Shown in pieces: positions 1 through 64,000 of a stretch of 64,000 bases of DNA. The position numbers and the translations under genes are program-made. Position 1 is the first letter of the stretch; each line of letters starts with the position of its first letter. This stretch comes from a virus. Where the stretch lies: the IMG/VR virus record IMGVR_UViG_3300020463_002440, positions 64,001-128,000 of that record; one strand, given 5' to 3'. Below the pieces are notes generated by a model. That model did not search any database and was not told the origin of the DNA. It saw nothing but the letters and a program-made list of their open reading frames with translations.

Positions 1-495
1 CTTACCACGAATGGCGCTTGATGTAGTTGTTCCTGCGTATATTTTACAACCATTCTCTAAAGTAATGTTACCTTTATTCCATTCCTCAATACCTTGCTGC
101 ATCCATTTAGGTAATGCTTCGTAAGCTAATTGAATACGACTCAATACCTCTCTTGCGGCGTCTCCTTTGTTTGCTAATATCGCAACTGTTTTAAATTCAT
201 TAAACAAGATGTAATGTAATATAACTGCAGATGCTGTTGTTGTTTTACCACTCTGTCTTGCAGTTAATACAGCAACACGTCTTGAATCTGTAATCTTTCT
301 TGTGATATCTTTTTGATAATCATACATGTCCAAGTTAACTAAACCTTTGTCAACATGTACAATTTTAATATAGTTTTCGGCGAAGTATACAGGATCTTCC
401 GCACACTTCATATATTCCTTTAACATTTCCGGAGTAAACTCTATCTGCTCTCCAATCTTTTTAAGATAAGAGTTGCCTAGATAGCCTTTATCCAT
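1..495 (-). CDS. gp17: Terminase large subunit, T4 gp17-like (3' part runs off the window)
   Basis: Not in the ORF track; manual translation from ATG at 495 gives MDKGYLGNSYLKK...EYMKCAEDPVYFAENYIKIVHVDKGL...YDYQ...ARQSGKTTT (Walker A)...ILANK...AYEALPKWMQQGIEEWNKGNITLENG...SSAIRG, the typical gp17 N-terminal ATPase; follows gp16. Confidence 0.97.
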   Translation of the reverse strand, partial: MDKGYLGNSYLKKIGEQIEFTPEMLKEYMKCAEDPVYFAENYIKIVHVDKGLVNLDMYDYQKDITRKITDSRRVAVLTARQSGKTTTASAVILHYILFNEFKTVAILANKGDAAREVLSRIQLAYEALPKWMQQGIEEWNKGNITLENGCKIYAGTTTSSAIRGK

Positions 496-1030
496 CCTCA
501 TTATCACCTTTTATCATTTTTAATAAATCCGCAGTAGATACTATTAAGTTATTATTTGTAACATTAGTATTCTTATCAGCTGAAGGATCTTCTTCTTTAG
601 TAAATCTTTTCTTTGTCGACATTTCAACATAATCTTTGTTTGCATCAAGTAATGTTTTCATTAGTGTAGATACAACTTCAAATGCTCTAGGTGATTCCGA
701 TTGTTTCGCAATTTCTGTCATTTCTTTTACGGCATCATCGCCAAGCTGAATTATATTTTCAATGTTTGCTTTTGCTAATTCAATATCTTTTAAATTTTCT
801 TCAGCAGTTTTAGTAATTGGTACAGGCATTTGAGCTACACTTTCTTGCGGCAGATTCTTTACATCGTCTACACTTTCTACAAGTTCAACATCTTGATTTG
901 TTGAAAAGGAATTAATTGGAATATCAGGCAATTTTTCTGGATTTAATCTATCTAGTGCTTCTTGCTTTTCTTTTTCAGCATCTTCTAATGATCTCATATT
1001 AAGTGCCTGTGCTATTTTATCATCCTTCAT
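488..1030 (-). CDS. gp16: Terminase small subunit, T4 gp16-like
   Basis: AKQSESPRAFEVVSTLMKTL and NVTNNNLIVSTADLLKMIK motifs; directly upstream of gp17. Start moved to ATG 1030 (MKDDKIAQ) because the longer ORF call overlaps the upstream gene. Confidence 0.9.
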   Translation of the reverse strand: MKDDKIAQALNMRSLEDAEKEKQEALDRLNPEKLPDIPINSFSTNQDVELVESVDDVKNLPQESVAQMPVPITKTAEENLKDIELAKANIENIIQLGDDAVKEMTEIAKQSESPRAFEVVSTLMKTLLDANKDYVEMSTKKRFTKEEDPSADKNTNVTNNNLIVSTADLLKMIKGDNEDG

Positions 1031-1034
1031 AATA

Positions 1035-1457
1035 CTATTTATCCTTATTTGTCCAGGCGCAACTCTTTCGTAAACCTGATGTACTAAAACGATGATCTCT
1101 TTTATTAAAAAACAATTCAACGTCTCTTTTACGACAAATATCTTTTCCGGTAAATTCTTTATCTCTATATTCTTCACCTAAAATACGAACATGAATTGTA
1201 TATAATTCTAATATATCTTCAAGATCTCTTTCAGTTGAATATGGAATGATTTCATCAACATAACTTACAGCTTTAAGTTGAGTGTATCTTTCAACAATAG
1301 TTTGGATAGGATAATTTTTTTCTTTAGGTCGGTCAGTGGCAGGATTCATTTGTAATCCTACAATTAAATAATCACATTGTTCTTTTGCATCTCTCAGCAT
1401 TTGAACATGTCCAGCATGAAGTAGGTCAAAGCTACTACAAGTAAATCCAATTTTCAT
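1035..1457 (-). CDS. Glycerol-3-phosphate cytidylyltransferase-like nucleotidyltransferase (TagD-like)
   Basis: FDLLHAGH (HxGH), LIVGL, ER..QLKAVSYVDEII, RILGEEY, RDHRFSTSGLR motifs. Confidence 0.88.
   Translation of the reverse strand: MKIGFTCSSFDLLHAGHVQMLRDAKEQCDYLIVGLQMNPATDRPKEKNYPIQTIVERYTQLKAVSYVDEIIPYSTERDLEDILELYTIHVRILGEEYRDKEFTGKDICRKRDVELFFNKRDHRFSTSGLRKSCAWTNKDK
1036..1043 (-). promoter_or_regulatory. Putative late promoter (GATAAATA) immediately upstream of gp16
   Basis: GATAAATAGTATTATG on the minus strand; variant of the T4 late box TATAAATA. Confidence 0.5.
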
Positions 1458-1471
1458 AATATTCTTCCTTC

Positions 1472-2329
1472 TTAACTAGGTTCGGTATCAGAGATCTGCT
1501 CGATAAAGTCCCAGTTGTCATCAAATTCAATTAAGCTATAATCAACAGTTTGTGTTATATCTGAAGTCGCAACATTATTTGCTGTCGACCCAGGTTGCAT
1601 TGTTTGAAATTCTTCAAACGTTGTATTCGCAAGATCAGTACTTGCGTAACGAACATCAATAAATTTAATTGTGTTCTTATCCTTTTCAGGTCCGAAGAAC
1701 CAACCTTTCATTGTAAAGTTTAATGTATATAATATACTTCTTCTTGTTGTAAAGGCATCTTCGTAAATATCTTCTGATGCAACATCATTTAAAATTAATG
1801 GTATATCAATCGGTTCTAATCCAGTTATTAAATTTACAGTACTTGTAAAATCTGGATTAAAGAATGGTAAAATTTGTTCTAATACTTTAACAGCATCTTC
1901 ATTATATTTTGCCATAATGTATAAACTGAATCCCATATTATATGGAGTACCTGAATAGACAAATCTTCTTCCACCATTTGCTTGATCTACGGTAGTCTTT
2001 CTTAATTTTCTTGTTGGTGCAACTTTTCTTTCTGCATCATATGTAAAACTTGTTAACTCAAAAGACATACGAGGTAATGTAATTCCGTATGGTTGTCCTG
2101 CGATCGGTTGTCCTCGTGCATCTGTTGTTGCACCACCTTGTAATGCAGGATCTTGGTCAAGACGAACTAATATCTTTTGATAAGGAGCATATGATATAGG
2201 TACAATCTGTCTCTGATTTAAAGTACCATCAGTGCTTGTTCTTCTAACTTCAACCTGATTAAAATATGTACCAAATAAGGCAACATATTTACGAATCGTA
2301 GAATTGTAAAAATAATTTGCTATTGCCAT
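1472..2329 (-). CDS. gp15: Tail sheath stabilizer/terminator, T4 gp15-like
   Basis: YFYNSTIRKYVALFGTYFN, VPISYAPYQK, LPRMSFE, EQILPFFNP, YTLNFTMKGWFFGP; synteny with gp14 and gp13. Confidence 0.95.
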   Translation of the reverse strand: MAIANYFYNSTIRKYVALFGTYFNQVEVRRTSTDGTLNQRQIVPISYAPYQKILVRLDQDPALQGGATTDARGQPIAGQPYGITLPRMSFELTSFTYDAERKVAPTRKLRKTTVDQANGGRRFVYSGTPYNMGFSLYIMAKYNEDAVKVLEQILPFFNPDFTSTVNLITGLEPIDIPLILNDVASEDIYEDAFTTRRSILYTLNFTMKGWFFGPEKDKNTIKFIDVRYASTDLANTTFEEFQTMQPGSTANNVATSDITQTVDYSLIEFDDNWDFIEQISDTEPS

Positions 2330-3018
2330 TAGTTATCACTTATTTGTATATTTTCACTAAATGGATCTACTTCTGAGAAATCTAATATACTATCGCCTTC
2401 AACTTCAAAGTCAAGGTTACGAGCAAGATCATCAGTTGTTGAGATTGCATTTAGTGTTGCGTTATTTGCGTCAACAATAATATCAGTATTGTAAGCAGCA
2501 AAGTAATCGTCAATGTTAGAACGACCTGTATTAAATCTTTGATTACTGTATTCTATTAATTCACATACCATATCATAGACTTGTGTTTGTCCCATTTGAT
2601 AGAATATGCTTTCATGTTCGACATTCTTAATTTCAAAAATCTTTTCATTAAGTGGGAAGTAAATTAAATCACCTTCTCTTGGACGAATAAGATCAACAAC
2701 TTCTCGAGTCACATGTCTTTCAAAAGTTCTATTAGCAACTGTAAGTGTTAATTGATCTCTTATTTGTAATCCAAACTTAGATAAGAAATCGCCTTCTCCT
2801 TCAAAGCCTTCCATATTTTTAACATAAGCTTCAAATTCAAAAGTTTCGTTGTACTCTGGGAAATCATCTTCGTTGAAAATTTTGTCACGGCCTTTGATTG
2901 CTCTACTGATGTAAATGACATCAACACCGTATTGCTTGATGGATTCAATAACTAAATCATCAATTAAGGTTTGCTCTGATATTCTAGCGTAATTATTAAA
3001 AAATACATTAGTTGCCAT
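2329..3018 (-). CDS. gp14: Neck protein, T4 gp14-like
   Basis: EQTLIDDLVIESIKQYGVDVIYISR, FEGEGDFLSKFGLQIRD, RPREGDLIYFPL, ILDFSEVDPF. Confidence 0.96.
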   Translation of the reverse strand: MATNVFFNNYARISEQTLIDDLVIESIKQYGVDVIYISRAIKGRDKIFNEDDFPEYNETFEFEAYVKNMEGFEGEGDFLSKFGLQIRDQLTLTVANRTFERHVTREVVDLIRPREGDLIYFPLNEKIFEIKNVEHESIFYQMGQTQVYDMVCELIEYSNQRFNTGRSNIDDYFAAYNTDIIVDANNATLNAISTTDDLARNLDFEVEGDSILDFSEVDPFSENIQISDN

Positions 3019-3021
3019 GCT

Positions 3022-3765
3022 CTACCCAATATAATTGTATGATAGAGGTTGTAATTCGTTGACGGCTTCTTCTTCCATTAATTTTCTTTCCTCACGACCG
3101 TCTGCTAAAATTTGTTCCCCATTAAATGATACTCCTCCAACTAATTGCATTCCACTAAACTTGGTTAAGTTTGATCCCCACTGTTCTTTGATTAAAGCAG
3201 AGGTATAATTTTGTAACCAACGATCTGACCACACATCAGAATATGTTGAAGCATCTATTACATCATAAGCTTCAATAATAATATATTCACCTGGCACTAA
3301 CAAGTCTTTGTCCATGTCTATGAATAATTTATTTACGTGTTTATTATATCTTATTCTTGGTTTGCCTACAAGCATTTCAGATAAAAATTCCATGTGAGAC
3401 ATTGCCATATAATAGTTTGTGATATTATATCCAGTGATATCTTCAAGATTATTTAAAACAAACTGGTATTGTACATTAAAGATACCTGAACCAGTTGAAA
3501 TACTTGACTGCATATTAAAGATGCCTGAAATACCAAGCAATCCTGATGGTAAGTCAATGTATCCGTTGTCTTTGTCGGCTTGAGTTAATTGATGTTTTAA
3601 GTATACTAATTGACTTCCGTTATAATGATAGTCTCTCCAATAATCTATTGCTTCATCAATACGATCATCAATTTGCTCATCAGAAACATTAATGTCAATG
3701 ACAGGCGCACCAAGCTTTCTTAAAACCCAGTCTTTAAATTCGTTTCTTGTTGTTGGTTGTGCCAT
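3022..3765 (-). CDS. gp13: Neck protein, T4 gp13-like
   Basis: LRKLGAPVIDINVSDEQIDDRIDEA, WLQNYTSALIKEQWGSNLTKFSGMQLVGGVSFNGEQI. Confidence 0.96.
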   Translation of the reverse strand: MAQPTTRNEFKDWVLRKLGAPVIDINVSDEQIDDRIDEAIDYWRDYHYNGSQLVYLKHQLTQADKDNGYIDLPSGLLGISGIFNMQSSISTGSGIFNVQYQFVLNNLEDITGYNITNYYMAMSHMEFLSEMLVGKPRIRYNKHVNKLFIDMDKDLLVPGEYIIIEAYDVIDASTYSDVWSDRWLQNYTSALIKEQWGSNLTKFSGMQLVGGVSFNGEQILADGREERKLMEEEAVNELQPLSYNYIG

Positions 3766-3787
3766 TTAGTTTACTCTATAATTTTAT

Positions 3788-3795
3788 TATTTATA
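3788..3795 (-). promoter_or_regulatory. T4-type late promoter TATAAATA upstream of gp13
   Basis: Exact consensus in the intergenic gap, 22 nt before the ATG. Confidence 0.8.
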
Positions 3796-3797
3796 TG

Positions 3798-4742
3798 TTA
3801 GCTAGCTTCTGCAAATGTAAGAATCTTAACACCGATTTCTTTTACCTTGGTATCGGCATAACCACTTCCTCTTAACCAAAACTCAAGTTTTCCGTCGGTG
3901 TCATGCGTTCCGCCACCAATCTCATTTTCCTCAATAATTTGTCTAACGTCAAAATCTACATCTCGCGAAGTACTTATTGCTAACCAACCTGTATCATTTG
4001 ATGTACCAACTGTTGAGCCGTTGAGTGTTCTAACTGGTACAACGTAACTACTTCCGTTCGATGTTGTTCCTGACCATACTACCTTCATATGCGAGAGTGT
4101 TACTGAGGTGTTGTTTGAATATCCTGTTAGAGGTGGTGAAGTTCTCTCAATTGAATAGTAGGTATCGTCATTATAAACTTCTTCATAAGAATGAATTGTG
4201 TACCTAGAACCTCCACTATCAACATAATCGCCAACATTCCAACCTGTGCCTGGTATATTACTCTGAGCTTGAATGGTTGTACCTTGGTATATTAATGGAC
4301 CTCTATATGTTTCAGGTTCCGAACCACCTTGATAAAGTTCTACTGCATAAGTTTGTGTACCTGTTCTAGAATATACTTCGCCATCAGTAGAGCCATCCAT
4401 ACCTACAAAGCTAACTGACGAACCTGAGCCAGGAACACAGTTACATAAATGTGCAGCAAAATCGCCATATGCTGATCCACCTTCATCATATAGTCTAATC
4501 CTAGCGAGTCCAGAATTTGTAGCAGAGAATCTAATTATTACGTCGTTCTCTCCGTAAGCATCGGTTGGTGCATTTGAAATAACATTAGTTGAACAAGTTA
4601 CTGCATCTCCTGATGATGCATCTTTCATAATATCTATTGACGGAGATGTTGGAATATTGTTACCTCCGCCACCGGATACTCCGCCAGTTGCTCCTGTCGT
4701 TAATCCGATACCTGATCCTAAATTAAAAACATGTGTTGGCAT
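3798..4742 (-). CDS. Hypothetical Gly/Ser/Thr-rich virion-associated protein
   Basis: 314-aa ORF with GGAG RBS; beta-rich composition; C-terminal GWLAISTSRDVDF resembles TWLALSSDREF in the neighbouring gene. Confidence 0.6.
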   Translation of the reverse strand: MPTHVFNLGSGIGLTTGATGGVSGGGGNNIPTSPSIDIMKDASSGDAVTCSTNVISNAPTDAYGENDVIIRFSATNSGLARIRLYDEGGSAYGDFAAHLCNCVPGSGSSVSFVGMDGSTDGEVYSRTGTQTYAVELYQGGSEPETYRGPLIYQGTTIQAQSNIPGTGWNVGDYVDSGGSRYTIHSYEEVYNDDTYYSIERTSPPLTGYSNNTSVTLSHMKVVWSGTTSNGSSYVVPVRTLNGSTVGTSNDTGWLAISTSRDVDFDVRQIIEENEIGGGTHDTDGKLEFWLRGSGYADTKVKEIGVKILTFAEAS

Positions 4743-4751
4743 AATATCTCC

Positions 4752-5600
4752 TTAAGCTAGGCCGCTCCATTCGCATTCATAGTAACCTGTGGCTAATATG
4801 TTCGAACCATTTGATGTTGAAGAAATTTCTACTTTCATAACGCAATTCATATCAGCGTATGATGTAAGGTTTCTTGAGTCTCTTACTCTAAATTCTCTAT
4901 CTGAAGATAATGCAAGCCAAGTGTTGAGTGTATCACTATCAGAAACACTTAAACTGCTTCCGCTATGATTGGCTACTCTTATATAATATGTTTGTGATGG
5001 TGTAATATTGTTCCATGTAGTTGAATCATGTAAATAAGTTCCTTGCCCACCAACATTATAAATGGATTCATACTTATATACATTTCCGTCTGCATCGAAT
5101 TTCCAACCCATAATTAAATCATTAGCATTACTTCCTGCTTGGTCATAGAATGTTTCTGGGTTACTTGATATGGCACCTTGTAAAGTAACTGCCTCAGTTG
5201 GTGTACTTGATATTGATGTAAATGGAATAGCTGTTGCGTCAACTCTTGTAGAGCTCCAACAATGAAGAGTAATTTGCCATCTTCTATAGTTGCCCCAAGT
5301 CGGCTCAGTTCCTTCTGCCCAATTAATTTCTGTTCCAGTTGAAGGCCAAGACGGACCATAAGGTACAGTTGATGTATCTAATAGTAATATAGTTGATGCT
5401 CCTTCAGTTACACCTGTAAGCGAAAACTCTGTAGAAGCTCCTAAAGTACAAGTAAGAAATGGTTGAGAAAAATTAATAACATTATTTGTTGTGGTTGAAT
5501 TTGGATGAAAGTCTCTAGCGACAATGTTACTTGTCGCACCTGCTACTGATAATTTTCTATCGTCTGTAATTACTGCTGTTCCGTTTACTTTAATTGCCAT
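4752..5600 (-). CDS. Putative small fibre/decoration protein, MAIKV.G paralogue 3
   Basis: N-terminus MAIKVNGTAVI; shared domain LLLDT...WP...EPTW..YRRW. Confidence 0.65.
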   Translation of the reverse strand: MAIKVNGTAVITDDRKLSVAGATSNIVARDFHPNSTTTNNVINFSQPFLTCTLGASTEFSLTGVTEGASTILLLDTSTVPYGPSWPSTGTEINWAEGTEPTWGNYRRWQITLHCWSSTRVDATAIPFTSISSTPTEAVTLQGAISSNPETFYDQAGSNANDLIMGWKFDADGNVYKYESIYNVGGQGTYLHDSTTWNNITPSQTYYIRVANHSGSSLSVSDSDTLNTWLALSSDREFRVRDSRNLTSYADMNCVMKVEISSTSNGSNILATGYYECEWSGLA

Positions 5601-5758
5601 TATTCTTTCCCAGCTAATTTTTTAATTAGTGTTTTTATTTCTTCGAGCTGTTCATCTTCTGTATCACATTCATTAACCACATAATATTGCATAATGTGAG
5701 TATTAGCTGTAGCATCAAATATTTTTACTGGAATTTCTATTATATTTCCTTGTGCCAT
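5600..5758 (-). CDS. Small hypothetical protein (52 aa)
   Basis: Start at 5758 coupled by a TAATG overlap to the upstream stop; its stop overlaps the next start. The track's longer start overlaps the upstream gene. Confidence 0.55.
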   Translation of the reverse strand: MAQGNIIEIPVKIFDATANTHIMQYYVVNECDTEDEQLEEIKTLIKKLAGKE

Positions 5759-6246
5759 TATGCTGCGCTCCAACTTGTTGATACTACGGATACTGTAGAT
5801 GCATCCCATGCTGTAAGATAATGTACCCAATATCTCGCCGTAGCAAAATCTGGTTCAGTATCTTCAGGGTATAATATTGTTCCATTTGGAAATGTAAATG
5901 ATTGGTCATATCCGTTTGCTGTTGCATCTACCCAAAGAGTTCTCATCATTCCACTTGCGAGAGTTGTGCCTTGGATTTGCCATGTTATAGTTCCACCTAA
6001 TTGACCACCAGAACCCCACCACACCGCGCCTGCGCCTAATCCTTCAGCGGATTGCGAAAAAGATATAGGACTCGTGCCTGCACCTGGATTTGATGCAGCT
6101 ACTACATAACTCGGTTTAATATTACCTGCATGCTGAGTTGGAGTACTGCCACCGCTGTTATAACCTTTATAAGTTCCACCACCGCCTGTTACTTTAATGG
6201 TTTGTGTGTCTGATATTACTTCTGTTCCTGCTACTTTAATTGCCAT
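5758..6246 (-). CDS. Putative small fibre/decoration protein, MAIKV.G paralogue 2
   Basis: MAIKVAGTEVI N-terminus; LWVD...FP...EPDF..ARYW domain; GGAG RBS. Confidence 0.65.
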   Translation of the reverse strand: MAIKVAGTEVISDTQTIKVTGGGGTYKGYNSGGSTPTQHAGNIKPSYVVAASNPGAGTSPISFSQSAEGLGAGAVWWGSGGQLGGTITWQIQGTTLASGMMRTLWVDATANGYDQSFTFPNGTILYPEDTEPDFATARYWVHYLTAWDASTVSVVSTSWSAA

Positions 6247-6258
6247 TATTCTTCTCCA

Positions 6259-7299
6259 TTAAAACAACGGTACTGAACCGATATTTACTGCTAGCCTCAA
6301 CGAACTTAATCCGCCTGTATCTACTTCTCCTGTAGAATAAAAAGTACCTTGGTCACATTGTATTGTAATTCTGAAATCTGGATTTACACTACCAAAATTT
6401 GCTTCTGTTCTAGCTTTTTGATCACCAGGAGGATTGTTTGGATTTGCTTGAGCCATCCAACCAAATCTTAATTGTCCTGATGTAGGAACAGTATAATATG
6501 TTCCTGAATTATATCCATCGTTTGTAGGAAGTGGTCCAAAAGAATAATTAGAAGCAGTACAATCAAAGTAACACTGTTGTGATTGAACATTATATTGTGC
6601 TTGTACTGAAGTGATTCCAGTTAATCCTGTATAATTGGCATACATATAAGCATAAGTTCCTGGAGCTCCTGAATCACCATGTGCTCTTTCAATTCTAACT
6701 CTGTTATTACTTGCTTGGTGTTGAAAAGCTAAATAACACCATGTATCAGGAAAACCAGAACTTGCGAAGTGATTATTCCAAGTATCCCATGCGGATAAAG
6801 AAAAATTATCAAATGATGTTGTTCCTGATGTAGATGGCTCGTCAAACCCAACTGCTGTGCACATATTGGTATTTGTACTTTTCTCAACATTTGTAATTGT
6901 TACGTGCCAATATCTATGACTTGCCCAACTTGGTGTTGAAGGAAAGAAAAAGTTAGTAGGATCAAAGGTTGGAGTATAACTAGATGTGGTTGTATCAATT
7001 AAGAGTAGAACAGTTTCTCCTGCTGAATTACCGCCGCCACCAGCGTTGCTGACCTGGTCGATTGTATAGAGGCCTGAACTAGTTCCACCGTTTTGGGTAA
7101 GCGTTTTTTTGTAGTATGGGTAATTATAATTGATTATATCGTCGTTTACAGCATCTATGACTTCAGCTGTACCTGGGTAAAAAGTATCGTATCTTCCTCT
7201 TAAAGCAACATAAGATCCCGTCTGTACTGGATAGGAATCTCTTCCACCTAGATGTCTTCTATTATCTATGACACAATTACCGTTTACTTTTATTGCCAT
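6259..7299 (-). CDS. Putative small fibre/decoration protein, MAIKV.G paralogue 1
   Basis: MAIKVNGNCVI N-terminus; LLIDT...PTF...PSW.SHRYW domain; GGAGG RBS. Confidence 0.65.
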   Translation of the reverse strand: MAIKVNGNCVIDNRRHLGGRDSYPVQTGSYVALRGRYDTFYPGTAEVIDAVNDDIINYNYPYYKKTLTQNGGTSSGLYTIDQVSNAGGGGNSAGETVLLLIDTTTSSYTPTFDPTNFFFPSTPSWASHRYWHVTITNVEKSTNTNMCTAVGFDEPSTSGTTSFDNFSLSAWDTWNNHFASSGFPDTWCYLAFQHQASNNRVRIERAHGDSGAPGTYAYMYANYTGLTGITSVQAQYNVQSQQCYFDCTASNYSFGPLPTNDGYNSGTYYTVPTSGQLRFGWMAQANPNNPPGDQKARTEANFGSVNPDFRITIQCDQGTFYSTGEVDTGGLSSLRLAVNIGSVPLF

Positions 7300-7339
7300 C
7301 TTCGTCCTCCGACTATTAGCATTTATTAATGTACAGTTT

Positions 7340-7347
7340 TATTTATA
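7340..7347 (-). promoter_or_regulatory. T4-type late promoter TATAAATA upstream of the MAIKV.G cassette
   Basis: Exact consensus in the intergenic gap. Confidence 0.8.
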
Positions 7348-7348
7348 C

Positions 7349-8110
7349 TTAATCTCTTCTTTCAATATCAGATTCTTCGAGTTTATCTCCAAGCCATACT
7401 TCAATTACTTTTGCCGTTTCAGTTCCAACATTAGTTGCTTTGTGCCAAACTTCTTTTGGAATGTCAACGCTCATTCCTGCATGATATATTTTTGTATGTT
7501 TTGAGCCAGGCATTCCATCATCCCTATCGAGTTCCATTAAAACAGAACCACTTACAATATGCCAATGTTCAGATCTATGAAAGTGTCGTTGGTCGCTTAA
7601 TGATTTATCTGGGTCAAAAGATAATTCTTTTACTTGCCATGAACCATTTGTATCCAAAACTTTATATGTTCCCCATTTACGTTGCGTTACAGGTTGAGAC
7701 CATTCTTTTAATATCCAACTTGATGAGTTCTTTTTATTCTCTCCACCAATACCAAACTCAAATGTAACTCCTTCAACTGCCATTTCAGGGATGTTATCTG
7801 ATGTTCTATCACCACCGTTTACAAATATAATAGTATCTGAAGGATACAAAAGTTTAACTTGTTCTAAGCAATGTATTGCCGTGTCATCTGAATCATCAAA
7901 ATCAATAACTTTATCTACACAAGCAAGTTCTGAAACAATAGCTGCTCTTTCTTTAAATGGCATAAAGTATTTACCTTTCTTTCTTATAAGCCATTCATCA
8001 GAATTTAAACCAACGATTAATTTTAAACCACTAAGACTTGCTTCTTTTAAATACGCAATATGTCCTGAATGAATTGGATCAAAACCACCTGTGGCAACTA
8101 CTGTAATCAT
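7349..8110 (-). CDS. Bifunctional cytidylyltransferase-like nucleotidyltransferase + C-terminal cupin (mannose-6-phosphate isomerase type II-like)
   Basis: TGGFDPIHSGH, GLNSDEWL.RKKG, NGGDR, KKNSSSWIL; then RKWGTYKVL...VKEL...SLSDQRHFHRSEHWHIVSG...WHK...IEVWLG...EESDIER. Start 8110 inferred from an ATGA overlap with the upstream stop. Confidence 0.9.
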   Translation of the reverse strand: MITVVATGGFDPIHSGHIAYLKEASLSGLKLIVGLNSDEWLIRKKGKYFMPFKERAAIVSELACVDKVIDFDDSDDTAIHCLEQVKLLYPSDTIIFVNGGDRTSDNIPEMAVEGVTFEFGIGGENKKNSSSWILKEWSQPVTQRKWGTYKVLDTNGSWQVKELSFDPDKSLSDQRHFHRSEHWHIVSGSVLMELDRDDGMPGSKHTKIYHAGMSVDIPKEVWHKATNVGTETAKVIEVWLGDKLEESDIERRD

Positions 8111-9300
8111 TGTATTGACTCCATAAAATAATCCCATACAAAATTACATTCTTGCGCAGGCGCCTGTAATTCATTTATTGTATCTCTGCCAATTACATCA
8201 GGATGAATAAACCAATCTTCGTATGGATGATTTTCTGTAAACGAAACATTAGGAACAACTAATTCATAACCTAGTTTAAATAATATTTCTCTTGCCTCAT
8301 CTCTTCTTTCTCCACCTAGACGATAAGAATCATGTTCAAAAGTAATAACACCAAACTTATAAAAATCAAATGGAATCTTTTTCAAAATATCTATTGAGGC
8401 TTCGTCGCAATCAATTTGTAAATAATCAATGACAGGATCCATACAATGTTTATTAAATAAATCAAGATAACCAATTTCAGTTGCATCTGCACAAATGACT
8501 GTACTATTTCTTTCTTCTTTAAATTTATAACACAAAGCTTCTGAATTGTCAATAGAAATACCATTCCAACCAAACTGTGATAATAGAGCTGTATTATTAT
8601 GTATGTAAGGATCTCCTGAACCAATTTCTAACCAACTGCCGCGTTTCTTTCCATTAAACGCAGATAATACAAACATATCTTGCATGTGTTTAGAATAATT
8701 TTTTTGTACTTCTTCAATTCCTATGAAAGGATATTTAAATCTTTCTATATCTGAAATGTAATAATTTATTGTGTCAGGATAGAATATATTGTTTAGTATT
8801 TCTTTAGCTTTTTCATGTAGTTCAGATTCTAATTTTTCTCTAAAGATTAAATCAAAAAATAAATGTTTTCCATTTTGTTGACCAGATATGTACCAAGTTG
8901 CTAACGCTTGAAAAAATAATATGTCTTGATGTTCTTTATCTGTTTGTTGAAATTGTAATGCAGTCTTTGCATGCGCTAAACACTTTTTCCATTGACATGT
9001 CTGTTCGTAAAATTTACATAAGTAATAATGAGCAGCTGTTCTTGTAGGATTTAAAGCAACTGCATCAAGTAATGCACCTTCTACTGTATATCCTCTATCT
9101 CTTTGTCTATCATAACATAAAGCAATTCCAACCATGCAATCATATTGTAAATCTACACTATCAGTAATATCAGCAGACTTTAAATACAAAGATACTGCCA
9201 TTGCTCCTTGCTCTAATCTGTCGTATTCTTGAGCAAGATCAAAACATTTATGTGGATTCTTTGGATCCATAACATGTTCTTCTAATAATTTCTGTAACAT
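8107..9300 (-). CDS. TPR-like N-terminus fused to FkbM-family (Methyltransf_21-like) SAM methyltransferase
   Basis: Helical TPR-like region (AVALNPTRTAAHYYLCKFYE); C-terminal YSKHMQDMFV...LEIGSGDP...NNTALL..FGWNGISID...IDYLQIDCD...VITFEH...EDWF. Confidence 0.8.
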   Translation of the reverse strand: MLQKLLEEHVMDPKNPHKCFDLAQEYDRLEQGAMAVSLYLKSADITDSVDLQYDCMVGIALCYDRQRDRGYTVEGALLDAVALNPTRTAAHYYLCKFYEQTCQWKKCLAHAKTALQFQQTDKEHQDILFFQALATWYISGQQNGKHLFFDLIFREKLESELHEKAKEILNNIFYPDTINYYISDIERFKYPFIGIEEVQKNYSKHMQDMFVLSAFNGKKRGSWLEIGSGDPYIHNNTALLSQFGWNGISIDNSEALCYKFKEERNSTVICADATEIGYLDLFNKHCMDPVIDYLQIDCDEASIDILKKIPFDFYKFGVITFEHDSYRLGGERRDEAREILFKLGYELVVPNVSFTENHPYEDWFIHPDVIGRDTINELQAPAQECNFVWDYFMESIQ

Positions 9301-9303
9301 AAT

Positions 9304-10338
9304 CTATCCTCTTGCCACAAAGTCAAAAAATAGTTTCTCAGGCATTCTTAATATAAATGTTCCGTTATCTTGATAACCAAAAGCAATTACTACTTCACCA
9401 TTTATAAATGCCATTCCAGTCGCAAACTCAATATTATATTCATATCCTGTGGTTGGATCTATTTGCGTACCTAAAAAATGAAAATCTTTTGTATGATGAA
9501 CCATATTCCAATCTTCATCCCATACAACTATTCTATGATTATAATGTCCATCTTTACGCATAAAGGCATCTCTTGTTAAATCAACCTCATGAGTAAATGT
9601 CATTCTTCGACCTTCACCAATTGGATAAACTTGAGTACCACCTCTAAGATCTCTGGGTAACTTATATGTTTTATCACTATCATGTACAACAGTAGTTGTT
9701 GTTCTTGTATCAATATCGTACTTAACTACTTCAACGGGATTGCACCATTTAACAAAATGCCATGGCATATCAATAATTGGCATCCAGTTCTTTTCACAAA
9801 AAGTTCCATCATCTCCTGGAGCAGGTATAGGATTACGTGAAACTTCTTGCCATTCATTATCAATGTATTCTATTTCACACATCTCCATTCGTCCTGTTCC
9901 TTGGTCGTCATAACAATCTCTTCGAACACCACATAAGAATAAACGATCATCCCAACTAAATAATCTACCATCCTCAAGACCAATAAAATTCCAGGTAGGT
10001 TCACCTGTATCTAAATTCATTTTGATTCTGCTTGCGTTAACAACATTAAAATTTGAATCTAACTCTGTCATAATGTTATGAGTTGTTAGTGTTATGTCGT
10101 TTTCTGGATGTAGATATTGTAAAGGACCCCAGGTATGAGGAAACTTTTTACCTTCTGAATGATATAGTGTATAATTAACATGACGAACATTCATTAGAAT
10201 TTTATCGTTGTGCACGAAAATAGACGGGTTCATAATGCCCGTTTCGCCTGTTAAATCTTTTGGAAGTGTAATTGGATGAATCGTACCGCCTCTTTTTAAG
10301 GCGTAATGCACCAATCCGTGATGCCGTAAATCATGCAT
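9304..10338 (-). CDS. Putative five-bladed beta-propeller glyco-enzyme (GH130/beta-mannosyltransferase-like)
   Basis: NPSI, GLEDGRLF, CEKNWMP, LRGGT, IEFATG, IAFGYQD motif series. Confidence 0.65.
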   Translation of the reverse strand: MHDLRHHGLVHYALKRGGTIHPITLPKDLTGETGIMNPSIFVHNDKILMNVRHVNYTLYHSEGKKFPHTWGPLQYLHPENDITLTTHNIMTELDSNFNVVNASRIKMNLDTGEPTWNFIGLEDGRLFSWDDRLFLCGVRRDCYDDQGTGRMEMCEIEYIDNEWQEVSRNPIPAPGDDGTFCEKNWMPIIDMPWHFVKWCNPVEVVKYDIDTRTTTTVVHDSDKTYKLPRDLRGGTQVYPIGEGRRMTFTHEVDLTRDAFMRKDGHYNHRIVVWDEDWNMVHHTKDFHFLGTQIDPTTGYEYNIEFATGMAFINGEVVIAFGYQDNGTFILRMPEKLFFDFVARG

Positions 10339-10369
10339 AAAAGCTCCATAATGTAAATCAAAATTTAGT

Positions 10370-10702
10370 TTAAGACCAAGGTATTGCGCGTTCGGTTGTT
10401 ACTAATTTATTTATTGACTCTTGTATTTTTAAATTGTAATCATTAATGGAAGCTTCAGAGTTGAGAGTGTTTAACCATCCCACAACCTTATCTTCTGTTA
10501 AATCAGTGAATGATGTAAAGTCTGCTTCAGCGGTCTCATGTGCAGATAAGACTGTAAAACCTACAACCTTACCAGTATTGCCATCTGAATCAACTCCGAT
10601 CCGTCTCCATTTAATTCTTACAACAGCATCTGACAACGTAACGCCGTCAGCGTTCGTCTGATCTCTAGTGTCAAACTTAACAATTTGCCAAGAATAAGTC
10701 AT
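10370..10702 (-). CDS. Small fibre-associated protein (paralogue of 10717-11133)
   Basis: YSWQI...W...G.D..G...FTSFTDLTEDKVVGWL...PW pattern. Confidence 0.65.
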   Translation of the reverse strand: MTYSWQIVKFDTRDQTNADGVTLSDAVVRIKWRRIGVDSDGNTGKVVGFTVLSAHETAEADFTSFTDLTEDKVVGWLNTLNSEASINDYNLKIQESINKLVTTERAIPWS

Positions 10703-10716
10703 GTGTTATTCCTAGC

Positions 10717-11133
10717 TTATTCGCCGTCGTCTGCTGGGTCAGCTGCATCGTCAGGTACAGGTGGTGTCACATCTTCAGTTGCCCAAGGCATTGTTGGTTC
10801 TTCGATGTTAGCTTCGTCAATTTGCTTTGCTACCATTTCTGAGATATGATCCGCATATCCTTGGTCAGCATTTACTACTGATTGAATCCAACCTAAAACA
10901 GTTGCTTCAGTTAAATCAGCAAATGCTACAAATGAACCAGCTGGGACAGCTGCTGCTGTAAATGGAGTAGCTCCTGAGAACTCTCCTTTGTTTCCGCTAG
11001 AATCTTCACCTTCAACTTTCCAAAATGTTTGGACAATAGCGCCTTCTAATGTTGCGCCTTCAGAGTTAACTTGATCTCTTTTCTTGAGACTAGTTACGCT
11101 CCAAGTCCATGTGTAATCGCTACTTAGTGCCAT
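10717..11133 (-). CDS. Small fibre-associated protein (paralogue of 10370-10702)
   Basis: WTWSV...W...G.D..G...FVAFADLTEATVLGWI...MPW pattern; GGAG RBS. Confidence 0.65.
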   Translation of the reverse strand: MALSSDYTWTWSVTSLKKRDQVNSEGATLEGAIVQTFWKVEGEDSSGNKGEFSGATPFTAAAVPAGSFVAFADLTEATVLGWIQSVVNADQGYADHISEMVAKQIDEANIEEPTMPWATEDVTPPVPDDAADPADDGE

Positions 11134-11176
11134 TTTATTTTCTCCGTTAATATTAAATAACTTTAAGTTATAGTTC

Positions 11177-11184
11177 TATTTATA
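11177..11184 (-). promoter_or_regulatory. T4-type late promoter TATAAATA
   Basis: Exact consensus in the intergenic gap upstream of 11133. Confidence 0.75.
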
Positions 11185-11185
11185 A

Positions 11186-11620
11186 TTAATCTTCAGTACA
11201 GCCAGCATAATAATCTAATGACTTAAGATGAGTATACGCTTGTACTAAATCTGAATCAGTGGAATCCATGTCTAACATGAATATACACTTTTGGTCAAGA
11301 CCTGGTGTACCAATTGATAGTTCAGCTTCAACCTCTGTTGCGTTTTCGCCTGCTATACCAATAGGATTTAAACCATCAGTCCTTGCTTGTTTTGTTGCCC
11401 ACATGGTTACCCATATACGACAAACATATCCCTCTGCCCAATACATATCAGACCCTGCTTCTCTAACACCATCGTTAGTCAATCCAGACGGTAATGAAGT
11501 ATCGGGTGGTAAAGGAATTTCTTGTGTTCTTTTATGAACCTTTATATCTGTAATAACGTGATAAGCGTCAGGCACGGTCACACCAGTACCTTGTATCTCG
11601 TAATCTTTAATTAGTGCCAT
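11186..11620 (-). CDS. Putative tail fibre assembly/accessory protein
   Basis: Directly downstream of and overlapping the giant fibre; GVTVPDAYHVI and QAYTHLKSL...GC.D termini. Confidence 0.55.
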   Translation of the reverse strand: MALIKDYEIQGTGVTVPDAYHVITDIKVHKRTQEIPLPPDTSLPSGLTNDGVREAGSDMYWAEGYVCRIWVTMWATKQARTDGLNPIGIAGENATEVEAELSIGTPGLDQKCIFMLDMDSTDSDLVQAYTHLKSLDYYAGCTED

Positions 11621-14600
11621 TGCTACTATTCTCCATTATTGATTGCATATTATATACCATTTCTTTTAGAATGTCAATATCTTTCTGCATATTATTTATT
11701 GTTTCTTCTTTACTCTTGATGATAGCGTTTTGGTCCTTAATACCTTCAACAAGTAAACCAACCATCTTAGGATAATCAAGTCCGTATTCATCATCTTCTT
11801 CATCGTAAGTTACAACCTCTGGAACAATAGGTTCAACTTCTTGGGCAATAAGACCCATTTGAGTACTTAGGAATGAATTATCACGTTCATCTTCCCATTC
11901 AGCAAGCTTACGAGTATATGTTACACCGCGTAATTGTAATACTTTATCAAGAGCATTTTCGATAGTTTGTATATTTTCTTTACGACGTCTATCTGAATAA
12001 GCAACTACGTTACCGGTAGCCCATAGTGAACCATTAACTTGCATTCTATAACCGCTTCGTGTTGCCGACGAACCTACACCCAGACAGTTATTACCACGGC
12101 TATGATAGTATACCCAACGACCGCCACCTTGTAGATAGATACCACCACTACCGTTGCTGTCGAACATTAGGTGCGGATCCCAAGTAGGTTGTGGCCATGA
12201 TAAACCGTACCATCCACTTCTGCTACCGTATATTGCCCATGAGCCGTAACTTGTTTGGTTATTCGGGAAGAAGTGAGCACCGTTATATCCATCATAGATA
12301 CCAACACCGCCGCCACCAACTTGTAACCAAGTATTTGCATAAGTATAACTTGAACCACCGTTGATTTGGAATCTAACAGTGTTTGAGTTATAATCATTCA
12401 TGAACCTCATGCCTTGATAGCTTGGGTTCGCTCCGAAGTCAAGACCTACGTGATAGTTAATTCTTAATGCGGGATATGGATAACTCCAACTACCTGATGT
12501 CTGGAATAATTCATAAGGATAAGAACTAATTGCTCTTCCTGAGTTACTGCCTGTACCATTAAAGTCAAATACGTATGCACGTACTTGGTTCATATTTGAT
12601 GTTGATGCTGGATCTGTATAATAACTTGTACTATTAGAATCGTAATAACGACCTGCATACATTGATCCACCATTCGTACTATTCTCATCTAATACTGGAA
12701 TTGTTCTCCAAGATCTCCAACCACTCCATGAACTTCTAAACCTAAGGTTAGTAATTGGTCCACCAACCATCTGCCAACCATAACCTGATGTATTACTATT
12801 TCTATAGTGATAGGCCTGAACTCCAACCCAGTGAGATGTACCTGACGGTTGATTAGGTGGATTACTCCAAGAATCAATAAATCCTGAACCCCAAGTTGAA
12901 ACGACGTTCATATCTTGACGTCCCCAACCCATTGAACCGGTCCAATAATCTGTATTACTTGTTATACGAGGTCTTGCTCTATAATACTCACCGCTGTTTC
13001 TTGTATGACCCGGCTGACTAATGTAAGCCATTGTTCTATTACTTACACCTTCAAACCTTGTGCTATGAGCAGAAGCACCGTTGAAGTAATAACCTGTATT
13101 GTTTCTATCGTAATAGATTGGTGCTCTTACATCAGTTCCAACATAAAGATTTCTATAAATTTCAGTATAAGAACTGCCTGGGTTAATACGAACTGCCCAA
13201 CCACCTGAACTATTTAATAAACCGAAACCACTACTGTCGTAATAAAGGTATCCACGACGACCTGTACTTGAGCCCTGTGAACTATTATAACGATCATATA
13301 TAATTAATCCACCTGATGAACTACCGCCGTCTAAGTGCCAATAACTTGTACCTGCAGCATAGAAGTGTCTTCCGTATGGAGTACTATATAAACCACGACC
13401 TCCATTATCGTTTCTGAACCAACCATCGTTGTAAATTTCTCCACGAATATCTAATACATTCATTACTGAAGTAGAAGCAAAGTCTCCATAATAGGCAGTA
13501 TTATTTGAATCATAATAACGGCCTGCGTACATTGAACCACCATTACCGCTGTTTTCATCCAACATTGGTATTGTACGCCAAGCACGGAAACCAGACCAAG
13601 AACTTCTGAATCTAAGGTTAGTGATCGGTCCACCAACCATCTGCCAACCATATCTTGCTGAACCGTTAGAATAGTGATATGCTTGTACACCAACCCAATG
13701 CGAAGTACCGCTTGGTTGATTACCTGGGTTTGACCAAGTATCCAAGAATCCTGAACCCCAGTTAGCAACTGTGTTAAAGTCAATTCTACCCCAACCTTTA
13801 GCTCCTGTCCAATAGTTGGTATCACTTGTTATATTTGGTCGTCTACCGTAATTACTTATTGCTCCATTTCTTGTATGACCCTGCAATCCAATCATTGCTT
13901 GACCACGAGCAGTTAAACCTTGCCAGTTTGAATCACCATTTGGATTCATGTAATAACCGGTGTCGTTTAAGTCATAGAATATTGGAGCACGGAATGATTC
14001 ACCTGAATAAACATATCCATAATAGAATCTATGATATGAACCGTTATAATAGAAGTTCCAACTACGTGTATTATCATGCATACCCCAGTTGTTGCCTTCG
14101 GTTGACATTAGAGTCCATCGAGTACCAATACCATAACCTGACCAACCGTTTCGACCAGTATTATATGTTGAGATGTTTCCGTATGGATTACCTTCACCAC
14201 CTGCTGAACGAATACCATATCCGTAATCTTGCCAATAAACACCAGTACTACCTTGAGGCCTAAACCAATTATTAGCATATACTGCGCTGAGTTGAGAACT
14301 GGCGGCTGGATCTACATAATAGCCGGTGTTATTCCAATCGTAGAATATTGGCGAACGAATATCTGAAGCAAATACCGCTCTACTTGATATAGCAGCTCTA
14401 AACGAACCATTGTTAATAATTAACATACCGTGGTCGTTTAATTGATTTGCACCACCTATCGAACCTGCGTTTGGATGCGACCAACCAATACCATACATAT
14501 TTGCAGTCGAAGCACCATTCGAGCTCGGTCTATAAGCAGCACCCATTGCGAATACTAATTGTAATCTTGTAGAAGTATATGTACCTGTTACACCGATACC

Positions 14601-17600
14601 ATAATTCAAGAATGTATGATAACCACTTTGTTGTGAAGCATTCCAATAGGAAGTACTTGCTGGATTTATATAGTACCCAGTATTATTTAGATCGTAGAAT
14701 ATCGGTGCTCTAAACGAACCTGATGTTTGTACTAAGTTACGACTATTTTGAATATATGAATCGTATGTTAGTCTCCATGCCTGAGTTGGGAAACTATCGT
14801 TACCGCCAATAGCAGCATACCAACCAGTTTGACCGCTACCCCAACCGCTTGCATACTTATATAAACCAGTATTAAGATGAGTTCTATAACCTGAATTATA
14901 TAATGCAGTTTGGTGAGTTAATGGTAAGTATACATTAGATGTACCAACATTGTAATCTCTGTTTCTTGTTGAGATTGGAGCATTAGTTAAACCACTTAAA
15001 CTTGTTGAATCGTATTTCTGTGGATTATCAACATAGAAGATTGCATTTGAAGTTAATGTACCAGCAAGTGTTAACGCATTTAAGTTTGAAGTACTTGCCG
15101 GGTCAAGATAATAACCAGTGTTTTGACGATCATAGAATATGTTAGCACGGAATGAATTAGATGCATAAGTATTACCATCCATCATTGCTTGGAAAGGCCA
15201 ACCTTGAATACTACCAGTTGCTGCACCGTGTTGACCTACATAGAATCCTGTTGAACCTGTACCGTTATTATTATTTGAGTCAAGGTTAAAGAAGATGTCA
15301 TGATAAGAGTTAAATCTTAAATCATCTGTTACACCGCCACCATTATCTCTTGATGAAATACTGTGATAGTCAGAATCGTTTCCGTAGAATGTAATGAAGT
15401 CACCACGATCTCTCATATTGAGTCTGTCAACTGTGACCGTTCTCATTGAAGCATCACCTTGGCCTGAACCAAAGTAGTATGCTGTATTTTCACGTTCGTA
15501 GAATATGTTAGCTCTTACATCATTCATATACGATACACTAGCAAAGTCACCGTAGTAAGCTGTATTATTTCTATCATAATAACGAGTAGCTCTTATATCA
15601 CCACCAACATATACCGCACTTGTATTATACCAAGCAAGGTAAATGTTGTTTCCGTTTTTAGCGTCTAAATGCAAGTTACCATTTGTAGAAGAAACTGTTG
15701 CATATGATGTTGTCCATCTACCGTTACCGCCTACTGCAAGATATTCGCCCCAACTTGCATTAGGCCCGTGTAATGTTCCACCTCTTACTCTTATTGCCGA
15801 ACCAGATGTTGAATTAAAGTCAGCATAATAACCTGTATCATTTGAATCATAAAAGACTGGAGCTCTTAGTGATGAACCTGCTTGTAAATTATTATTAACA
15901 AATACGTTACCAGAACCTAATGGGTCTGAACCATTATTGATTGACATGACCTGAGTTGCCATGTTATAATCATTATAGAATCTCATACCTTGGTAAGAAG
16001 CATTTGCACCAAACTTAATACCTGTGTGGAATGCAATTCTTAAATCAGGATAAGGGTAAGTCCAAGAACCACCTTCACGGAAGATTGCATAAGCTGTACT
16101 TTGCCCACTAGCAAAATATAAACCAAATTGGTCGTCTTGTGAAACAGCATCGACGTGCGCAAATCTTTGTGCCTTAACAACATTCATTACTGAAGTTGAA
16201 GCAAAGTCTCCGTAGTAAGCAGTGTTGTTTGTATCATAGAAGATAGGTGCTCTTAATGATCCACCAGCAAATAAGTAATTAGGAACATATACAGTATTAT
16301 TTGATCTTGTCTGCAATGTTTCATAACGAGTACCTGCTGTATTCGTATTATAGAATGTCATATAACCGTTAGTGTCAAATCTCATGTAAGCCTGACCATG
16401 AGAAGTATTTGGTCGACCTAAGTAATATTGATTTGTACCACCATTGAGATTATTATCAACATTATAACCGAAGCCTGCACCAGACCAAGTTCTTCCTGGT
16501 TCTGATACCCACATCTGTAATGGTATTTCACCTTGTCCTGCTCCATTATTTGCGGCAGGTAATGCCAATCTTATTGATGTGTTACCATGACCTGCACTTA
16601 CATCTAATGTCTTAGTGCTGTTGGCTGATCTTGTTCCAATTCCTAATCTTAACACCTTACCATTATTAGCAGGATCTAAATAATAATTAGTATCGTTGTA
16701 GTCGTAGAATAATGCAGCTCTTGCATCTCCACCTTCAACATATAAGTTATTACCACCTTCAACTCTAACGTGTGTATCACCTTTACCTACTGAGAATAAT
16801 ACAGTACTTAAGTCTTCGTTGTTGTATATACGAGTACCACCATAGCTTGGCTGAGCACCCATACGAATACCAGTATGCCATCTTAAATCAAGCTTGGTAT
16901 AATTACCACCGTAATTTTCTAAGTTTGTACCGATGTAATAGTTGCCTACAGCATTACTATCTCCACCACCAAACATTAACCTTGTTGAACCAACTGAGTT
17001 ATATGGATTGTTTGAGAAGTTACCACCAATTACAACATAGCCTGCAGTTCTTAATGTATTAAGTGCAGATTCACTTGCTGGGTCTGTATAATACGAAGTG
17101 TTATTTGAATCATAGAAGATTGGAGCACGTGATTGTCCTCTATGCCACATATATGTATTGTTTAATCTATATCTTTCAGCACCGCCTGCTAATAATCTTA
17201 GACCGTAAGTATGAGATGTACCCATACGAATATCCATACCGTATTCAGTAGCTGAACTACGGTTCTTATTAATTACTACTCCCCAATCATTATTTGTGGT
17301 TGCAGTGAAGTAAGCAGTTGCATCATTACTATTTTGTCTACTACCGCCATCGACAACCAACTCTTGCATTGTTTGTTTTACAGTATTAGAATTAGATGCA
17401 GGATCGTTATAGTATGCAGTGTTTCCTCTATCGTAATAAATGTTAGCATCTATACGATCAGCAGTAATATCATCAACTGATAGATCACCCGTTATTGTTG
17501 CGTCACCACCAACAATTAAATCATCGAGTAATTGAAGATCATCAGCTAATAAGTTAGATTCAGCATTACGTCTCTTCAACATAATACCGCCATACTCTCT

Positions 17601-20600
17601 TAAAGCACCACCTGCGTTATAGTTAAGTAATATTCTTATTCTTACATAATGTACACCACCACCATCAGACCCATTATATGGAGTATGAGATGTTGGCATT
17701 GTTGTATGGTTTCTTAATGTTTCCCAGTTTGTACTTGTTCTGTTTGAACCACCAACTACGAAATATGTTGTACCTGTATTACCTGCGATTGGTTTCTTAT
17801 CTTTATCAAATCTCTCAACACCGTAGTATAATAAACCACCAGAGCCTGAAATAAGTCTTGTTGATATTTCACCATATATTTCTTCACCAGGAGAAACAGG
17901 AATATAATTTGAATAGAAGTTTCTATATGCAGATGATCTTAATACATATCCACCTGCGAAAGGACCATCTCCTTTAATATATTCACTTGTAGTTCCTGTA
18001 AGAAAGTTTTCATTAGCGTCAATGTTTTGTATTACCCTTGCTTCCATATAAGGGGTCATATCGAATAGAACAAGATCTGCTCCACCTGAACCGTATGCTG
18101 GGTTCAATGATATGTTTTCATTACCACCATTTAGTTCAAAGTTACCTGCAGAAACTGAACCTTGGAAATATGCGTTACCATTATCGAGATCAATACTTGC
18201 TCTTACATTACCTGAACCTACAAATACTAATTCATTTGGATTAGAAGTACTGAAGTGTGAATAAGCAGGGTTAGTATTACCTGCCCACATAATACCCCAG
18301 TTAGTAGCAGTTTGCCATATCCAATGAGTGTAATCTTGCGCTCTCAATAATATGTTAGCATTACCGTTGCCTGAAGTAGTGAATCCTAGTCTGTCATATA
18401 TACCATTTGTTCTAAACGCAGTACTTGTATTACCTGATCCTTGATTAGAGTAATAAGCAGTATTATTTGAATCATAATAGATTGGAGCACGCATTTGGTT
18501 AATTGCTTCAAAGTAACCGCTTCGAGTTGAAGCCTGTTCTGAACCATTATAATATAATTCTACTTCAGCATTTCTTCTAGCTAGGACTGCCCATTTGTTA
18601 TCAATGTCGTTGTAGATACCGGCATTGTTGGTGCCATCTGACATAAAGTTCCATTGACCATTAATAGAATAACCGGCCCAACCATTTTTAGCACCGCCAA
18701 CTTCAACTGTTCCATAATCACCTGATGCAGCATCCATGTAATATGTTGTTGCATGATTGAAGTAATATCTTAAGGCTTGAACTAAATTAAATCTTGATGT
18801 ATTATTTGGATCTACATAATAGCCTGTATTATTTGAATCATAAAAGATTGGAGATCTTATTTGATTATTAGCAAGGAAGTATCCATTTTCTGTTCTTGCT
18901 TGTTCTACATTGTTATATAGTAATCTGATAGCAGCTTGACGATCTGCATACATAAACCAATGATTATCTACATCGTTATAGATACCTGTTCGGTTTGCAT
19001 TATCGTGCATGAATACAGAACGACCACCAATTGAGAATCCTTCCCAACCACTTCTTCCACCGCCGTCGACCATTAATGAACCATAAGTACCAGTTGGTTC
19101 TGCTAATACAACTGCATTACCATCAAGAGTAATTGTATCCATTCTTGATGAGCCGGCTGGATTTACATAATATGCAGAGTTATCTGAATCATACAATATT
19201 GGTGTATGAATATTTGTATCAACTTTTAGAGTACCAAATATTTGAGACTTAAATGAGTTTCCTGTATATGATCCCCATCTTTGAACTGCTGCCCATGATC
19301 CTGTACCAATTGTTTCTGATAAGTAAATCGGTACTCCGCCACCATGGTCAAACTTATGGAATTTATGAGCCCAGGTATTACTGTTGTAATTACCTCTCAT
19401 CATTAATCCGTTAGTACTTGAGTTTGCACCACCTGCGTTTTCGTTACCAACATTAATATTCATATACTGTTGATAAGAAGTACCTGCTGGGTCAGCATAG
19501 TATGTATTGTCGTCTGCATCGTAATAACGGCTAAAGTAAGCATTGCTACCAGTTACATTACCTGAGAAGTTACCAACTTGAGCATATATGTTAGACCAAC
19601 GATAAGTAGATAAACCTAAATTACCAGCATTATTTTGTCTAGGTATTAATGATCCACTGCCTGCTCCATTTTGTTGTGCAAATACATAATGAACATTATT
19701 TTCTGAAGAATCAAATAGCATTGCCAATTCAGCACCAGTAGTAACTGAATTGTCGGCATGGAATACTTTAATAGAAGCTTGTTGTTTTCCGCTTAATCCT
19801 GGAAGTTCACCGGATTGGTCGGTCATTGTAATGCCGACACCACCACCATTACTTTGTTTTTGTAATTCTATACCTGAGCCGTAAACTTCAAATTTATTTC
19901 TTGCTCTTACTGCTGAATTAGTTACTTTAAATCTTTCAGTACCGTTAGTATCAATTTTAACAGTATCGTTACCTGAGAAACCAATTAAAGTATTTGTATC
20001 TCCACGATGTCTTATATAATCATCAAGATCAATAGTGCTTAATTGTGAGTTACCATCTGGGTCAGCATAGTATGCTGAATTCTGATATGAATAATAAACA
20101 TTACCATAATATGAACCTTGTGTATATACATGTTTATTATTTCTTGAGCGGAGATATGTTGTATCAAGCATATACCAACCGCCACCCCAACCGAATCCTA
20201 ACTCTTCATCTTTAAGGAATGTTGATGTGCCACGACCAATTACAATAGCATCGTCATTACCTGCTAATTGAATTGAACCGCCTATGTGTAATCTGTTTGT
20301 TGTAAGTGCTCCACCAACTACTGGAGTATTATCACCTACCGTATATGTTGGAGCAGTTGAGTTTGCGATCATAACGTTTCCGCTATCATCAACAATTAAT
20401 GCTTCACTTGCACCTGATGTCCAGAATCCCCAATTAGTTCCTGATCCTAAAATGTTATAGATATTTCCAGAACTGTCACCGCGAATCGTTGCTCCGCTTG
20501 CAGCACCATCAGTTCTAAATTCTATAAATCTATTTCCATCATTAAATGGATTACTTCCAGCATCAATTCTATTAAGATACATTAATGCATATGTACCTGA

Positions 20601-23450
20601 ATAGTTACCACTAATTGCTACAGTTGTACTTTGACCTCCAGCTATATCTGCAGGACCTGCTAATGCAATACCTCCGTCTCCACTAGTATCACTATAACGA
20701 GCATAATCAGAAATATTATGAATACGAACACCACCAGCAAATGTTGCTGCTAATCCTGCATCAGCTGGATTTACATAATAGCTAGAATCTTGTCTATCTG
20801 CAAACTTATCTGCAGTGACTGTGCCTTGAACAGTAACAGGTGTATAGAATGTTGATAACGAATTATTAATATCTAAACGAGCATTACTTCCTGTAACAAC
20901 TCTAAAGCTATCGTTACCTGGGAATCCTATATAAGTATCAGTATCACCACGATGTTTAATATATGTATCAATGTCAATTTCTGACATCTGAGAAGCAGAC
21001 GCAAAGTCGCCGTAATAGTTTGTGTTATTACTATCGTAATAGACAGGTGAACGCATTTGATTAGTTGCTAATGCGTATGTGCCATTCACAAGGAATCGTT
21101 GATTTCCACCTGCGACAAATTCAATTGAATTGGCTCCATCAAAATGAATGAAAGTATCAGTATCTCCGTCGTGAATAATCTCACCAACTAAACTGATATC
21201 ATTAACTCTTGATGTGGCTGCAGGATCTAAATAATAAGTTGCGTTTTGTGCATCGTAATATCTTGAAGCATATAAGTTCGGGAATATACCATCAACCGTA
21301 CCTGTAATGTTTGTTCCATTAATTTCAAATCTTTGAGTACCTGCTGTCGTAAAGATTATATTGTCAGTTGAATTAAATCCAAAGTAAGTATCAACATCAC
21401 CGTTATGTTGAATGTAATCCTCAATACCAACACGATTTAATACTGATGTTCCATTAGGATCAAGGAAATAGCTATTGTTATCAGCATCTAGGAATCTTGA
21501 AGCAGATAAGTCACCACTGAATGTACCATCTACTGCTGTAATATTTCCACTTACATCAAGATTACCTGTAATATCTACACCAGTATTTTTAACTAATACT
21601 CTTTGTCCTCCACCCGTTACGATTTCAAATTGATCTGCTGCAGCAAAATTTAAATATGTATTAGTGTCACCATCATGAATGATTTCACCAACTAAGGATA
21701 TATCATTAATAACTGAAGTACCTGCTGGGTCAACAAGATATGTATTATTATCTGTGTCAATAAATCTTGGACCGTATACATCAACCGATGCTGTAACTGC
21801 TGAAGGAGTAATTGTTAATCTATTTGCACCACTTGAACCAATAACGACTGTATCTTCTGCACTGAATCCCATATAGGTATTCGTATCACCATTGTGACGA
21901 ACATAATCGTCAATATCAATAGTATTCATTACTGAATCACCAGCAGGATTTACAAGATAAGAGTTATCATCTCCGTCTACAAATCTTTGTCCAATTACAT
22001 CGGTTCCTGCCGTGACAGTTGTTGCTGCTGATACTGATGTTCCTGCATCTACTGAACCTGCTGTTGCTGTAATGTTTCCAGTTGTTGCTGTAATATTATT
22101 TTGTGCAACAATACTATCGCCTGCTGTTACATCGTCTCCTGCAGTTACATCACCAACTGTTGCTGATATATTTCCTGCGGATGCTGTTATGTTTCCAGAT
22201 GTTGATGTAATATTTTGAGCAGCTGTTACATCGTTATCTGCTTTTACATCTCTGCCTGCTTCAACATCTCTTTCAACTTCGAGATCACCATCACCGTCTG
22301 ATTTCATTGCCCAGTTGGCTGAAGAATTTAAAAATCCTATTTCACCAGCTGCTTGATATAATGTTCTATTGATTCCATTACCATCAAATATGATTTGTGC
22401 AGGACCTGCATTATCTCCAATTGTAAGATCACCTTCAATTGTTATATTACCTGTGGCAGTATCGTCTGCATCACTACGGAGGAATTGAGATCCTTCTAAT
22501 CCATCAACAGTATCAGCATCAAATCCATTTCCTGAACCTTCGTCTGCAGTTGTAATGATTCGACCAATGACTTGAGAGTTTGCCTCCAACTGCCAATAGT
22601 CTGATGTTTCATTCCATACAAGTTTTGCGTTAGCAAGAATGCCACGCTCAACCTCAATACCGCCATTCTCTGTTGGTGTTCCGCCTGTATAATTTGCATT
22701 AAGAGTAATAATATTATCAGAAAGTAATATCTCTTCAGTATTTACATAAGTGGTATTACCTGAAACGGTGAGATTACCATCAATGACTGCATTACCATCA
22801 ACTTGTAAATTTTGTTGTGTTCTAAGCAATGCTTTAAATAATGCACCTTGGTCAACTGTAAGAGTACCATCAATTTGTGCATTTCCATCAACATTAATAT
22901 CTTGTGAGAAAGTAATTGTTCCTGCTGCAGTATCAGCAACATCGGATCTTAAGAATTGGCTTCCTTCTAAACCATCAACGGTATCAGCATCAAGTCCGTT
23001 ACCTGGACCTTCATCAGCTGTTGTAAGAATTCTATTACCTTCAATTGTTGTTGAAGAAAGACCTGTAAAATCAGTTCCTGAATTTGTGAAAGCTAATTTA
23101 TCAGTACCTGCATATTTTATAACAACTCCATTGGTACTATCACCAATAAGAATTGCATTGTCTTGACCAGGATTTGTTATTAAATAATCGCCTGCAGAAG
23201 GATTGCGAACTTGAAGCGAATCAGAATCACCTTCAAATTGTGCAACGATAGTGGAGGCAGATGCACCTCCTGAATTTGTAACTTTAAGTGAAGCGGTACC
23301 GGCCACAGCCTGTGATATCGACGTTTGACCTGTTAGTTTTGATGTTCCTGTGACCTGAAGTTTTTCGCCCGTATCGGTAGTGCTACCTATTACAGCGTTT
23401 TCAGGAGTCAAGAGTCCATTCTTGACTATAAATTTTTTATCGTTTGCCAT
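11607..23450 (-). CDS. Giant (about 3947 aa) repeat-rich tail fibre/adhesin with C-terminal peptidase S74 intramolecular chaperone
   Basis: C-terminal YSDRRRKENIQTIENALDKVLQLRGVTY...GLIAQEVE..VPEVV...LDYPKMVGLLVEGIK; about 26 RAPIFYDxNNTxYYxDPAxxS repeats; GLDADTVDG motifs; ATG at 23450 (MANDKKFIVKNGL) preceded by GGGGAG. Confidence 0.88.
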   Translation of the reverse strand: MANDKKFIVKNGLLTPENAVIGSTTDTGEKLQVTGTSKLTGQTSISQAVAGTASLKVTNSGGASASTIVAQFEGDSDSLQVRNPSAGDYLITNPGQDNAILIGDSTNGVVIKYAGTDKLAFTNSGTDFTGLSSTTIEGNRILTTADEGPGNGLDADTVDGLEGSQFLRSDVADTAAGTITFSQDINVDGNAQIDGTLTVDQGALFKALLRTQQNLQVDGNAVIDGNLTVSGNTTYVNTEEILLSDNIITLNANYTGGTPTENGGIEVERGILANAKLVWNETSDYWQLEANSQVIGRIITTADEGSGNGFDADTVDGLEGSQFLRSDADDTATGNITIEGDLTIGDNAGPAQIIFDGNGINRTLYQAAGEIGFLNSSANWAMKSDGDGDLEVERDVEAGRDVKADNDVTAAQNITSTSGNITASAGNISATVGDVTAGDDVTAGDSIVAQNNITATTGNITATAGSVDAGTSVSAATTVTAGTDVIGQRFVDGDDNSYLVNPAGDSVMNTIDIDDYVRHNGDTNTYMGFSAEDTVVIGSSGANRLTITPSAVTASVDVYGPRFIDTDNNTYLVDPAGTSVINDISLVGEIIHDGDTNTYLNFAAADQFEIVTGGGQRVLVKNTGVDITGNLDVSGNITAVDGTFSGDLSASRFLDADNNSYFLDPNGTSVLNRVGIEDYIQHNGDVDTYFGFNSTDNIIFTTAGTQRFEINGTNITGTVDGIFPNLYASRYYDAQNATYYLDPAATSRVNDISLVGEIIHDGDTDTFIHFDGANSIEFVAGGNQRFLVNGTYALATNQMRSPVYYDSNNTNYYGDFASASQMSEIDIDTYIKHRGDTDTYIGFPGNDSFRVVTGSNARLDINNSLSTFYTPVTVQGTVTADKFADRQDSSYYVNPADAGLAATFAGGVRIHNISDYARYSDTSGDGGIALAGPADIAGGQSTTVAISGNYSGTYALMYLNRIDAGSNPFNDGNRFIEFRTDGAASGATIRGDSSGNIYNILGSGTNWGFWTSGASEALIVDDSGNVMIANSTAPTYTVGDNTPVVGGALTTNRLHIGGSIQLAGNDDAIVIGRGTSTFLKDEELGFGWGGGWYMLDTTYLRSRNNKHVYTQGSYYGNVYYSYQNSAYYADPDGNSQLSTIDLDDYIRHRGDTNTLIGFSGNDTVKIDTNGTERFKVTNSAVRARNKFEVYGSGIELQKQSNGGGVGITMTDQSGELPGLSGKQQASIKVFHADNSVTTGAELAMLFDSSENNVHYVFAQQNGAGSGSLIPRQNNAGNLGLSTYRWSNIYAQVGNFSGNVTGSNAYFSRYYDADDNTYYADPAGTSYQQYMNINVGNENAGGANSSTNGLMMRGNYNSNTWAHKFHKFDHGGGVPIYLSETIGTGSWAAVQRWGSYTGNSFKSQIFGTLKVDTNIHTPILYDSDNSAYYVNPAGSSRMDTITLDGNAVVLAEPTGTYGSLMVDGGGRSGWEGFSIGGRSVFMHDNANRTGIYNDVDNHWFMYADRQAAIRLLYNNVEQARTENGYFLANNQIRSPIFYDSNNTGYYVDPNNTSRFNLVQALRYYFNHATTYYMDAASGDYGTVEVGGAKNGWAGYSINGQWNFMSDGTNNAGIYNDIDNKWAVLARRNAEVELYYNGSEQASTRSGYFEAINQMRAPIYYDSNNTAYYSNQGSGNTSTAFRTNGIYDRLGFTTSGNGNANILLRAQDYTHWIWQTATNWGIMWAGNTNPAYSHFSTSNPNELVFVGSGNVRASIDLDNGNAYFQGSVSAGNFELNGGNENISLNPAYGSGGADLVLFDMTPYMEARVIQNIDANENFLTGTTSEYIKGDGPFAGGYVLRSSAYRNFYSNYIPVSPGEEIYGEISTRLISGSGGLLYYGVERFDKDKKPIAGNTGTTYFVVGGSNRTSTNWETLRNHTTMPTSHTPYNGSDGGGVHYVRIRILLNYNAGGALREYGGIMLKRRNAESNLLADDLQLLDDLIVGGDATITGDLSVDDITADRIDANIYYDRGNTAYYNDPASNSNTVKQTMQELVVDGGSRQNSNDATAYFTATTNNDWGVVINKNRSSATEYGMDIRMGTSHTYGLRLLAGGAERYRLNNTYMWHRGQSRAPIFYDSNNTSYYTDPASESALNTLRTAGYVVIGGNFSNNPYNSVGSTRLMFGGGDSNAVGNYYIGTNLENYGGNYTKLDLRWHTGIRMGAQPSYGGTRIYNNEDLSTVLFSVGKGDTHVRVEGGNNLYVEGGDARAALFYDYNDTNYYLDPANNGKVLRLGIGTRSANSTKTLDVSAGHGNTSIRLALPAANNGAGQGEIPLQMWVSEPGRTWSGAGFGYNVDNNLNGGTNQYYLGRPNTSHGQAYMRFDTNGYMTFYNTNTAGTRYETLQTRSNNTVYVPNYLFAGGSLRAPIFYDTNNTAYYGDFASTSVMNVVKAQRFAHVDAVSQDDQFGLYFASGQSTAYAIFREGGSWTYPYPDLRIAFHTGIKFGANASYQGMRFYNDYNMATQVMSINNGSDPLGSGNVFVNNNLQAGSSLRAPVFYDSNDTGYYADFNSTSGSAIRVRGGTLHGPNASWGEYLAVGGNGRWTTSYATVSSTNGNLHLDAKNGNNIYLAWYNTSAVYVGGDIRATRYYDRNNTAYYGDFASVSYMNDVRANIFYERENTAYYFGSGQGDASMRTVTVDRLNMRDRGDFITFYGNDSDYHSISSRDNGGGVTDDLRFNSYHDIFFNLDSNNNNGTGSTGFYVGQHGAATGSIQGWPFQAMMDGNTYASNSFRANIFYDRQNTGYYLDPASTSNLNALTLAGTLTSNAIFYVDNPQKYDSTSLSGLTNAPISTRNRDYNVGTSNVYLPLTHQTALYNSGYRTHLNTGLYKYASGWGSGQTGWYAAIGGNDSFPTQAWRLTYDSYIQNSRNLVQTSGSFRAPIFYDLNNTGYYINPASTSYWNASQQSGYHTFLNYGIGVTGTYTSTRLQLVFAMGAAYRPSSNGASTANMYGIGWSHPNAGSIGGANQLNDHGMLIINNGSFRAAISSRAVFASDIRSPIFYDWNNTGYYVDPAASSQLSAVYANNWFRPQGSTGVYWQDYGYGIRSAGGEGNPYGNISTYNTGRNGWSGYGIGTRWTLMSTEGNNWGMHDNTRSWNFYYNGSYHRFYYGYVYSGESFRAPIFYDLNDTGYYMNPNGDSNWQGLTARGQAMIGLQGHTRNGAISNYGRRPNITSDTNYWTGAKGWGRIDFNTVANWGSGFLDTWSNPGNQPSGTSHWVGVQAYHYSNGSARYGWQMVGGPITNLRFRSSWSGFRAWRTIPMLDENSGNGGSMYAGRYYDSNNTAYYGDFASTSVMNVLDIRGEIYNDGWFRNDNGGRGLYSTPYGRHFYAAGTSYWHLDGGSSSGGLIIYDRYNSSQGSSTGRRGYLYYDSSGFGLLNSSGGWAVRINPGSSYTEIYRNLYVGTDVRAPIYYDRNNTGYYFNGASAHSTRFEGVSNRTMAYISQPGHTRNSGEYYRARPRITSNTDYWTGSMGWGRQDMNVVSTWGSGFIDSWSNPPNQPSGTSHWVGVQAYHYRNSNTSGYGWQMVGGPITNLRFRSSWSGWRSWRTIPVLDENSTNGGSMYAGRYYDSNSTSYYTDPASTSNMNQVRAYVFDFNGTGSNSGRAISSYPYELFQTSGSWSYPYPALRINYHVGLDFGANPSYQGMRFMNDYNSNTVRFQINGGSSYTYANTWLQVGGGGVGIYDGYNGAHFFPNNQTSYGSWAIYGSRSGWYGLSWPQPTWDPHLMFDSNGSGGIYLQGGGRWVYYHSRGNNCLGVGSSATRSGYRMQVNGSLWATGNVVAYSDRRRKENIQTIENALDKVLQLRGVTYTRKLAEWEDERDNSFLSTQMGLIAQEVEPIVPEVVTYDEEDDEYGLDYPKMVGLLVEGIKDQNAIIKSKEETINNMQKDIDILKEMVYNMQSIMENSSNGTN
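12595..21990 (-). repeat. Dispersed coding repeat (Y/F)YDxNNTxYYxDPAxxS, about 26 copies, plus larger duplicated domains
   Basis: Counted by eye in the translation; includes a roughly 130-aa duplication at about 12600-12975 versus 13470-13850. Confidence 0.85.
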
Positions 23451-23498
23451 TCGGTTCACTCTCCCCAGATAGGCGATTTAAATTATATTGTACTGTTT

Positions 23499-23506
23499 TA
23501 TTTATC
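23499..23506 (-). promoter_or_regulatory. Putative late promoter GATAAATA upstream of the giant fibre
   Basis: Variant box overlapping the upstream stop codon; downstream flank similar to the 7340 promoter. Confidence 0.6.
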
Positions 23507-26500
23507 AAACTTTTATTAGTGTAGCAGCAATTTGATAGGTAGTTGCATTAGAACTTGCTGGTGTTGCATTTAATTGCACATTTCCGCTCTGTATTGTAAC
23601 ATCATAAGTTGCCAAACTGCCATTCGTATATATTGTCGCAAACTCAGTTGCTACTGCAGTTGAACCATTATGAACAAGTAATAACTTAGTTATATGCCTA
23701 TTACTTCCATCTGTTGCTGTTATTATTAACTCTGCGCTGTTATATGTTCCCTTATCAAAAGAGAAAATTTCAGCAGCGAATGTAGAGTTTGTTGTCGATT
23801 CATCGGATGTTAAATCAGATGATTCTAAAGAAACTGTATTACCAACCAATGTAGGAACAGTTAAGTTTCCTGTCATTGTATCGCCAGTTACATTTACATA
23901 TCTTGCATCCGCAATATTAATTGTTAGAACTGCAAGATTATTTTTTGTGAATCCTATAACGTGGCCAAACTTATCAAAGTTCATACTCTCAATAACTTCA
24001 GCGTTAGGTAAATCTAATACACCTGTATTCGCAACACTTGAAGTATCGGCATGAGTTAAAACAATGTTAGCAGTTAGAGGTCCACCACCTGTGACACCGT
24101 CTGAACCTGTTACTGATCTATCAGCTGCTTTAAGGAATAACGTGTCTGTTTCGGTTTCTGTATAATATCGGTTATCTAATTGACCGTTGTCTAATTCTGT
24201 TTCTGTGTAATATCGGTTATCAAGCTGACCTGCATCTAATTCTGTTTCAGTATAATAACGAGTATCTAATTGACCTGCATCAAGTAATGCTGATGTATAA
24301 TAACGATTATCAAAATCAACTTGGTCAAGACCTGTAACGTGTCCATAAGTATCAAGTACTACATCTTGTATTACTTGTCCGTTGCTTCCTAATACACTTG
24401 CTTGTGAACTTGTGTCAGCATGATCAAATGTAATTGTTGTTGCACCATTTTGATTAAGTGTAAACGATCCTCCACCGTCAATTGCATTTCCTGCTGTAAG
24501 AGTGATTTGAGAATCAAAAACATTATTTGCTGCGCCTGAAGTTGCCGCGGCAATAATATCAGCTGCATGTTGTCCGTCAAGTAAATCAGCATCAAGTCCA
24601 GTTCCTGTCCCATCTACTGTCTTAATTGCTGTTAATATTTCAGCCGCTGTTTGATCTGCGGTTGCACCTGCTTCTATAAGATCAAGTTTTGCTCCATCTA
24701 CTGAAAGATCACGACCATCAACTGTTCCTGATATTGTGATATCACCAGTAATATCAAGTTCACCAAATTCATGAATATTCGCAAGGAAGTGAGTACCATC
24801 TCCTGCTTCTAAATTTAATGTTGTATTTGCATTATGCCAAGTAAGATTTTCAATACCTTTAACACTTGCTTCTCCTGCTGCTGTGAGTCGACCATCTTCG
24901 TCAACTGTAAATGTTGGTATTGATGTTGTAGATCCATAAGATCCTGCCGTAACCGCAGTATTAGCAAGTTCTGCATTTATACTTATAGAACCATTACCTA
25001 AATCTGTAAGTATTGTAGAACCGCTTCCAGTAACTTTACCGGTCAGTGATACATCTATTTGAGGATCAGGTTTATTTGTTGTATTTGTAAAATCTAAGTA
25101 ATAACTACCTTCTTGACCGTCAAGTAAATCTGCATCTAAACCTGAGCCTGTGCCATCAACTGTTTTAATTGATGTAAGTATTTCAGATGCTGTTTGGTCG
25201 GCGGTAGCTCCTACCTCTATACCATCAAGTTTTGTCCCATCAGTAGCCAGGTCTCTGCCATCAACAGTTCCTGTGACGGTAATGTTTCCTGTGACATCAA
25301 TTCCTGAACCGAAATCAACATTTGCATCGAATTGTGAAATGTTAGCATCATATTGTGTTCCATCACCTGTTATAATTTGATAAGTGTTATTTGCTGTTAA
25401 CCAACTTGTTGAACTGATACCTGCGACTGAAGCAGTAGCAGCTGCAGTAATACGACCGTCAGCAGCAATTGTAATAATAGGAATTTCTGTTGCACCACCA
25501 TATTGAGCGGCAGTAACTCCTGAAGCAGCAATGTCTGTTGTAATTGTTCCGCTTGCTAAATCTGTTAATGTAACTGAACCTGTAACATCACCTGAAAGTG
25601 TAATTGTTGGATCAGGCTTGTTAGTTGTATTTGTAAAGTCAAGATAGAAATCGCTATTTGCCCCATCAAGCAAATCAGCATCTACACCTGAAAAGGCTCC
25701 ATCATTACTTAATACAACATTTATAATATCTGTATTACTTGGTATGTTTGGAGTATTTGTAAAATTAGTAAAATCAAGATAATAAGTTCCATCTTGACCA
25801 TCAAGGGTATCAGCATCCAATCCTGAACCTGTTCCGTCATTTGCTAATATGACATTTAAGATTTCGGTATTTGATAAGTTAACTTCAGCACCTGATGAAA
25901 TGCCATCGAGCTTAGTACCATCTGCTAATATATCACGACCATCAACGGTTCCTGTAACCGTTACATCTCCTACAACATCAATACCTGCACCAAAATTAAC
26001 ATTTAAATCAAAGTCAGATATTTGAGTATGGAATTGACTTCCATCAACCGTTGAAACTTCAAATGTATTATTTGCTTGGTACCAATCAATATCAGATACA
26101 CCTGCGACCGCAATATTTTGTGCAGCAGTTAAACGACCATCTTCATCAACGGTAAATGTTGGTATTTGAGAAGCAGAACCATATGAACCGGCTGTAACTG
26201 CTGTATTCGCAAGTTCGGTGGCAATAGAAATTGTACCTGAAGCTAAATCAGTTAAAGTGGTCGTCCCTGACCCTGTTACCTTCCCTGTTAAACCGACATC
26301 AATTTGTGGATCAGGTTTGTTCGTTGTATTTGTAAAATCTAAATAATAAGAACCTTCTTGCCCATCTAATAGGTCGGCATCAAATCCATTCCCTGTGCCT
26401 TCATCATTTGTAGTAATGATTCTTCCAGTTGTTCCACCAGAAGCAATTTCCCAATAATCATTTGCTTCATTCCATTGTAGAACTACATTTGTATCGTCTC

Positions 26501-26936
26501 CTCTTTCAACTTCGATACCTGCATTTTCTGAAGGAGAACCTGTCGTTGTACTGTTAAGAGTAATAATATTATCTTCGACAGTTAGAGTTTCTGTATTGAC
26601 TTGAGTTGTATTACCTGATACAGTAAGGTTACCTGTGATGATTAAGTTACCATCAAAAGTATCGTCTTCGTCTGCTCTTAAAAATTGTAATGAATTTAAG
26701 TTATCTAATAAGTCAGCATCAAGGCCTGATCCTGCTCCGTCAACTGTTTTAAGTAAAGTAAGAAGGTCATTTGGATCGGCACTAAACTCAACGATGGATT
26801 CTGTTCCACCGACATCTTGTTTAATGTAGATCTTACCGTCAGCTGTGTTAATCGCAAGTTCACCTAACTCCAAATTTGAGGTAGTAGGCACTCGTCCCTG
26901 AACGGCACTTCTTTTTAGCTTAATTAATGTTGACAT
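23505..26936 (-). CDS. Tail fibre protein (1143 aa) with internal repeats
   Basis: N-terminal IKLKRSAVQGRVPTTSNLELGELAINTADGKIY fibre-attachment motif; repeated DGxGSGLDADLLDG and TAGSYGS...IPTFTVDEDGRLTAA units; C-terminal ...VQLNATPAS domain. Confidence 0.82.
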   Translation of the reverse strand: MSTLIKLKRSAVQGRVPTTSNLELGELAINTADGKIYIKQDVGGTESIVEFSADPNDLLTLLKTVDGAGSGLDADLLDNLNSLQFLRADEDDTFDGNLIITGNLTVSGNTTQVNTETLTVEDNIITLNSTTTGSPSENAGIEVERGDDTNVVLQWNEANDYWEIASGGTTGRIITTNDEGTGNGFDADLLDGQEGSYYLDFTNTTNKPDPQIDVGLTGKVTGSGTTTLTDLASGTISIATELANTAVTAGSYGSASQIPTFTVDEDGRLTAAQNIAVAGVSDIDWYQANNTFEVSTVDGSQFHTQISDFDLNVNFGAGIDVVGDVTVTGTVDGRDILADGTKLDGISSGAEVNLSNTEILNVILANDGTGSGLDADTLDGQDGTYYLDFTNFTNTPNIPSNTDIINVVLSNDGAFSGVDADLLDGANSDFYLDFTNTTNKPDPTITLSGDVTGSVTLTDLASGTITTDIAASGVTAAQYGGATEIPIITIAADGRITAAATASVAGISSTSWLTANNTYQIITGDGTQYDANISQFDANVDFGSGIDVTGNITVTGTVDGRDLATDGTKLDGIEVGATADQTASEILTSIKTVDGTGSGLDADLLDGQEGSYYLDFTNTTNKPDPQIDVSLTGKVTGSGSTILTDLGNGSISINAELANTAVTAGSYGSTTSIPTFTVDEDGRLTAAGEASVKGIENLTWHNANTTLNLEAGDGTHFLANIHEFGELDITGDITISGTVDGRDLSVDGAKLDLIEAGATADQTAAEILTAIKTVDGTGTGLDADLLDGQHAADIIAAATSGAANNVFDSQITLTAGNAIDGGGSFTLNQNGATTITFDHADTSSQASVLGSNGQVIQDVVLDTYGHVTGLDQVDFDNRYYTSALLDAGQLDTRYYTETELDAGQLDNRYYTETELDNGQLDNRYYTETETDTLFLKAADRSVTGSDGVTGGGPLTANIVLTHADTSSVANTGVLDLPNAEVIESMNFDKFGHVIGFTKNNLAVLTINIADARYVNVTGDTMTGNLTVPTLVGNTVSLESSDLTSDESTTNSTFAAEIFSFDKGTYNSAELIITATDGSNRHITKLLLVHNGSTAVATEFATIYTNGSLATYDVTIQSGNVQLNATPASSNATTYQIAATLIKV
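24150..24315 (-). repeat. 45-bp (15-aa) tandem coding repeat DxRYYTETELDxGQL, about 3.5 copies
   Basis: DNRYYTSALLDAGQLDTRYYTETELDAGQLDNRYYTETELDNGQLDNRYYTETE. Confidence 0.85.
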
Positions 26937-26975
26937 ATATATGTCCTTCTATATCATATACCTATTTAGGCAAAT

Positions 26976-29900
26976 TTAAAAGGTTCCTCCATCAAGTGTT
27001 GTGACTGTAACATCGCCACTTGCCACTGTAAAGTTTGCTACGTTAAACGATGCAACTCCAATATTGGAATCGCTCGCTAATTCTCCAGCAATTGTTATTT
27101 GATTATTCGCAACCGTTGTGTTAATTCCTTCCCCTGCGGAGTAGGTAATTGTTTCACCTAAGGCAACTACATCTGTGGTACCTGTTTCGGCTGCTATGTT
27201 TATACCTGCAGTTGTTAAATTTCCAACTGCTGTATCTAAAAATTGTTTATTTACTGCATCTTTGCTATTGACAGGGTCGTTAACATTTGTTATAATAGAG
27301 TTATCAACGCTAAATACACCAGTAGTAGGATTGACTGTAATATCGCCACTTGCATTACTTATTGTATTATTTGCGATTGTAAGATTGCCGCCTATGGCAA
27401 TCTGTGTATCTAAATTTAATCCTTTAAATCTGGAGTTTTCTCCAGCAGGGTTGAGCAAATAGTCTACATCTTGACTATCAATAAAGTTTCTTGAATATAC
27501 TGAACCGTCTTCTACGTGCCAACCATTGTCCGTTGTATCAAAATATGTACCGAAGTTAAACGAACTACTTAAGAAACCTGCCTTTGTTCCTTGAGCATAG
27601 AAATACATATTACCTGAACCTGTTCCCAGAATAATCTGAGAGTTAGGTTGATTATAACCAATATGTAAATCTTTTAATCTTGATGTACCTGCAGGGTCAG
27701 CATAGAAAGATAAGTCATCTTTACTTACAAATTTTGTTGCTCTTAAATCACCGTTAGATGTATCACCACCTTGTGCATTGATATATCTCTCATCAAGAGT
27801 TACATAATCAAATGTGGTTGTGATTGCTACGTTAGAGTTACTAATAACCGTGCCGCTGCCAGTGACATCTCCTAATAACGCAATGTCAAAGTTATCAGTA
27901 ACAAAGTCTAATTTTTGTATTGCACTATTTGCTGTAACTCTAATACCACGCTCAAAGTTACCATTACGAACAGCATCTTCTACTACACCATAAATGGACG
28001 GAACAAAGTCAACAACCGCATTGGATGATACTGATAAAGGAACGTTAACTAACGAACGAACACGCCCATACACATCAAAGTTAAAGTTTGGAACTGTACC
28101 TTCAACACCTGCTTCTCTTAAACCTGTAAATGATTGCCATACAGGATCAAACCCAATCGCAACTACATTATTTGCTTGGTCGTATGTTTCAATTGTAAGA
28201 CCAGTACCAATCTCAATACTTGGCTTATCTACTTTATCAAATAAATCTAATACATAAGTATTGGCAGCTTTGGTAACATGAAAGTCTCTATCAAAAGTTT
28301 CTTCAAGATAAAACTTAGTTACCGCATCAGTGTTGCTTACAGGATCAGCAAGACCTGTTATGACAGTATTACCTACATCAATATGACCGCCTATTTCAAA
28401 TACTAAATTAGCAGTCCCTGAGTTAATTCTTTGTTGACTGTCAACTATAAATGCAGATACACCAGCAGTAACAAAATTGAGTTCGTCGTTATCTGCACCA
28501 GGACTTGATTCGGCTTCAATAAATGTATCTTGGTCAACGTCCTTAACACCACCTAGTGATGCCCATGCATTTCCACTATAACCTTCAAACACTCCGTCCG
28601 TTGTATTAAAACGAACCATACCTGCAGCTAATGAAGAAGGTCTATTTGCTGTTGTACCTACAGGAACTGTGATTGCTCCTGTTGTATCAATAACTAATAC
28701 TTCGTTATCACTATCAATTTTTGTTACGAATAATGTATTCCACTGAGAACCTGAAGCACCAAGATTATATGTTGCATCATCTTTAGGTAATAAGTTTGAA
28801 CTAAAGTCAGCAACTACATTAATTGAATCTACTGCTTGGTCACCTAATTGTAAATTACCTGCGATTGTTAAATCACCTGTAAATTCACCAGAACCAACGA
28901 CTCTAAATAATGATCCATCCCAAGTAAATCCTGCATCGTCTGTTAGTGCACCTGAAGGACCTGCGAATACAACTCTTCCATCAGTAAGTGATCCTACTGA
29001 TAATACATCGGTTGTTTGATTATATGTTAATCCTGAATCACCTTCAATTGCTCCATTTGCTCCAGCAACAAATACTTGGCCTTGTGAAACTGTTTCAAAT
29101 GTAGGTGCTGTTCGGAATTCAGAGGTTGCATTAACAACCATATGACTACCGTCAAACTGAATATTATTATTTGATGATAACGCACCAGTATCTGATACGA
29201 ACATCATTGTGTTCGCTTGTAAGTTACCTACTGATAAACTGTCGCCTGATAAACCACCTGATGTACTAAAGTCACCATCAACTGTAATACCACCAACGAT
29301 TGTTAAATTAGTTCCATCCCAGGCAAGGTTTGCTTGACCTTCTAATGTTCCACCTGATGATGTATATACAACAGACCCAGTAGGAATTTTTGAAACAGCA
29401 GCATCTGTAAATGTTGCCTTTTCACTAGAATAGTCAATTGTAATTCCGTTATTGGCGCCGAATGTTAAATCACCATCTTGGTCAATTTCCATTCTCTTAA
29501 CGCCTGCGGTGAAGAATTCTAAATCATCACCGTCAGCACCTGGCGAGAGTTCAGCTCGAATAAAGGTATCTTTATCTACGTCTTTAACACTACCCGCTAA
29601 CTCAGACCAAGCTGTCCCGTCATATCCTTCAAATCGGCTATCTGAAGTATTGTAACGAATCATACCAACCGCGGAGGTTGGACGATCAGCAGTTCCACCT
29701 ACTGGTAAAGTAAAGGCACCGGTTTCATCGATAGTAACTACACCACTATCAGATTTGATTGTAGGTGTAAATACTCTGTGCCAATTTTTAGTAGGTGCTC
29801 CTAGGCTATACAAACCAGGTGCATCAGGAATAAGATCGGAAGTAAAATCTGCGACAACATTAATTGTATCAACTTGGTTATCACCTAATGTAAGGTTACC

Positions 29901-31049
29901 ACCAATTGTCACATTACCTGTAATATCAGCATCACCATCTACTGTGAATGTGGTTCCACTGAATGTTAATTTACTACTGTCTATTAATTCGCCATCAAGA
30001 CCTGAGAATACAACTCGTCCTGATGTTAAGTCAGTAACATTAACACTTCCTAATTCTGTTTGCCCAGGTACTCTAAGTATATCTAAAAATACACCACCTG
30101 TGGCTGTAATTGAAACTCCATCGAAAGATAAGTTAGCAGTATCAATTAATTCGCCGTTTGCTCCGGCATACATAATTCGACCTTCGGTCAAATCAATAAT
30201 ATTAACACTACCTAACGATGCTTGTCCAGGAACAGACATGTTATCCAAGAATACACCGCCTGTTGCGATAATACTTGTATCATCAAATCTTAAATTGGCA
30301 GAGTCAATTAATTCTCCACCTGCTCCTGCATATACGATACGACCTTGTGTAAGGTCTGAAACGTTTAAACTATCTGTATCTGTTTGACCATCAACTTGTA
30401 ATCCATCTAAGAATACCGCTCCTGTAGCTGTAAGAGAAGTACCGTCAAAGAATAGATTAGCACTATCAACAAATTCTCCGTTGGCTGCTATGAAAGGTAT
30501 TCTTGTTGCTGTTAAATCTGAAACACTTAAACTATCAACATCAGCTTGACCGCTAACGTCTAATGTATTTGATGAAAGCGGACCACCAATATCTAAACTT
30601 GTTAATCCAACAAGAGTATTAGTTGATTCACCTAGTGTAAGAGAGGTATTACCAATTGTGATATCATTAGAAGATATGATTGTTGAATTGGCAGAAAAGT
30701 TTAATGCGTTGAAACTTACATTCTCAAAATCTGTAATATGTCCAAAAGTATCAATGGAGATATTCTTTGGATAAGATAAATTTTGGTTTGTAGTACTAAC
30801 AGCATTTGATGTGTCAGCATGGCCTATAACAACATTTGCTGCTTGATCGTTAACAGTTTGGGAAACAACAATTCCGTTAGCAGATTCTATTTGCTGAACG
30901 TAATTACCAATTGTGTCGATACCGAGAACAACAGAATCAGGAACGATCTGTGGCTTTCTCTCAGCTGGTGCAACAATAGGAGTTGACTGACCTTGTTTTG
31001 GGACGGCCTTTATCGCACGGCCACCACCGATCTTGACCTTTATACTCAC
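26976..31049 (-). CDS. Tail fibre/baseplate-associated repeat protein (1357 aa)
   Basis: Repeats LTxGRIVYAGxxGELIDSANLxFDG; two PVGxTAxRP...GMxRxNT...FEGY.G..W...VKDVDxDTFI.AE.SPGAD.D.L.F.TAG units; C-terminal LDGGTF; GTG start overlapping the upstream TGA. Confidence 0.78.
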   Translation of the reverse strand: MSIKVKIGGGRAIKAVPKQGQSTPIVAPAERKPQIVPDSVVLGIDTIGNYVQQIESANGIVVSQTVNDQAANVVIGHADTSNAVSTTNQNLSYPKNISIDTFGHITDFENVSFNALNFSANSTIISSNDITIGNTSLTLGESTNTLVGLTSLDIGGPLSSNTLDVSGQADVDSLSVSDLTATRIPFIAANGEFVDSANLFFDGTSLTATGAVFLDGLQVDGQTDTDSLNVSDLTQGRIVYAGAGGELIDSANLRFDDTSIIATGGVFLDNMSVPGQASLGSVNIIDLTEGRIMYAGANGELIDTANLSFDGVSITATGGVFLDILRVPGQTELGSVNVTDLTSGRVVFSGLDGELIDSSKLTFSGTTFTVDGDADITGNVTIGGNLTLGDNQVDTINVVADFTSDLIPDAPGLYSLGAPTKNWHRVFTPTIKSDSGVVTIDETGAFTLPVGGTADRPTSAVGMIRYNTSDSRFEGYDGTAWSELAGSVKDVDKDTFIRAELSPGADGDDLEFFTAGVKRMEIDQDGDLTFGANNGITIDYSSEKATFTDAAVSKIPTGSVVYTSSGGTLEGQANLAWDGTNLTIVGGITVDGDFSTSGGLSGDSLSVGNLQANTMMFVSDTGALSSNNNIQFDGSHMVVNATSEFRTAPTFETVSQGQVFVAGANGAIEGDSGLTYNQTTDVLSVGSLTDGRVVFAGPSGALTDDAGFTWDGSLFRVVGSGEFTGDLTIAGNLQLGDQAVDSINVVADFSSNLLPKDDATYNLGASGSQWNTLFVTKIDSDNEVLVIDTTGAITVPVGTTANRPSSLAAGMVRFNTTDGVFEGYSGNAWASLGGVKDVDQDTFIEAESSPGADNDELNFVTAGVSAFIVDSQQRINSGTANLVFEIGGHIDVGNTVITGLADPVSNTDAVTKFYLEETFDRDFHVTKAANTYVLDLFDKVDKPSIEIGTGLTIETYDQANNVVAIGFDPVWQSFTGLREAGVEGTVPNFNFDVYGRVRSLVNVPLSVSSNAVVDFVPSIYGVVEDAVRNGNFERGIRVTANSAIQKLDFVTDNFDIALLGDVTGSGTVISNSNVAITTTFDYVTLDERYINAQGGDTSNGDLRATKFVSKDDLSFYADPAGTSRLKDLHIGYNQPNSQIILGTGSGNMYFYAQGTKAGFLSSSFNFGTYFDTTDNGWHVEDGSVYSRNFIDSQDVDYLLNPAGENSRFKGLNLDTQIAIGGNLTIANNTISNASGDITVNPTTGVFSVDNSIITNVNDPVNSKDAVNKQFLDTAVGNLTTAGINIAAETGTTDVVALGETITYSAGEGINTTVANNQITIAGELASDSNIGVASFNVANFTVASGDVTVTTLDGGTF

Positions 31050-31384
31050 GAAACCTCCGTAATAGTATCAACTACGATTGCTAAGCCTTCAACTATTTTG
31101 GTGAGTTCTCCTGTTTGTTTTTCCATCACTACGTCGTATTGGTATTTACCAGGAGCTAAAAGATCTGTCTGCTGGTCAGTTAATACTAACGTAATATCGT
31201 TATTTGCGACTTCGATTGTAAAGTTAGTAGCTGCAGTACTTGAATATACTTTTCTTATGCTACTATAGAAATTATAAACAGAGATAGTTGCGTCATCATA
31301 TTCGACACCCTCATCATTAAACAGATTTAGCTCTGTTCTGAAGTCCAATCCTTTATCAATGTATATGTTAGCTCTTGATGCCAT
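31046..31384 (-). CDS. Small conserved T4-like virion protein (Ig/BppU-like)
   Basis: ANIYIDKGLDF...IRK.YSS...ITLVLTDQQT..L.PGKYQYDVV...KIVEG...V pattern common in T4-like fibre regions. Confidence 0.65.
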   Translation of the reverse strand: MASRANIYIDKGLDFRTELNLFNDEGVEYDDATISVYNFYSSIRKVYSSTAATNFTIEVANNDITLVLTDQQTDLLAPGKYQYDVVMEKQTGELTKIVEGLAIVVDTITEVS

Positions 31385-31423
31385 GGCGATGAAACCTTTT
31401 TAAATTTTTATATATTATTACCT

Positions 31424-31431
31424 TATTTATA
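31424..31431 (-). promoter_or_regulatory. T4-type late promoter TATAAATA
   Basis: Exact consensus downstream of a terminator and upstream of 31384. Confidence 0.8.
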
Positions 31432-31450
31432 AGATATGACGACTCAAATG

Positions 31451-31477
31451 AAAAAGGACATTGATTTAATGCCCTTT
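31451..31477 (-). terminator. Rho-independent terminator after the collagen-like fibre gene
   Basis: Minus strand AAAGGGCATT-AAATC-AATGTCC-TTTTT: stem with one G-U pair followed by a U-tract. Confidence 0.7.
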
Positions 31478-31525
31478 CATAGATAGTTATATGAACAGAG
31501 CAATTATACTCGACTCATAATATAA

Positions 31526-34500
31526 TTACTTCTTCAATTCGTCAATTTCTTTCTGCTGCTCTTTAATTGCTTCAATCAGTATACCGACCAAGTTTCCATA
31601 AGATACAGTCTTAGTGCCATCATCTCTTTCGCTGACAACTTCAGGCATTACTTGCTCTACTTCCTGAGCAATTACACCGGTTGAAGCCTCACCGTTATCA
31701 ATCCAATTAAACATAACACCACGTAATTTCATTACTTTATCAAGTGCATTTTCAATTGTTTCTACATTATCTTTTAGTGACTCATCAGATGTTGTGTTAA
31801 AGTCACTTGCCGTAATATCACCTGTAGTAGTAATATTATATGACTGACCATCTAAGTTACCACCTAGTTGTGGAGTTGTATCTTCAACTATATTATTGAG
31901 GTTACCACTACCACCTCCACCTGAAGGCCACGTTGTAATTGTTGAACCGCCTAATGTAACTGATCCATCAATTGTTAAATTTTCTAATGTTAATTCGTCG
32001 TCATTAGCAGTGTAGAAGAAGTTCTGATCTCCACCTGGGTTAGGTGTTGTTGTTCCATATAATGGTCTTGAACCTGATCCACCTTGAGTCATGGTAATGA
32101 ACATTGCTGTTCCTTGTAGACTACTTGTATGAATCGACGCTGTATCAGGGCTTCCTGTTGCTCCTGTTGTTCCTTGAGCACCAGTTTGACCGTCGTTACC
32201 TTGGAAACCAATTAATCCTTGAATACCTTGTAAGCCAGATCCTGTAATACCAGAAACACCTTGTGGTCCGGCTGGGCCAAGAGTTCCTTGGAAACCAGCA
32301 GAACCTTGTGCTCCTGGGTTTCCTGCTTCACCTTGAGTACCTTGAGCTCCTGCACCAAATGCTCCTTGGAAACCTAATGTACCTTGAACACCTTGAATAC
32401 CTTGTGGTCCAATTGGGCCAGAAGGACCCTGCGTACCTGTCGCATCCTCACCTGTAGGACCTTGAGCTCCTGGAGGTCCTTGAATACCACTTGACCCCGA
32501 TCCCTCAAATCCTTGAATACCAGTAATACCTTGAATACCTTGGTTACCTATAGGACCTTGAGTACCTGCACCACCTGAACCACCTTCGTTACCTTGAACA
32601 CCTTGTGGTCCGACTCCACCTTGAATACCTTGTAAGCCAGATCCGTTTTCACCTTGAATACCTAAGTCACCTTGAATACCTTGAATACCTTGAGTACCTA
32701 ATCCACCTAATTCTCCAGGAGGACCCTGAACTCCTTGTATTCCACCTGGGCCTTGAATACCAGGAGCACCTGTACCGTCTTGACCTTGTAGTCCTTGGTT
32801 ACCTTGCATTCCTTGGAAGCCTTGAGCGGATGCTCCACCAATAACTCCTTGTAAACCGATAAGACCTTGAATACCCTGTGGACCGTTGGAACCTTGAACA
32901 CCTTGAGGGCCAAGATCACCAGCTCCAGTTTCACCTTGTATACCTTGAGGTCCGCTCGGTCCTTGAATACCGGCACCATCAATACCTTGAGGTCCTGATT
33001 CACCTTGTAAACCTTGAATACCTTGTAAGCCTTGAACACCACTTCCTGTAACACCTGAAGTACCCTGTGGTCCTTGAACACCTTGGATACCTGAACCTGT
33101 TGTTCCTTGAGTACCTACCGCGCCTGGTCCTTGAACTCCTTGTATACCTTGAGAACCTGCTGCTCCTACTCCGGTTGTTCCTTGAATACCTTGAATACCT
33201 TGAGAACCTGCTCCAGTTGTACCTTGAGTACCTTGAGAACCTGCACCACCTGGCTGTCCATCTCCACCGTCAGCTCCTTGTAAACCTTGAGCACCCGGTC
33301 CACCTTCTGGACCTTGAATACCTTGTGTACCTTGGAATCCGTCTGAACCGGTTCCACCAATACCTTGTGATCCTGTGACACCTTGAATACCTTGAATACC
33401 TTGCGCGCCTGCTCCTGAATCACCTTGAATACCTAATCCACCTTGTATTCCTGCATTACCTTGAGCACCTTGAATACCTACAGAACCAGTTGTTCCTTGT
33501 AATCCTTGTAAACCTTGAGGGCCTTGTAATCCTTGTGGTCCGGTTGAACCTTGAGCTCCTGCTCCAGTTGTTCCTTGTAATCCTAATAGACCTTGAGTTC
33601 CTTGTAATCCTTGTAAGCCTTGCGTACCTTGATTACCTACTGCTCCGATATCACCTGTTCTTGCGAATGTAATTGTAACATCTTCTTGATCTGCAAATGT
33701 ACCGTTACCACTAACAAAAGCACAGGTAAGAATAAAGTATCCTGTTGGTTCTGCTAACGAACTGATTGTAAATATTTGGAAAACTTCAGGTTGTGATTTC
33801 TTTGTAACCTTAAAGTGACCTTTAATAGGACTTGAAGAATCGTCTACTGTTCTAAGAAAAGGTTCAATATTAATAAAGTTATCATCTCTATCATCAATAT
33901 ACAATGCAGTAGCTGATGAATAAGTAGCATTATTGAATTTTAATTTACCAATACCTGGATCGTTATTAATAGTAGATACGTCAAAAGTATAGTCGAATGT
34001 AATACCACCGAATGAACCTTCAGCGCCTTGTAAACCTGAATTACCTTGTAAACCTTGAGGTCCTTGAATACCTGCGCCTGTTAAACCTTGTAGTCCTTGA
34101 GTTCCTTGAGAACCTGTTGATCCTTGAATACCAGCTGGGCCACGAGGAATAAATGTAATAAGTGCGGCAGGACCGTGAACTGCATTTACTGCCGTTTGCC
34201 AATTTGTTACATTACCATCAACATAGTTAACATCAAAGTAACCATAGTTCTTAGAACCTGAATCCCAAGTCCAATCTGTAATTTCGTAAACTAACCAATG
34301 ATGTCCAGCAGGACCATTTCCATCGTCGTAATTACCTTCTTGTACTTTAAGATATCCTTTAACTGTTCCTGGCTGATTATCAATAAAATCTAGGAAGTCA
34401 TCAATCTCTTGTGTAAATTGGTCAGCAGGAATATCATCAAGTGTAATTAATGTAGCAAGAGCCGGATTTGAATTGTTAAATTTAAAATTGTTTGTACCAG

Positions 34501-36535
34501 GATCGGATCCGCCAATTGTATTATTAACAAAATTCCATATCCAAGTTAAACCACCGTATTGACCTTGCTCGCCTTGTAATCCTTGAATGCCTTGTATGCC
34601 AGTTGTTCCTTGAACACCTTGAGTACCCTGACCACCTTCTCTTCCTTGTAGTCCCTGTAGACCTTGTAATCCTTGGATTCCTGTAATACCTTGTATACCT
34701 TGCGACCCTTGTATTGCCTCGCCTTGAATCCCTTGTAGACCCTGTAAACCTTGAATACCTGTCGTTCCTTGAACTCCTTGTAAACCTTGAACACCTTGTG
34801 GACCAAAGTTACCTTGTAATCCTTGGACACCTTGTAGACCTTGAATACCACGATCACCATTTCTTGAGAATGTTAAACGAATGTCTATACCGTTTGCGAA
34901 AGTACCTGCACCACTTATTTTCTCAACAGCATACTCCCAATAACCAGTCTTATCTGTTATTGTATCAATCTTAAATAATGCTTGATCGTAAATATCTACT
35001 GCATTAATAATTCTTACATAACCTTTAGGAGAACCAACAATTGAGTTAAGTTCAGCAGATAAGCCATCCATAACATTGTTAGCACTTTGATCTTCATCAT
35101 CAATCCATAGCTTAAGGTTAGAAGCTGTTAAATCAGTATCACTGAAACGAATCTTTCCTGTACCAGGATCTGCATCAGTTGTGTTATTGTCGTAATCGTA
35201 ATCGTATGTTATTCCACCGAAGTCTCCGGTAGAACCTTGTAATCCTTGTAAGCCTTGAAGTCCTTGTGTACCCTGAACTCCTTGAACACCTTGTAAGCCT
35301 TGAGTACCTTGTGTTCCTGTATCACCTTGTATGCCAGTTGTTCCTTGGACGCCTTGAGTACCTTGAGGTCCAAGTAGTCCTTGAGTACCTTGAACTCCCT
35401 GAACACCTTGCGATCCTGTTATACCTTGAACACCTTGAGCACCACTTCTTACAAATGAAAGTATGAATGCAGGATCTGCAGCAACGTTTGTTAATACTGC
35501 TCCTGTACTTCCTATATGATTAACAAGTATTGTGAACCAACCAGAGTTATCTGTTATTTGTGTAATTTCATATGTAATGAATTGTGATGTATCACTGATT
35601 CTTGTTGCTTGTATATAACCTTTAACAGGACCTGATACTTGGTCAATAGAATTTAGTAATGCTGATACATCTTTAGATTGTTTTGCTGTTGAGTCAATGA
35701 ATAGTGCTGAAGCAGAGTTAGCCGCGGCTGAATTAATTGCGAACTTACCAACTGTAGGATCTTGAGCAACTGTTGTGAGATCAAAGTCAAACTCAAATGA
35801 TACTCCACCATAAGAACCTACAAAACCTTGAATTCCATAAAATCCTTGTATACCAGTGATTCCTTGAACACCCTGTGGTCCTGCACGTCCTTGTGTTCCT
35901 TGGAAACCAAGATCACCTTGAATACCGGTAATACCTTGAACACCTTGTGGACCACGTCTTCCTTGTATACCTTGAATACCGTATATTCCTTGCACACCCT
36001 GAACGCCTTGAATACCACGGAATCCTTGAACTCCACGATATCCTTGTTCACCTTGAATACCTTCTTGACCTAATGTTCCTTGATTACCTTGTAATCCTTG
36101 AATTCCTTGAAATCCTTGTACACCACGGAAAGATCCAATATTTACCCAATTGGCTCCATCCCAAATCCATAGTTCATCATCAGCTTCATCAATAACACCT
36201 TCACCAATATTAGGCGAGGTAAATGCTGCGTTTAAAGTTGCTTGTGGATCTCCACCTGCATCAACATCTGCAACTGAACCAATAATTGTAAAGCCAGGTC
36301 CGTAATTACCTTGGACACCTTGATTACCTTGAATGCCTGAGAAACCTTGTGTTCCTTGAGGTCCTGTTCCAAGTGGCTCCCAGGAAGTACCGTCGGAATA
36401 TCTTAACTCTCCGTTATCGGCATAAACCACTGCACCTTCAAAAGGAGCAGGATCGAGAGTGATAGGAAAAGTTTGCGGAACACCGTGTCCGATTAATTGG
36501 TTCTTTCCTGTCAATGTTCCGAATTTACTGGCCAT
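31526..36535 (-). CDS. Collagen-like fibre protein (Gly-X-Gln) with four globular repeats and C-terminal peptidase S74 chaperone
   Basis: Long GIQGLQGVQG tracts; four (F/Y)GG(I/V/L).......DP..G domains; TTSDESLKDNVETIENALDKVMKLRGV...GVIAQEVE.VMPEVV...VSYGNLVGILIEAIKE. Confidence 0.9.
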   Translation of the reverse strand: MASKFGTLTGKNQLIGHGVPQTFPITLDPAPFEGAVVYADNGELRYSDGTSWEPLGTGPQGTQGFSGIQGNQGVQGNYGPGFTIIGSVADVDAGGDPQATLNAAFTSPNIGEGVIDEADDELWIWDGANWVNIGSFRGVQGFQGIQGLQGNQGTLGQEGIQGEQGYRGVQGFRGIQGVQGVQGIYGIQGIQGRRGPQGVQGITGIQGDLGFQGTQGRAGPQGVQGITGIQGFYGIQGFVGSYGGVSFEFDFDLTTVAQDPTVGKFAINSAAANSASALFIDSTAKQSKDVSALLNSIDQVSGPVKGYIQATRISDTSQFITYEITQITDNSGWFTILVNHIGSTGAVLTNVAADPAFILSFVRSGAQGVQGITGSQGVQGVQGTQGLLGPQGTQGVQGTTGIQGDTGTQGTQGLQGVQGVQGTQGLQGLQGLQGSTGDFGGITYDYDYDNNTTDADPGTGKIRFSDTDLTASNLKLWIDDEDQSANNVMDGLSAELNSIVGSPKGYVRIINAVDIYDQALFKIDTITDKTGYWEYAVEKISGAGTFANGIDIRLTFSRNGDRGIQGLQGVQGLQGNFGPQGVQGLQGVQGTTGIQGLQGLQGIQGEAIQGSQGIQGITGIQGLQGLQGLQGREGGQGTQGVQGTTGIQGIQGLQGEQGQYGGLTWIWNFVNNTIGGSDPGTNNFKFNNSNPALATLITLDDIPADQFTQEIDDFLDFIDNQPGTVKGYLKVQEGNYDDGNGPAGHHWLVYEITDWTWDSGSKNYGYFDVNYVDGNVTNWQTAVNAVHGPAALITFIPRGPAGIQGSTGSQGTQGLQGLTGAGIQGPQGLQGNSGLQGAEGSFGGITFDYTFDVSTINNDPGIGKLKFNNATYSSATALYIDDRDDNFINIEPFLRTVDDSSSPIKGHFKVTKKSQPEVFQIFTISSLAEPTGYFILTCAFVSGNGTFADQEDVTITFARTGDIGAVGNQGTQGLQGLQGTQGLLGLQGTTGAGAQGSTGPQGLQGPQGLQGLQGTTGSVGIQGAQGNAGIQGGLGIQGDSGAGAQGIQGIQGVTGSQGIGGTGSDGFQGTQGIQGPEGGPGAQGLQGADGGDGQPGGAGSQGTQGTTGAGSQGIQGIQGTTGVGAAGSQGIQGVQGPGAVGTQGTTGSGIQGVQGPQGTSGVTGSGVQGLQGIQGLQGESGPQGIDGAGIQGPSGPQGIQGETGAGDLGPQGVQGSNGPQGIQGLIGLQGVIGGASAQGFQGMQGNQGLQGQDGTGAPGIQGPGGIQGVQGPPGELGGLGTQGIQGIQGDLGIQGENGSGLQGIQGGVGPQGVQGNEGGSGGAGTQGPIGNQGIQGITGIQGFEGSGSSGIQGPPGAQGPTGEDATGTQGPSGPIGPQGIQGVQGTLGFQGAFGAGAQGTQGEAGNPGAQGSAGFQGTLGPAGPQGVSGITGSGLQGIQGLIGFQGNDGQTGAQGTTGATGSPDTASIHTSSLQGTAMFITMTQGGSGSRPLYGTTTPNPGGDQNFFYTANDDELTLENLTIDGSVTLGGSTITTWPSGGGGSGNLNNIVEDTTPQLGGNLDGQSYNITTTGDITASDFNTTSDESLKDNVETIENALDKVMKLRGVMFNWIDNGEASTGVIAQEVEQVMPEVVSERDDGTKTVSYGNLVGILIEAIKEQQKEIDELKK
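32150..36370 (-). repeat. 9-bp-periodic collagen coding repeats (ccttg on the plus strand)
   Basis: Recurrent ccttga/ccttgt corresponding to CAA-GGN (Gln-Gly) codons. Confidence 0.9.
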
Positions 36536-36574
36536 TTATTTTATTTCCTTAAAGTTCAAACCTTATTAATAATA

Positions 36575-36582
36575 TATTTATT
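36575..36582 (-). promoter_or_regulatory. Putative late promoter AATAAATA
   Basis: Variant box in the intergenic gap upstream of the collagen gene. Confidence 0.55.
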
Positions 36583-36586
36583 ATGT

Positions 36587-37012
36587 TTAAACAACATCGT
36601 CTTCTTCAGACTGACCTTGTGTAAACGATATTGTCGCATGAATAGCCAAATCGGCCGTTGCCTCGATTTTTAACTCATCTCCTGTTTTCAAAAACTGACC
36701 GTTCAATGGAATCGGTATCGTCTCATATGCTGGAATTGGCATGTTCTTAAGTATAAAGAATTCTGCGTTTTCTATATGCCTATGAATTTGTAAATCAATA
36801 TTAACAGTATTAGCTGTAACATTGCACAATACAAGAGGTGAGATAATTTCAGCAACACCTGGCTCAACGACGTTTGATCCACCAAAGACAAGCTCAGGTA
36901 CATTATAGTTTGGACAATCCACAATCACACTCATATTGGTTGTAACAACCTTACTGACGGCAATTGGTTTAGCGTCAGGTGCTTGTGAGGTATCTATAGT
37001 AGTTATTGACAT
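36587..37012 (-). CDS. Conserved hypothetical virion protein
   Basis: 141-aa beta-rich ORF (L.NVT.N...I...IP..ET......L.TGD.L) tightly linked to the giant gene. Confidence 0.6.
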   Translation of the reverse strand: MSITTIDTSQAPDAKPIAVSKVVTTNMSVIVDCPNYNVPELVFGGSNVVEPGVAEIISPLVLCNVTANTVNIDLQIHRHIENAEFFILKNMPIPAYETIPIPLNGQFLKTGDELKIEATADLAIHATISFTQGQSEEDDVV

Positions 37013-37027
37013 TTTTAATTTCCTATT

Positions 37028-40000
37028 TTAAATTACTGCTCTACTGTTTGAAGCTCTTCTTGCGAGTTTTCTTACAGAAGATGTAAATGGTCGACCTTCG
37101 ATTCTACCTGTTCGACCGTTAATTCTTAGTCCTCTTGCGAAGTACTGGTTATTCAATTCATCAGCACCTGACCATCGGATTCTACCACCGTCCTCATTAA
37201 GAACCGAAGCAACTGCTGATATAGCAGCACCTAAGTTTCTAAAGTTCAGAGGTAATGCATTTCTGTTAACACCTGCTGATGCACCGTTAAACTGGTGAGC
37301 AATAGATTCAACCAATGATCCAAATACTAATGTATCAGGTTTAAGTACATTACTCTTCAGACAATTATCAAATAATGCTTGTATCATTGCTGTATGATCT
37401 GAATCAGGAGATAGATTATTTACAAGATAATCTCTCATTCGATCCCACGATCCAGTAAATGCATCTAACAAGTCTGTATTGTTAGCACCTTCTAATACCC
37501 AAGTTGAACCATTCCAATAATATATATTACCTGCATACAGATTTGTTGTGAAATCAGTAGCAACAATATATGCCCAGTTTGGTTTCTGTCCTGTAATAGA
37601 ACTTAACGCAGCCACATCAACAACTGATCCTTTATATTTCAATCCTTGCATTGTTGGATTGAATACTGGGAACACATGAGTACCATCGTAATCAAAGAAT
37701 GTTGCTGTAAATGTTCTTATTGCGTTCTGATTACCATTTGTTTGATAGCTTGGTCCTACTGCTTGTGTATCTACATATTTGAAATCATTCTGTAAAGCAG
37801 TTAGTAAGTTTCTTGCATCACGTCTTGTTAGATTAATATCAAGGAAGTTATATGTAGCATTTACATATCTTACAGTATCTTTCTGTAATCCTTTTCTTCT
37901 TTGAGCAAGTATATCTTGAGCATCTGTAAATACTGCATCGCTGTAACTGTAATCAGGTTCAGTTTTAACAGGTAAGTACTTAGTATCATTATTTATTTGA
38001 GTTAAGAAGAATATATCTGCAAGATCTTTAACCTTCTTGCTTTCAACTGCAGTTCCTAATTCACCAAGTATCTTCTGACCTTCGTATTCACCAATTACAA
38101 TATCTTTACAAATCTTACCTAATTGACGATATGCTTTTGCAGTTGGTTCTCGTTGATCTTCAGGTAATCTGTAAACTTGATTCCAGAAGTAGAAATCAGC
38201 ATTCCATCTTGACGCGGTATTACCACCGAAGTTCAAGTCAAAGCTGAATGCATCAAGTAAGAAACCTGTATCTCTTCTACATTTATCTTTGTTGTAATCA
38301 AGTACAGTGAATTGATTGTTTATAAATTCAGTTACATCGGAAGCAAGTTCTTCAGTATTATCAACAAGTTTCTGAGCAGCATTACTAAGTTCAGTTGTTG
38401 GGAAACTTGAAGTTGATACTGGTCTTGGCAATTCGTCATTATCATTAGATCTTATTGATTGTTCGATAATACCAACTAAGTTAGTAACCTCAGTACCTTC
38501 AGTTGAAGTAGCTGCTACACCCAATGTATTTTGCGGAGTTAAAGTATATGTACTTGCATTAGTTACTGGAGTTTCTTGAACTACTTGAGACATTGCATTA
38601 CCAAGCAACTGTAATATATCAGCGTATTGTCTTTGCTGATCTACTTTAAGTACTGATACTTCTTTCTCAAAGTAAATGCCTGCTGATTGTAATGATGCGA
38701 AGTTTGTTTCATATTGAACATCGTGTGATATAGCATCAATAGTATATCCTATATCTCTTCTACATCTTGCTCGAGGGAAACTCAATCCGTTATGATTAAC
38801 TGATATATAACTGATAACACCTTCTGCGGCAGTATGAGATAGTCTTTCAACAAGCTCTTTAGCAGTTACATAGTTATCTCCCATCCAAGTTTGATCCACA
38901 TCAATTCTTTCAGGAATTGTAGATCTTACTTCATAAGAATCATCAACCGCATTGGCAATAAGTTCAACTAGCTTTCTTGTAGCAATACAAGTATTTGGAT
39001 TTGCACCGTGTATCGAGAAGTCTTGAGCTTCTGTTGTTTGATACGAAGGTACGCCGTTCCAATATTCGTATTTAGTTACAATATCACCAGTATAATATTT
39101 TCCTGTTCTTGGGAATAGTTTTGTTTCAATATCCTTAGCACCAACAACATGTTCTATAACTTTTGCCATGTGTAAGAATGCATCTCTTGTTCCCATGTAT
39201 TGTTCGATCTGTAATCCAGTATTTACTGTATTTTCAAAATACATTCCTGCAGTTTGAACTGAAGCCGCATTACCTCCATATTGAATGTCATGAGAAACTG
39301 CATCAATAATATATCCAGCATCTCTTCGACATTTCTCTTCACTGAATGGAAGTATATCATAATTTTCTGCAAGATAAGCAAGCAAGTCTTTAGCAACCGT
39401 TTCTTTAACTCCAAGTACTTCATTAAACGCTGTTTGATTAACTGCAGCATAATTTGATACTTTAGGCAATTCATAAGCAGGATTCAAGAGTAAGGTTGCA
39501 CTTGTAAGAGCATTTGCACAAAGATCAAATAAACCTTCCATTTCGGCGCCGAGTGGAGCACCACCTGAACCTGAACTGAAGTCTTGACTTAACGCATTAT
39601 TTGCTGATTTTAAACCAGCAATATCAGTATCTTGGACAATTAAATCAACACAATCTCCAATATGTTTAAATAGCATAGCTGAAGGCTCAACTTGATTTGT
39701 AGGTAAGCCAACATTAACTCCCTTTTCAAAATAAAGTCGAGTAAAGTTTTGAGTAGCAAAGTTACCTTGATGTTGTCCGTCAAATGAAACTGCATCAATC
39801 AAGTATCCTGTATCTCTTTCGCATTTAGCAACATCGTGAACATGGCTTGGATAATTTGCCTCAACCCATGCTGTTGCTTCAGCTATTAAGAATGCTTTGT
39901 TATTTTGTAATTGAGATCTACCATTTATTCGAGCAACACCTTGAGCATTTGTAGTAAAGTTGATTGCATCAGCAGCACTTCTACCATTTGTCATAACATC

Positions 40001-43000
40001 AATTATTTCGTCAAATGCTTCTTCAACTTTAACCTTTAGTGCTGAATCAGTAACTGCTTTAACTGCCAAGCCTCTTGCAAATTTAATACCTTCAACTGTT
40101 TCAGTTAATTGTTCGTTAATTACTCTGTTTGTACTTACAGTGTCAATTCTGTAAGCAGTACCATTAAATACTGCATTATAGTTAGAACCGGTGAGTACAT
40201 CAACCGCAACTGCATCAAGAAGTAAACCTATGTCTCTCTTACATCTATCTCCATCAAATGTATAATAACGATCTTTCAGATAACCTTGTACTTCTTCAAT
40301 AATAAAGTCTCTGTTTTGTTGTAATTGCTTTCTTGCTAATGTTCTATTCGGATCAAACGAAGCCTTAGTTAATGTTGGGAATTCATCATCTTCGATATTT
40401 ACATCATCAACTAATTGAGCAATTGATTCAATTAAATCATGCAATCTTGTAGCTGTTGCTGTATCAGCTGCAGTTCCATCTGTATTTTGATAAGGACCTG
40501 TACTAATTGCACCAGTATCGGCTGAAACAAATGAATGTGCATATTGACCTGAACCACCAGTACCAACATTCATTGTTATAGATGTACTAGTAATTGATGT
40601 AATCTTAACTGCTTTTCTATAATGAGGATGATGTGCTTGTGGCTCGGTATGATTTTGTGGACCGCTACCCATATCACAACTGAATGTAAATCCATTTGGT
40701 TTTAGATAAACTTTGTTTCCTACATCAAGTGTATGACTTCCAATTGTTGCTGTAAATACTCCAGTTGCTGGATCGTAAGTGGCATCAGTTGGATTGAATG
40801 TTGTAAAGTTTGTAGTATGAGCAACTTCTTTCGCAATCTTTTCAGCAACATCTGCTAAGTGAGAGAATGCCTTTTTCGTTGGTTCTCGTTGTTCATAAGG
40901 TAATACATTAATTGATTCTCTTAATCCTGAAACATTAGCAGTATCTTCATAATCGGATAATACTTTAAACTGTCCTTTTACTTCAATAGGTAATACATTA
41001 GTTGATCTTAATTGTTCGTAATCAGCCGATGCAGAATTGAATCTTCTGAAGTAGTAATCAAATACTTCTAATGTATTTTCATTTCCACCGTATTCAATAT
41101 CTCTTGATACTGCATCAACAATTAAACCAACATCTCTTTCACAAACCTCGGCAGCATAAGGTAATCCTTTATGTTCTTTTCTTAGGTAATCAATTACTGA
41201 CAATGAAATATTTTCGGATATTCCATCAATTGCAGCACAAGCAGTTACCATTGCAGTTTCAACATTAGGTTCGATGTAATCAGGCAAATGATCTATTGTA
41301 TCATCAGAGAGTGCTTGAGTTACAATATTAACTCTATCTCTTGCTAAGTTAGCAACCTCAATACCTCTATCAGTTCCTGTAACATCTTGTGTTACTGCAT
41401 TTCCTGTGGAAGGTGTGATTGTTATATCTCTAACAATACTCCAAGCAACTTCAGCTATATGTTCCCAAACTTTAACAAATGGTTCTTTTTGAGATATAGG
41501 TAATACTGATTCTCCGTTTTCAAAATACAATCTTGCAAAGTTAACAGAACATGTATTTCCGCCAAACCTAACATCTTGTGCTAGTGAATCAACCAAGTAA
41601 CCTGTATCTCTTGCACAATCAGCAGTATCATAAGAGTGGCTAGTATTCTGAGAAAGCCAAGCATTAGTTTCAGCAATAATAAATGCTCTATTAGCAATTA
41701 ATTGATTAGAAGCTTGTTTATGATCTTCTGTTAAAGCAGCTTCATCACCGTATGTTGTCACACCAGTATTGGCTGCACCATTTGATATGATATTAATAAT
41801 TCTATCAAAGTGTTGATTTGCTCTTGTAAGTGCGGTTCCTGTAACATTAGGATCACCGGCAACTTCAGATTTTAAGTAATTAATTGCACCTACTGTTTGT
41901 GTTAACTGATCGTTAATAACTTTGTTAGCACCTACTGAACCAGTTCTATAACCTAGTCCCATGAATTGAGAATTCCAAGTAGAGCCTGTAGCAATATCTC
42001 TTCTTACTGAATCAAGAATGAATCCTGAATCTCTTGTACATTTTTCACCGTTGAATACAAAGTATTCAGAATCTAAATAATTATTAACTTCTTTTTGTAA
42101 GAACTCTCTGTTAGCTTGTATTTGTTCTCTTGCATATTGACCTTGAGAATTATAAGTAACTTTAGCTACTGAATCTTTAATGGCCGATACAAATGTATGA
42201 GTTCCACCTGAACTTGCAAGAAGCTGAACAGTAACATCATTACCATTAACGGCTGTGACAGCTGTTGGAGTATTATAAACTGCATCACCTTTTCTTGGAT
42301 ACGAATGTTCAGTTGCATTACCGTCTTGTGTACATGTATAAGTAAATGAATATGGAGCAAACTGAACATAGTCATTTGTTGTTAAATCATGACCAGGAAT
42401 TGTCATTACAGTAATTCCTGAGGTAGGATCGTAAGTAGATGTTGTTGGTGTATAATGTTTAACAACTGAAGCAGGATCTGTAAATAATAATGCATCTGCA
42501 TCTATACAGTTAACCTCTGCACTAACAAACGTATGAGCTCCACCAGGACCTGCTCCTACATTCATTGTAATTGTATCAGAAGTTGCTGAATCAATTCTTA
42601 TAGGCTTCTTATAAGTAATACTATGATGTTCTTGAGGAACTGCATGATTGTAAACATTTCCATCCATTGTACATGTAAATACAAACGACCTAGGCTTAAT
42701 TGTTATATAATCGCCTGCTTCTAAATTATGTTGTCCAATTGTGGCAGTCATTACACCGGTTGCTTCATTGTAAGTAGCAGTTCTTGGTGTATACGTAGAT
42801 ATGTAATTACGTGTCTTAATATTATTTGCTGTTGCTGATATAAATGTATGAGGAGATGTATCAGACGAAGTACCTGCATTAATTGTAATCGTTGTGTTTG
42901 ATGTAGCAGCTACTACCATTGGCTTCTTATAAGCAGGATGTTCTCTTGTTCCTTGAATGGCACCTGTAATAGCAGATACAAATGTATGAGTACCTGATGC

Positions 43001-46000
43001 GTAATTTCCTCTTACCTTACCAACATTACATCCAATTACATTACCTTCAACTGAAGTAAGGGTAACTTCTTTTCTAAAGTTAGGATGGTGTTCTTCAGGT
43101 TCAGGATGACTTGTTTGATTATTATCTAACAGGCAAGACCATGTAATACCTCTTGTGGCAAATTTAATCTTATCGCCTACTCTTAATTTGTTAGTTCCAA
43201 TATCAGCAGTAAACTCTCCAGTAGCAGGATCATAAGTAGCTGTACTTGGAGTAAAGTTTGTTACTGTCTTTGTTGGATACGAATGCTGAGATGCATTACC
43301 ATCCAAATCACAAGTATATGTTAAGCTCTCAGGAGCAATTAATATTTCTTGTCCGATTTGTAAATCGTGAGAACCAATTGTAAGTACGTTTAGACCTGTA
43401 ATAGGATCGTAAGCAGAATCTGAAGTTGAATAAGTTTTACCTGTACTATTTAAAATACTTGTAATTTTATCGAATGCTTCGTCTGATCTGAACCCAGAAG
43501 CTTTATCATCAATTGCCTTAACATGTGAGATTGCATTGTTTGAAGCAGATACAAATGTATGAGGATTAGATCCACCGTACCCAACAAACATTGTGATAGT
43601 TGTTGGTGTTGTAGATTCAATTGGACAAGGATGATTAAAGAAAGGATGTCCTGGATTTGGAACTGCATCGTTTGTAGGTCCACTTCCTGTATCACAACTG
43701 AATGTAATACCATCTTCAGCAAACCTTACATAATCTCCTGCTTGTAATTTGTGACGACCGATAGTAGCAGTAAATATTCCAGACTCAGGATTATATGATG
43801 CATCAGTTGGAGTAAATGACAATCCTTGATTCTTTGCAGGAGTAATTGCGTTTGCGACTGCAGATACAAATGTATGTTCTTGCTGTCCTGTTGATCCACC
43901 ATAACCAGGATTCAATGTAATAGTTGTATTTGATACTCCTATGATTGGACAAGGAACGCCGTTTGCATATGGGTGATGCGCTTCAGGAACCGCATGGTTT
44001 GTAGGACCTGAACCAGTATCACAACTGAATGTAATACCTTGCATCGCAAATACAACAGTATCTCCAACAGCCAATGTATGAGCACCAATAGTTGCTACCA
44101 TGATTCCGGTAGAAGGATCGTAAGTTACGTCAGTAGGCTGGAATCCGCTTTCTGTCTGAAGTGTATTAACTCTTCTCTTAAGTTCGTTTATTGCACCTGT
44201 TGTTTGTACTAACTGATCGTTAATTACATTATCAGCTAACTCCGTACCTGCACGATAAGCAAGACCTGTTTGATATGCATTATAATTTGAACCTGTTAGA
44301 AGATCTCTTTCAACTGCAGGTAAAATGTATTCTCTAACATCTCTTCTACATTTGGCAGAATCATATCTGAAATATGTTTCATCAAGATATCCATCAACGT
44401 AATCCATTAAGAATGTTCTGTTTCTTTGTAATTGCTTTCTTGCGTTTCTCTTATTAGCAGGAATGCTTGCACTATCAGACCATTTGATAGTATCGCCTAG
44501 TACTGTAACTGCGCCTTGTGCAGCTTCGATGAATTGATACTCAAACGCAAATGGTTGTGTACCAACGTCAACTGTAATTTTATGAGGTACTGCACCTAAT
44601 ACTTCGACTGGAGTTTCATCAGCAGGATAACCTGCTTTTGGATAATAGGCTCTTGTTGTATGATTATCTCTGCTACAAGTCATGGTGAAACCACCTCTCT
44701 TAAGCAATACATAATCACCTATACTTAATCCGTGACCTGACTGAATAGCATTTGGAGTAGCAGAAACAAATGTATGTACTTGTTGACCAGTATCTCCACC
44801 ATAACCAACATTCATTCTTATTTTATTTCTACTTACACCGATAATTGGACATGGCTTTTCGTAATAAGGGTGGTGAGGTTCAGGAACCGCATGATTTGTA
44901 GGACCTGATCCAGTATCACAAGACCAAGTAACACTCTCAGGATTAAACCAAACAAAATCTCCTACTTCTAATTCGTGAGCACCTATATTGGCCTCCATAA
45001 TTCCAGTGGCAGGATCATAAGTTCCATCAGTCATTTGGTGAGCTTTTGAATTACCCATTGTGATAACGAATAAACCAGTTACTGGATCATAAGTTGCACC
45101 AGTAGGTGTATATTGTTTTCCTTTATTCTCAAGGATTTGTAAAATGTTATCGTAAGCATCATCAAGTCGTTGTGAAGCAAGATAAGAATCACCATCTATT
45201 AATTCATTAGTTTGATCCTTTAATCTATTATAAGCAGCAACTGTTTCGTTATTTTGATTTTGTATAACTGCTTTTGCAGATTGCATATAATATGCTCGAC
45301 CTGCAGTAAGTGAATTATAGTTAGTTTCAAATAACATGTCATTCTTAACGGCAGGAATAATATAATCAGAAACATCTCGACGACAAGATTTACTATCGTA
45401 TGCAAAGAACTCATCGTTGTTTTCAATCCAATCAATTAGCTCTTCAGTAACAAACTCTCTATTGTCCTGTAGTAGTGTTCTAGCTGCTGTTCGAGGCACA
45501 GAAGTATCTTGCCATATAATCGGGTTGATGTTCTCTTCACCGTATTCTAAGACATTTAGAAGTTCAGCAAAGGATGTATCAATTCTTGGATTAATTTCAT
45601 TATTTGCTGAAACAAAGATTTCTTTTGACCTGTCTCTTAAGTATTCGTTTGCACCTTTTGTTTCTTCAAGCTGTTCACCAGGAACAACATAACTGATTGG
45701 AGACCTATAAGTAATACCAGCAAGTCTTCCCCAATAGTTTGTATCAAGTGCAACGTCATAACCTGTACCGTCAATTATAATACCTGAATCTCTTAAACAT
45801 TTTTCTGAATCGTATTCTTTATAACCTAATCCACCGTTTGCTGAATTTGCTGTTAGGTAATCAACTACATCATCAATAACATCGTCAGCCGCATTATCAA
45901 TTGTATCAGCGAAGACTGTATTACCAATAATAAGATTAGAGTTTATACCTCTTGGAGCAAAGAATTCAGTTGTACCTTTTGCTCTCATTGATATATCACC

Positions 46001-48295
46001 GAACTGTGTACCTGAGTTGTTCAGCGTCATTTGACCACCGTTCAGTGCATAGAATGCACAACGAACAAATATTGATAATGAACCAATACCGTTAACACCA
46101 GCACCGTCTCTAGCAACATATCCTAAACCGTTTTGTGTACGAGGTGTGAAACCAAAACATAATACATATGTATATAATGAATCAGTATCAAGTACTCTTC
46201 TATCTGCAAGTACACAACCACCACCACGACCAACTTCTCTATTTGGGAAATCGTCCATGCCGATTGATTGTATAACACCTGTACCACCTGACTCACAAGT
46301 TACTGTATCTCCTACAGCAAATCCTTCGCCATTCTTCAGATTACGAACTCTGATAATACGATTTACTTCGATATCTTTATCGTTACCTTTTGTTACATCG
46401 TCAGTATCTTCCCACGATAGGAATCCTACAGCACCTGATGAGAATACAACTTCATCATCTTTTTGCCATAACTGTCTTGCTCCACCGTTACCTGGGTAAT
46501 TACCTAATGATCCATTTCCGCTATCAAATGTATGGCCCGGTGCCAATGTAAATGTTTGACCAAGGTCAGCAAGAGTACCTTTTGAGTTATAAGGATTAAG
46601 AGGTGGTTCAACATCTTGTCTTAAGAAGTTTGATAACTGAGTACTATCTCTAAGATATGGAGATCTTAATAGTTTAGCACCTGGTCGATATGCAATCGCA
46701 AATCCACCTTCTGGGAAATCAAAGTTATCAACTTTAAAGTTTTGATAACCGAAACCTTGAACATAACAACCAGAACCAACTAGGATTCCGTTATTGTTCT
46801 CGAATCCAGGAAGTAATTCAATTACTGTAGCATACTGACCTGCGGTTGAAGTACAGGAACAATCATCAGGTAACTGCAGATTACCTTTTGTATAATAAGT
46901 TCCTGGTCCAACCGAAATATGAACAGCATTATTAATTGCGTTACGATTTAATTCGCCACCTGCTTTTTCTAAACAAAGTTCAAATGCTCTCTCAAGAGTT
47001 TTAACAGGAGCTAACATTGTGCCAGGATTTTTATCATCACCTGATCCTGCATCAGCATGTACTTTTAATGCTTGAGCTGTTTTCTTAGATACTTCTTCGA
47101 ATAATTGACCGAAGTTAATTTGTTCTGTATCACCTGTCTTTTCGTTACGGATTGCGAAATATGAATCATCATCTATAGGAGCTTCAAACTCTTTAGTAAG
47201 ATCCATATCAAAGTCGGCAAGTCTTGATCTATCAATTGTACCGCCACTAAATACTGATCCTGAAAGTGCACCATTATCAAACGTTGAATTATTTGCTCCA
47301 AGACCATCGGCAGATGAACTACGGATTGTCATATCGGTTGCTACGACATTCTGCATTGTACCTTGGAAGTCAGTATTAGAAATTGTTCCATCGGTGAATA
47401 CTGAATCATCAATAGTTGAATTTGTTAATGTTACATTGTTTCCTGTACCATCGTTAAACTGAGAATTTGTTATGATAGTGTTATTTGAAGTACTATCATT
47501 AAGTTGTGAACTTGTAAGAACAACATTATTACCTGTGGAATCTGTTATAACTCCATCATCAAATATTGAACTTGTAAGTGTAACATTATTACCTGTGCCA
47601 TCATTAAACACTGATTGTGTAATTGTTACATTGTTTGCTGTTGAGTCATTAAGAACAGAATTAGCAAGTCTTATGTTATCACCATCAACATCTGACATTG
47701 TGCCAGTTGTAAACGACGAACTTGTTATTGTAATATTATTTGCTACAGAATCAGTAATTGTAGAATCATCAATTGTAGAATTAGTTAATACTACATTATT
47801 ACCTGTGCCATCATCAAACGACGAATTAGTAATCGCAACATTGTTTGCTGTGCTATCGTTAAGTTCAGAATTTGTTAGAACAACATTATTACCTGTACCA
47901 TCATTAAACACCGATTGTGTAATTGTTACATTGTTGGCAGTTGAGTCAAATATTCCACCGTTCGTAAACGTAGACGATGTCATTGTAATATTGTTAGCGG
48001 TAGAATCTGTTATGACTGTATCGTCAACAGTTCCACGAACAAAATTAGTATCTTCTATATCCGAATTATCAATTTTAACGTTATCAAGTCTAGAATCTGA
48101 CATGACAACACCGGAGATTGTACCTCCTGTAATAGTTATTCTTGAAAAGACCTCATACTGAATTGCTTCAACTAATTCTTTTCGAGTAATATTACTTGTG
48201 CCGTCATCACCTTGAACAAGGTTAACGATGACAAATAGGTCTTCTGACCTGGTATTGGCACCGGTAATCGGAGGTAATTCTGAAATTTTTGCCAT
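37028..48295 (-). CDS. Giant (3755 aa) virion protein: N-terminal beta-helix region, 11-12 phycobiliprotein-like CxRD helical repeats, nine Cys/His beta-domain repeats
   Basis: MAKISELPPI N-terminus; 15-aa NNVxLTxSxxxDxTx repeats; GDDKNPGTMLAPVKTLERA pectin-lyase-like entry motif; KCxRDxGYxxDAxxxD...GGN repeats; TYDPxTG...HTFVSA repeats; late promoter upstream. Confidence 0.8.
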   Translation of the reverse strand: MAKISELPPITGANTRSEDLFVIVNLVQGDDGTSNITRKELVEAIQYEVFSRITITGGTISGVVMSDSRLDNVKIDNSDIEDTNFVRGTVDDTVITDSTANNITMTSSTFTNGGIFDSTANNVTITQSVFNDGTGNNVVLTNSELNDSTANNVAITNSSFDDGTGNNVVLTNSTIDDSTITDSVANNITITSSSFTTGTMSDVDGDNIRLANSVLNDSTANNVTITQSVFNDGTGNNVTLTSSIFDDGVITDSTGNNVVLTSSQLNDSTSNNTIITNSQFNDGTGNNVTLTNSTIDDSVFTDGTISNTDFQGTMQNVVATDMTIRSSSADGLGANNSTFDNGALSGSVFSGGTIDRSRLADFDMDLTKEFEAPIDDDSYFAIRNEKTGDTEQINFGQLFEEVSKKTAQALKVHADAGSGDDKNPGTMLAPVKTLERAFELCLEKAGGELNRNAINNAVHISVGPGTYYTKGNLQLPDDCSCTSTAGQYATVIELLPGFENNNGILVGSGCYVQGFGYQNFKVDNFDFPEGGFAIAYRPGAKLLRSPYLRDSTQLSNFLRQDVEPPLNPYNSKGTLADLGQTFTLAPGHTFDSGNGSLGNYPGNGGARQLWQKDDEVVFSSGAVGFLSWEDTDDVTKGNDKDIEVNRIIRVRNLKNGEGFAVGDTVTCESGGTGVIQSIGMDDFPNREVGRGGGCVLADRRVLDTDSLYTYVLCFGFTPRTQNGLGYVARDGAGVNGIGSLSIFVRCAFYALNGGQMTLNNSGTQFGDISMRAKGTTEFFAPRGINSNLIIGNTVFADTIDNAADDVIDDVVDYLTANSANGGLGYKEYDSEKCLRDSGIIIDGTGYDVALDTNYWGRLAGITYRSPISYVVPGEQLEETKGANEYLRDRSKEIFVSANNEINPRIDTSFAELLNVLEYGEENINPIIWQDTSVPRTAARTLLQDNREFVTEELIDWIENNDEFFAYDSKSCRRDVSDYIIPAVKNDMLFETNYNSLTAGRAYYMQSAKAVIQNQNNETVAAYNRLKDQTNELIDGDSYLASQRLDDAYDNILQILENKGKQYTPTGATYDPVTGLFVITMGNSKAHQMTDGTYDPATGIMEANIGAHELEVGDFVWFNPESVTWSCDTGSGPTNHAVPEPHHPYYEKPCPIIGVSRNKIRMNVGYGGDTGQQVHTFVSATPNAIQSGHGLSIGDYVLLKRGGFTMTCSRDNHTTRAYYPKAGYPADETPVEVLGAVPHKITVDVGTQPFAFEYQFIEAAQGAVTVLGDTIKWSDSASIPANKRNARKQLQRNRTFLMDYVDGYLDETYFRYDSAKCRRDVREYILPAVERDLLTGSNYNAYQTGLAYRAGTELADNVINDQLVQTTGAINELKRRVNTLQTESGFQPTDVTYDPSTGIMVATIGAHTLAVGDTVVFAMQGITFSCDTGSGPTNHAVPEAHHPYANGVPCPIIGVSNTTITLNPGYGGSTGQQEHTFVSAVANAITPAKNQGLSFTPTDASYNPESGIFTATIGRHKLQAGDYVRFAEDGITFSCDTGSGPTNDAVPNPGHPFFNHPCPIESTTPTTITMFVGYGGSNPHTFVSASNNAISHVKAIDDKASGFRSDEAFDKITSILNSTGKTYSTSDSAYDPITGLNVLTIGSHDLQIGQEILIAPESLTYTCDLDGNASQHSYPTKTVTNFTPSTATYDPATGEFTADIGTNKLRVGDKIKFATRGITWSCLLDNNQTSHPEPEEHHPNFRKEVTLTSVEGNVIGCNVGKVRGNYASGTHTFVSAITGAIQGTREHPAYKKPMVVAATSNTTITINAGTSSDTSPHTFISATANNIKTRNYISTYTPRTATYNEATGVMTATIGQHNLEAGDYITIKPRSFVFTCTMDGNVYNHAVPQEHHSITYKKPIRIDSATSDTITMNVGAGPGGAHTFVSAEVNCIDADALLFTDPASVVKHYTPTTSTYDPTSGITVMTIPGHDLTTNDYVQFAPYSFTYTCTQDGNATEHSYPRKGDAVYNTPTAVTAVNGNDVTVQLLASSGGTHTFVSAIKDSVAKVTYNSQGQYAREQIQANREFLQKEVNNYLDSEYFVFNGEKCTRDSGFILDSVRRDIATGSTWNSQFMGLGYRTGSVGANKVINDQLTQTVGAINYLKSEVAGDPNVTGTALTRANQHFDRIINIISNGAANTGVTTYGDEAALTEDHKQASNQLIANRAFIIAETNAWLSQNTSHSYDTADCARDTGYLVDSLAQDVRFGGNTCSVNFARLYFENGESVLPISQKEPFVKVWEHIAEVAWSIVRDITITPSTGNAVTQDVTGTDRGIEVANLARDRVNIVTQALSDDTIDHLPDYIEPNVETAMVTACAAIDGISENISLSVIDYLRKEHKGLPYAAEVCERDVGLIVDAVSRDIEYGGNENTLEVFDYYFRRFNSASADYEQLRSTNVLPIEVKGQFKVLSDYEDTANVSGLRESINVLPYEQREPTKKAFSHLADVAEKIAKEVAHTTNFTTFNPTDATYDPATGVFTATIGSHTLDVGNKVYLKPNGFTFSCDMGSGPQNHTEPQAHHPHYRKAVKITSITSTSITMNVGTGGSGQYAHSFVSADTGAISTGPYQNTDGTAADTATATRLHDLIESIAQLVDDVNIEDDEFPTLTKASFDPNRTLARKQLQQNRDFIIEEVQGYLKDRYYTFDGDRCKRDIGLLLDAVAVDVLTGSNYNAVFNGTAYRIDTVSTNRVINEQLTETVEGIKFARGLAVKAVTDSALKVKVEEAFDEIIDVMTNGRSAADAINFTTNAQGVARINGRSQLQNNKAFLIAEATAWVEANYPSHVHDVAKCERDTGYLIDAVSFDGQHQGNFATQNFTRLYFEKGVNVGLPTNQVEPSAMLFKHIGDCVDLIVQDTDIAGLKSANNALSQDFSSGSGGAPLGAEMEGLFDLCANALTSATLLLNPAYELPKVSNYAAVNQTAFNEVLGVKETVAKDLLAYLAENYDILPFSEEKCRRDAGYIIDAVSHDIQYGGNAASVQTAGMYFENTVNTGLQIEQYMGTRDAFLHMAKVIEHVVGAKDIETKLFPRTGKYYTGDIVTKYEYWNGVPSYQTTEAQDFSIHGANPNTCIATRKLVELIANAVDDSYEVRSTIPERIDVDQTWMGDNYVTAKELVERLSHTAAEGVISYISVNHNGLSFPRARCRRDIGYTIDAISHDVQYETNFASLQSAGIYFEKEVSVLKVDQQRQYADILQLLGNAMSQVVQETPVTNASTYTLTPQNTLGVAATSTEGTEVTNLVGIIEQSIRSNDNDELPRPVSTSSFPTTELSNAAQKLVDNTEELASDVTEFINNQFTVLDYNKDKCRRDTGFLLDAFSFDLNFGGNTASRWNADFYFWNQVYRLPEDQREPTAKAYRQLGKICKDIVIGEYEGQKILGELGTAVESKKVKDLADIFFLTQINNDTKYLPVKTEPDYSYSDAVFTDAQDILAQRRKGLQKDTVRYVNATYNFLDINLTRRDARNLLTALQNDFKYVDTQAVGPSYQTNGNQNAIRTFTATFFDYDGTHVFPVFNPTMQGLKYKGSVVDVAALSSITGQKPNWAYIVATDFTTNLYAGNIYYWNGSTWVLEGANNTDLLDAFTGSWDRMRDYLVNNLSPDSDHTAMIQALFDNCLKSNVLKPDTLVFGSLVESIAHQFNGASAGVNRNALPLNFRNLGAAISAVASVLNEDGGRIRWSGADELNNQYFARGLRINGRTGRIEGRPFTSSVRKLARRASNSRAVI
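47250..48130 (-). repeat. 15-aa (45-bp) beta-helix/pentapeptide-like coding repeats
   Basis: DSTANNVTITQSVFNDGTGNNVVLTNSELNDSTANNVAITNSSFDDGTGNNVVLTNS... Confidence 0.85.
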
Positions 48296-48322
48296 TTAGC
48301 TATTTCCCTTTGGTATTACTTA

Positions 48323-48330
48323 TATTTATA
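48323..48330 (-). promoter_or_regulatory. T4-type late promoter TATAAATA
   Basis: Exact consensus 27 nt upstream of the 3755-aa gene. Confidence 0.82.
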
Positions 48331-48344
48331 AGACCAATCTCAAA

Positions 48345-49586
48345 TTAACCTTTGTTTTCGAGAAGGTTTTCTAAAACATTTACCTTTTCACTCAAATCCT
48401 TGATTGCTTCTATAAGCACCGGGACGATTTGTTGATATCTTACTGCCTTGTAAGTATCATCTTCCATACTAATATCATAAACTACTTCTGGTAAAATATT
48501 TTCAATTTCCTGAGCAATTACACCAGGAAGTGTATCCTCAGGTCTGTCTTTATAATTAAACGTATATGTCTTAATCTTTTCTATTTCTTTAAGTCCCTTT
48601 TTAAGAGGAACTATATTTTCTTTTAATCTTTCGTCTGAGAAGGATCCGTTTGTTGTTACATCACCTGTAAATATTGCTGAACCTGTTTGCGCAATTTGTG
48701 CTACAACGGCGTTACCACTATTCTTAATTTCTAATTCACCTTTTAAATTTAAATCTCCATTTAAATTTTGGTACCCTGTTACTTCTATTCCGTTAGGGAA
48801 CCATCTAAGAACATCATAAGTTGTGCTTGACCAATCAACTGCAAGACTACCTGCTGGTATTCCGCTTGGTCTTGAACCGTCTATGTAAGCCTTTTCAGCT
48901 CCACTTACTGAGCCTGTAGTAATAAACTCGTTACCTTGATAAGAATTTAATTCACCTTCTCCATCAAATGATATGGTTCCGTCTGTAGCAACATTAATAC
49001 CGTCTCCGCCTGTAAACGCTGCCCTTGCTCTTGCATTAGTATAAAATAAGTTTGTAGTTCCTTCAGTGATATCATCTGAACTTAAACCTGATCCACCTGA
49101 ACCTAATGCCAAACTATTTGCTGTTAATGATTCGGTGACAACAACATTAGGTACTGTTAATGTACCTGCGGCTGTTAATTGAAACTTTGCTTGACCTGTG
49201 CCTGTATCAATAATAAAGGTATGGCCACCGCTAGAATCATGTCCTATGTCCCAAGCTATTGAACCATCAGTATATCTTGTTTGACCACCTGTTCCTGAAT
49301 ATAGGAATGTTGCCGCAACTGATGTACCACTTGTTACTTGAATAGGATCTGAAAAATTAATTGTTGATGCAGATCTTGCACCAATTGTATCTGATGTAAG
49401 TTGACTTGTGGCTACTAAACTACTTCCAGTAAAATTGCCTGTAATAACAGCATTGCCGTCAGCAGCTGAATCAGTTGCTCCAGTCGTAACTACATTGTTT
49501 CTAAACGCTGCAGCAATTTGATTAGTCTTATCTAACCATTGCTGAAATGTGTCGGTAGTATTTACATCGGTTATATTCTTGGCCAT
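48345..49586 (-). CDS. Short fibre protein with C-terminal peptidase S74 chaperone
   Basis: N-terminal TDTFQQWLDKTNQI; SDDITEGTTNLFYTNARAR; FSDERLKENI...GVIAQEIENILPEVV...VRYQQIVPVLIEAIKDL. Confidence 0.8.
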   Translation of the reverse strand: MAKNITDVNTTDTFQQWLDKTNQIAAAFRNNVVTTGATDSAADGNAVITGNFTGSSLVATSQLTSDTIGARSASTINFSDPIQVTSGTSVAATFLYSGTGGQTRYTDGSIAWDIGHDSSGGHTFIIDTGTGQAKFQLTAAGTLTVPNVVVTESLTANSLALGSGGSGLSSDDITEGTTNLFYTNARARAAFTGGDGINVATDGTISFDGEGELNSYQGNEFITTGSVSGAEKAYIDGSRPSGIPAGSLAVDWSSTTYDVLRWFPNGIEVTGYQNLNGDLNLKGELEIKNSGNAVVAQIAQTGSAIFTGDVTTNGSFSDERLKENIVPLKKGLKEIEKIKTYTFNYKDRPEDTLPGVIAQEIENILPEVVYDISMEDDTYKAVRYQQIVPVLIEAIKDLSEKVNVLENLLENKG

Positions 49587-49771
49587 TAGTTATTTTCCAA
49601 TTTTTCTATTCGTTCATAGATTTCAATTATGCTGCGTTTTATATCTACTAAGTCATTACATATTCTATCAACTTTACGATAATAATTGCGTTCTAATTTA
49701 TATTTATCGAGAGCGACAGCATCAGTACTTAATACTGCTCGTGATTTTTGATCTCTTTTAATATTACTCAT
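49586..49771 (-). CDS. Small conserved coiled-coil protein
   Basis: RDxKSRAVLSTD...Y.. motif plus coiled-coil C-terminus; TAATG coupling to the next gene; typical position after the DUF4815 gene. Confidence 0.65.
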   Translation of the reverse strand: MSNIKRDQKSRAVLSTDAVALDKYKLERNYYRKVDRICNDLVDIKRSIIEIYERIEKLENN

Positions 49772-49781
49772 AACAAATACC

Positions 49782-52700
49782 TTATGTTAATGCGATTCCG
49801 CGATAGTCTTTTAGTGTAGGTGCGTTATGAATATTTGGAGATAACATATCAATACGAATAGCAAATCTCTTAAATCCTTCGAACACTCCTGAATTACTTG
49901 TGTATGTTAATGCGCTGCTTACAAATCCACCTGTCTTATTTGCATTAGCAACTCTATATTTAAATTCTCTGTAATCATTAATATTTGAAACAGTAGAGAA
50001 TACACCTACACCTTCAAATAGTTCAAGCTCAATCCAAGGAATAGAATCGAAGTCATCATTATCATAACCGTTTTGTGGTTTAATATAAACTTTAATATCT
50101 GTTCCTGTTGGACGATAACCTGTTAATGTTAAATTGAAATCTTCAGCATCTAAACTTTCAGCAAGTTCAATTGTTTTTGAAACATATCTTGCGGTCGTAT
50201 CTGCACTATTTGTTATTTTATATTGATACGCAATTAACTTAGAAGATTCAATGTCAACAAATGGAGTTGAAGTTACATTACTTCCATTTTCTAATCCAAC
50301 ATTAATCTTAAATGATTTTGAACCTGATGGGTCATTAGATTTAGAATATACAACAACACCTTCTTCTGAGAAATGATTATTGTCATTAAATCTCATTGGT
50401 TGATTATATGTTATATTAACGTTATCAATTGGTACGAATGTTCCACTCAACGAAGTTTTACTTGTTGAATCATTTGCTTTCATAATCATTGGTTGAACAT
50501 AACTTAAATTAATATTATCAACTGATGCTATATTTGCACTTGAACCAGAATCAAATCCATTCACAAGTGTTGATGCTACGAATTGTTTTGATGAACTTAC
50601 TGATGAACCTTCCAAATGCATTGAGAATGGATCTCTTATATCATAATAAGTTAAAGTACCTGTTACAACTGGTTCATGAGTTGCTGATCCAGAATCAGCA
50701 AATCCCCAAGCAGATGTTAATGTCAATTGACCTCCACTATCAACAGAAGCAATTTTAAATATACCTTTGTTGGCTCCTACTTTAATAAGTATCTTATCGT
50801 CATCGTTGTATATTGCATCAAGTCCTGAACCCGTTACAATTTTGGATCCTTGAGTAACACCCATGCTTGTACTAGGAGATGAAACTATTTGATAAATTGT
50901 TTCACCTGGAGTAAATCTTCCTGTAAGATTGTTGACTGAAAGGAATTCATTGTCGTTATTTGTTAACGAGACGGAACCAGTTGAAGAATTAAAGTTATGT
51001 CTTCTTAATGTAAATTTAATATCTTCATCTTGATATGATTTCCAAGCCGAGTTGTTAGTTGATGTAAATAGAATACCATCACCCCAATCCTGAGTAATAG
51101 CAGAACCTTGAGTTGAGCCTGGTGTTAAATCAACTCCACCAACTTTAGAAGTATATATTAAGTAATTAGGATCTGATGCATCAGGTTGAACTACAACCGC
51201 ATATTCTTTTTCAACATCTAATCTAACAGGTGCTTCAAATTCAAATGTTGTTGCTGATGAAGCATCTTCAGATACACTTACTGCTGCAGGCAATTTATGT
51301 ACTGCAGAGAAAGGAATAATTTGATTTGTTGGATAACCGTTTGTTACTTCTCTTATTTGTACTGTTACACCGTTTAGTGCGGAACTAGTATTATCGTTTG
51401 TCTCTGTTGTTGAAGGCTTACGTTTAAAGTAAACATCAATTTCTGATAGATAAACTGAATTGCTTCCTGCACCCATACCTTTCTTAATAAAGAATGTTTG
51501 TGCAAGTGGATCTCTACCTCGAATACGACGAGCAACATTTCTAACTGTTGTCGTTGTGTTAACATCAAAGTTTGGAGATCTTGTTGATGTTGTTAATGCC
51601 GTCTTTTCAACACTGAAGTTATATGCCCTGTAAGTAACAAATCCTTTTGATGTTGAAGCAGAATCAATACTACTATAAGTATTTACATCTACAATTTCTA
51701 AAATTCTATCGCCGACAAAGAATGTTTCAGGCGGTAAACTAAATATTGCTCTTAATACACCATTTGAATCTGTTGATATGGCAGTACCTTTATCGCCGTA
51801 TCTTTCGACATCATCAATTGTATCTGCTGTAATTGATCCTGGAGCAACGTGTGAATTTACATCAACACCATCAAAGAAGAAGTAATGTCTTTGATTAGGT
51901 CTTAGTCCTGACATATAAACTTTGATATCTCTACCTGCCATATAAGGTTCAAATCTAAAGTCAGAAACAAACTCACCAACATTTTCAACTGTTACTGTAC
52001 TTCCATCAATTACAACTTCACTTGAGGTTGTTGTTGTCGTTGTTGTTTGATTTCCTGCACCACGCCTTCCTGCTCGACCACGATCTCTTTCAAAGATTAC
52101 CTCTGAGGATACGTCAGTCATAGGAACAAATTCTTGAATTGCATCAATGAACTCTTCAAACGGCTGAGATAGATCTATATCAATTGAAGCAGGATTAACT
52201 GTTGTATCATAAGCAGCATCATAAGGTGGAGAAATAATTCCATCTCCGACATACTTATAAAAGTTACTTACACAGTTTCTATAATTTGAAGCATAAGGTT
52301 GAGATATAATATCAACATTACTATTCCTTCCAATTGTTGCTGCCTTTCCTAAACTAGAACTTGGGAAAACAGAAGCACCAGTTGATGAATCATATTTTAA
52401 GTCAAGTGGGAAAGTCTTCAGCGAAGGTTGTAGAATTTTTTTGTTAAATGGAACTGAGGCATTAAATTGTGGATTATCAACCGCAGCCAATTTTAAATCG
52501 TTAAATGGATCTACTACGAATCCATTCTTAAATCTGTTTTGACCGTTTTCATCACGTATAATCAAATTAGCAGTATCGGACTCTAATTGATTTAATGAAA
52601 TATAATAAGCCATGTTATCAATCTTCTTCTCTAAAGAATGAAGATCTTTCATTGTATAATTTCTAACACCTGTACTCTTTGGCTTAATTGCGTAATCTTT

Positions 52701-55151
52701 CTTACGAAGAACATCGGATTGTTTCTTAGATAGTGCAGGATAACCGGGAATTTCAACATTAGCAATTGCTACTTCATCTGTTGAAACCTTAGGCGGTATT
52801 GCGTACCTATCTTCGGCTCCTTTTCTTAATGTTATTTCACCGTAAGAATCACAAACAATAGTATCTATTCTTGAAAGATAGAATTCTATGTCTGTTGTAA
52901 TTGCTTGTGATGCAGCAGGTAATAATGGTACTCCGAGATTATTAAAGGCAATCGTATTAGAACCTACAGGAGTTGTAAGTGTTGGAGCAGAGGCTGCAGA
53001 AGCATTATTATAATCTGCACTTGTGTCTTTATTTACATGAGGTCTGAAATCAAAACATTCTCTCAAATTAAATTCACGACCTGATGAAGAAACATAAGTT
53101 GGAATTTCATATCTCTCTAATGTATTTGGGTAACTATTAATTGTAAAGAAGTATTCGCCTGTACTGTTTGATGCTTCAAATACACTCATTTGTATTGTCA
53201 AGACACCATTTCCTGGTTTTGGTCTACCTTCAATGTATTCAATATATGAAAGATCGTAATAAGTATCTTTCTGATTTGTTTTTAATCTAAAGCTATTTGA
53301 ATAATCTTCGTCATTTGAATCTACAATACTCAAGATCTTATATACATCAGGAAATCCTAAACTGTATTTAGAAGTTGCTGCTGTATAATTAACTTTAACA
53401 TAAGGAGTCCTAATAACTTTATTATAAGGATCAGTTCCACCTGAGGAACCAATTAATCTTTTATTAAAATATACAGTAACAGTTAGAGATGATGTATCAG
53501 CAATATTAATATCTAATTGTGAATTATTTAAACTTGTGGCTTTACTTACGACAGGATGTTGTGTACTTGTTGAATCTACAATAAGAATATCATTGTTATC
53601 GCAATTGAAATCTTCACCAGGATTTGCTGTAAGTGTTATTGTTCCTGAAGTTGAAGTACCTGCTACTTGAGTTCTTACAGGAATAAGAGAATCATTAGTA
53701 TTAAATAAACTATTAAGTCCTGTATCAAAAATTAATGCTCTTTTACTTGCTTCTTGAATTCTAGGTGTTACTGAAACATATCCATTACCGTCTGTAATTC
53801 TATCAAGTAATGATATATCTGCAGCACCATTCATTCTTACCGCTGATAGATATACTCTCTCATTAGTTAAGTTTGAACAAATAGCGGTACCTAAGATATT
53901 GCTACTTGCATCTTGTAAAGTAACATCAGTGTGATCAAGGTCCAACCTTCCACTGAAACCTGTAATAGGAAGGTAATTGCCGTAGTCCATTGAAACACTT
54001 TGATTTTCAGTTTCTTCAGTACCTGAGATTTGGTCAATGACGAATGAACGTTCGCCTGAGTTTTCAACTCGATATCCTTTAACATAAGCAACTCCTGTTC
54101 CTACTAAAACATTTACATCGGATCCACGATCATCAGTACTTAAAGGGAAACTTTGTAAAATATAATTACCTGATTCTTCGTATGTTCTTCGAGCCATTTC
54201 TTCACCAAGAACATTGAATTGAGAAACGTCTCTTACTGTAATTGCATTACCATTTTGATAACGAATTAAAGTAAAGAAGTCTGAGTTAGCGGTTGCTGTC
54301 GAAGTATCTTGTACTGTGAGAACAGGTTCTAGTTTTAATCTATCTGCACCAGGAGCATTTTCGTTTTTAGAACCATTTGCATTATCAAATAGTGTATCGT
54401 CTTGTAATGAATTGATTAAGTTTTCATTAACAAGGTATCCTACAGACTTATCATTAGGAACATCAGAATATTTTTCAACAACTAAACGCTGTTGTTTTGT
54501 AAATATGAAATGACCTTTTTGGAATACGATACCAGGAGCGGCTTCAATACCGAATGCTTTACCTACATGCGGTGTTGATATACCAGCTGATACTGAGATA
54601 CCGGTTAGTACTTGTTTAGGATTCAATGCATCAGTTGTTGTACCGACCTTAAATCTATATTTGTTAATAACTAAAGCTTCACCAGCCTGAAACTGAGTTG
54701 CTGATGCGCCTGTATTTAAATAGTTAATATAGAAAGTGTTTAAATCTGGTGGTCTTGTTTGAAATCCGACCGAGGCTTGAACAATCGTTGCTCTTAATCC
54801 TGAACTTTGTCCAACAAGTTCGTAAACCACATCAAGTTCAACTTCTTGATTTAGAACTGTTTCTGTTGTTGTTCTGCTAATATATGATTCAACATTAAGA
54901 CCTATTTTGTCATTGATCTTAACATATTGTAAATCATCGAGTTCTGTAAAGTTACAACCTTTGACGATTGAACCTTCTTTGAAAATATTATCACCAAACG
55001 ACTCAACCTGATTTTGAAGCATCGTTTGCAGTTGAGTAAGTTCTCTTGCCTGAACAGCGTACCCAGGCTTAAACATAACTCGATAGAATTGCTTCTCAAC
55101 ATCGTAGTCATCGAAGTATGGTGCTTGGTTTAAATTTTTATTAATAGGCAT
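49782..55151 (-). CDS. Large baseplate/virion structural protein (DUF4815/VrlC-like)
   Basis: NLNQAPYFDDYD...FYRVMFKPGYAVQARELTQLQTMLQNQ..FGDNIFKEGS; APGADRLK; MARRTYEESGNY; RFKNGFVVDPF; DPLAQTF; QDEDIKFTL. Confidence 0.9.
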   Translation of the reverse strand: MPINKNLNQAPYFDDYDVEKQFYRVMFKPGYAVQARELTQLQTMLQNQVESFGDNIFKEGSIVKGCNFTELDDLQYVKINDKIGLNVESYISRTTTETVLNQEVELDVVYELVGQSSGLRATIVQASVGFQTRPPDLNTFYINYLNTGASATQFQAGEALVINKYRFKVGTTTDALNPKQVLTGISVSAGISTPHVGKAFGIEAAPGIVFQKGHFIFTKQQRLVVEKYSDVPNDKSVGYLVNENLINSLQDDTLFDNANGSKNENAPGADRLKLEPVLTVQDTSTATANSDFFTLIRYQNGNAITVRDVSQFNVLGEEMARRTYEESGNYILQSFPLSTDDRGSDVNVLVGTGVAYVKGYRVENSGERSFVIDQISGTEETENQSVSMDYGNYLPITGFSGRLDLDHTDVTLQDASSNILGTAICSNLTNERVYLSAVRMNGAADISLLDRITDGNGYVSVTPRIQEASKRALIFDTGLNSLFNTNDSLIPVRTQVAGTSTSGTITLTANPGEDFNCDNNDILIVDSTSTQHPVVSKATSLNNSQLDINIADTSSLTVTVYFNKRLIGSSGGTDPYNKVIRTPYVKVNYTAATSKYSLGFPDVYKILSIVDSNDEDYSNSFRLKTNQKDTYYDLSYIEYIEGRPKPGNGVLTIQMSVFEASNSTGEYFFTINSYPNTLERYEIPTYVSSSGREFNLRECFDFRPHVNKDTSADYNNASAASAPTLTTPVGSNTIAFNNLGVPLLPAASQAITTDIEFYLSRIDTIVCDSYGEITLRKGAEDRYAIPPKVSTDEVAIANVEIPGYPALSKKQSDVLRKKDYAIKPKSTGVRNYTMKDLHSLEKKIDNMAYYISLNQLESDTANLIIRDENGQNRFKNGFVVDPFNDLKLAAVDNPQFNASVPFNKKILQPSLKTFPLDLKYDSSTGASVFPSSSLGKAATIGRNSNVDIISQPYASNYRNCVSNFYKYVGDGIISPPYDAAYDTTVNPASIDIDLSQPFEEFIDAIQEFVPMTDVSSEVIFERDRGRAGRRGAGNQTTTTTTTSSEVVIDGSTVTVENVGEFVSDFRFEPYMAGRDIKVYMSGLRPNQRHYFFFDGVDVNSHVAPGSITADTIDDVERYGDKGTAISTDSNGVLRAIFSLPPETFFVGDRILEIVDVNTYSSIDSASTSKGFVTYRAYNFSVEKTALTTSTRSPNFDVNTTTTVRNVARRIRGRDPLAQTFFIKKGMGAGSNSVYLSEIDVYFKRKPSTTETNDNTSSALNGVTVQIREVTNGYPTNQIIPFSAVHKLPAAVSVSEDASSATTFEFEAPVRLDVEKEYAVVVQPDASDPNYLIYTSKVGGVDLTPGSTQGSAITQDWGDGILFTSTNNSAWKSYQDEDIKFTLRRHNFNSSTGSVSLTNNDNEFLSVNNLTGRFTPGETIYQIVSSPSTSMGVTQGSKIVTGSGLDAIYNDDDKILIKVGANKGIFKIASVDSGGQLTLTSAWGFADSGSATHEPVVTGTLTYYDIRDPFSMHLEGSSVSSSKQFVASTLVNGFDSGSSANIASVDNINLSYVQPMIMKANDSTSKTSLSGTFVPIDNVNITYNQPMRFNDNNHFSEEGVVVYSKSNDPSGSKSFKINVGLENGSNVTSTPFVDIESSKLIAYQYKITNSADTTARYVSKTIELAESLDAEDFNLTLTGYRPTGTDIKVYIKPQNGYDNDDFDSIPWIELELFEGVGVFSTVSNINDYREFKYRVANANKTGGFVSSALTYTSNSGVFEGFKRFAIRIDMLSPNIHNAPTLKDYRGIALT

Positions 55152-55166
55152 CTTTACTTACGTTCC

Positions 55167-57119
55167 TTAAAATTCCAATACAAACTTAAATTCCTCTCGG
55201 GAGAGGTCGGTTCTTGCGAGTGGGAAGAAGTTTTCCATGAAGTATACTTCGCCCGATCTTTGTATATAGTCTGAGTAAATTATATTATCTGCTACTGGAT
55301 TATTTATTGTGATTGTCTGTCCTCCTTCTGATCTTATTGTCAAATTAGGATTAAAAGATGTATCTCCATTTCCAGCCAAACCATTATTTACATTAGGTCC
55401 CATATATTCTGCTAAGTAAACTGTATTTGCGCTTGTATCAATTTCATGTACTTTTGCTGTAAATACTATCTCGTTACTTCCGTCAATTTGAGTGATTGTA
55501 CTGTTTGCTGTTAGTTTACCGTAATCGTTTGTTACGATTGCGATTCTGTTATCAAAAACATCAGGTGTAGGTGCAGTGTTTGCTTGACCACTTCTCCATA
55601 CTCCATTTCTAGGTGCAGTGTCTACATCTAGAAAATCCGGGCCTCTTATAATGCCAACCGCACCATAAGTATTTACATCACCAATTTTTGTATTGTCTTC
55701 TGCTGTAATATATCCATACATTGAAAAATGCTTACAACCAAATTCATCAAATATATTATATCCATGTCCGCCTGCTGGTTCAATAATAGGTCTTAAGACT
55801 GCTCTTACATCAGAGGTTGCATCATCCTCAGGATTAAATCCTACATTTGGATCAACAAGTGTGGATGTTGCATTTCGATATCCTGTACCACGATTTAGAA
55901 TTGTAACTTTATTTACTTTTCCATTTGCTATATCAGGAATTGCGATTGCGCCTGTTCCATCTCCAACAATATCTATTCTTGGAAACAATTTAATATTTGA
56001 AGATGCTGAAACCCCAGAAACTTGTAAATCTTTATCTGCTTCAAATGTTCCTCCGCTTGTATAAGCTCCAAATGCAGATCCGTTAACCGCAGATGATGCA
56101 GCCGCATCAGTATATAACTCAAACGTATCAGCGTCTATTCTTTTTGCATAATAGAGTGGAGTACCATCGTTATTGACATCGTTAATATCTGTCATTCCTA
56201 ATACATCTTTAAATGTTATTGGCTGATTTACTGCTGAGCTTAATCCATGAGCTGTTGAAGTTATCACAATTGGACTTGCCTGAGTTGCTCCTTCTACATT
56301 ACCTTTTGTTGGATTTGATATTTCAGGACTTAAAATAAAATCAGCGTTTGTTGATGTTGGATTATAAGTATAACTTCTTATTTTGAATAAATTTGAAACA
56401 TTATTAACATTGTTTGTTACATAAAGATATTGTCCTACATAAGAATCTGGAATTTGAAGCCAATCTGTTTCCTTTGGTGCGATTGTCATTGTTGAAGTAT
56501 TGAAATCAATATTTCTTGTAAAGCCTGTCTTTTCAAAATATCCGTTATTATCCAATGCATTTTCTACTTGAATATCAGACATACCGCCACCTACAACTGG
56601 AGATGGGGAAGTATAAGCTCTATCAATAGGAATATAACCTAAAGCATTATATGCTTCAAATTCTAATGTTGATAGACGATACATATATTTCCATACATAA
56701 CCATCTGCAGTTTCATAAATCTGATTTAAATTTGCAGCATCATATGTAGGAGGGGATTCAACTGTCCCAGCTCTATTGTTATCTAGACATTTGTAAATTC
56801 TGTAATCACCGGTGTCATTATCATTAGGACCAACTACTGCATAGTATTTAAGTCCGTTTAGATCAATTGTATCATCATATTGAGAATATACTTGTCCTCT
56901 TTGCCAAGGATAGTATCTTATCATAAAATTAATATCGTCGTTATTAATTCTTTTTCCAAATAGTATATTCTCTAAGAATTCGTTTTGAGACACCGCAGAA
57001 TCCACAGGATTAAAATTCCCAATTGTAGAGACAATCATATAATAATTCTGATTTGCCTCAGTATCAGTAACAAAGAGTTTATTTAGATCACTCTTGAAGT
57101 TATTTGTTAGAATTTCCAT
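55167..57119 (-). CDS. gp8: Baseplate wedge subunit, T4 gp8-like
   Basis: W.RGQVYSQYDD, RIYKCLDNN, TADGYVWKYMY, PAGGHG, SGEVYFMENF.P..R...REEFKFVLEF. Confidence 0.88.
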   Translation of the reverse strand: MEILTNNFKSDLNKLFVTDTEANQNYYMIVSTIGNFNPVDSAVSQNEFLENILFGKRINNDDINFMIRYYPWQRGQVYSQYDDTIDLNGLKYYAVVGPNDNDTGDYRIYKCLDNNRAGTVESPPTYDAANLNQIYETADGYVWKYMYRLSTLEFEAYNALGYIPIDRAYTSPSPVVGGGMSDIQVENALDNNGYFEKTGFTRNIDFNTSTMTIAPKETDWLQIPDSYVGQYLYVTNNVNNVSNLFKIRSYTYNPTSTNADFILSPEISNPTKGNVEGATQASPIVITSTAHGLSSAVNQPITFKDVLGMTDINDVNNDGTPLYYAKRIDADTFELYTDAAASSAVNGSAFGAYTSGGTFEADKDLQVSGVSASSNIKLFPRIDIVGDGTGAIAIPDIANGKVNKVTILNRGTGYRNATSTLVDPNVGFNPEDDATSDVRAVLRPIIEPAGGHGYNIFDEFGCKHFSMYGYITAEDNTKIGDVNTYGAVGIIRGPDFLDVDTAPRNGVWRSGQANTAPTPDVFDNRIAIVTNDYGKLTANSTITQIDGSNEIVFTAKVHEIDTSANTVYLAEYMGPNVNNGLAGNGDTSFNPNLTIRSEGGQTITINNPVADNIIYSDYIQRSGEVYFMENFFPLARTDLSREEFKFVLEF

Positions 57120-57151
57120 GTTTCTGCTTTCGCTCTTCTATATTATTAGTT

Positions 57152-57159
57152 TATTTATT
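57152..57159 (-). promoter_or_regulatory. Putative late promoter AATAAATA upstream of gp8
   Basis: Variant box in the intergenic gap. Confidence 0.55.
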
Positions 57160-57168
57160 ACAAGTTAT

Positions 57169-59409
57169 CTAGGATGAGTACGATACCTTTGGTCGAGGCC
57201 ATGCTCTACCTGATAATGGTCTTCTTCCTTCGCTTGTTTGTTCTGAACCACCTGCGATATATTTACCGCTTCCCATACGTATTCCCCACGGAATATGTAC
57301 TCTTAATGGAGGTGTTCCATATAGTTCTGTTAAATCTGCTCCACCGTTTTGATAATCATTATCGGAAATACGATTAACATTAGATGATGAATATAATTTT
57401 GATGATGCAACATCGCTTGGAGGATAAACGTATGGAGGAGTAGCACGGCTTCCTGCTACATTAGAAAAATCAATACCGTCCATTCCTTCACCAATTAAAT
57501 TTGCCTTTGCGTGCTTTTTCATCAATGCTTTTAAATCTGCTATGCTTGGATATACTCCTCGTTGAGTAAAATACCAATCTAAGAATACAGTTGCACAACC
57601 TGCAGCGACAGGAGCTGCACAACTCGTTCCACTAAAGTATCCCCAATTTCCATCAGAATAAACACCTGCTGGATTGCTTGTCCAAGTATATGCTCCATAA
57701 GCAGCAAAATCAATCTGAGGTCCACGACTACTATAATCATCCATTAATCTATTTGTATCATCTTGTTGGCAAGCGGCAATTGTTAACTGATTATCTCCAC
57801 CAGATATTTCCGTTCTTAAAGGATACAGAGTAACTTGAGATGTTTGAGTTGAAGTAGTAAAAACATTTCTGTCGTTAGTGATTGTATTTGTAACATAATC
57901 AGCACCAGCGTCAATTCTTACTGATGTATCAAATCTAGGATCTGATGGACTTGCACCAATATGTGCGTTATTACCTGCACTTGCAAAATGATATATTCCA
58001 TTATAACTATTATACTGACCCATAACCGTATCAAAGAAAGAACCTCTTGTTTGGTCAGGTATCGAAATCATCCACTTATCAGTACTATCTGCAGGATCAT
58101 TAATGACCCTTGGAATAATTAAGTTATTAGCAAATGCTCTAAAGTCTCCTAGCCATCGAGTTGTATCTTTTGTGCAAGAAATAGTACCAGTCATACTTGA
58201 ATGAAAATCACAAACATAATCATATATGACTGTTGAGTCAGGTAAAGTAAATGTAACAGTGCTTGTTCCTTGGCCTGTTACTCCTGCGACATTAGAACCG
58301 CTTTGTCTGATATATAACGGATGTCCACCTGAAGCTTGATTATTAATAATAACAGTATCACCTGGATGCGCAGTGATTCCTCTATTATTAACACCAGCAC
58401 TTGCATTTGTTCCTTCGTATATTCTATCTTCACCTGAAACAATATATGCAGACGAACCTGTGGCAGTCATTGTAATGTTCCAAGTTGCTGGTTGAGCATC
58501 ACCACGATTTATTGTTGTTGAATTACCTTCTGCATCATAAGCTATGATTTGATTTACATCATCAATTTTATAAAACTTTTCGTGGTCAACGCCAACATAA
58601 CCCCAAGCACCTGTTACGACCGTTGCATTACGAACTCCTGTGGATGGATTTACCGCTTTACTATTATGCCATTGAAGTACTGCATAGTAAGCGTTAGTTG
58701 TACCATCAGCCAAATATATAACTCTTAGTGTTGACTTTTTACCCCAACCACAAAACTTACCACCTGCTGCACTTAATACTCCAATTGCATGAGATGAGAA
58801 CCAGTTTGTGTTATTATTTGTTACTTGATTATTTCTTGCGGATGTAACTGCACCATTTTGAGTTGACCAATCCATAGGAACGAATTTAGAATTATTAGAA
58901 TCCCATTCTTCAAAATCAACATGATCTTCATGACCTGCATTTCCTGAGGCAGGACTACCTGCTTCAATCGCAACAATATCTACAAACTCTCCAAGGAAAT
59001 TACTTTTAACTGTATCATCAAATTGATAATCGCCAAAATAACCTATTGGAGGAGATGCGTTTTGTGCAGGATCAAATTCACTTGTATAAAACATATTCAT
59101 ACCAGTATAATCTGCACCGTTAGAACCGCTTGTTGGATTATATCTTGTTCTATATGTTACTGAAGGACTTTCATATCTTGGTGTTGAAGTTGGATATGAC
59201 ATTTCCACAGTTGGTCTTTCTGGTAAACATTCTTTAACAAAAGAAACTCCTTGAAGTATTTCTCTTTCAGGATCTGTTAAATTCATACATATCATACCAT
59301 CCCAAAGATCGAAGTTATTGAGAACTTCCATTCCTGCTGCTTCGTTTGAAAGAAAGGCAGCTTCATCTGTACCTGGTTCTAGAATTACGTTATGAATTCG
59401 TTTACTCAT
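57169..59409 (-). CDS. Subtilisin-like (S8) serine protease with inserted cupredoxin-like domain
   Basis: VDIVAIEAG (acid position), SSHAIGVLSAAGG (His), ASAGN (oxyanion Asn), YSSRGPQIDFAAYG, FSGTSCAAPVAAG (Ser); I9-like propeptide; insert GHPLYI...YVCDFHSSMTGTI. Confidence 0.85.
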   Translation of the reverse strand: MSKRIHNVILEPGTDEAAFLSNEAAGMEVLNNFDLWDGMICMNLTDPEREILQGVSFVKECLPERPTVEMSYPTSTPRYESPSVTYRTRYNPTSGSNGADYTGMNMFYTSEFDPAQNASPPIGYFGDYQFDDTVKSNFLGEFVDIVAIEAGSPASGNAGHEDHVDFEEWDSNNSKFVPMDWSTQNGAVTSARNNQVTNNNTNWFSSHAIGVLSAAGGKFCGWGKKSTLRVIYLADGTTNAYYAVLQWHNSKAVNPSTGVRNATVVTGAWGYVGVDHEKFYKIDDVNQIIAYDAEGNSTTINRGDAQPATWNITMTATGSSAYIVSGEDRIYEGTNASAGVNNRGITAHPGDTVIINNQASGGHPLYIRQSGSNVAGVTGQGTSTVTFTLPDSTVIYDYVCDFHSSMTGTISCTKDTTRWLGDFRAFANNLIIPRVINDPADSTDKWMISIPDQTRGSFFDTVMGQYNSYNGIYHFASAGNNAHIGASPSDPRFDTSVRIDAGADYVTNTITNDRNVFTTSTQTSQVTLYPLRTEISGGDNQLTIAACQQDDTNRLMDDYSSRGPQIDFAAYGAYTWTSNPAGVYSDGNWGYFSGTSCAAPVAAGCATVFLDWYFTQRGVYPSIADLKALMKKHAKANLIGEGMDGIDFSNVAGSRATPPYVYPPSDVASSKLYSSSNVNRISDNDYQNGGADLTELYGTPPLRVHIPWGIRMGSGKYIAGGSEQTSEGRRPLSGRAWPRPKVSYSS

Positions 59410-59412
59410 TTA

Positions 59413-61293
59413 TTAGCTCTCGAGTTTTAATGCGTCGATGGTACAAGTAACTGTACTGGTAGATCCAGAATTATTTTGTATTGCTACTGGAACTTCGGTT
59501 TCACTGTCGTCTAACCATCCGAAGATGGCAGGAGTAATTTTAAACTCCTGAGTACCTGCAGTTGTTGAAATAAATTCTGCAAGAACACCTGATCCATCTG
59601 CAGGATCTGTTCCTTGAGTCCTTCCTGCATCAGCAGTTCTTGAAGATGTATCAGAATATATTCTTACCCAACATTGCTTATCAACTGTAACTTTTTGTAA
59701 CGCAAACGATTTGCCTAATGTTGCATATGCAACTGAACCTGAAGCACCATCTGCAATTGACCCAGTTGTTTCTGCTTCTTGAACTCTTGCAGCTCCACCG
59801 CCACCTGAAGAAGGATCTGAAATTACAATATCACCAATCATATTTGAATGGGCTTGACACTTATACTTATAAGTACCGCTTATATTTCCTGGTACTTTCC
59901 AATATAATGTTCCTTCGTATTTAGCTTGTGCGTTTGTACCTGTTGTTTTAGTACCGTCGTTTGCATAATGAACAAGACCTGTATTATATTGAGTTGAACC
60001 ATTACCTTCTAAAATTAAGAATGGGTGTGATGATGTTGCACCGTTTAATTCAAATCCAACTGTTTGACCAGCTTGTACATATACTGTTGGGTTATCACCA
60101 GGAAGTTGATCCATTGTATATTTTGAACTGTCAGGAGCTACAACATAATAAGTCGTTACTGCAGTTGCAGCCATGTCGTGAATATCAAGATCGGCTGTAT
60201 CGACTTCAGTTAATGCGGCAAGAGTAGAAGAACCACCTCCACCAGTTGCATCTGCAACCCAAGCAAAATCAGAACCTGTCCAACTTAATATCTGATCTGC
60301 ACTTGCACTGCCTGTATTTAAATGAGTATCAACATCAGAGTTTGAATATTGCGTAATGTCGTTTGATAGTTGACCTGAAGAAGCAGATAATCCTGTTCCT
60401 GCGAGCATAGCAACAAAGTCTGTTACTGTTTCTTTCTTTGTATCACCTGAATCATCTGCATCAATAAATGCAATACTATCTGCAGTGACGTTGAGAATAG
60501 CCGAGTCAACACTATTTAAATTAACACTGTTTGAACCACCGCCGCCGCCTGATGCAGCGATTGTTATTGTATCACTTACAGAGTTAGCAGATAAAGTAAC
60601 ATTAGCACCTGCGACAAAATTTAATGTATCAGTACCTGATGCTTGAATGTTAACACCACCGACTGCGATAGTTGTAAACGAATCTCCACCGCCTCCGCCA
60701 CTTGCGGCAGCCCAAGTATAATCTGAACCATCCCATTGTAAGAATTCGTTAGTACTTGCACCTGAAACATTTAAATGAGTATCAACATCAGAGTTTGAAT
60801 AAGAGCTGTTAGAACCTCCGCCTCCGCCGCCGCCAGATACTTGAACCCAGCTGTAACTTCCGTTTGCACTTGTTCCAAGAACATAACCATCTACTTCACT
60901 ATTTAATATATTGGCCGAATATACAAATGAATTAAGTGGATCTGCATAACTTGGTATTGTACCTTCTGATGTATCAGCAAGTAATCTTCTCCAACCTGCA
61001 TGTGCGTAATACAAGGACCCAGTATTGTGGGCATGTCCTATTGATCCATGATAAGTACTTGCGTCTACCGCAAAGAGATCTGTATCTGTATCATATAAGA
61101 ATGAAATCTTATTTGCTTTTGATGGGTAATCAATATTACCGTTTACGTCAAATATTCCAATTGGATTAGTTGAACTACCTAAAGCAAGGTAGAGCTCATT
61201 AAAGTTATCGTTTGATTTATCAAATGCATTACGTAACGGATCACCTGTCCCGTCATTTGCGGATGCACCTATATTAATTGTTTGCTTGGCCAT
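59413..61293 (-). CDS. gp9/gp10-like baseplate/fibre connector protein with cupredoxin-like domain
   Basis: MAKQTINIGASANDGTGDPLRNAFDKSNDNFNELY gp9/gp10-type N-terminus; Gly-run linkers; SHPFLI...YKYKCQAHSNMIGDI. Confidence 0.78.
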   Translation of the reverse strand: MAKQTINIGASANDGTGDPLRNAFDKSNDNFNELYLALGSSTNPIGIFDVNGNIDYPSKANKISFLYDTDTDLFAVDASTYHGSIGHAHNTGSLYYAHAGWRRLLADTSEGTIPSYADPLNSFVYSANILNSEVDGYVLGTSANGSYSWVQVSGGGGGGGSNSSYSNSDVDTHLNVSGASTNEFLQWDGSDYTWAAASGGGGGDSFTTIAVGGVNIQASGTDTLNFVAGANVTLSANSVSDTITIAASGGGGGSNSVNLNSVDSAILNVTADSIAFIDADDSGDTKKETVTDFVAMLAGTGLSASSGQLSNDITQYSNSDVDTHLNTGSASADQILSWTGSDFAWVADATGGGGSSTLAALTEVDTADLDIHDMAATAVTTYYVVAPDSSKYTMDQLPGDNPTVYVQAGQTVGFELNGATSSHPFLILEGNGSTQYNTGLVHYANDGTKTTGTNAQAKYEGTLYWKVPGNISGTYKYKCQAHSNMIGDIVISDPSSGGGGAARVQEAETTGSIADGASGSVAYATLGKSFALQKVTVDKQCWVRIYSDTSSRTADAGRTQGTDPADGSGVLAEFISTTAGTQEFKITPAIFGWLDDSETEVPVAIQNNSGSTSTVTCTIDALKLES

Positions 61294-61322
61294 AGCGTTT
61301 TCCTAAAATATGTATTTTTTTA

Positions 61323-61330
61323 TATTTATT
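61323..61330 (-). promoter_or_regulatory. Putative late promoter AATAAATA
   Basis: Variant box between gp7 and the gp9/10-like gene. Confidence 0.55.
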
Positions 61331-61331
61331 A

Positions 61332-64000
61332 CTAATATGTTATACTATAATTATTTTCCAGGTATTTATTGATGAGGTTTCGATGGTCAGCAGAAGTTGT
61401 ATGTCCTACTGCATCGTTCAAAAATATAACATCTCCGTAGTCAACGAGGAACGAGCTCGTTCCATATGATGTACCGTTTGATTGGCTACCTGAAAATCCT
61501 TGTGCTTGAGCAAACGCAAATGCACTATTTGGAGCGCTCAAGTGAGTCATACCTGTAAAGTTAGCACCACCGTTATATGGAATTACTGTATCGTTTGTTC
61601 CATTGAATTGTACTATTTTTCTTTGAGGTATTGGGTTTTTAATTGTATCATATCCATCGTTAGCATATGCATTACCTGTAAGTTCTTCATCTGCTGGATA
61701 ATAGAAATAACCACCTCTGTATTGGTCGTCATTAGTTTGTGATCCTCCACATACAATAACATCAACTGCCGGGTCAGTTATTTCTACAGCAGCTCTTAGT
61801 GCAAGTGCTCCACCGTTTGAGAATCCTAAAATTCTAAACTTGGTTGTATCAACATTATTATAAAGTTTCAGTTTAGTAATTAAATCATTTAACATTTCAA
61901 TATCAGGACCGTTACTCGGCTCGTTTGAAATATTCCATGTATCATTATAACCGTCTACTGCAACTAATACGTGTCCTGGTAATACGGAAGTATATCCACT
62001 AATCATACCTGCACCATTACCACCTGCTCCGTGTAATAGAATAGCAACTGGATAAGGAGCTGATCCTGATGAAGGCATTTGTACTGTTACTTCATAATCA
62101 AAGAAGCCTTGGCTCCAATTTTTTGTTATGTTTAAATTTGAATTTGCACTTAAGGTCAGACCGCCCGTTCCACCAGGTTCGTGGTCAGCCGAAACAAATG
62201 TACTATCTGAAGTAAAGTTTGTAACTGATGCTCGTAATGTTGCTATATCAGCAAGGTCTAATGGCGAACCAACACCCTGATCATTAAACATTCTTAAGAA
62301 TCTTGGTTTAATTGTTGGACTTACTTCAGCTTTAAATATAAAGTCACCAAACAGTTTTGAACCTGCCATGTGAACATTTTCTTTTAATAAATCTTCGTAT
62401 TCTTGTAATGGTAAAGTTGATTTAATTTGATATGAATACTCTTGGAAGAAGTTACTATCTTGAATTCTTACTCCAGAATCATAATAATCTAATGTATTGT
62501 TTGCGCTGTCAATTGGTTTATAACCACTTAAATGCGAATTTTCACCAGCCCAGTAACCTGCTGTTATACCTTGAGTACTTGCTTGAATTACTCCTTGTAC
62601 TATAATTTCGTTATTTGCTCCTCTTAACTCGCCTATACCAGTTTCAAATGTTCCTTCGCCTGGTTCTACTTCAATTCCAGATTTTGTATAATCAACATAT
62701 CCGAATCCTGACTGTAATATAGCAACTTCTTCAACAACACCTGTGGCAAAGGAAGTATCAGTAGAAATAATAGCGTTCTCTCCAAATGCATCTGATTCAC
62801 TATAATCTCTTTCAACTGCTGAAACATTAAACACTTCAGTTGCTGTACCTTCAATAAAAATATTCTGTCCACTAAATCCGTAATAATCAAATGGAGTGAT
62901 TATAATATTTCCTGCGTCTGTATTTACATTTTTAACAAGACCTTTAATGCCTGAAGATTGTTCTTGTACTCGGTCTCCTATTGAAAAACTACCTGCATCA
63001 CCTGAATCTGTAAACACTATAACTTGATTCTTACGATCATATATTGTAAATGAATTATCTTCAGCAATTGCATATACATCATTTATATATTGACTTCCTG
63101 GATTAATATTATCAAATCCATCAATAGAACCAATAGTTAAACTTTGAATATCAAAAGCTTGATTGAGAGGAGTGTTAATATTAACAGGACTTGCTGTTCC
63201 TGACATTGGAGTACCTGCTCCGTAATCAGCCGCATTAAGGAAGACTCCTGTATATGGAGTTATGACATCGGCAATAACTAAAGCAGTAGATGTATCTGAA
63301 AGTGAAGATACTTTAACATCATCGACATCAGCCGTGTCTGGAAAAAGTTCTCCTGGTGAGGTATCGTTTCTTGCCGTTACTTGATTACCTCCAGTATTAA
63401 CTACAACTGAAAATTCGTTTCCACCTCTTTGTGTTGTTATAACACTTGAGACTGTAAATGCGTCTGCGTCTGAAGTTGCGTCTGACCCATCCATCTTGAA
63501 ACCAACGGAACTAAAGTTTTGTCCCATGACACGTCCTGAGTTACCTAATTGGTCTGCAACTGTTTCTCCTGGAACAAAACTTAAAAGCGCATTATCAAAA
63601 ATAAGAGATTGATTTGAAACTAATAGTCGAGTATTTTCTAGAGTATATCCATATCCTCCATCAGCTACTTTATATCTTATTCTTCCTGTTAAATCATTTG
63701 TTACTTTTGTTACAATTGCTTTACCGGCATAACCGTCTTTTTGTGCAATATCATACACATCTCCAATCTTTGCTCCTGTCGCATATTCAACTGGATAACT
63801 TGAACCACCTGCTTGTGTTAACTCTCCTGTTGTGTCGACAACAAATCCTGATAGTGATCCATTTACTGTACCAAATCCAATTGAGTCTCCGCTTATCTTT
63901 GTTATAACGCTTTCGTATTTTTCAAAGTTGCCTTTAATATTATCAAGATAAATGACTGGAGTTTTAATACCATTTAAGATAAAGAAGTTAACTGAACGAA
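61332..64000 (-). CDS. gp7: Baseplate wedge protein, gp7-like, with C-terminal alpha/beta-hydrolase (esterase) domain; 5' end beyond the window
   Basis: The frame is open from 63758 to the window edge (checked manually); IQDSNFFQEYSYQIKS...YEDLLKENVHMAGSKLFG is the motif of marine T4-like gp7; then LLHGAGGNG, GFSNGG, NGTNDTVIPYNGG, VGH. Confidence 0.75.
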   Translation of the reverse strand, partial: RSVNFFILNGIKTPVIYLDNIKGNFEKYESVITKISGDSIGFGTVNGSLSGFVVDTTGELTQAGGSSYPVEYATGAKIGDVYDIAQKDGYAGKAIVTKVTNDLTGRIRYKVADGGYGYTLENTRLLVSNQSLIFDNALLSFVPGETVADQLGNSGRVMGQNFSSVGFKMDGSDATSDADAFTVSSVITTQRGGNEFSVVVNTGGNQVTARNDTSPGELFPDTADVDDVKVSSLSDTSTALVIADVITPYTGVFLNAADYGAGTPMSGTASPVNINTPLNQAFDIQSLTIGSIDGFDNINPGSQYINDVYAIAEDNSFTIYDRKNQVIVFTDSGDAGSFSIGDRVQEQSSGIKGLVKNVNTDAGNIIITPFDYYGFSGQNIFIEGTATEVFNVSAVERDYSESDAFGENAIISTDTSFATGVVEEVAILQSGFGYVDYTKSGIEVEPGEGTFETGIGELRGANNEIIVQGVIQASTQGITAGYWAGENSHLSGYKPIDSANNTLDYYDSGVRIQDSNFFQEYSYQIKSTLPLQEYEDLLKENVHMAGSKLFGDFIFKAEVSPTIKPRFLRMFNDQGVGSPLDLADIATLRASVTNFTSDSTFVSADHEPGGTGGLTLSANSNLNITKNWSQGFFDYEVTVQMPSSGSAPYPVAILLHGAGGNGAGMISGYTSVLPGHVLVAVDGYNDTWNISNEPSNGPDIEMLNDLITKLKLYNNVDTTKFRILGFSNGGALALRAAVEITDPAVDVIVCGGSQTNDDQYRGGYFYYPADEELTGNAYANDGYDTIKNPIPQRKIVQFNGTNDTVIPYNGGANFTGMTHLSAPNSAFAFAQAQGFSGSQSNGTSYGTSSFLVDYGDVIFLNDAVGHTTSADHRNLINKYLENNYSITY

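Follow-up and report, generated by a model that had tools for sequence, protein, structure and literature searches.

This locus raises the question of why a tail-fiber-type phage protein should carry, in many copies, a helical domain with the cysteine motif at which phycobiliproteins bind their bilin pigments. The window, that is, the whole stretch of 64,000 nucleotides that was analyzed, comes from a 156-kb record that is 73% complete. The product of the open reading frame P0001 matches tail fiber and virion structural protein families (PHROG), and its gene is flanked by T4-like baseplate and fiber genes. The gene neighborhood and the PHROG names suggest that P0001 is located in the virion. 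A late promoter for this gene had been proposed in an earlier note made from the DNA alone, and a late-promoter-like motif, TATAAATA, was seen upstream of the start codon. P0001 is best explained as a late-expressed structural protein of the tail-fiber type from an uncultured T4-like marine myovirus.

The best explanation for the architecture of P0001 is a chain of modules in which a pentapeptide beta-helix at the N-terminus is followed by twelve globin domains of six helices each, with approximately nine beta-rich Cys/His repeats interposed (Table 1). The pentapeptide family PF13599 was matched in four stretches at 51.8 bits, above the cut-off, with the best at aa 104-179. The second beta-rich region consists of approximately six copies of ..TFSCDTGSGPxNHAVPExHHP..CP..HTFVSA, and the first has HTFVSA at its end. 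No Pfam family was matched by the first beta-rich region or by the C-terminal region.

Table 1. Features of the P0001 gene and its product, in window coordinates
Feature	Residues (aa)	Motif	First base of motif codon	Position	Strand	Basis
T4-type late-promoter-like motif TATAAATA, 27 nt upstream of ATG (putative)				48323-48330	minus	sequence read
AAGGGA, likely ribosome-binding site				48305-48310	minus	sequence read
P0001, giant tail-fiber-type structural protein	3755 in total			37028-48295	minus	ORF list, translation
Pentapeptide-repeat region, N-terminal	~57-345			47261-48127	minus	Pfam PF13599; outer limits from translation
Domain 1	791-933	CLRD at 833	45799	45497-45925	minus	HMM envelope, 116 bits; motif
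Domain 2	934-1074	CRRD at 971	45385	45074-45496	minus	HMM, 143 bits
Beta-rich Cys/His repeat region 1	1075-1279			44459-45073	minus	motif scan, translation
Domain 3	1280-1421	CRRD at 1316	44350	44033-44458	minus	HMM, 116 bits
Beta-rich Cys/His repeat region 2	1422-2049			42149-44032	minus	motif scan; PHROG 1276/18802 stretches
Domain 4	2050-2186	CTRD at 2086	42040	41738-42148	minus	HMM, 131 bits
Domain 5 (modelled copy)	2190-2340	CARD at 2227	41617	41276-41728	minus	HMM, 144 bits
Domain 6, long insert	2347-2528	CERD at 2385	41143	40712-41257	minus	HMM, 113 bits; alignment
Beta-rich Cys/His repeat region 3, one copy	2529-2648			40352-40711	minus	motif scan
Domain 7	2649-2784	CKRD at 2685	40243	39944-40351	minus	HMM, 138 bits
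Domain 8	2787-2941	CERD at 2825	39823	39473-39937	minus	HMM, 140 bits
Domain 9	2951-3108	CRRD at 2989	39331	38972-39445	minus	HMM, 137 bits
Domain 10	3140-3295	CRRD at 3178	38764	38411-38878	minus	HMM, 127 bits
Domain 11	3301-3445	CRRD at 3339	38281	37961-38395	minus	HMM, 140 bits
Domain 12, Cys-less	3454-3605	TRRD at 3490	37828	37481-37936	minus	HMM, 91 bits
C-terminal region	3606-3755			37031-37480	minus	no recognized family

The earlier note had described eleven helical repeats of 110-140 aa with C-x-R-D and a Cys-less copy with TRRD. All of these motifs were found within 1-3 nt of the positions it gave, and every peptide it quoted is present in the translation of P0001. The repeats are helical, and their HMM envelopes of 136-182 aa are somewhat longer than the length given in the note. 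The twelve copies share 17-38% mutual identity, and the Arg and Asp of the motif and a second Asp are invariant in their alignment. C-x-R-D occurs 12 times in P0001, compared with 0.12 expected from composition and a maximum of 3 in 5000 shuffles. The one occurrence outside the globin domains (CSRD, residue 1207; the thirteenth motif when TRRD is counted) lies in a different, beta-rich repeat within the first beta-rich region.

The relationship to phycobiliproteins was determined by comparing 150 phage domain copies with 11 cyanobacterial phycobiliproteins using hhalign. The match had a probability of 95% (E 3.6e-8) over 113 columns, with the phage Cys aligned on phycobiliprotein Cys82/84, and the reversed-profile control gave 0.6%. 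Masking of C-x-R-D in both profiles left the register unchanged (P 3e-4). PF00502 was matched by 24 of the 150 copies (best E 3.8e-5), and every other Pfam family was matched by three at most; none of the 12 copies of P0001 reached the PF00502 cut-off (best E 0.18). The AF2 model of domain 5 has a pLDDT of 97.1 and a pTM of 0.90. In an unbiased search with VIA over 48,161 chains, the top 8 matches to the domain model were phycobiliproteins and ApcE (Z 11.8-14.5, rmsd 1.9-2.7 Å), below which came the bilin-binding photocobilin globins (Z 11.4) and hemoglobins (Z 6-7). The best 50 structural matches in a second VIA comparison were all phycobiliproteins, including phycoerythrin beta (2vjh_B; Z 15.7, rmsd 1.9 Å, 128 residues). 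These results bear out the globin-fold, phycobiliprotein-like domains of the earlier note; the flanking-helix resemblances that it had pointed out fall in the same register of the profile alignment, and in comparisons of the kind that it had proposed for excised repeats, the AlphaFold model came out structurally closest to phycobiliproteins. The phage domains are almost certainly genuine, though strongly diverged, homologues of phycobiliprotein subunits, and the alignments place C-x-R-D, at the start of helix E, at the position of the Cys82/84 bilin site.

From helix A through helix H, the phage domain has the globin-type fold of alpha and beta phycobiliprotein subunits, and helices A, B, E, F, G, and H are all retained. 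Also in register are the helix B Asn, the Tyr that precedes the Cys, the Gly that follows helix E, the tyrosine of Glu-x-Tyr, and the C-terminal F-D..I helix. The identity to phycobiliproteins is 10-20%. The domain lacks the X-Y hairpin, through which alpha and beta subunits pair in phycobiliproteins, and an alpha/beta-type heterodimer is therefore not expected. Two residues that are invariant in phycobiliproteins, Arg91 and Tyr95, have been lost, with Asp (+9) in place of Arg91, whereas Asp(+14), Asn(+20), and Thr(+46) are invariant in the phage domain and new relative to phycobiliproteins. Phycobiliproteins are free 17-20 kDa subunits in the phycobilisome, whereas the phage domains form tandem arrays inside fiber proteins. 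ApcE (4xxi, Z 13.2; 7eyd, 7sc7, and 9wg7, Z 11.8-12.3) resembles the phage fiber in having a phycobiliprotein-type domain inside a large multidomain scaffold protein, but it belongs to the phycobilisome and not to a virion. In ApcE, linker repeats come after a single domain of this type, and the bilin is attached at a different Cys without the help of a lyase.

Conservation of the site was determined for 1383 domain copies from 151 proteins. The Cys is present in 95%, the Arg in 96%, the Asp in 99%, and a Tyr at +30 in 98% of these copies. In the 68 Cys-less copies, the Arg is down to 54%, the Asp to 75%, the Tyr to 66%, and the Thr to 50%, whereas D53, G57, and N59 are unchanged. Four residues thus decay with the Cys and three structural positions do not, which resembles the behavior of a working ligand site. 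Judged by these frequencies, C-x-R-D with the downstream Tyr and Thr behaves as one conserved site that is lost as a unit. CXRD is the bilin site in phycobiliproteins and in the self-attaching BBAG-1/3 globins (PMC10151467).

We propose that in each Cys-bearing domain a bilin, a linear tetrapyrrole, would be joined to the Cys by a thioether bond, its propionates and pyrrole nitrogens held by the Arg and Asp in the manner of phycobiliproteins. The bilin could be attached autocatalytically, as in the BBAG globins, or, in phages that have one, with the help of a T-type lyase. Since 11 of the 12 homologous domains have an intact pigment-attachment site, the virus particle may carry bilin pigment, and the fiber would then be a chromoprotein, each chain having 11 sites. 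More speculatively, the pigment might make the fiber light-responsive, for example in the gating of adsorption, and the fiber might take up, as a sink, the bilins that the heme oxygenase and bilin reductase of phages produce. We consider it nearly an even question whether a bilin or other tetrapyrrole is bound in the virion, and the explanation as a whole, bilin binding included, falls slightly short of even.

The best precedent for a self-loading phage domain is provided by the bilin biosynthesis-associated globins (BBAGs) of non-photosynthetic bacteria, of which BBAG-1 and BBAG-3 have retained CXRD and need no lyase for bilin attachment (Rockwell et al. 2023; PMC10151467). The BBAGs are phycobiliprotein paralogues outside light harvesting, in organisms without phycobilisomes, and are found beside HO and FDBR genes. 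The phage domain is likened to them by their published description. The BBAGs are stand-alone cellular proteins in HO/FDBR clusters, whereas the phage domain occurs 12 times in a structural protein that is not clustered with HO/FDBR.

The earlier note saw no bilin synthesis gene in the window, and we agree; the search that it had called for in the rest of the genome found no gene for HO, FDBR, CpeT, or a CpeS/U lyase in the 73%-complete record. The evidence on its further proposal, that a virion acceptor explains the bilin genes of phages, is mixed. In its favor, this genome encodes 5-aminolevulinate synthase (AlaS; 559 bits, above the cut-off), HemC, and a URO-D protein (HemE), and an adjacent HO-FDBR pair is present in all three near-complete psbA-less relatives with Cys-bearing copies (G001, G054, and G082). 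The rare valaS gene is found on 4 of 31 domain-bearing contigs. On the other side, 24 of the 25 large domain-bearing fragments have no HO or FDBR, and G080, a complete relative, carries HO-FDBR together with no more than a single, Cys-less domain copy. The domain is absent from Mosig (a pelagiphage with HO and PcyX), HTVC008M, AG-345-F15/L05, Melnitz-3, and P-SSM2, the last of which is annotated in published work with ho1/pebS/pcyA, and from five of the six other near-complete FDBR phages. The linkage between the bilin genes and the domain is not tight.

The lack of bilin genes on many domain-bearing contigs and in P0001's own genome speaks for a reading in which the phycobiliprotein fold is a rigid helical bead for long fibers, without a chromophore, and C-x-R-D and its partners form a polar network on which folding, or contact from bead to bead or chain to chain, depends. 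In fiber-type proteins the domain is repeated in tandem up to 36 times, with other structural repeats in between; it lacks the X-Y hairpin and several residues that are invariant in phycobiliproteins; the Arg and Asp are still there in Cys-less domain 12; and cofactor-free globin-like folds (RsbR, pXO2-61) are among the structural neighbors. Packing alone, however, is unlikely to keep a lone Cys in 95% of copies at approximately 16-27% identity, an intradomain disulfide is ruled out by the presence of exactly one Cys in 81% of the 1383 copies, the site decays as a unit on Cys loss when the structural positions do not, and the three kept residues are exactly the bilin-binding three of the parent family (PMC10151467). 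We regard a purely structural role as unlikely, although it deserves serious consideration.

Less probable still is that the Cys serves another chemistry: binding of another tetrapyrrole, such as heme or a porphyrin supplied through the phage AlaS, HemC, and HemE, coordination of a metal ion, or covalent cross-linking to another chain or a host receptor. The presence of early heme-pathway genes, with neither heme oxygenase nor bilin reductase in the recovered 73% of the genome, would fit, as would the structurally near heme domains of globin-coupled sensors (Z ~10.8) and the Gln/Glu column at position 81, which is coupled to the Cys (Gln in 60% of Cys-bearing and 21% of Cys-less copies). However, the domain profile has no conserved His as a possible heme ligand, the nearest proteins by sequence and fold are bilin binders and not heme binders, and complete relatives carry HO-FDBR. 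A general Cys-Gln thioester is ruled out by the presence of Gln in only 58% of copies at the Cys-coupled column. Chance resemblance of unrelated helical bundles is close to refuted: middling structural scores are common for such bundles, the Foldseek E-values are only 0.0025-0.1, and the P0001 copies lie below the Pfam cut-off, but four independent lines agree in one register, and the match outlives motif masking, vanishes with the reversed profile, and the 50 best structural matches are phycobiliproteins without exception.

For the proposed chromoprotein fiber, the distribution of the domain is also of interest. It was found only in phage-like DNA. Among cyanomyoviruses it is present in giant tail-fiber, short-tail-fiber, and gp7-like proteins (PHROGs 5342, 701, and 4527), such as S-PM2 p091 and YP_195253, S-WAM2 gp224, and P-HM2 gp7, with 9 copies in S-PM2, 14 in S-WAM2, and 5 each in P-HM1 and P-HM2; BFVD models of these fiber proteins match at TM 0.8-0.9. 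The database records of the S-PM2, S-WAM2, and P-HM2 proteins name no globin domain, and our literature search found no paper describing phycobiliprotein-like domains in a phage fiber. Against bilin binding, we are aware of no published account of pigmented cyanophage virions. Compared with the cyanomyoviruses, the present genome lacks psbA in its recovered 73% and encodes AlaS, HemC, and HemE; its gp23 is as close to Stenotrophomonas, Sinorhizobium, and Methylophilales phages as to cyanophages.

The adsorption of P-HM1, P-HM2, and S-PM2 occurs in the light only, by a mechanism independent of photosynthesis (PMC6628666). As a new lead in favor of the proposed bilin binding, the domain is present in these three phages and not in the dark-adsorbing P-SSM2; also in its favor, cpeT lies 1.3-3 kb upstream of the giant C-x-R-D fiber gene in S-PM2, S-WAM2, ACG-2014e/h/j, S-CAM3, and S-CAM4; both correlations come from few related phages in approximately three independent lineages, and shared ancestry could explain both. 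The beta-rich repeat is likewise common to cyanomyovirus fiber proteins, and many of the tblastn matches came from the third beta-rich region of P0001 rather than from the globin domain.

The giant tail-fibre-type protein P0001 carries twelve globin repeats, eleven of them with a C-x-R-D motif. The Cys codon positions that the earlier note had listed were matched within 1-3 nt, and all of the peptides that it quoted were found in the P0001 translation. The motif C-x-R-D was observed 12 times in P0001, relative to 0.12 occurrences predicted from composition and at most 3 in 5000 shuffles; one of the 12, the CSRD at residue 1207, sits in another repeat type. When centred on the motif, the repeats can be aligned for about 140 residues; R, D, and a second D occur in every copy, and C, N, Y, and Q in almost every one. 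All 12 domain HMM matches of the genome fall in this ORF, and none in the 3950-aa structural ORF. The coordinates of the features discussed here are collected in the table.

Positions of P0001, its repeats, neighbouring genes, and genes of the heme and bilin pathways
Feature	Position	Strand	Basis or remark
Giant ORF P0001	window 37028-48295	minus	3755 aa; ORF list and translation
C-x-R-D motifs of globin copies	P0001 residues 833, 971, 1316, 2086, 2227, 2385, 2685, 2825, 2989, 3178, 3339	minus	motif scan
T-R-R-D of Cys-less copy	P0001 residue 3490	minus	motif scan
TATAAATA	window 48323-48330		27 nt before P0001 ATG
Second repeat type of P0001	window 40352-40711, 42149-44032, 44459-45073 (aa 1075-1279, 1422-2049, 2529-2648)	minus	about 100 aa, about nine copies
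413-aa ORF, just upstream of P0001	window 48345-49586	minus	C-terminal Peptidase_S74 (endosialidase-type intramolecular chaperone) domain; tail-fibre tip similarity
141-aa ORF, between P0001 and collagen-like fibre gene	window 36587-37012	minus	no family match
1669-aa collagen-like fibre ORF	window 31526-36535	minus	many PHROG tail-fibre matches
3950-aa giant structural ORF	window 11607-23459	minus	without globin domain
5-Aminolevulinate synthase	whole record 14109-15311	plus	TIGR01821, 559.6 bits (cut-off 338.6); outside window
Hydroxymethylbilane synthase HemC	whole record 52937-53779	plus	above cut-off; outside window
URO-D (HemE-like) protein	whole record 43586-44527	minus	outside window
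CHASE2-adenylate/guanylate cyclase; FecR-domain protein	whole record 41548-43593; 45596-46783	minus	adjoining hemE
CsgF and CsgG homologues	G001, locus L136, 164787-166162		directly after the HO-FDBR pair
cpeT and giant C-x-R-D fibre gene	S-PM2 163952-177267 (L224; cpeT 163952-164476); S-WAM2 17190-33280 (L134)	same strand	several Synechococcus phage genera

The earlier note had proposed that the repeats are related to phycobiliproteins, and this proposal is now strongly supported. Because family models, profile-profile comparison by hhalign, the structure predicted with AlphaFold, and structure searches all agree, the globin repeats of P0001 are very probably homologous to phycobiliproteins. 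When the whole of P0001 was scanned against Pfam, the sole family matched was the pentapeptide repeat, and the phycobiliprotein family PF00502 gave no match at E ≤ 1. One of the 12 individual copies matched PF00502 (E 0.18), and the gathering threshold (22.2 bits) was reached neither by the whole protein nor by any of these copies. Scanned singly, 24 of 150 diverse copies of the family matched PF00502 with a best E of 3.8e-5, and every other Pfam family was matched by 3 copies or fewer. The 150-copy alignment (A2) was compared using hhalign with 11 real phycobiliproteins taken from annotated cyanobacterial plasmids. The two align with 95% probability (E 3.6e-8) in 113 columns that reach from helix A/B as far as the C-terminal helix, and the phage C, R, and D were placed on Cys82, Arg84, and Asp85 of the reference alignment, the Cys82/84 site at the start of helix E. 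The reversed phycobiliprotein profile gave 0.6%, and the same register was recovered when C-x-R-D was masked on both sides (P 3e-4). A profile made from the 12 copies of P0001 found just a chance coiled-coil match (E 8) among PDB sequences.

The structure of the domain was modelled with pLDDT 71 from the 12 copies of P0001, and with pLDDT 97.1, pTM 0.90, and six helices from the 150 copies. In Foldseek searches the best 50 matches of the first model were phycobiliproteins or globin sensors, and only phycobiliproteins (TM 0.58-0.65) were listed for the second. The VIA-align search of 48,161 representative chains, which is independent of Foldseek, ranked phycobiliproteins and the ApcE bilin domain as its top 8 (Z 11.8-14.5, rmsd 1.9-2.7 Å), and the best match in this unbiased search was 8or7_A (Z 14.5, rmsd 1.9, 115 aa). 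Lower ranks were taken by bilin-binding photocobilin globins (11.4), globin-coupled sensors (about 10.8), and ordinary haemoglobins (6-7). In a second look with VIA, the top matches were all phycobiliproteins, including phycoerythrin beta 2vjh_B (Z 15.7, rmsd 1.9, 128 residues). The domain is thus predicted by AF2 and VIA to adopt a globin-type fold with helices A, B, E, F, G, and H. The profile and structural alignments both start only at about position 35-37 of phycobiliproteins, so the domain lacks the X-Y hairpin through which alpha and beta subunits pair, and it has no additional N-terminal helices. Judged by fold and motif, the domain belongs to the phycobiliprotein superfamily. It departs from the canonical phycobiliproteins in scoring below the Pfam cut-off, lacking the X-Y hairpin, and lying, to judge from its context, outside any phycobilisome.

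Phycobiliproteins are regarded as the light-harvesting proteins of cyanobacteria, red algae, and cryptophytes, and stand-alone relatives, the bilin biosynthesis-associated globins (BBAGs), were found only recently in heterotrophic bacteria. Here phage fibre proteins contain long arrays of the phycobiliprotein fold in which the pigment-attachment triad is preserved. A BBAG is a stand-alone globin encoded in a cluster with heme oxygenase (HO) and bilin reductase (FDBR) genes, whereas the phage domain forms a tandem array inside a giant protein, and HO and FDBR are absent from the record. The clustering of BBAG genes is also unlike the situation in G001, a near-complete relative in which the HO-FDBR pair lies about 150 kb from the fibre gene. 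BBAG-1/3 combine CXRD with lyase-independent attachment of the bilin, and the phage domain shares this motif as judged from its sequence.

P0001 matches the PHROG tail fiber family 5342 with an E of 5.5e-123. It lies in a late structural module next to genes of the T4-like baseplate wedge, tail-fibre connector, collagen-like fibre, and Peptidase_S74 fibre-chaperone families. A separate, self-cleaving fibre or spike protein is encoded by the 413-aa ORF immediately upstream. The 141-aa ORF on the other side matched no lyase, PHROG, Pfam, or other family, and its location would suit a fibre assembly chaperone. That the domains are strung along a 3755-aa fibre-type protein whose gene sits in a baseplate and fibre module argues against a light-harvesting assembly of (alpha-beta)3 discs or a phycobilisome.

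Within 1383 near-full copies of the domain, Cys is conserved in 95%, Arg in 96%, Asp in 99%, Asp(+14) in 99%, Tyr(+30) in 98%, and Thr(+46) in 90%, where the numbers in brackets are distances from the motif Cys. The mean identity among copies of the family is about 16-27%, and exactly one Cys is present in 81% of them. The 68 copies that have lost the Cys serve as an internal control. From Cys-bearing to Cys-less copies, conservation falls from 98% to 54% for Arg, 100% to 75% for Asp, 99% to 66% for Tyr(+30), 92% to 50% for Thr(+46), and 60% to 21% for Gln(+42), and it is the same for Asp(+14), Gly(+18), and Asn(+20). This joint decay points to a single selected site made up of C, R, D, Y, and T and distinct from the structural core.

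The C, R, and D of C-x-R-D bind the bilin in phycobiliproteins and in the self-attaching globins BBAG-1/3 (PMC10151467). The binding of a bilin or another tetrapyrrole would be the likeliest reason for the conserved site, a tentative assignment to which we give slightly less than an even chance. If the site is loaded, the fibre would be the first pigmented component of a virion. A purely structural role of the domain is rather unlikely. Should the site not be loaded, the domain would still clearly exemplify a light-harvesting fold taken over as a structural module, and its 95%-conserved lone Cys would call for another explanation. That this Cys serves some other chemistry is quite improbable.

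Among 1.8 billion representative proteins, a profile search returned 1386 at E ≤ 0.001, many of which are 2000-6000 aa in length, with up to 36 copies of the domain in a single protein. More than one thousand protein clusters contain the domain, essentially only in phage DNA. The degenerate DNA pattern for C-x-R-D-x-G-x3-D-x4-D-x3-G-G-N was found in more than 120 stretches of IMG/VR and in 25 stretches of prokaryotes (one genome per species, 185,579 species). The latter 25 all come from MAG contigs, spread over scattered taxa, with no isolate genome among them, and the domain is therefore essentially phage-borne. BFVD models with the domain include tail-fibre and structural proteins of S-PM2, S-WAM2, S-CAM1, S-ShM2, Syn30, and others. 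The fold search of the ESM Atlas gave mostly noise, but one viral cluster has an automatic PF00502 assignment on 55% of its members; the feature search of the same atlas gave no usable match. Megablast of the P0001 gene against isolated phages found no match, a near-length search for stand-alone homologues found just fragments on contigs of about 1 kb, and no description of the domain in phage fibres was found in the literature searched. A restriction of the domain to cyanophages is ruled out, as psbA/psbD were found in none of the 25 largest domain-bearing IMG/VR contigs and in none of the genomes G054, G080, G082, and G084. Most of the motif-bearing contigs of 50-120 kb (G001-G025, loci L008-L087) are rated only 15-30% complete, which implies genomes of about 300-350 kb and thus a large clade of psbA-less jumbo phages with such fibres; two complete or near-complete jumbo examples are 322 and 328 kb.

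The earlier note had also suggested that the domain could explain what phage-made bilins are for. With the domain HMM run over whole records, the positive controls gave 12 copies in the genome of P0001, 14 in S-WAM2, and 5 in P-HM1. No copy was found in Mosig, HTVC008M, marine viruses AG-345-F15 and AG-345-L05, Melnitz-3, or P-SSM2. Pelagiphage Mosig encodes HO, PcyX, and ferrochelatase. With Mosig and HTVC008M devoid of copies while the controls worked, the domain is ruled out as the explanation of HO and PcyX in pelagiphages, and it does not explain phage bilin genes in general. Among FDBR-bearing IMG/VR contigs of at least 45 kb, 6 of 28 contain the domain, as does 1 of the 6 that are at least 90% complete, the 322-kb jumbo phage G054. 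Conversely, among the 25 largest domain-bearing contigs, HO and FDBR occur together only in G001 (328 kb, 92% complete), the others being 15-52% fragments. These counts rule out a strict co-occurrence. What stands of the suggestion concerns non-cyanophages: the Cys-bearing copies in complete or near-complete genomes have so far always been accompanied by the bilin pathway. Adjacent HO-FDBR genes were found in all three psbA-less genomes of this kind, a small number uncorrected for relatedness; G001 was found by motif, G082 through gp23, and G054 through FDBR, so that G054 is a biased case. Of 31 domain-bearing contigs, 4 have valaS, the rare phage AlaS gene, and three of these have FDBR too. 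In G001, the HO-FDBR pair is immediately followed by homologues of the curli-secretion proteins CsgF and CsgG.

The source record is 156,383 bp, of which bases 64001-128000 form the window, and is estimated to be 73% complete. It encodes Gp23 and Gp20, and its gp23 is about 65% identical to those of phages of Stenotrophomonas, Sinorhizobium, and Methylophilales and 62-64% identical to those of cyanophages and pelagiphage HTVC008M. The bilin genes that the earlier note would have sought in the rest of the genome are absent from this 73%-complete record (HO, FDBR, CpeT, and CpeS), and no psbA/psbD was found in it. Both complete gp23 relatives, G080 (218 kb) and G082 (283 kb), carry HO-FDBR, and therefore the missing quarter of the genome may carry this pair as well. 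G080 has a single, Cys-less copy of the domain despite its HO-FDBR genes. The presence of 5-aminolevulinate synthase, HemC, and URO-D identifies a valaS-type phage with several heme-pathway genes, which assigns it to the valaS phages described by Wegner et al. 2024 (PMC11480375). According to these authors, the accompanying genes hemO-pcyX serve a purpose that is "still enigmatic" in phages with non-cyanobacterial hosts, and bilin-binding globins are among the possibilities mentioned (PMC11480375). Near the heme-pathway genes the record also encodes serine hydroxymethyltransferase and a Grx-NrdB fusion, and hemE is adjoined by genes for a CHASE2-adenylate/guanylate cyclase and a FecR-domain protein.

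The 3792-aa "short tail fiber" protein of S-PM2 contains C-x-R-D copies. Its gene is preceded at 1.4 kb, on the same strand, by cpeT, which encodes a homologue of T-type bilin lyases. The same arrangement is found in S-WAM2, ACG-2014e/h/j, S-CAM3, and S-CAM4 (cpeT 1.3-3 kb upstream, same strand), and was not seen in P-HM1 or P-HM2. It could be explained by shared synteny among related phages. Liu et al. 2019 reported that adsorption in the dark is absent in P-HM1 and P-HM2 and present in P-SSM2, and suggested light-sensitive receptors or tail fibres; as cited there, Jia et al. 2010 found that adsorption of S-PM2 needs light, not photosynthesis (PMC6628666). P-HM1 and P-HM2 each have 5 copies of the domain, S-PM2 has 9, and P-SSM2 has 0. 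We treat this correlation as a hypothesis, not a result, because at most three independent lineages are involved.

A loaded site would bear on the purpose of phage bilin-synthesis and lyase genes and on the light-only adsorption of some cyanophages that has no need of host photosynthesis (PMC6628666). In a more speculative mechanism, tail fibres with bilins covalently bound to the phycobiliprotein-derived domains would act as the virion's own photoreceptor, and light absorbed by the fibre would gate adsorption. Such a mechanism would account for why S-PM2, P-HM1, and P-HM2 depend on light, but not on photosynthesis, for adsorption, and would provide the phage HO, PcyX/PebS, CpeT, and AlaS genes with a phage-encoded substrate, including in phages of non-photosynthetic hosts. 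Taken as a whole, a bilin-loaded fibre with both of these functions is unlikely. A gene for a 2OG-Fe(II) oxygenase lies between cpeT and the giant fibre gene of S-PM2, and three such genes flank HO-PcyX in pelagiphage Mosig.

A tblastn result of 199 records, all cyanophage, was dropped as a measure of the distribution of the globin domain, as many of the matches (query 443-597) are to the beta-rich second repeat type of P0001; HMM searches of whole records were used for the named phages in its place. This repeat, not the globin domain, is also the source of the match to Marine virus AG-345-F15. It matched no Pfam family. Its consensus is ..Y(D/N)PxTG..TFSCDTGSGPTNHAVPExHHP..CP..HTFVSA, and each copy contains two Cys and three to four His residues in what resembles a metal site.
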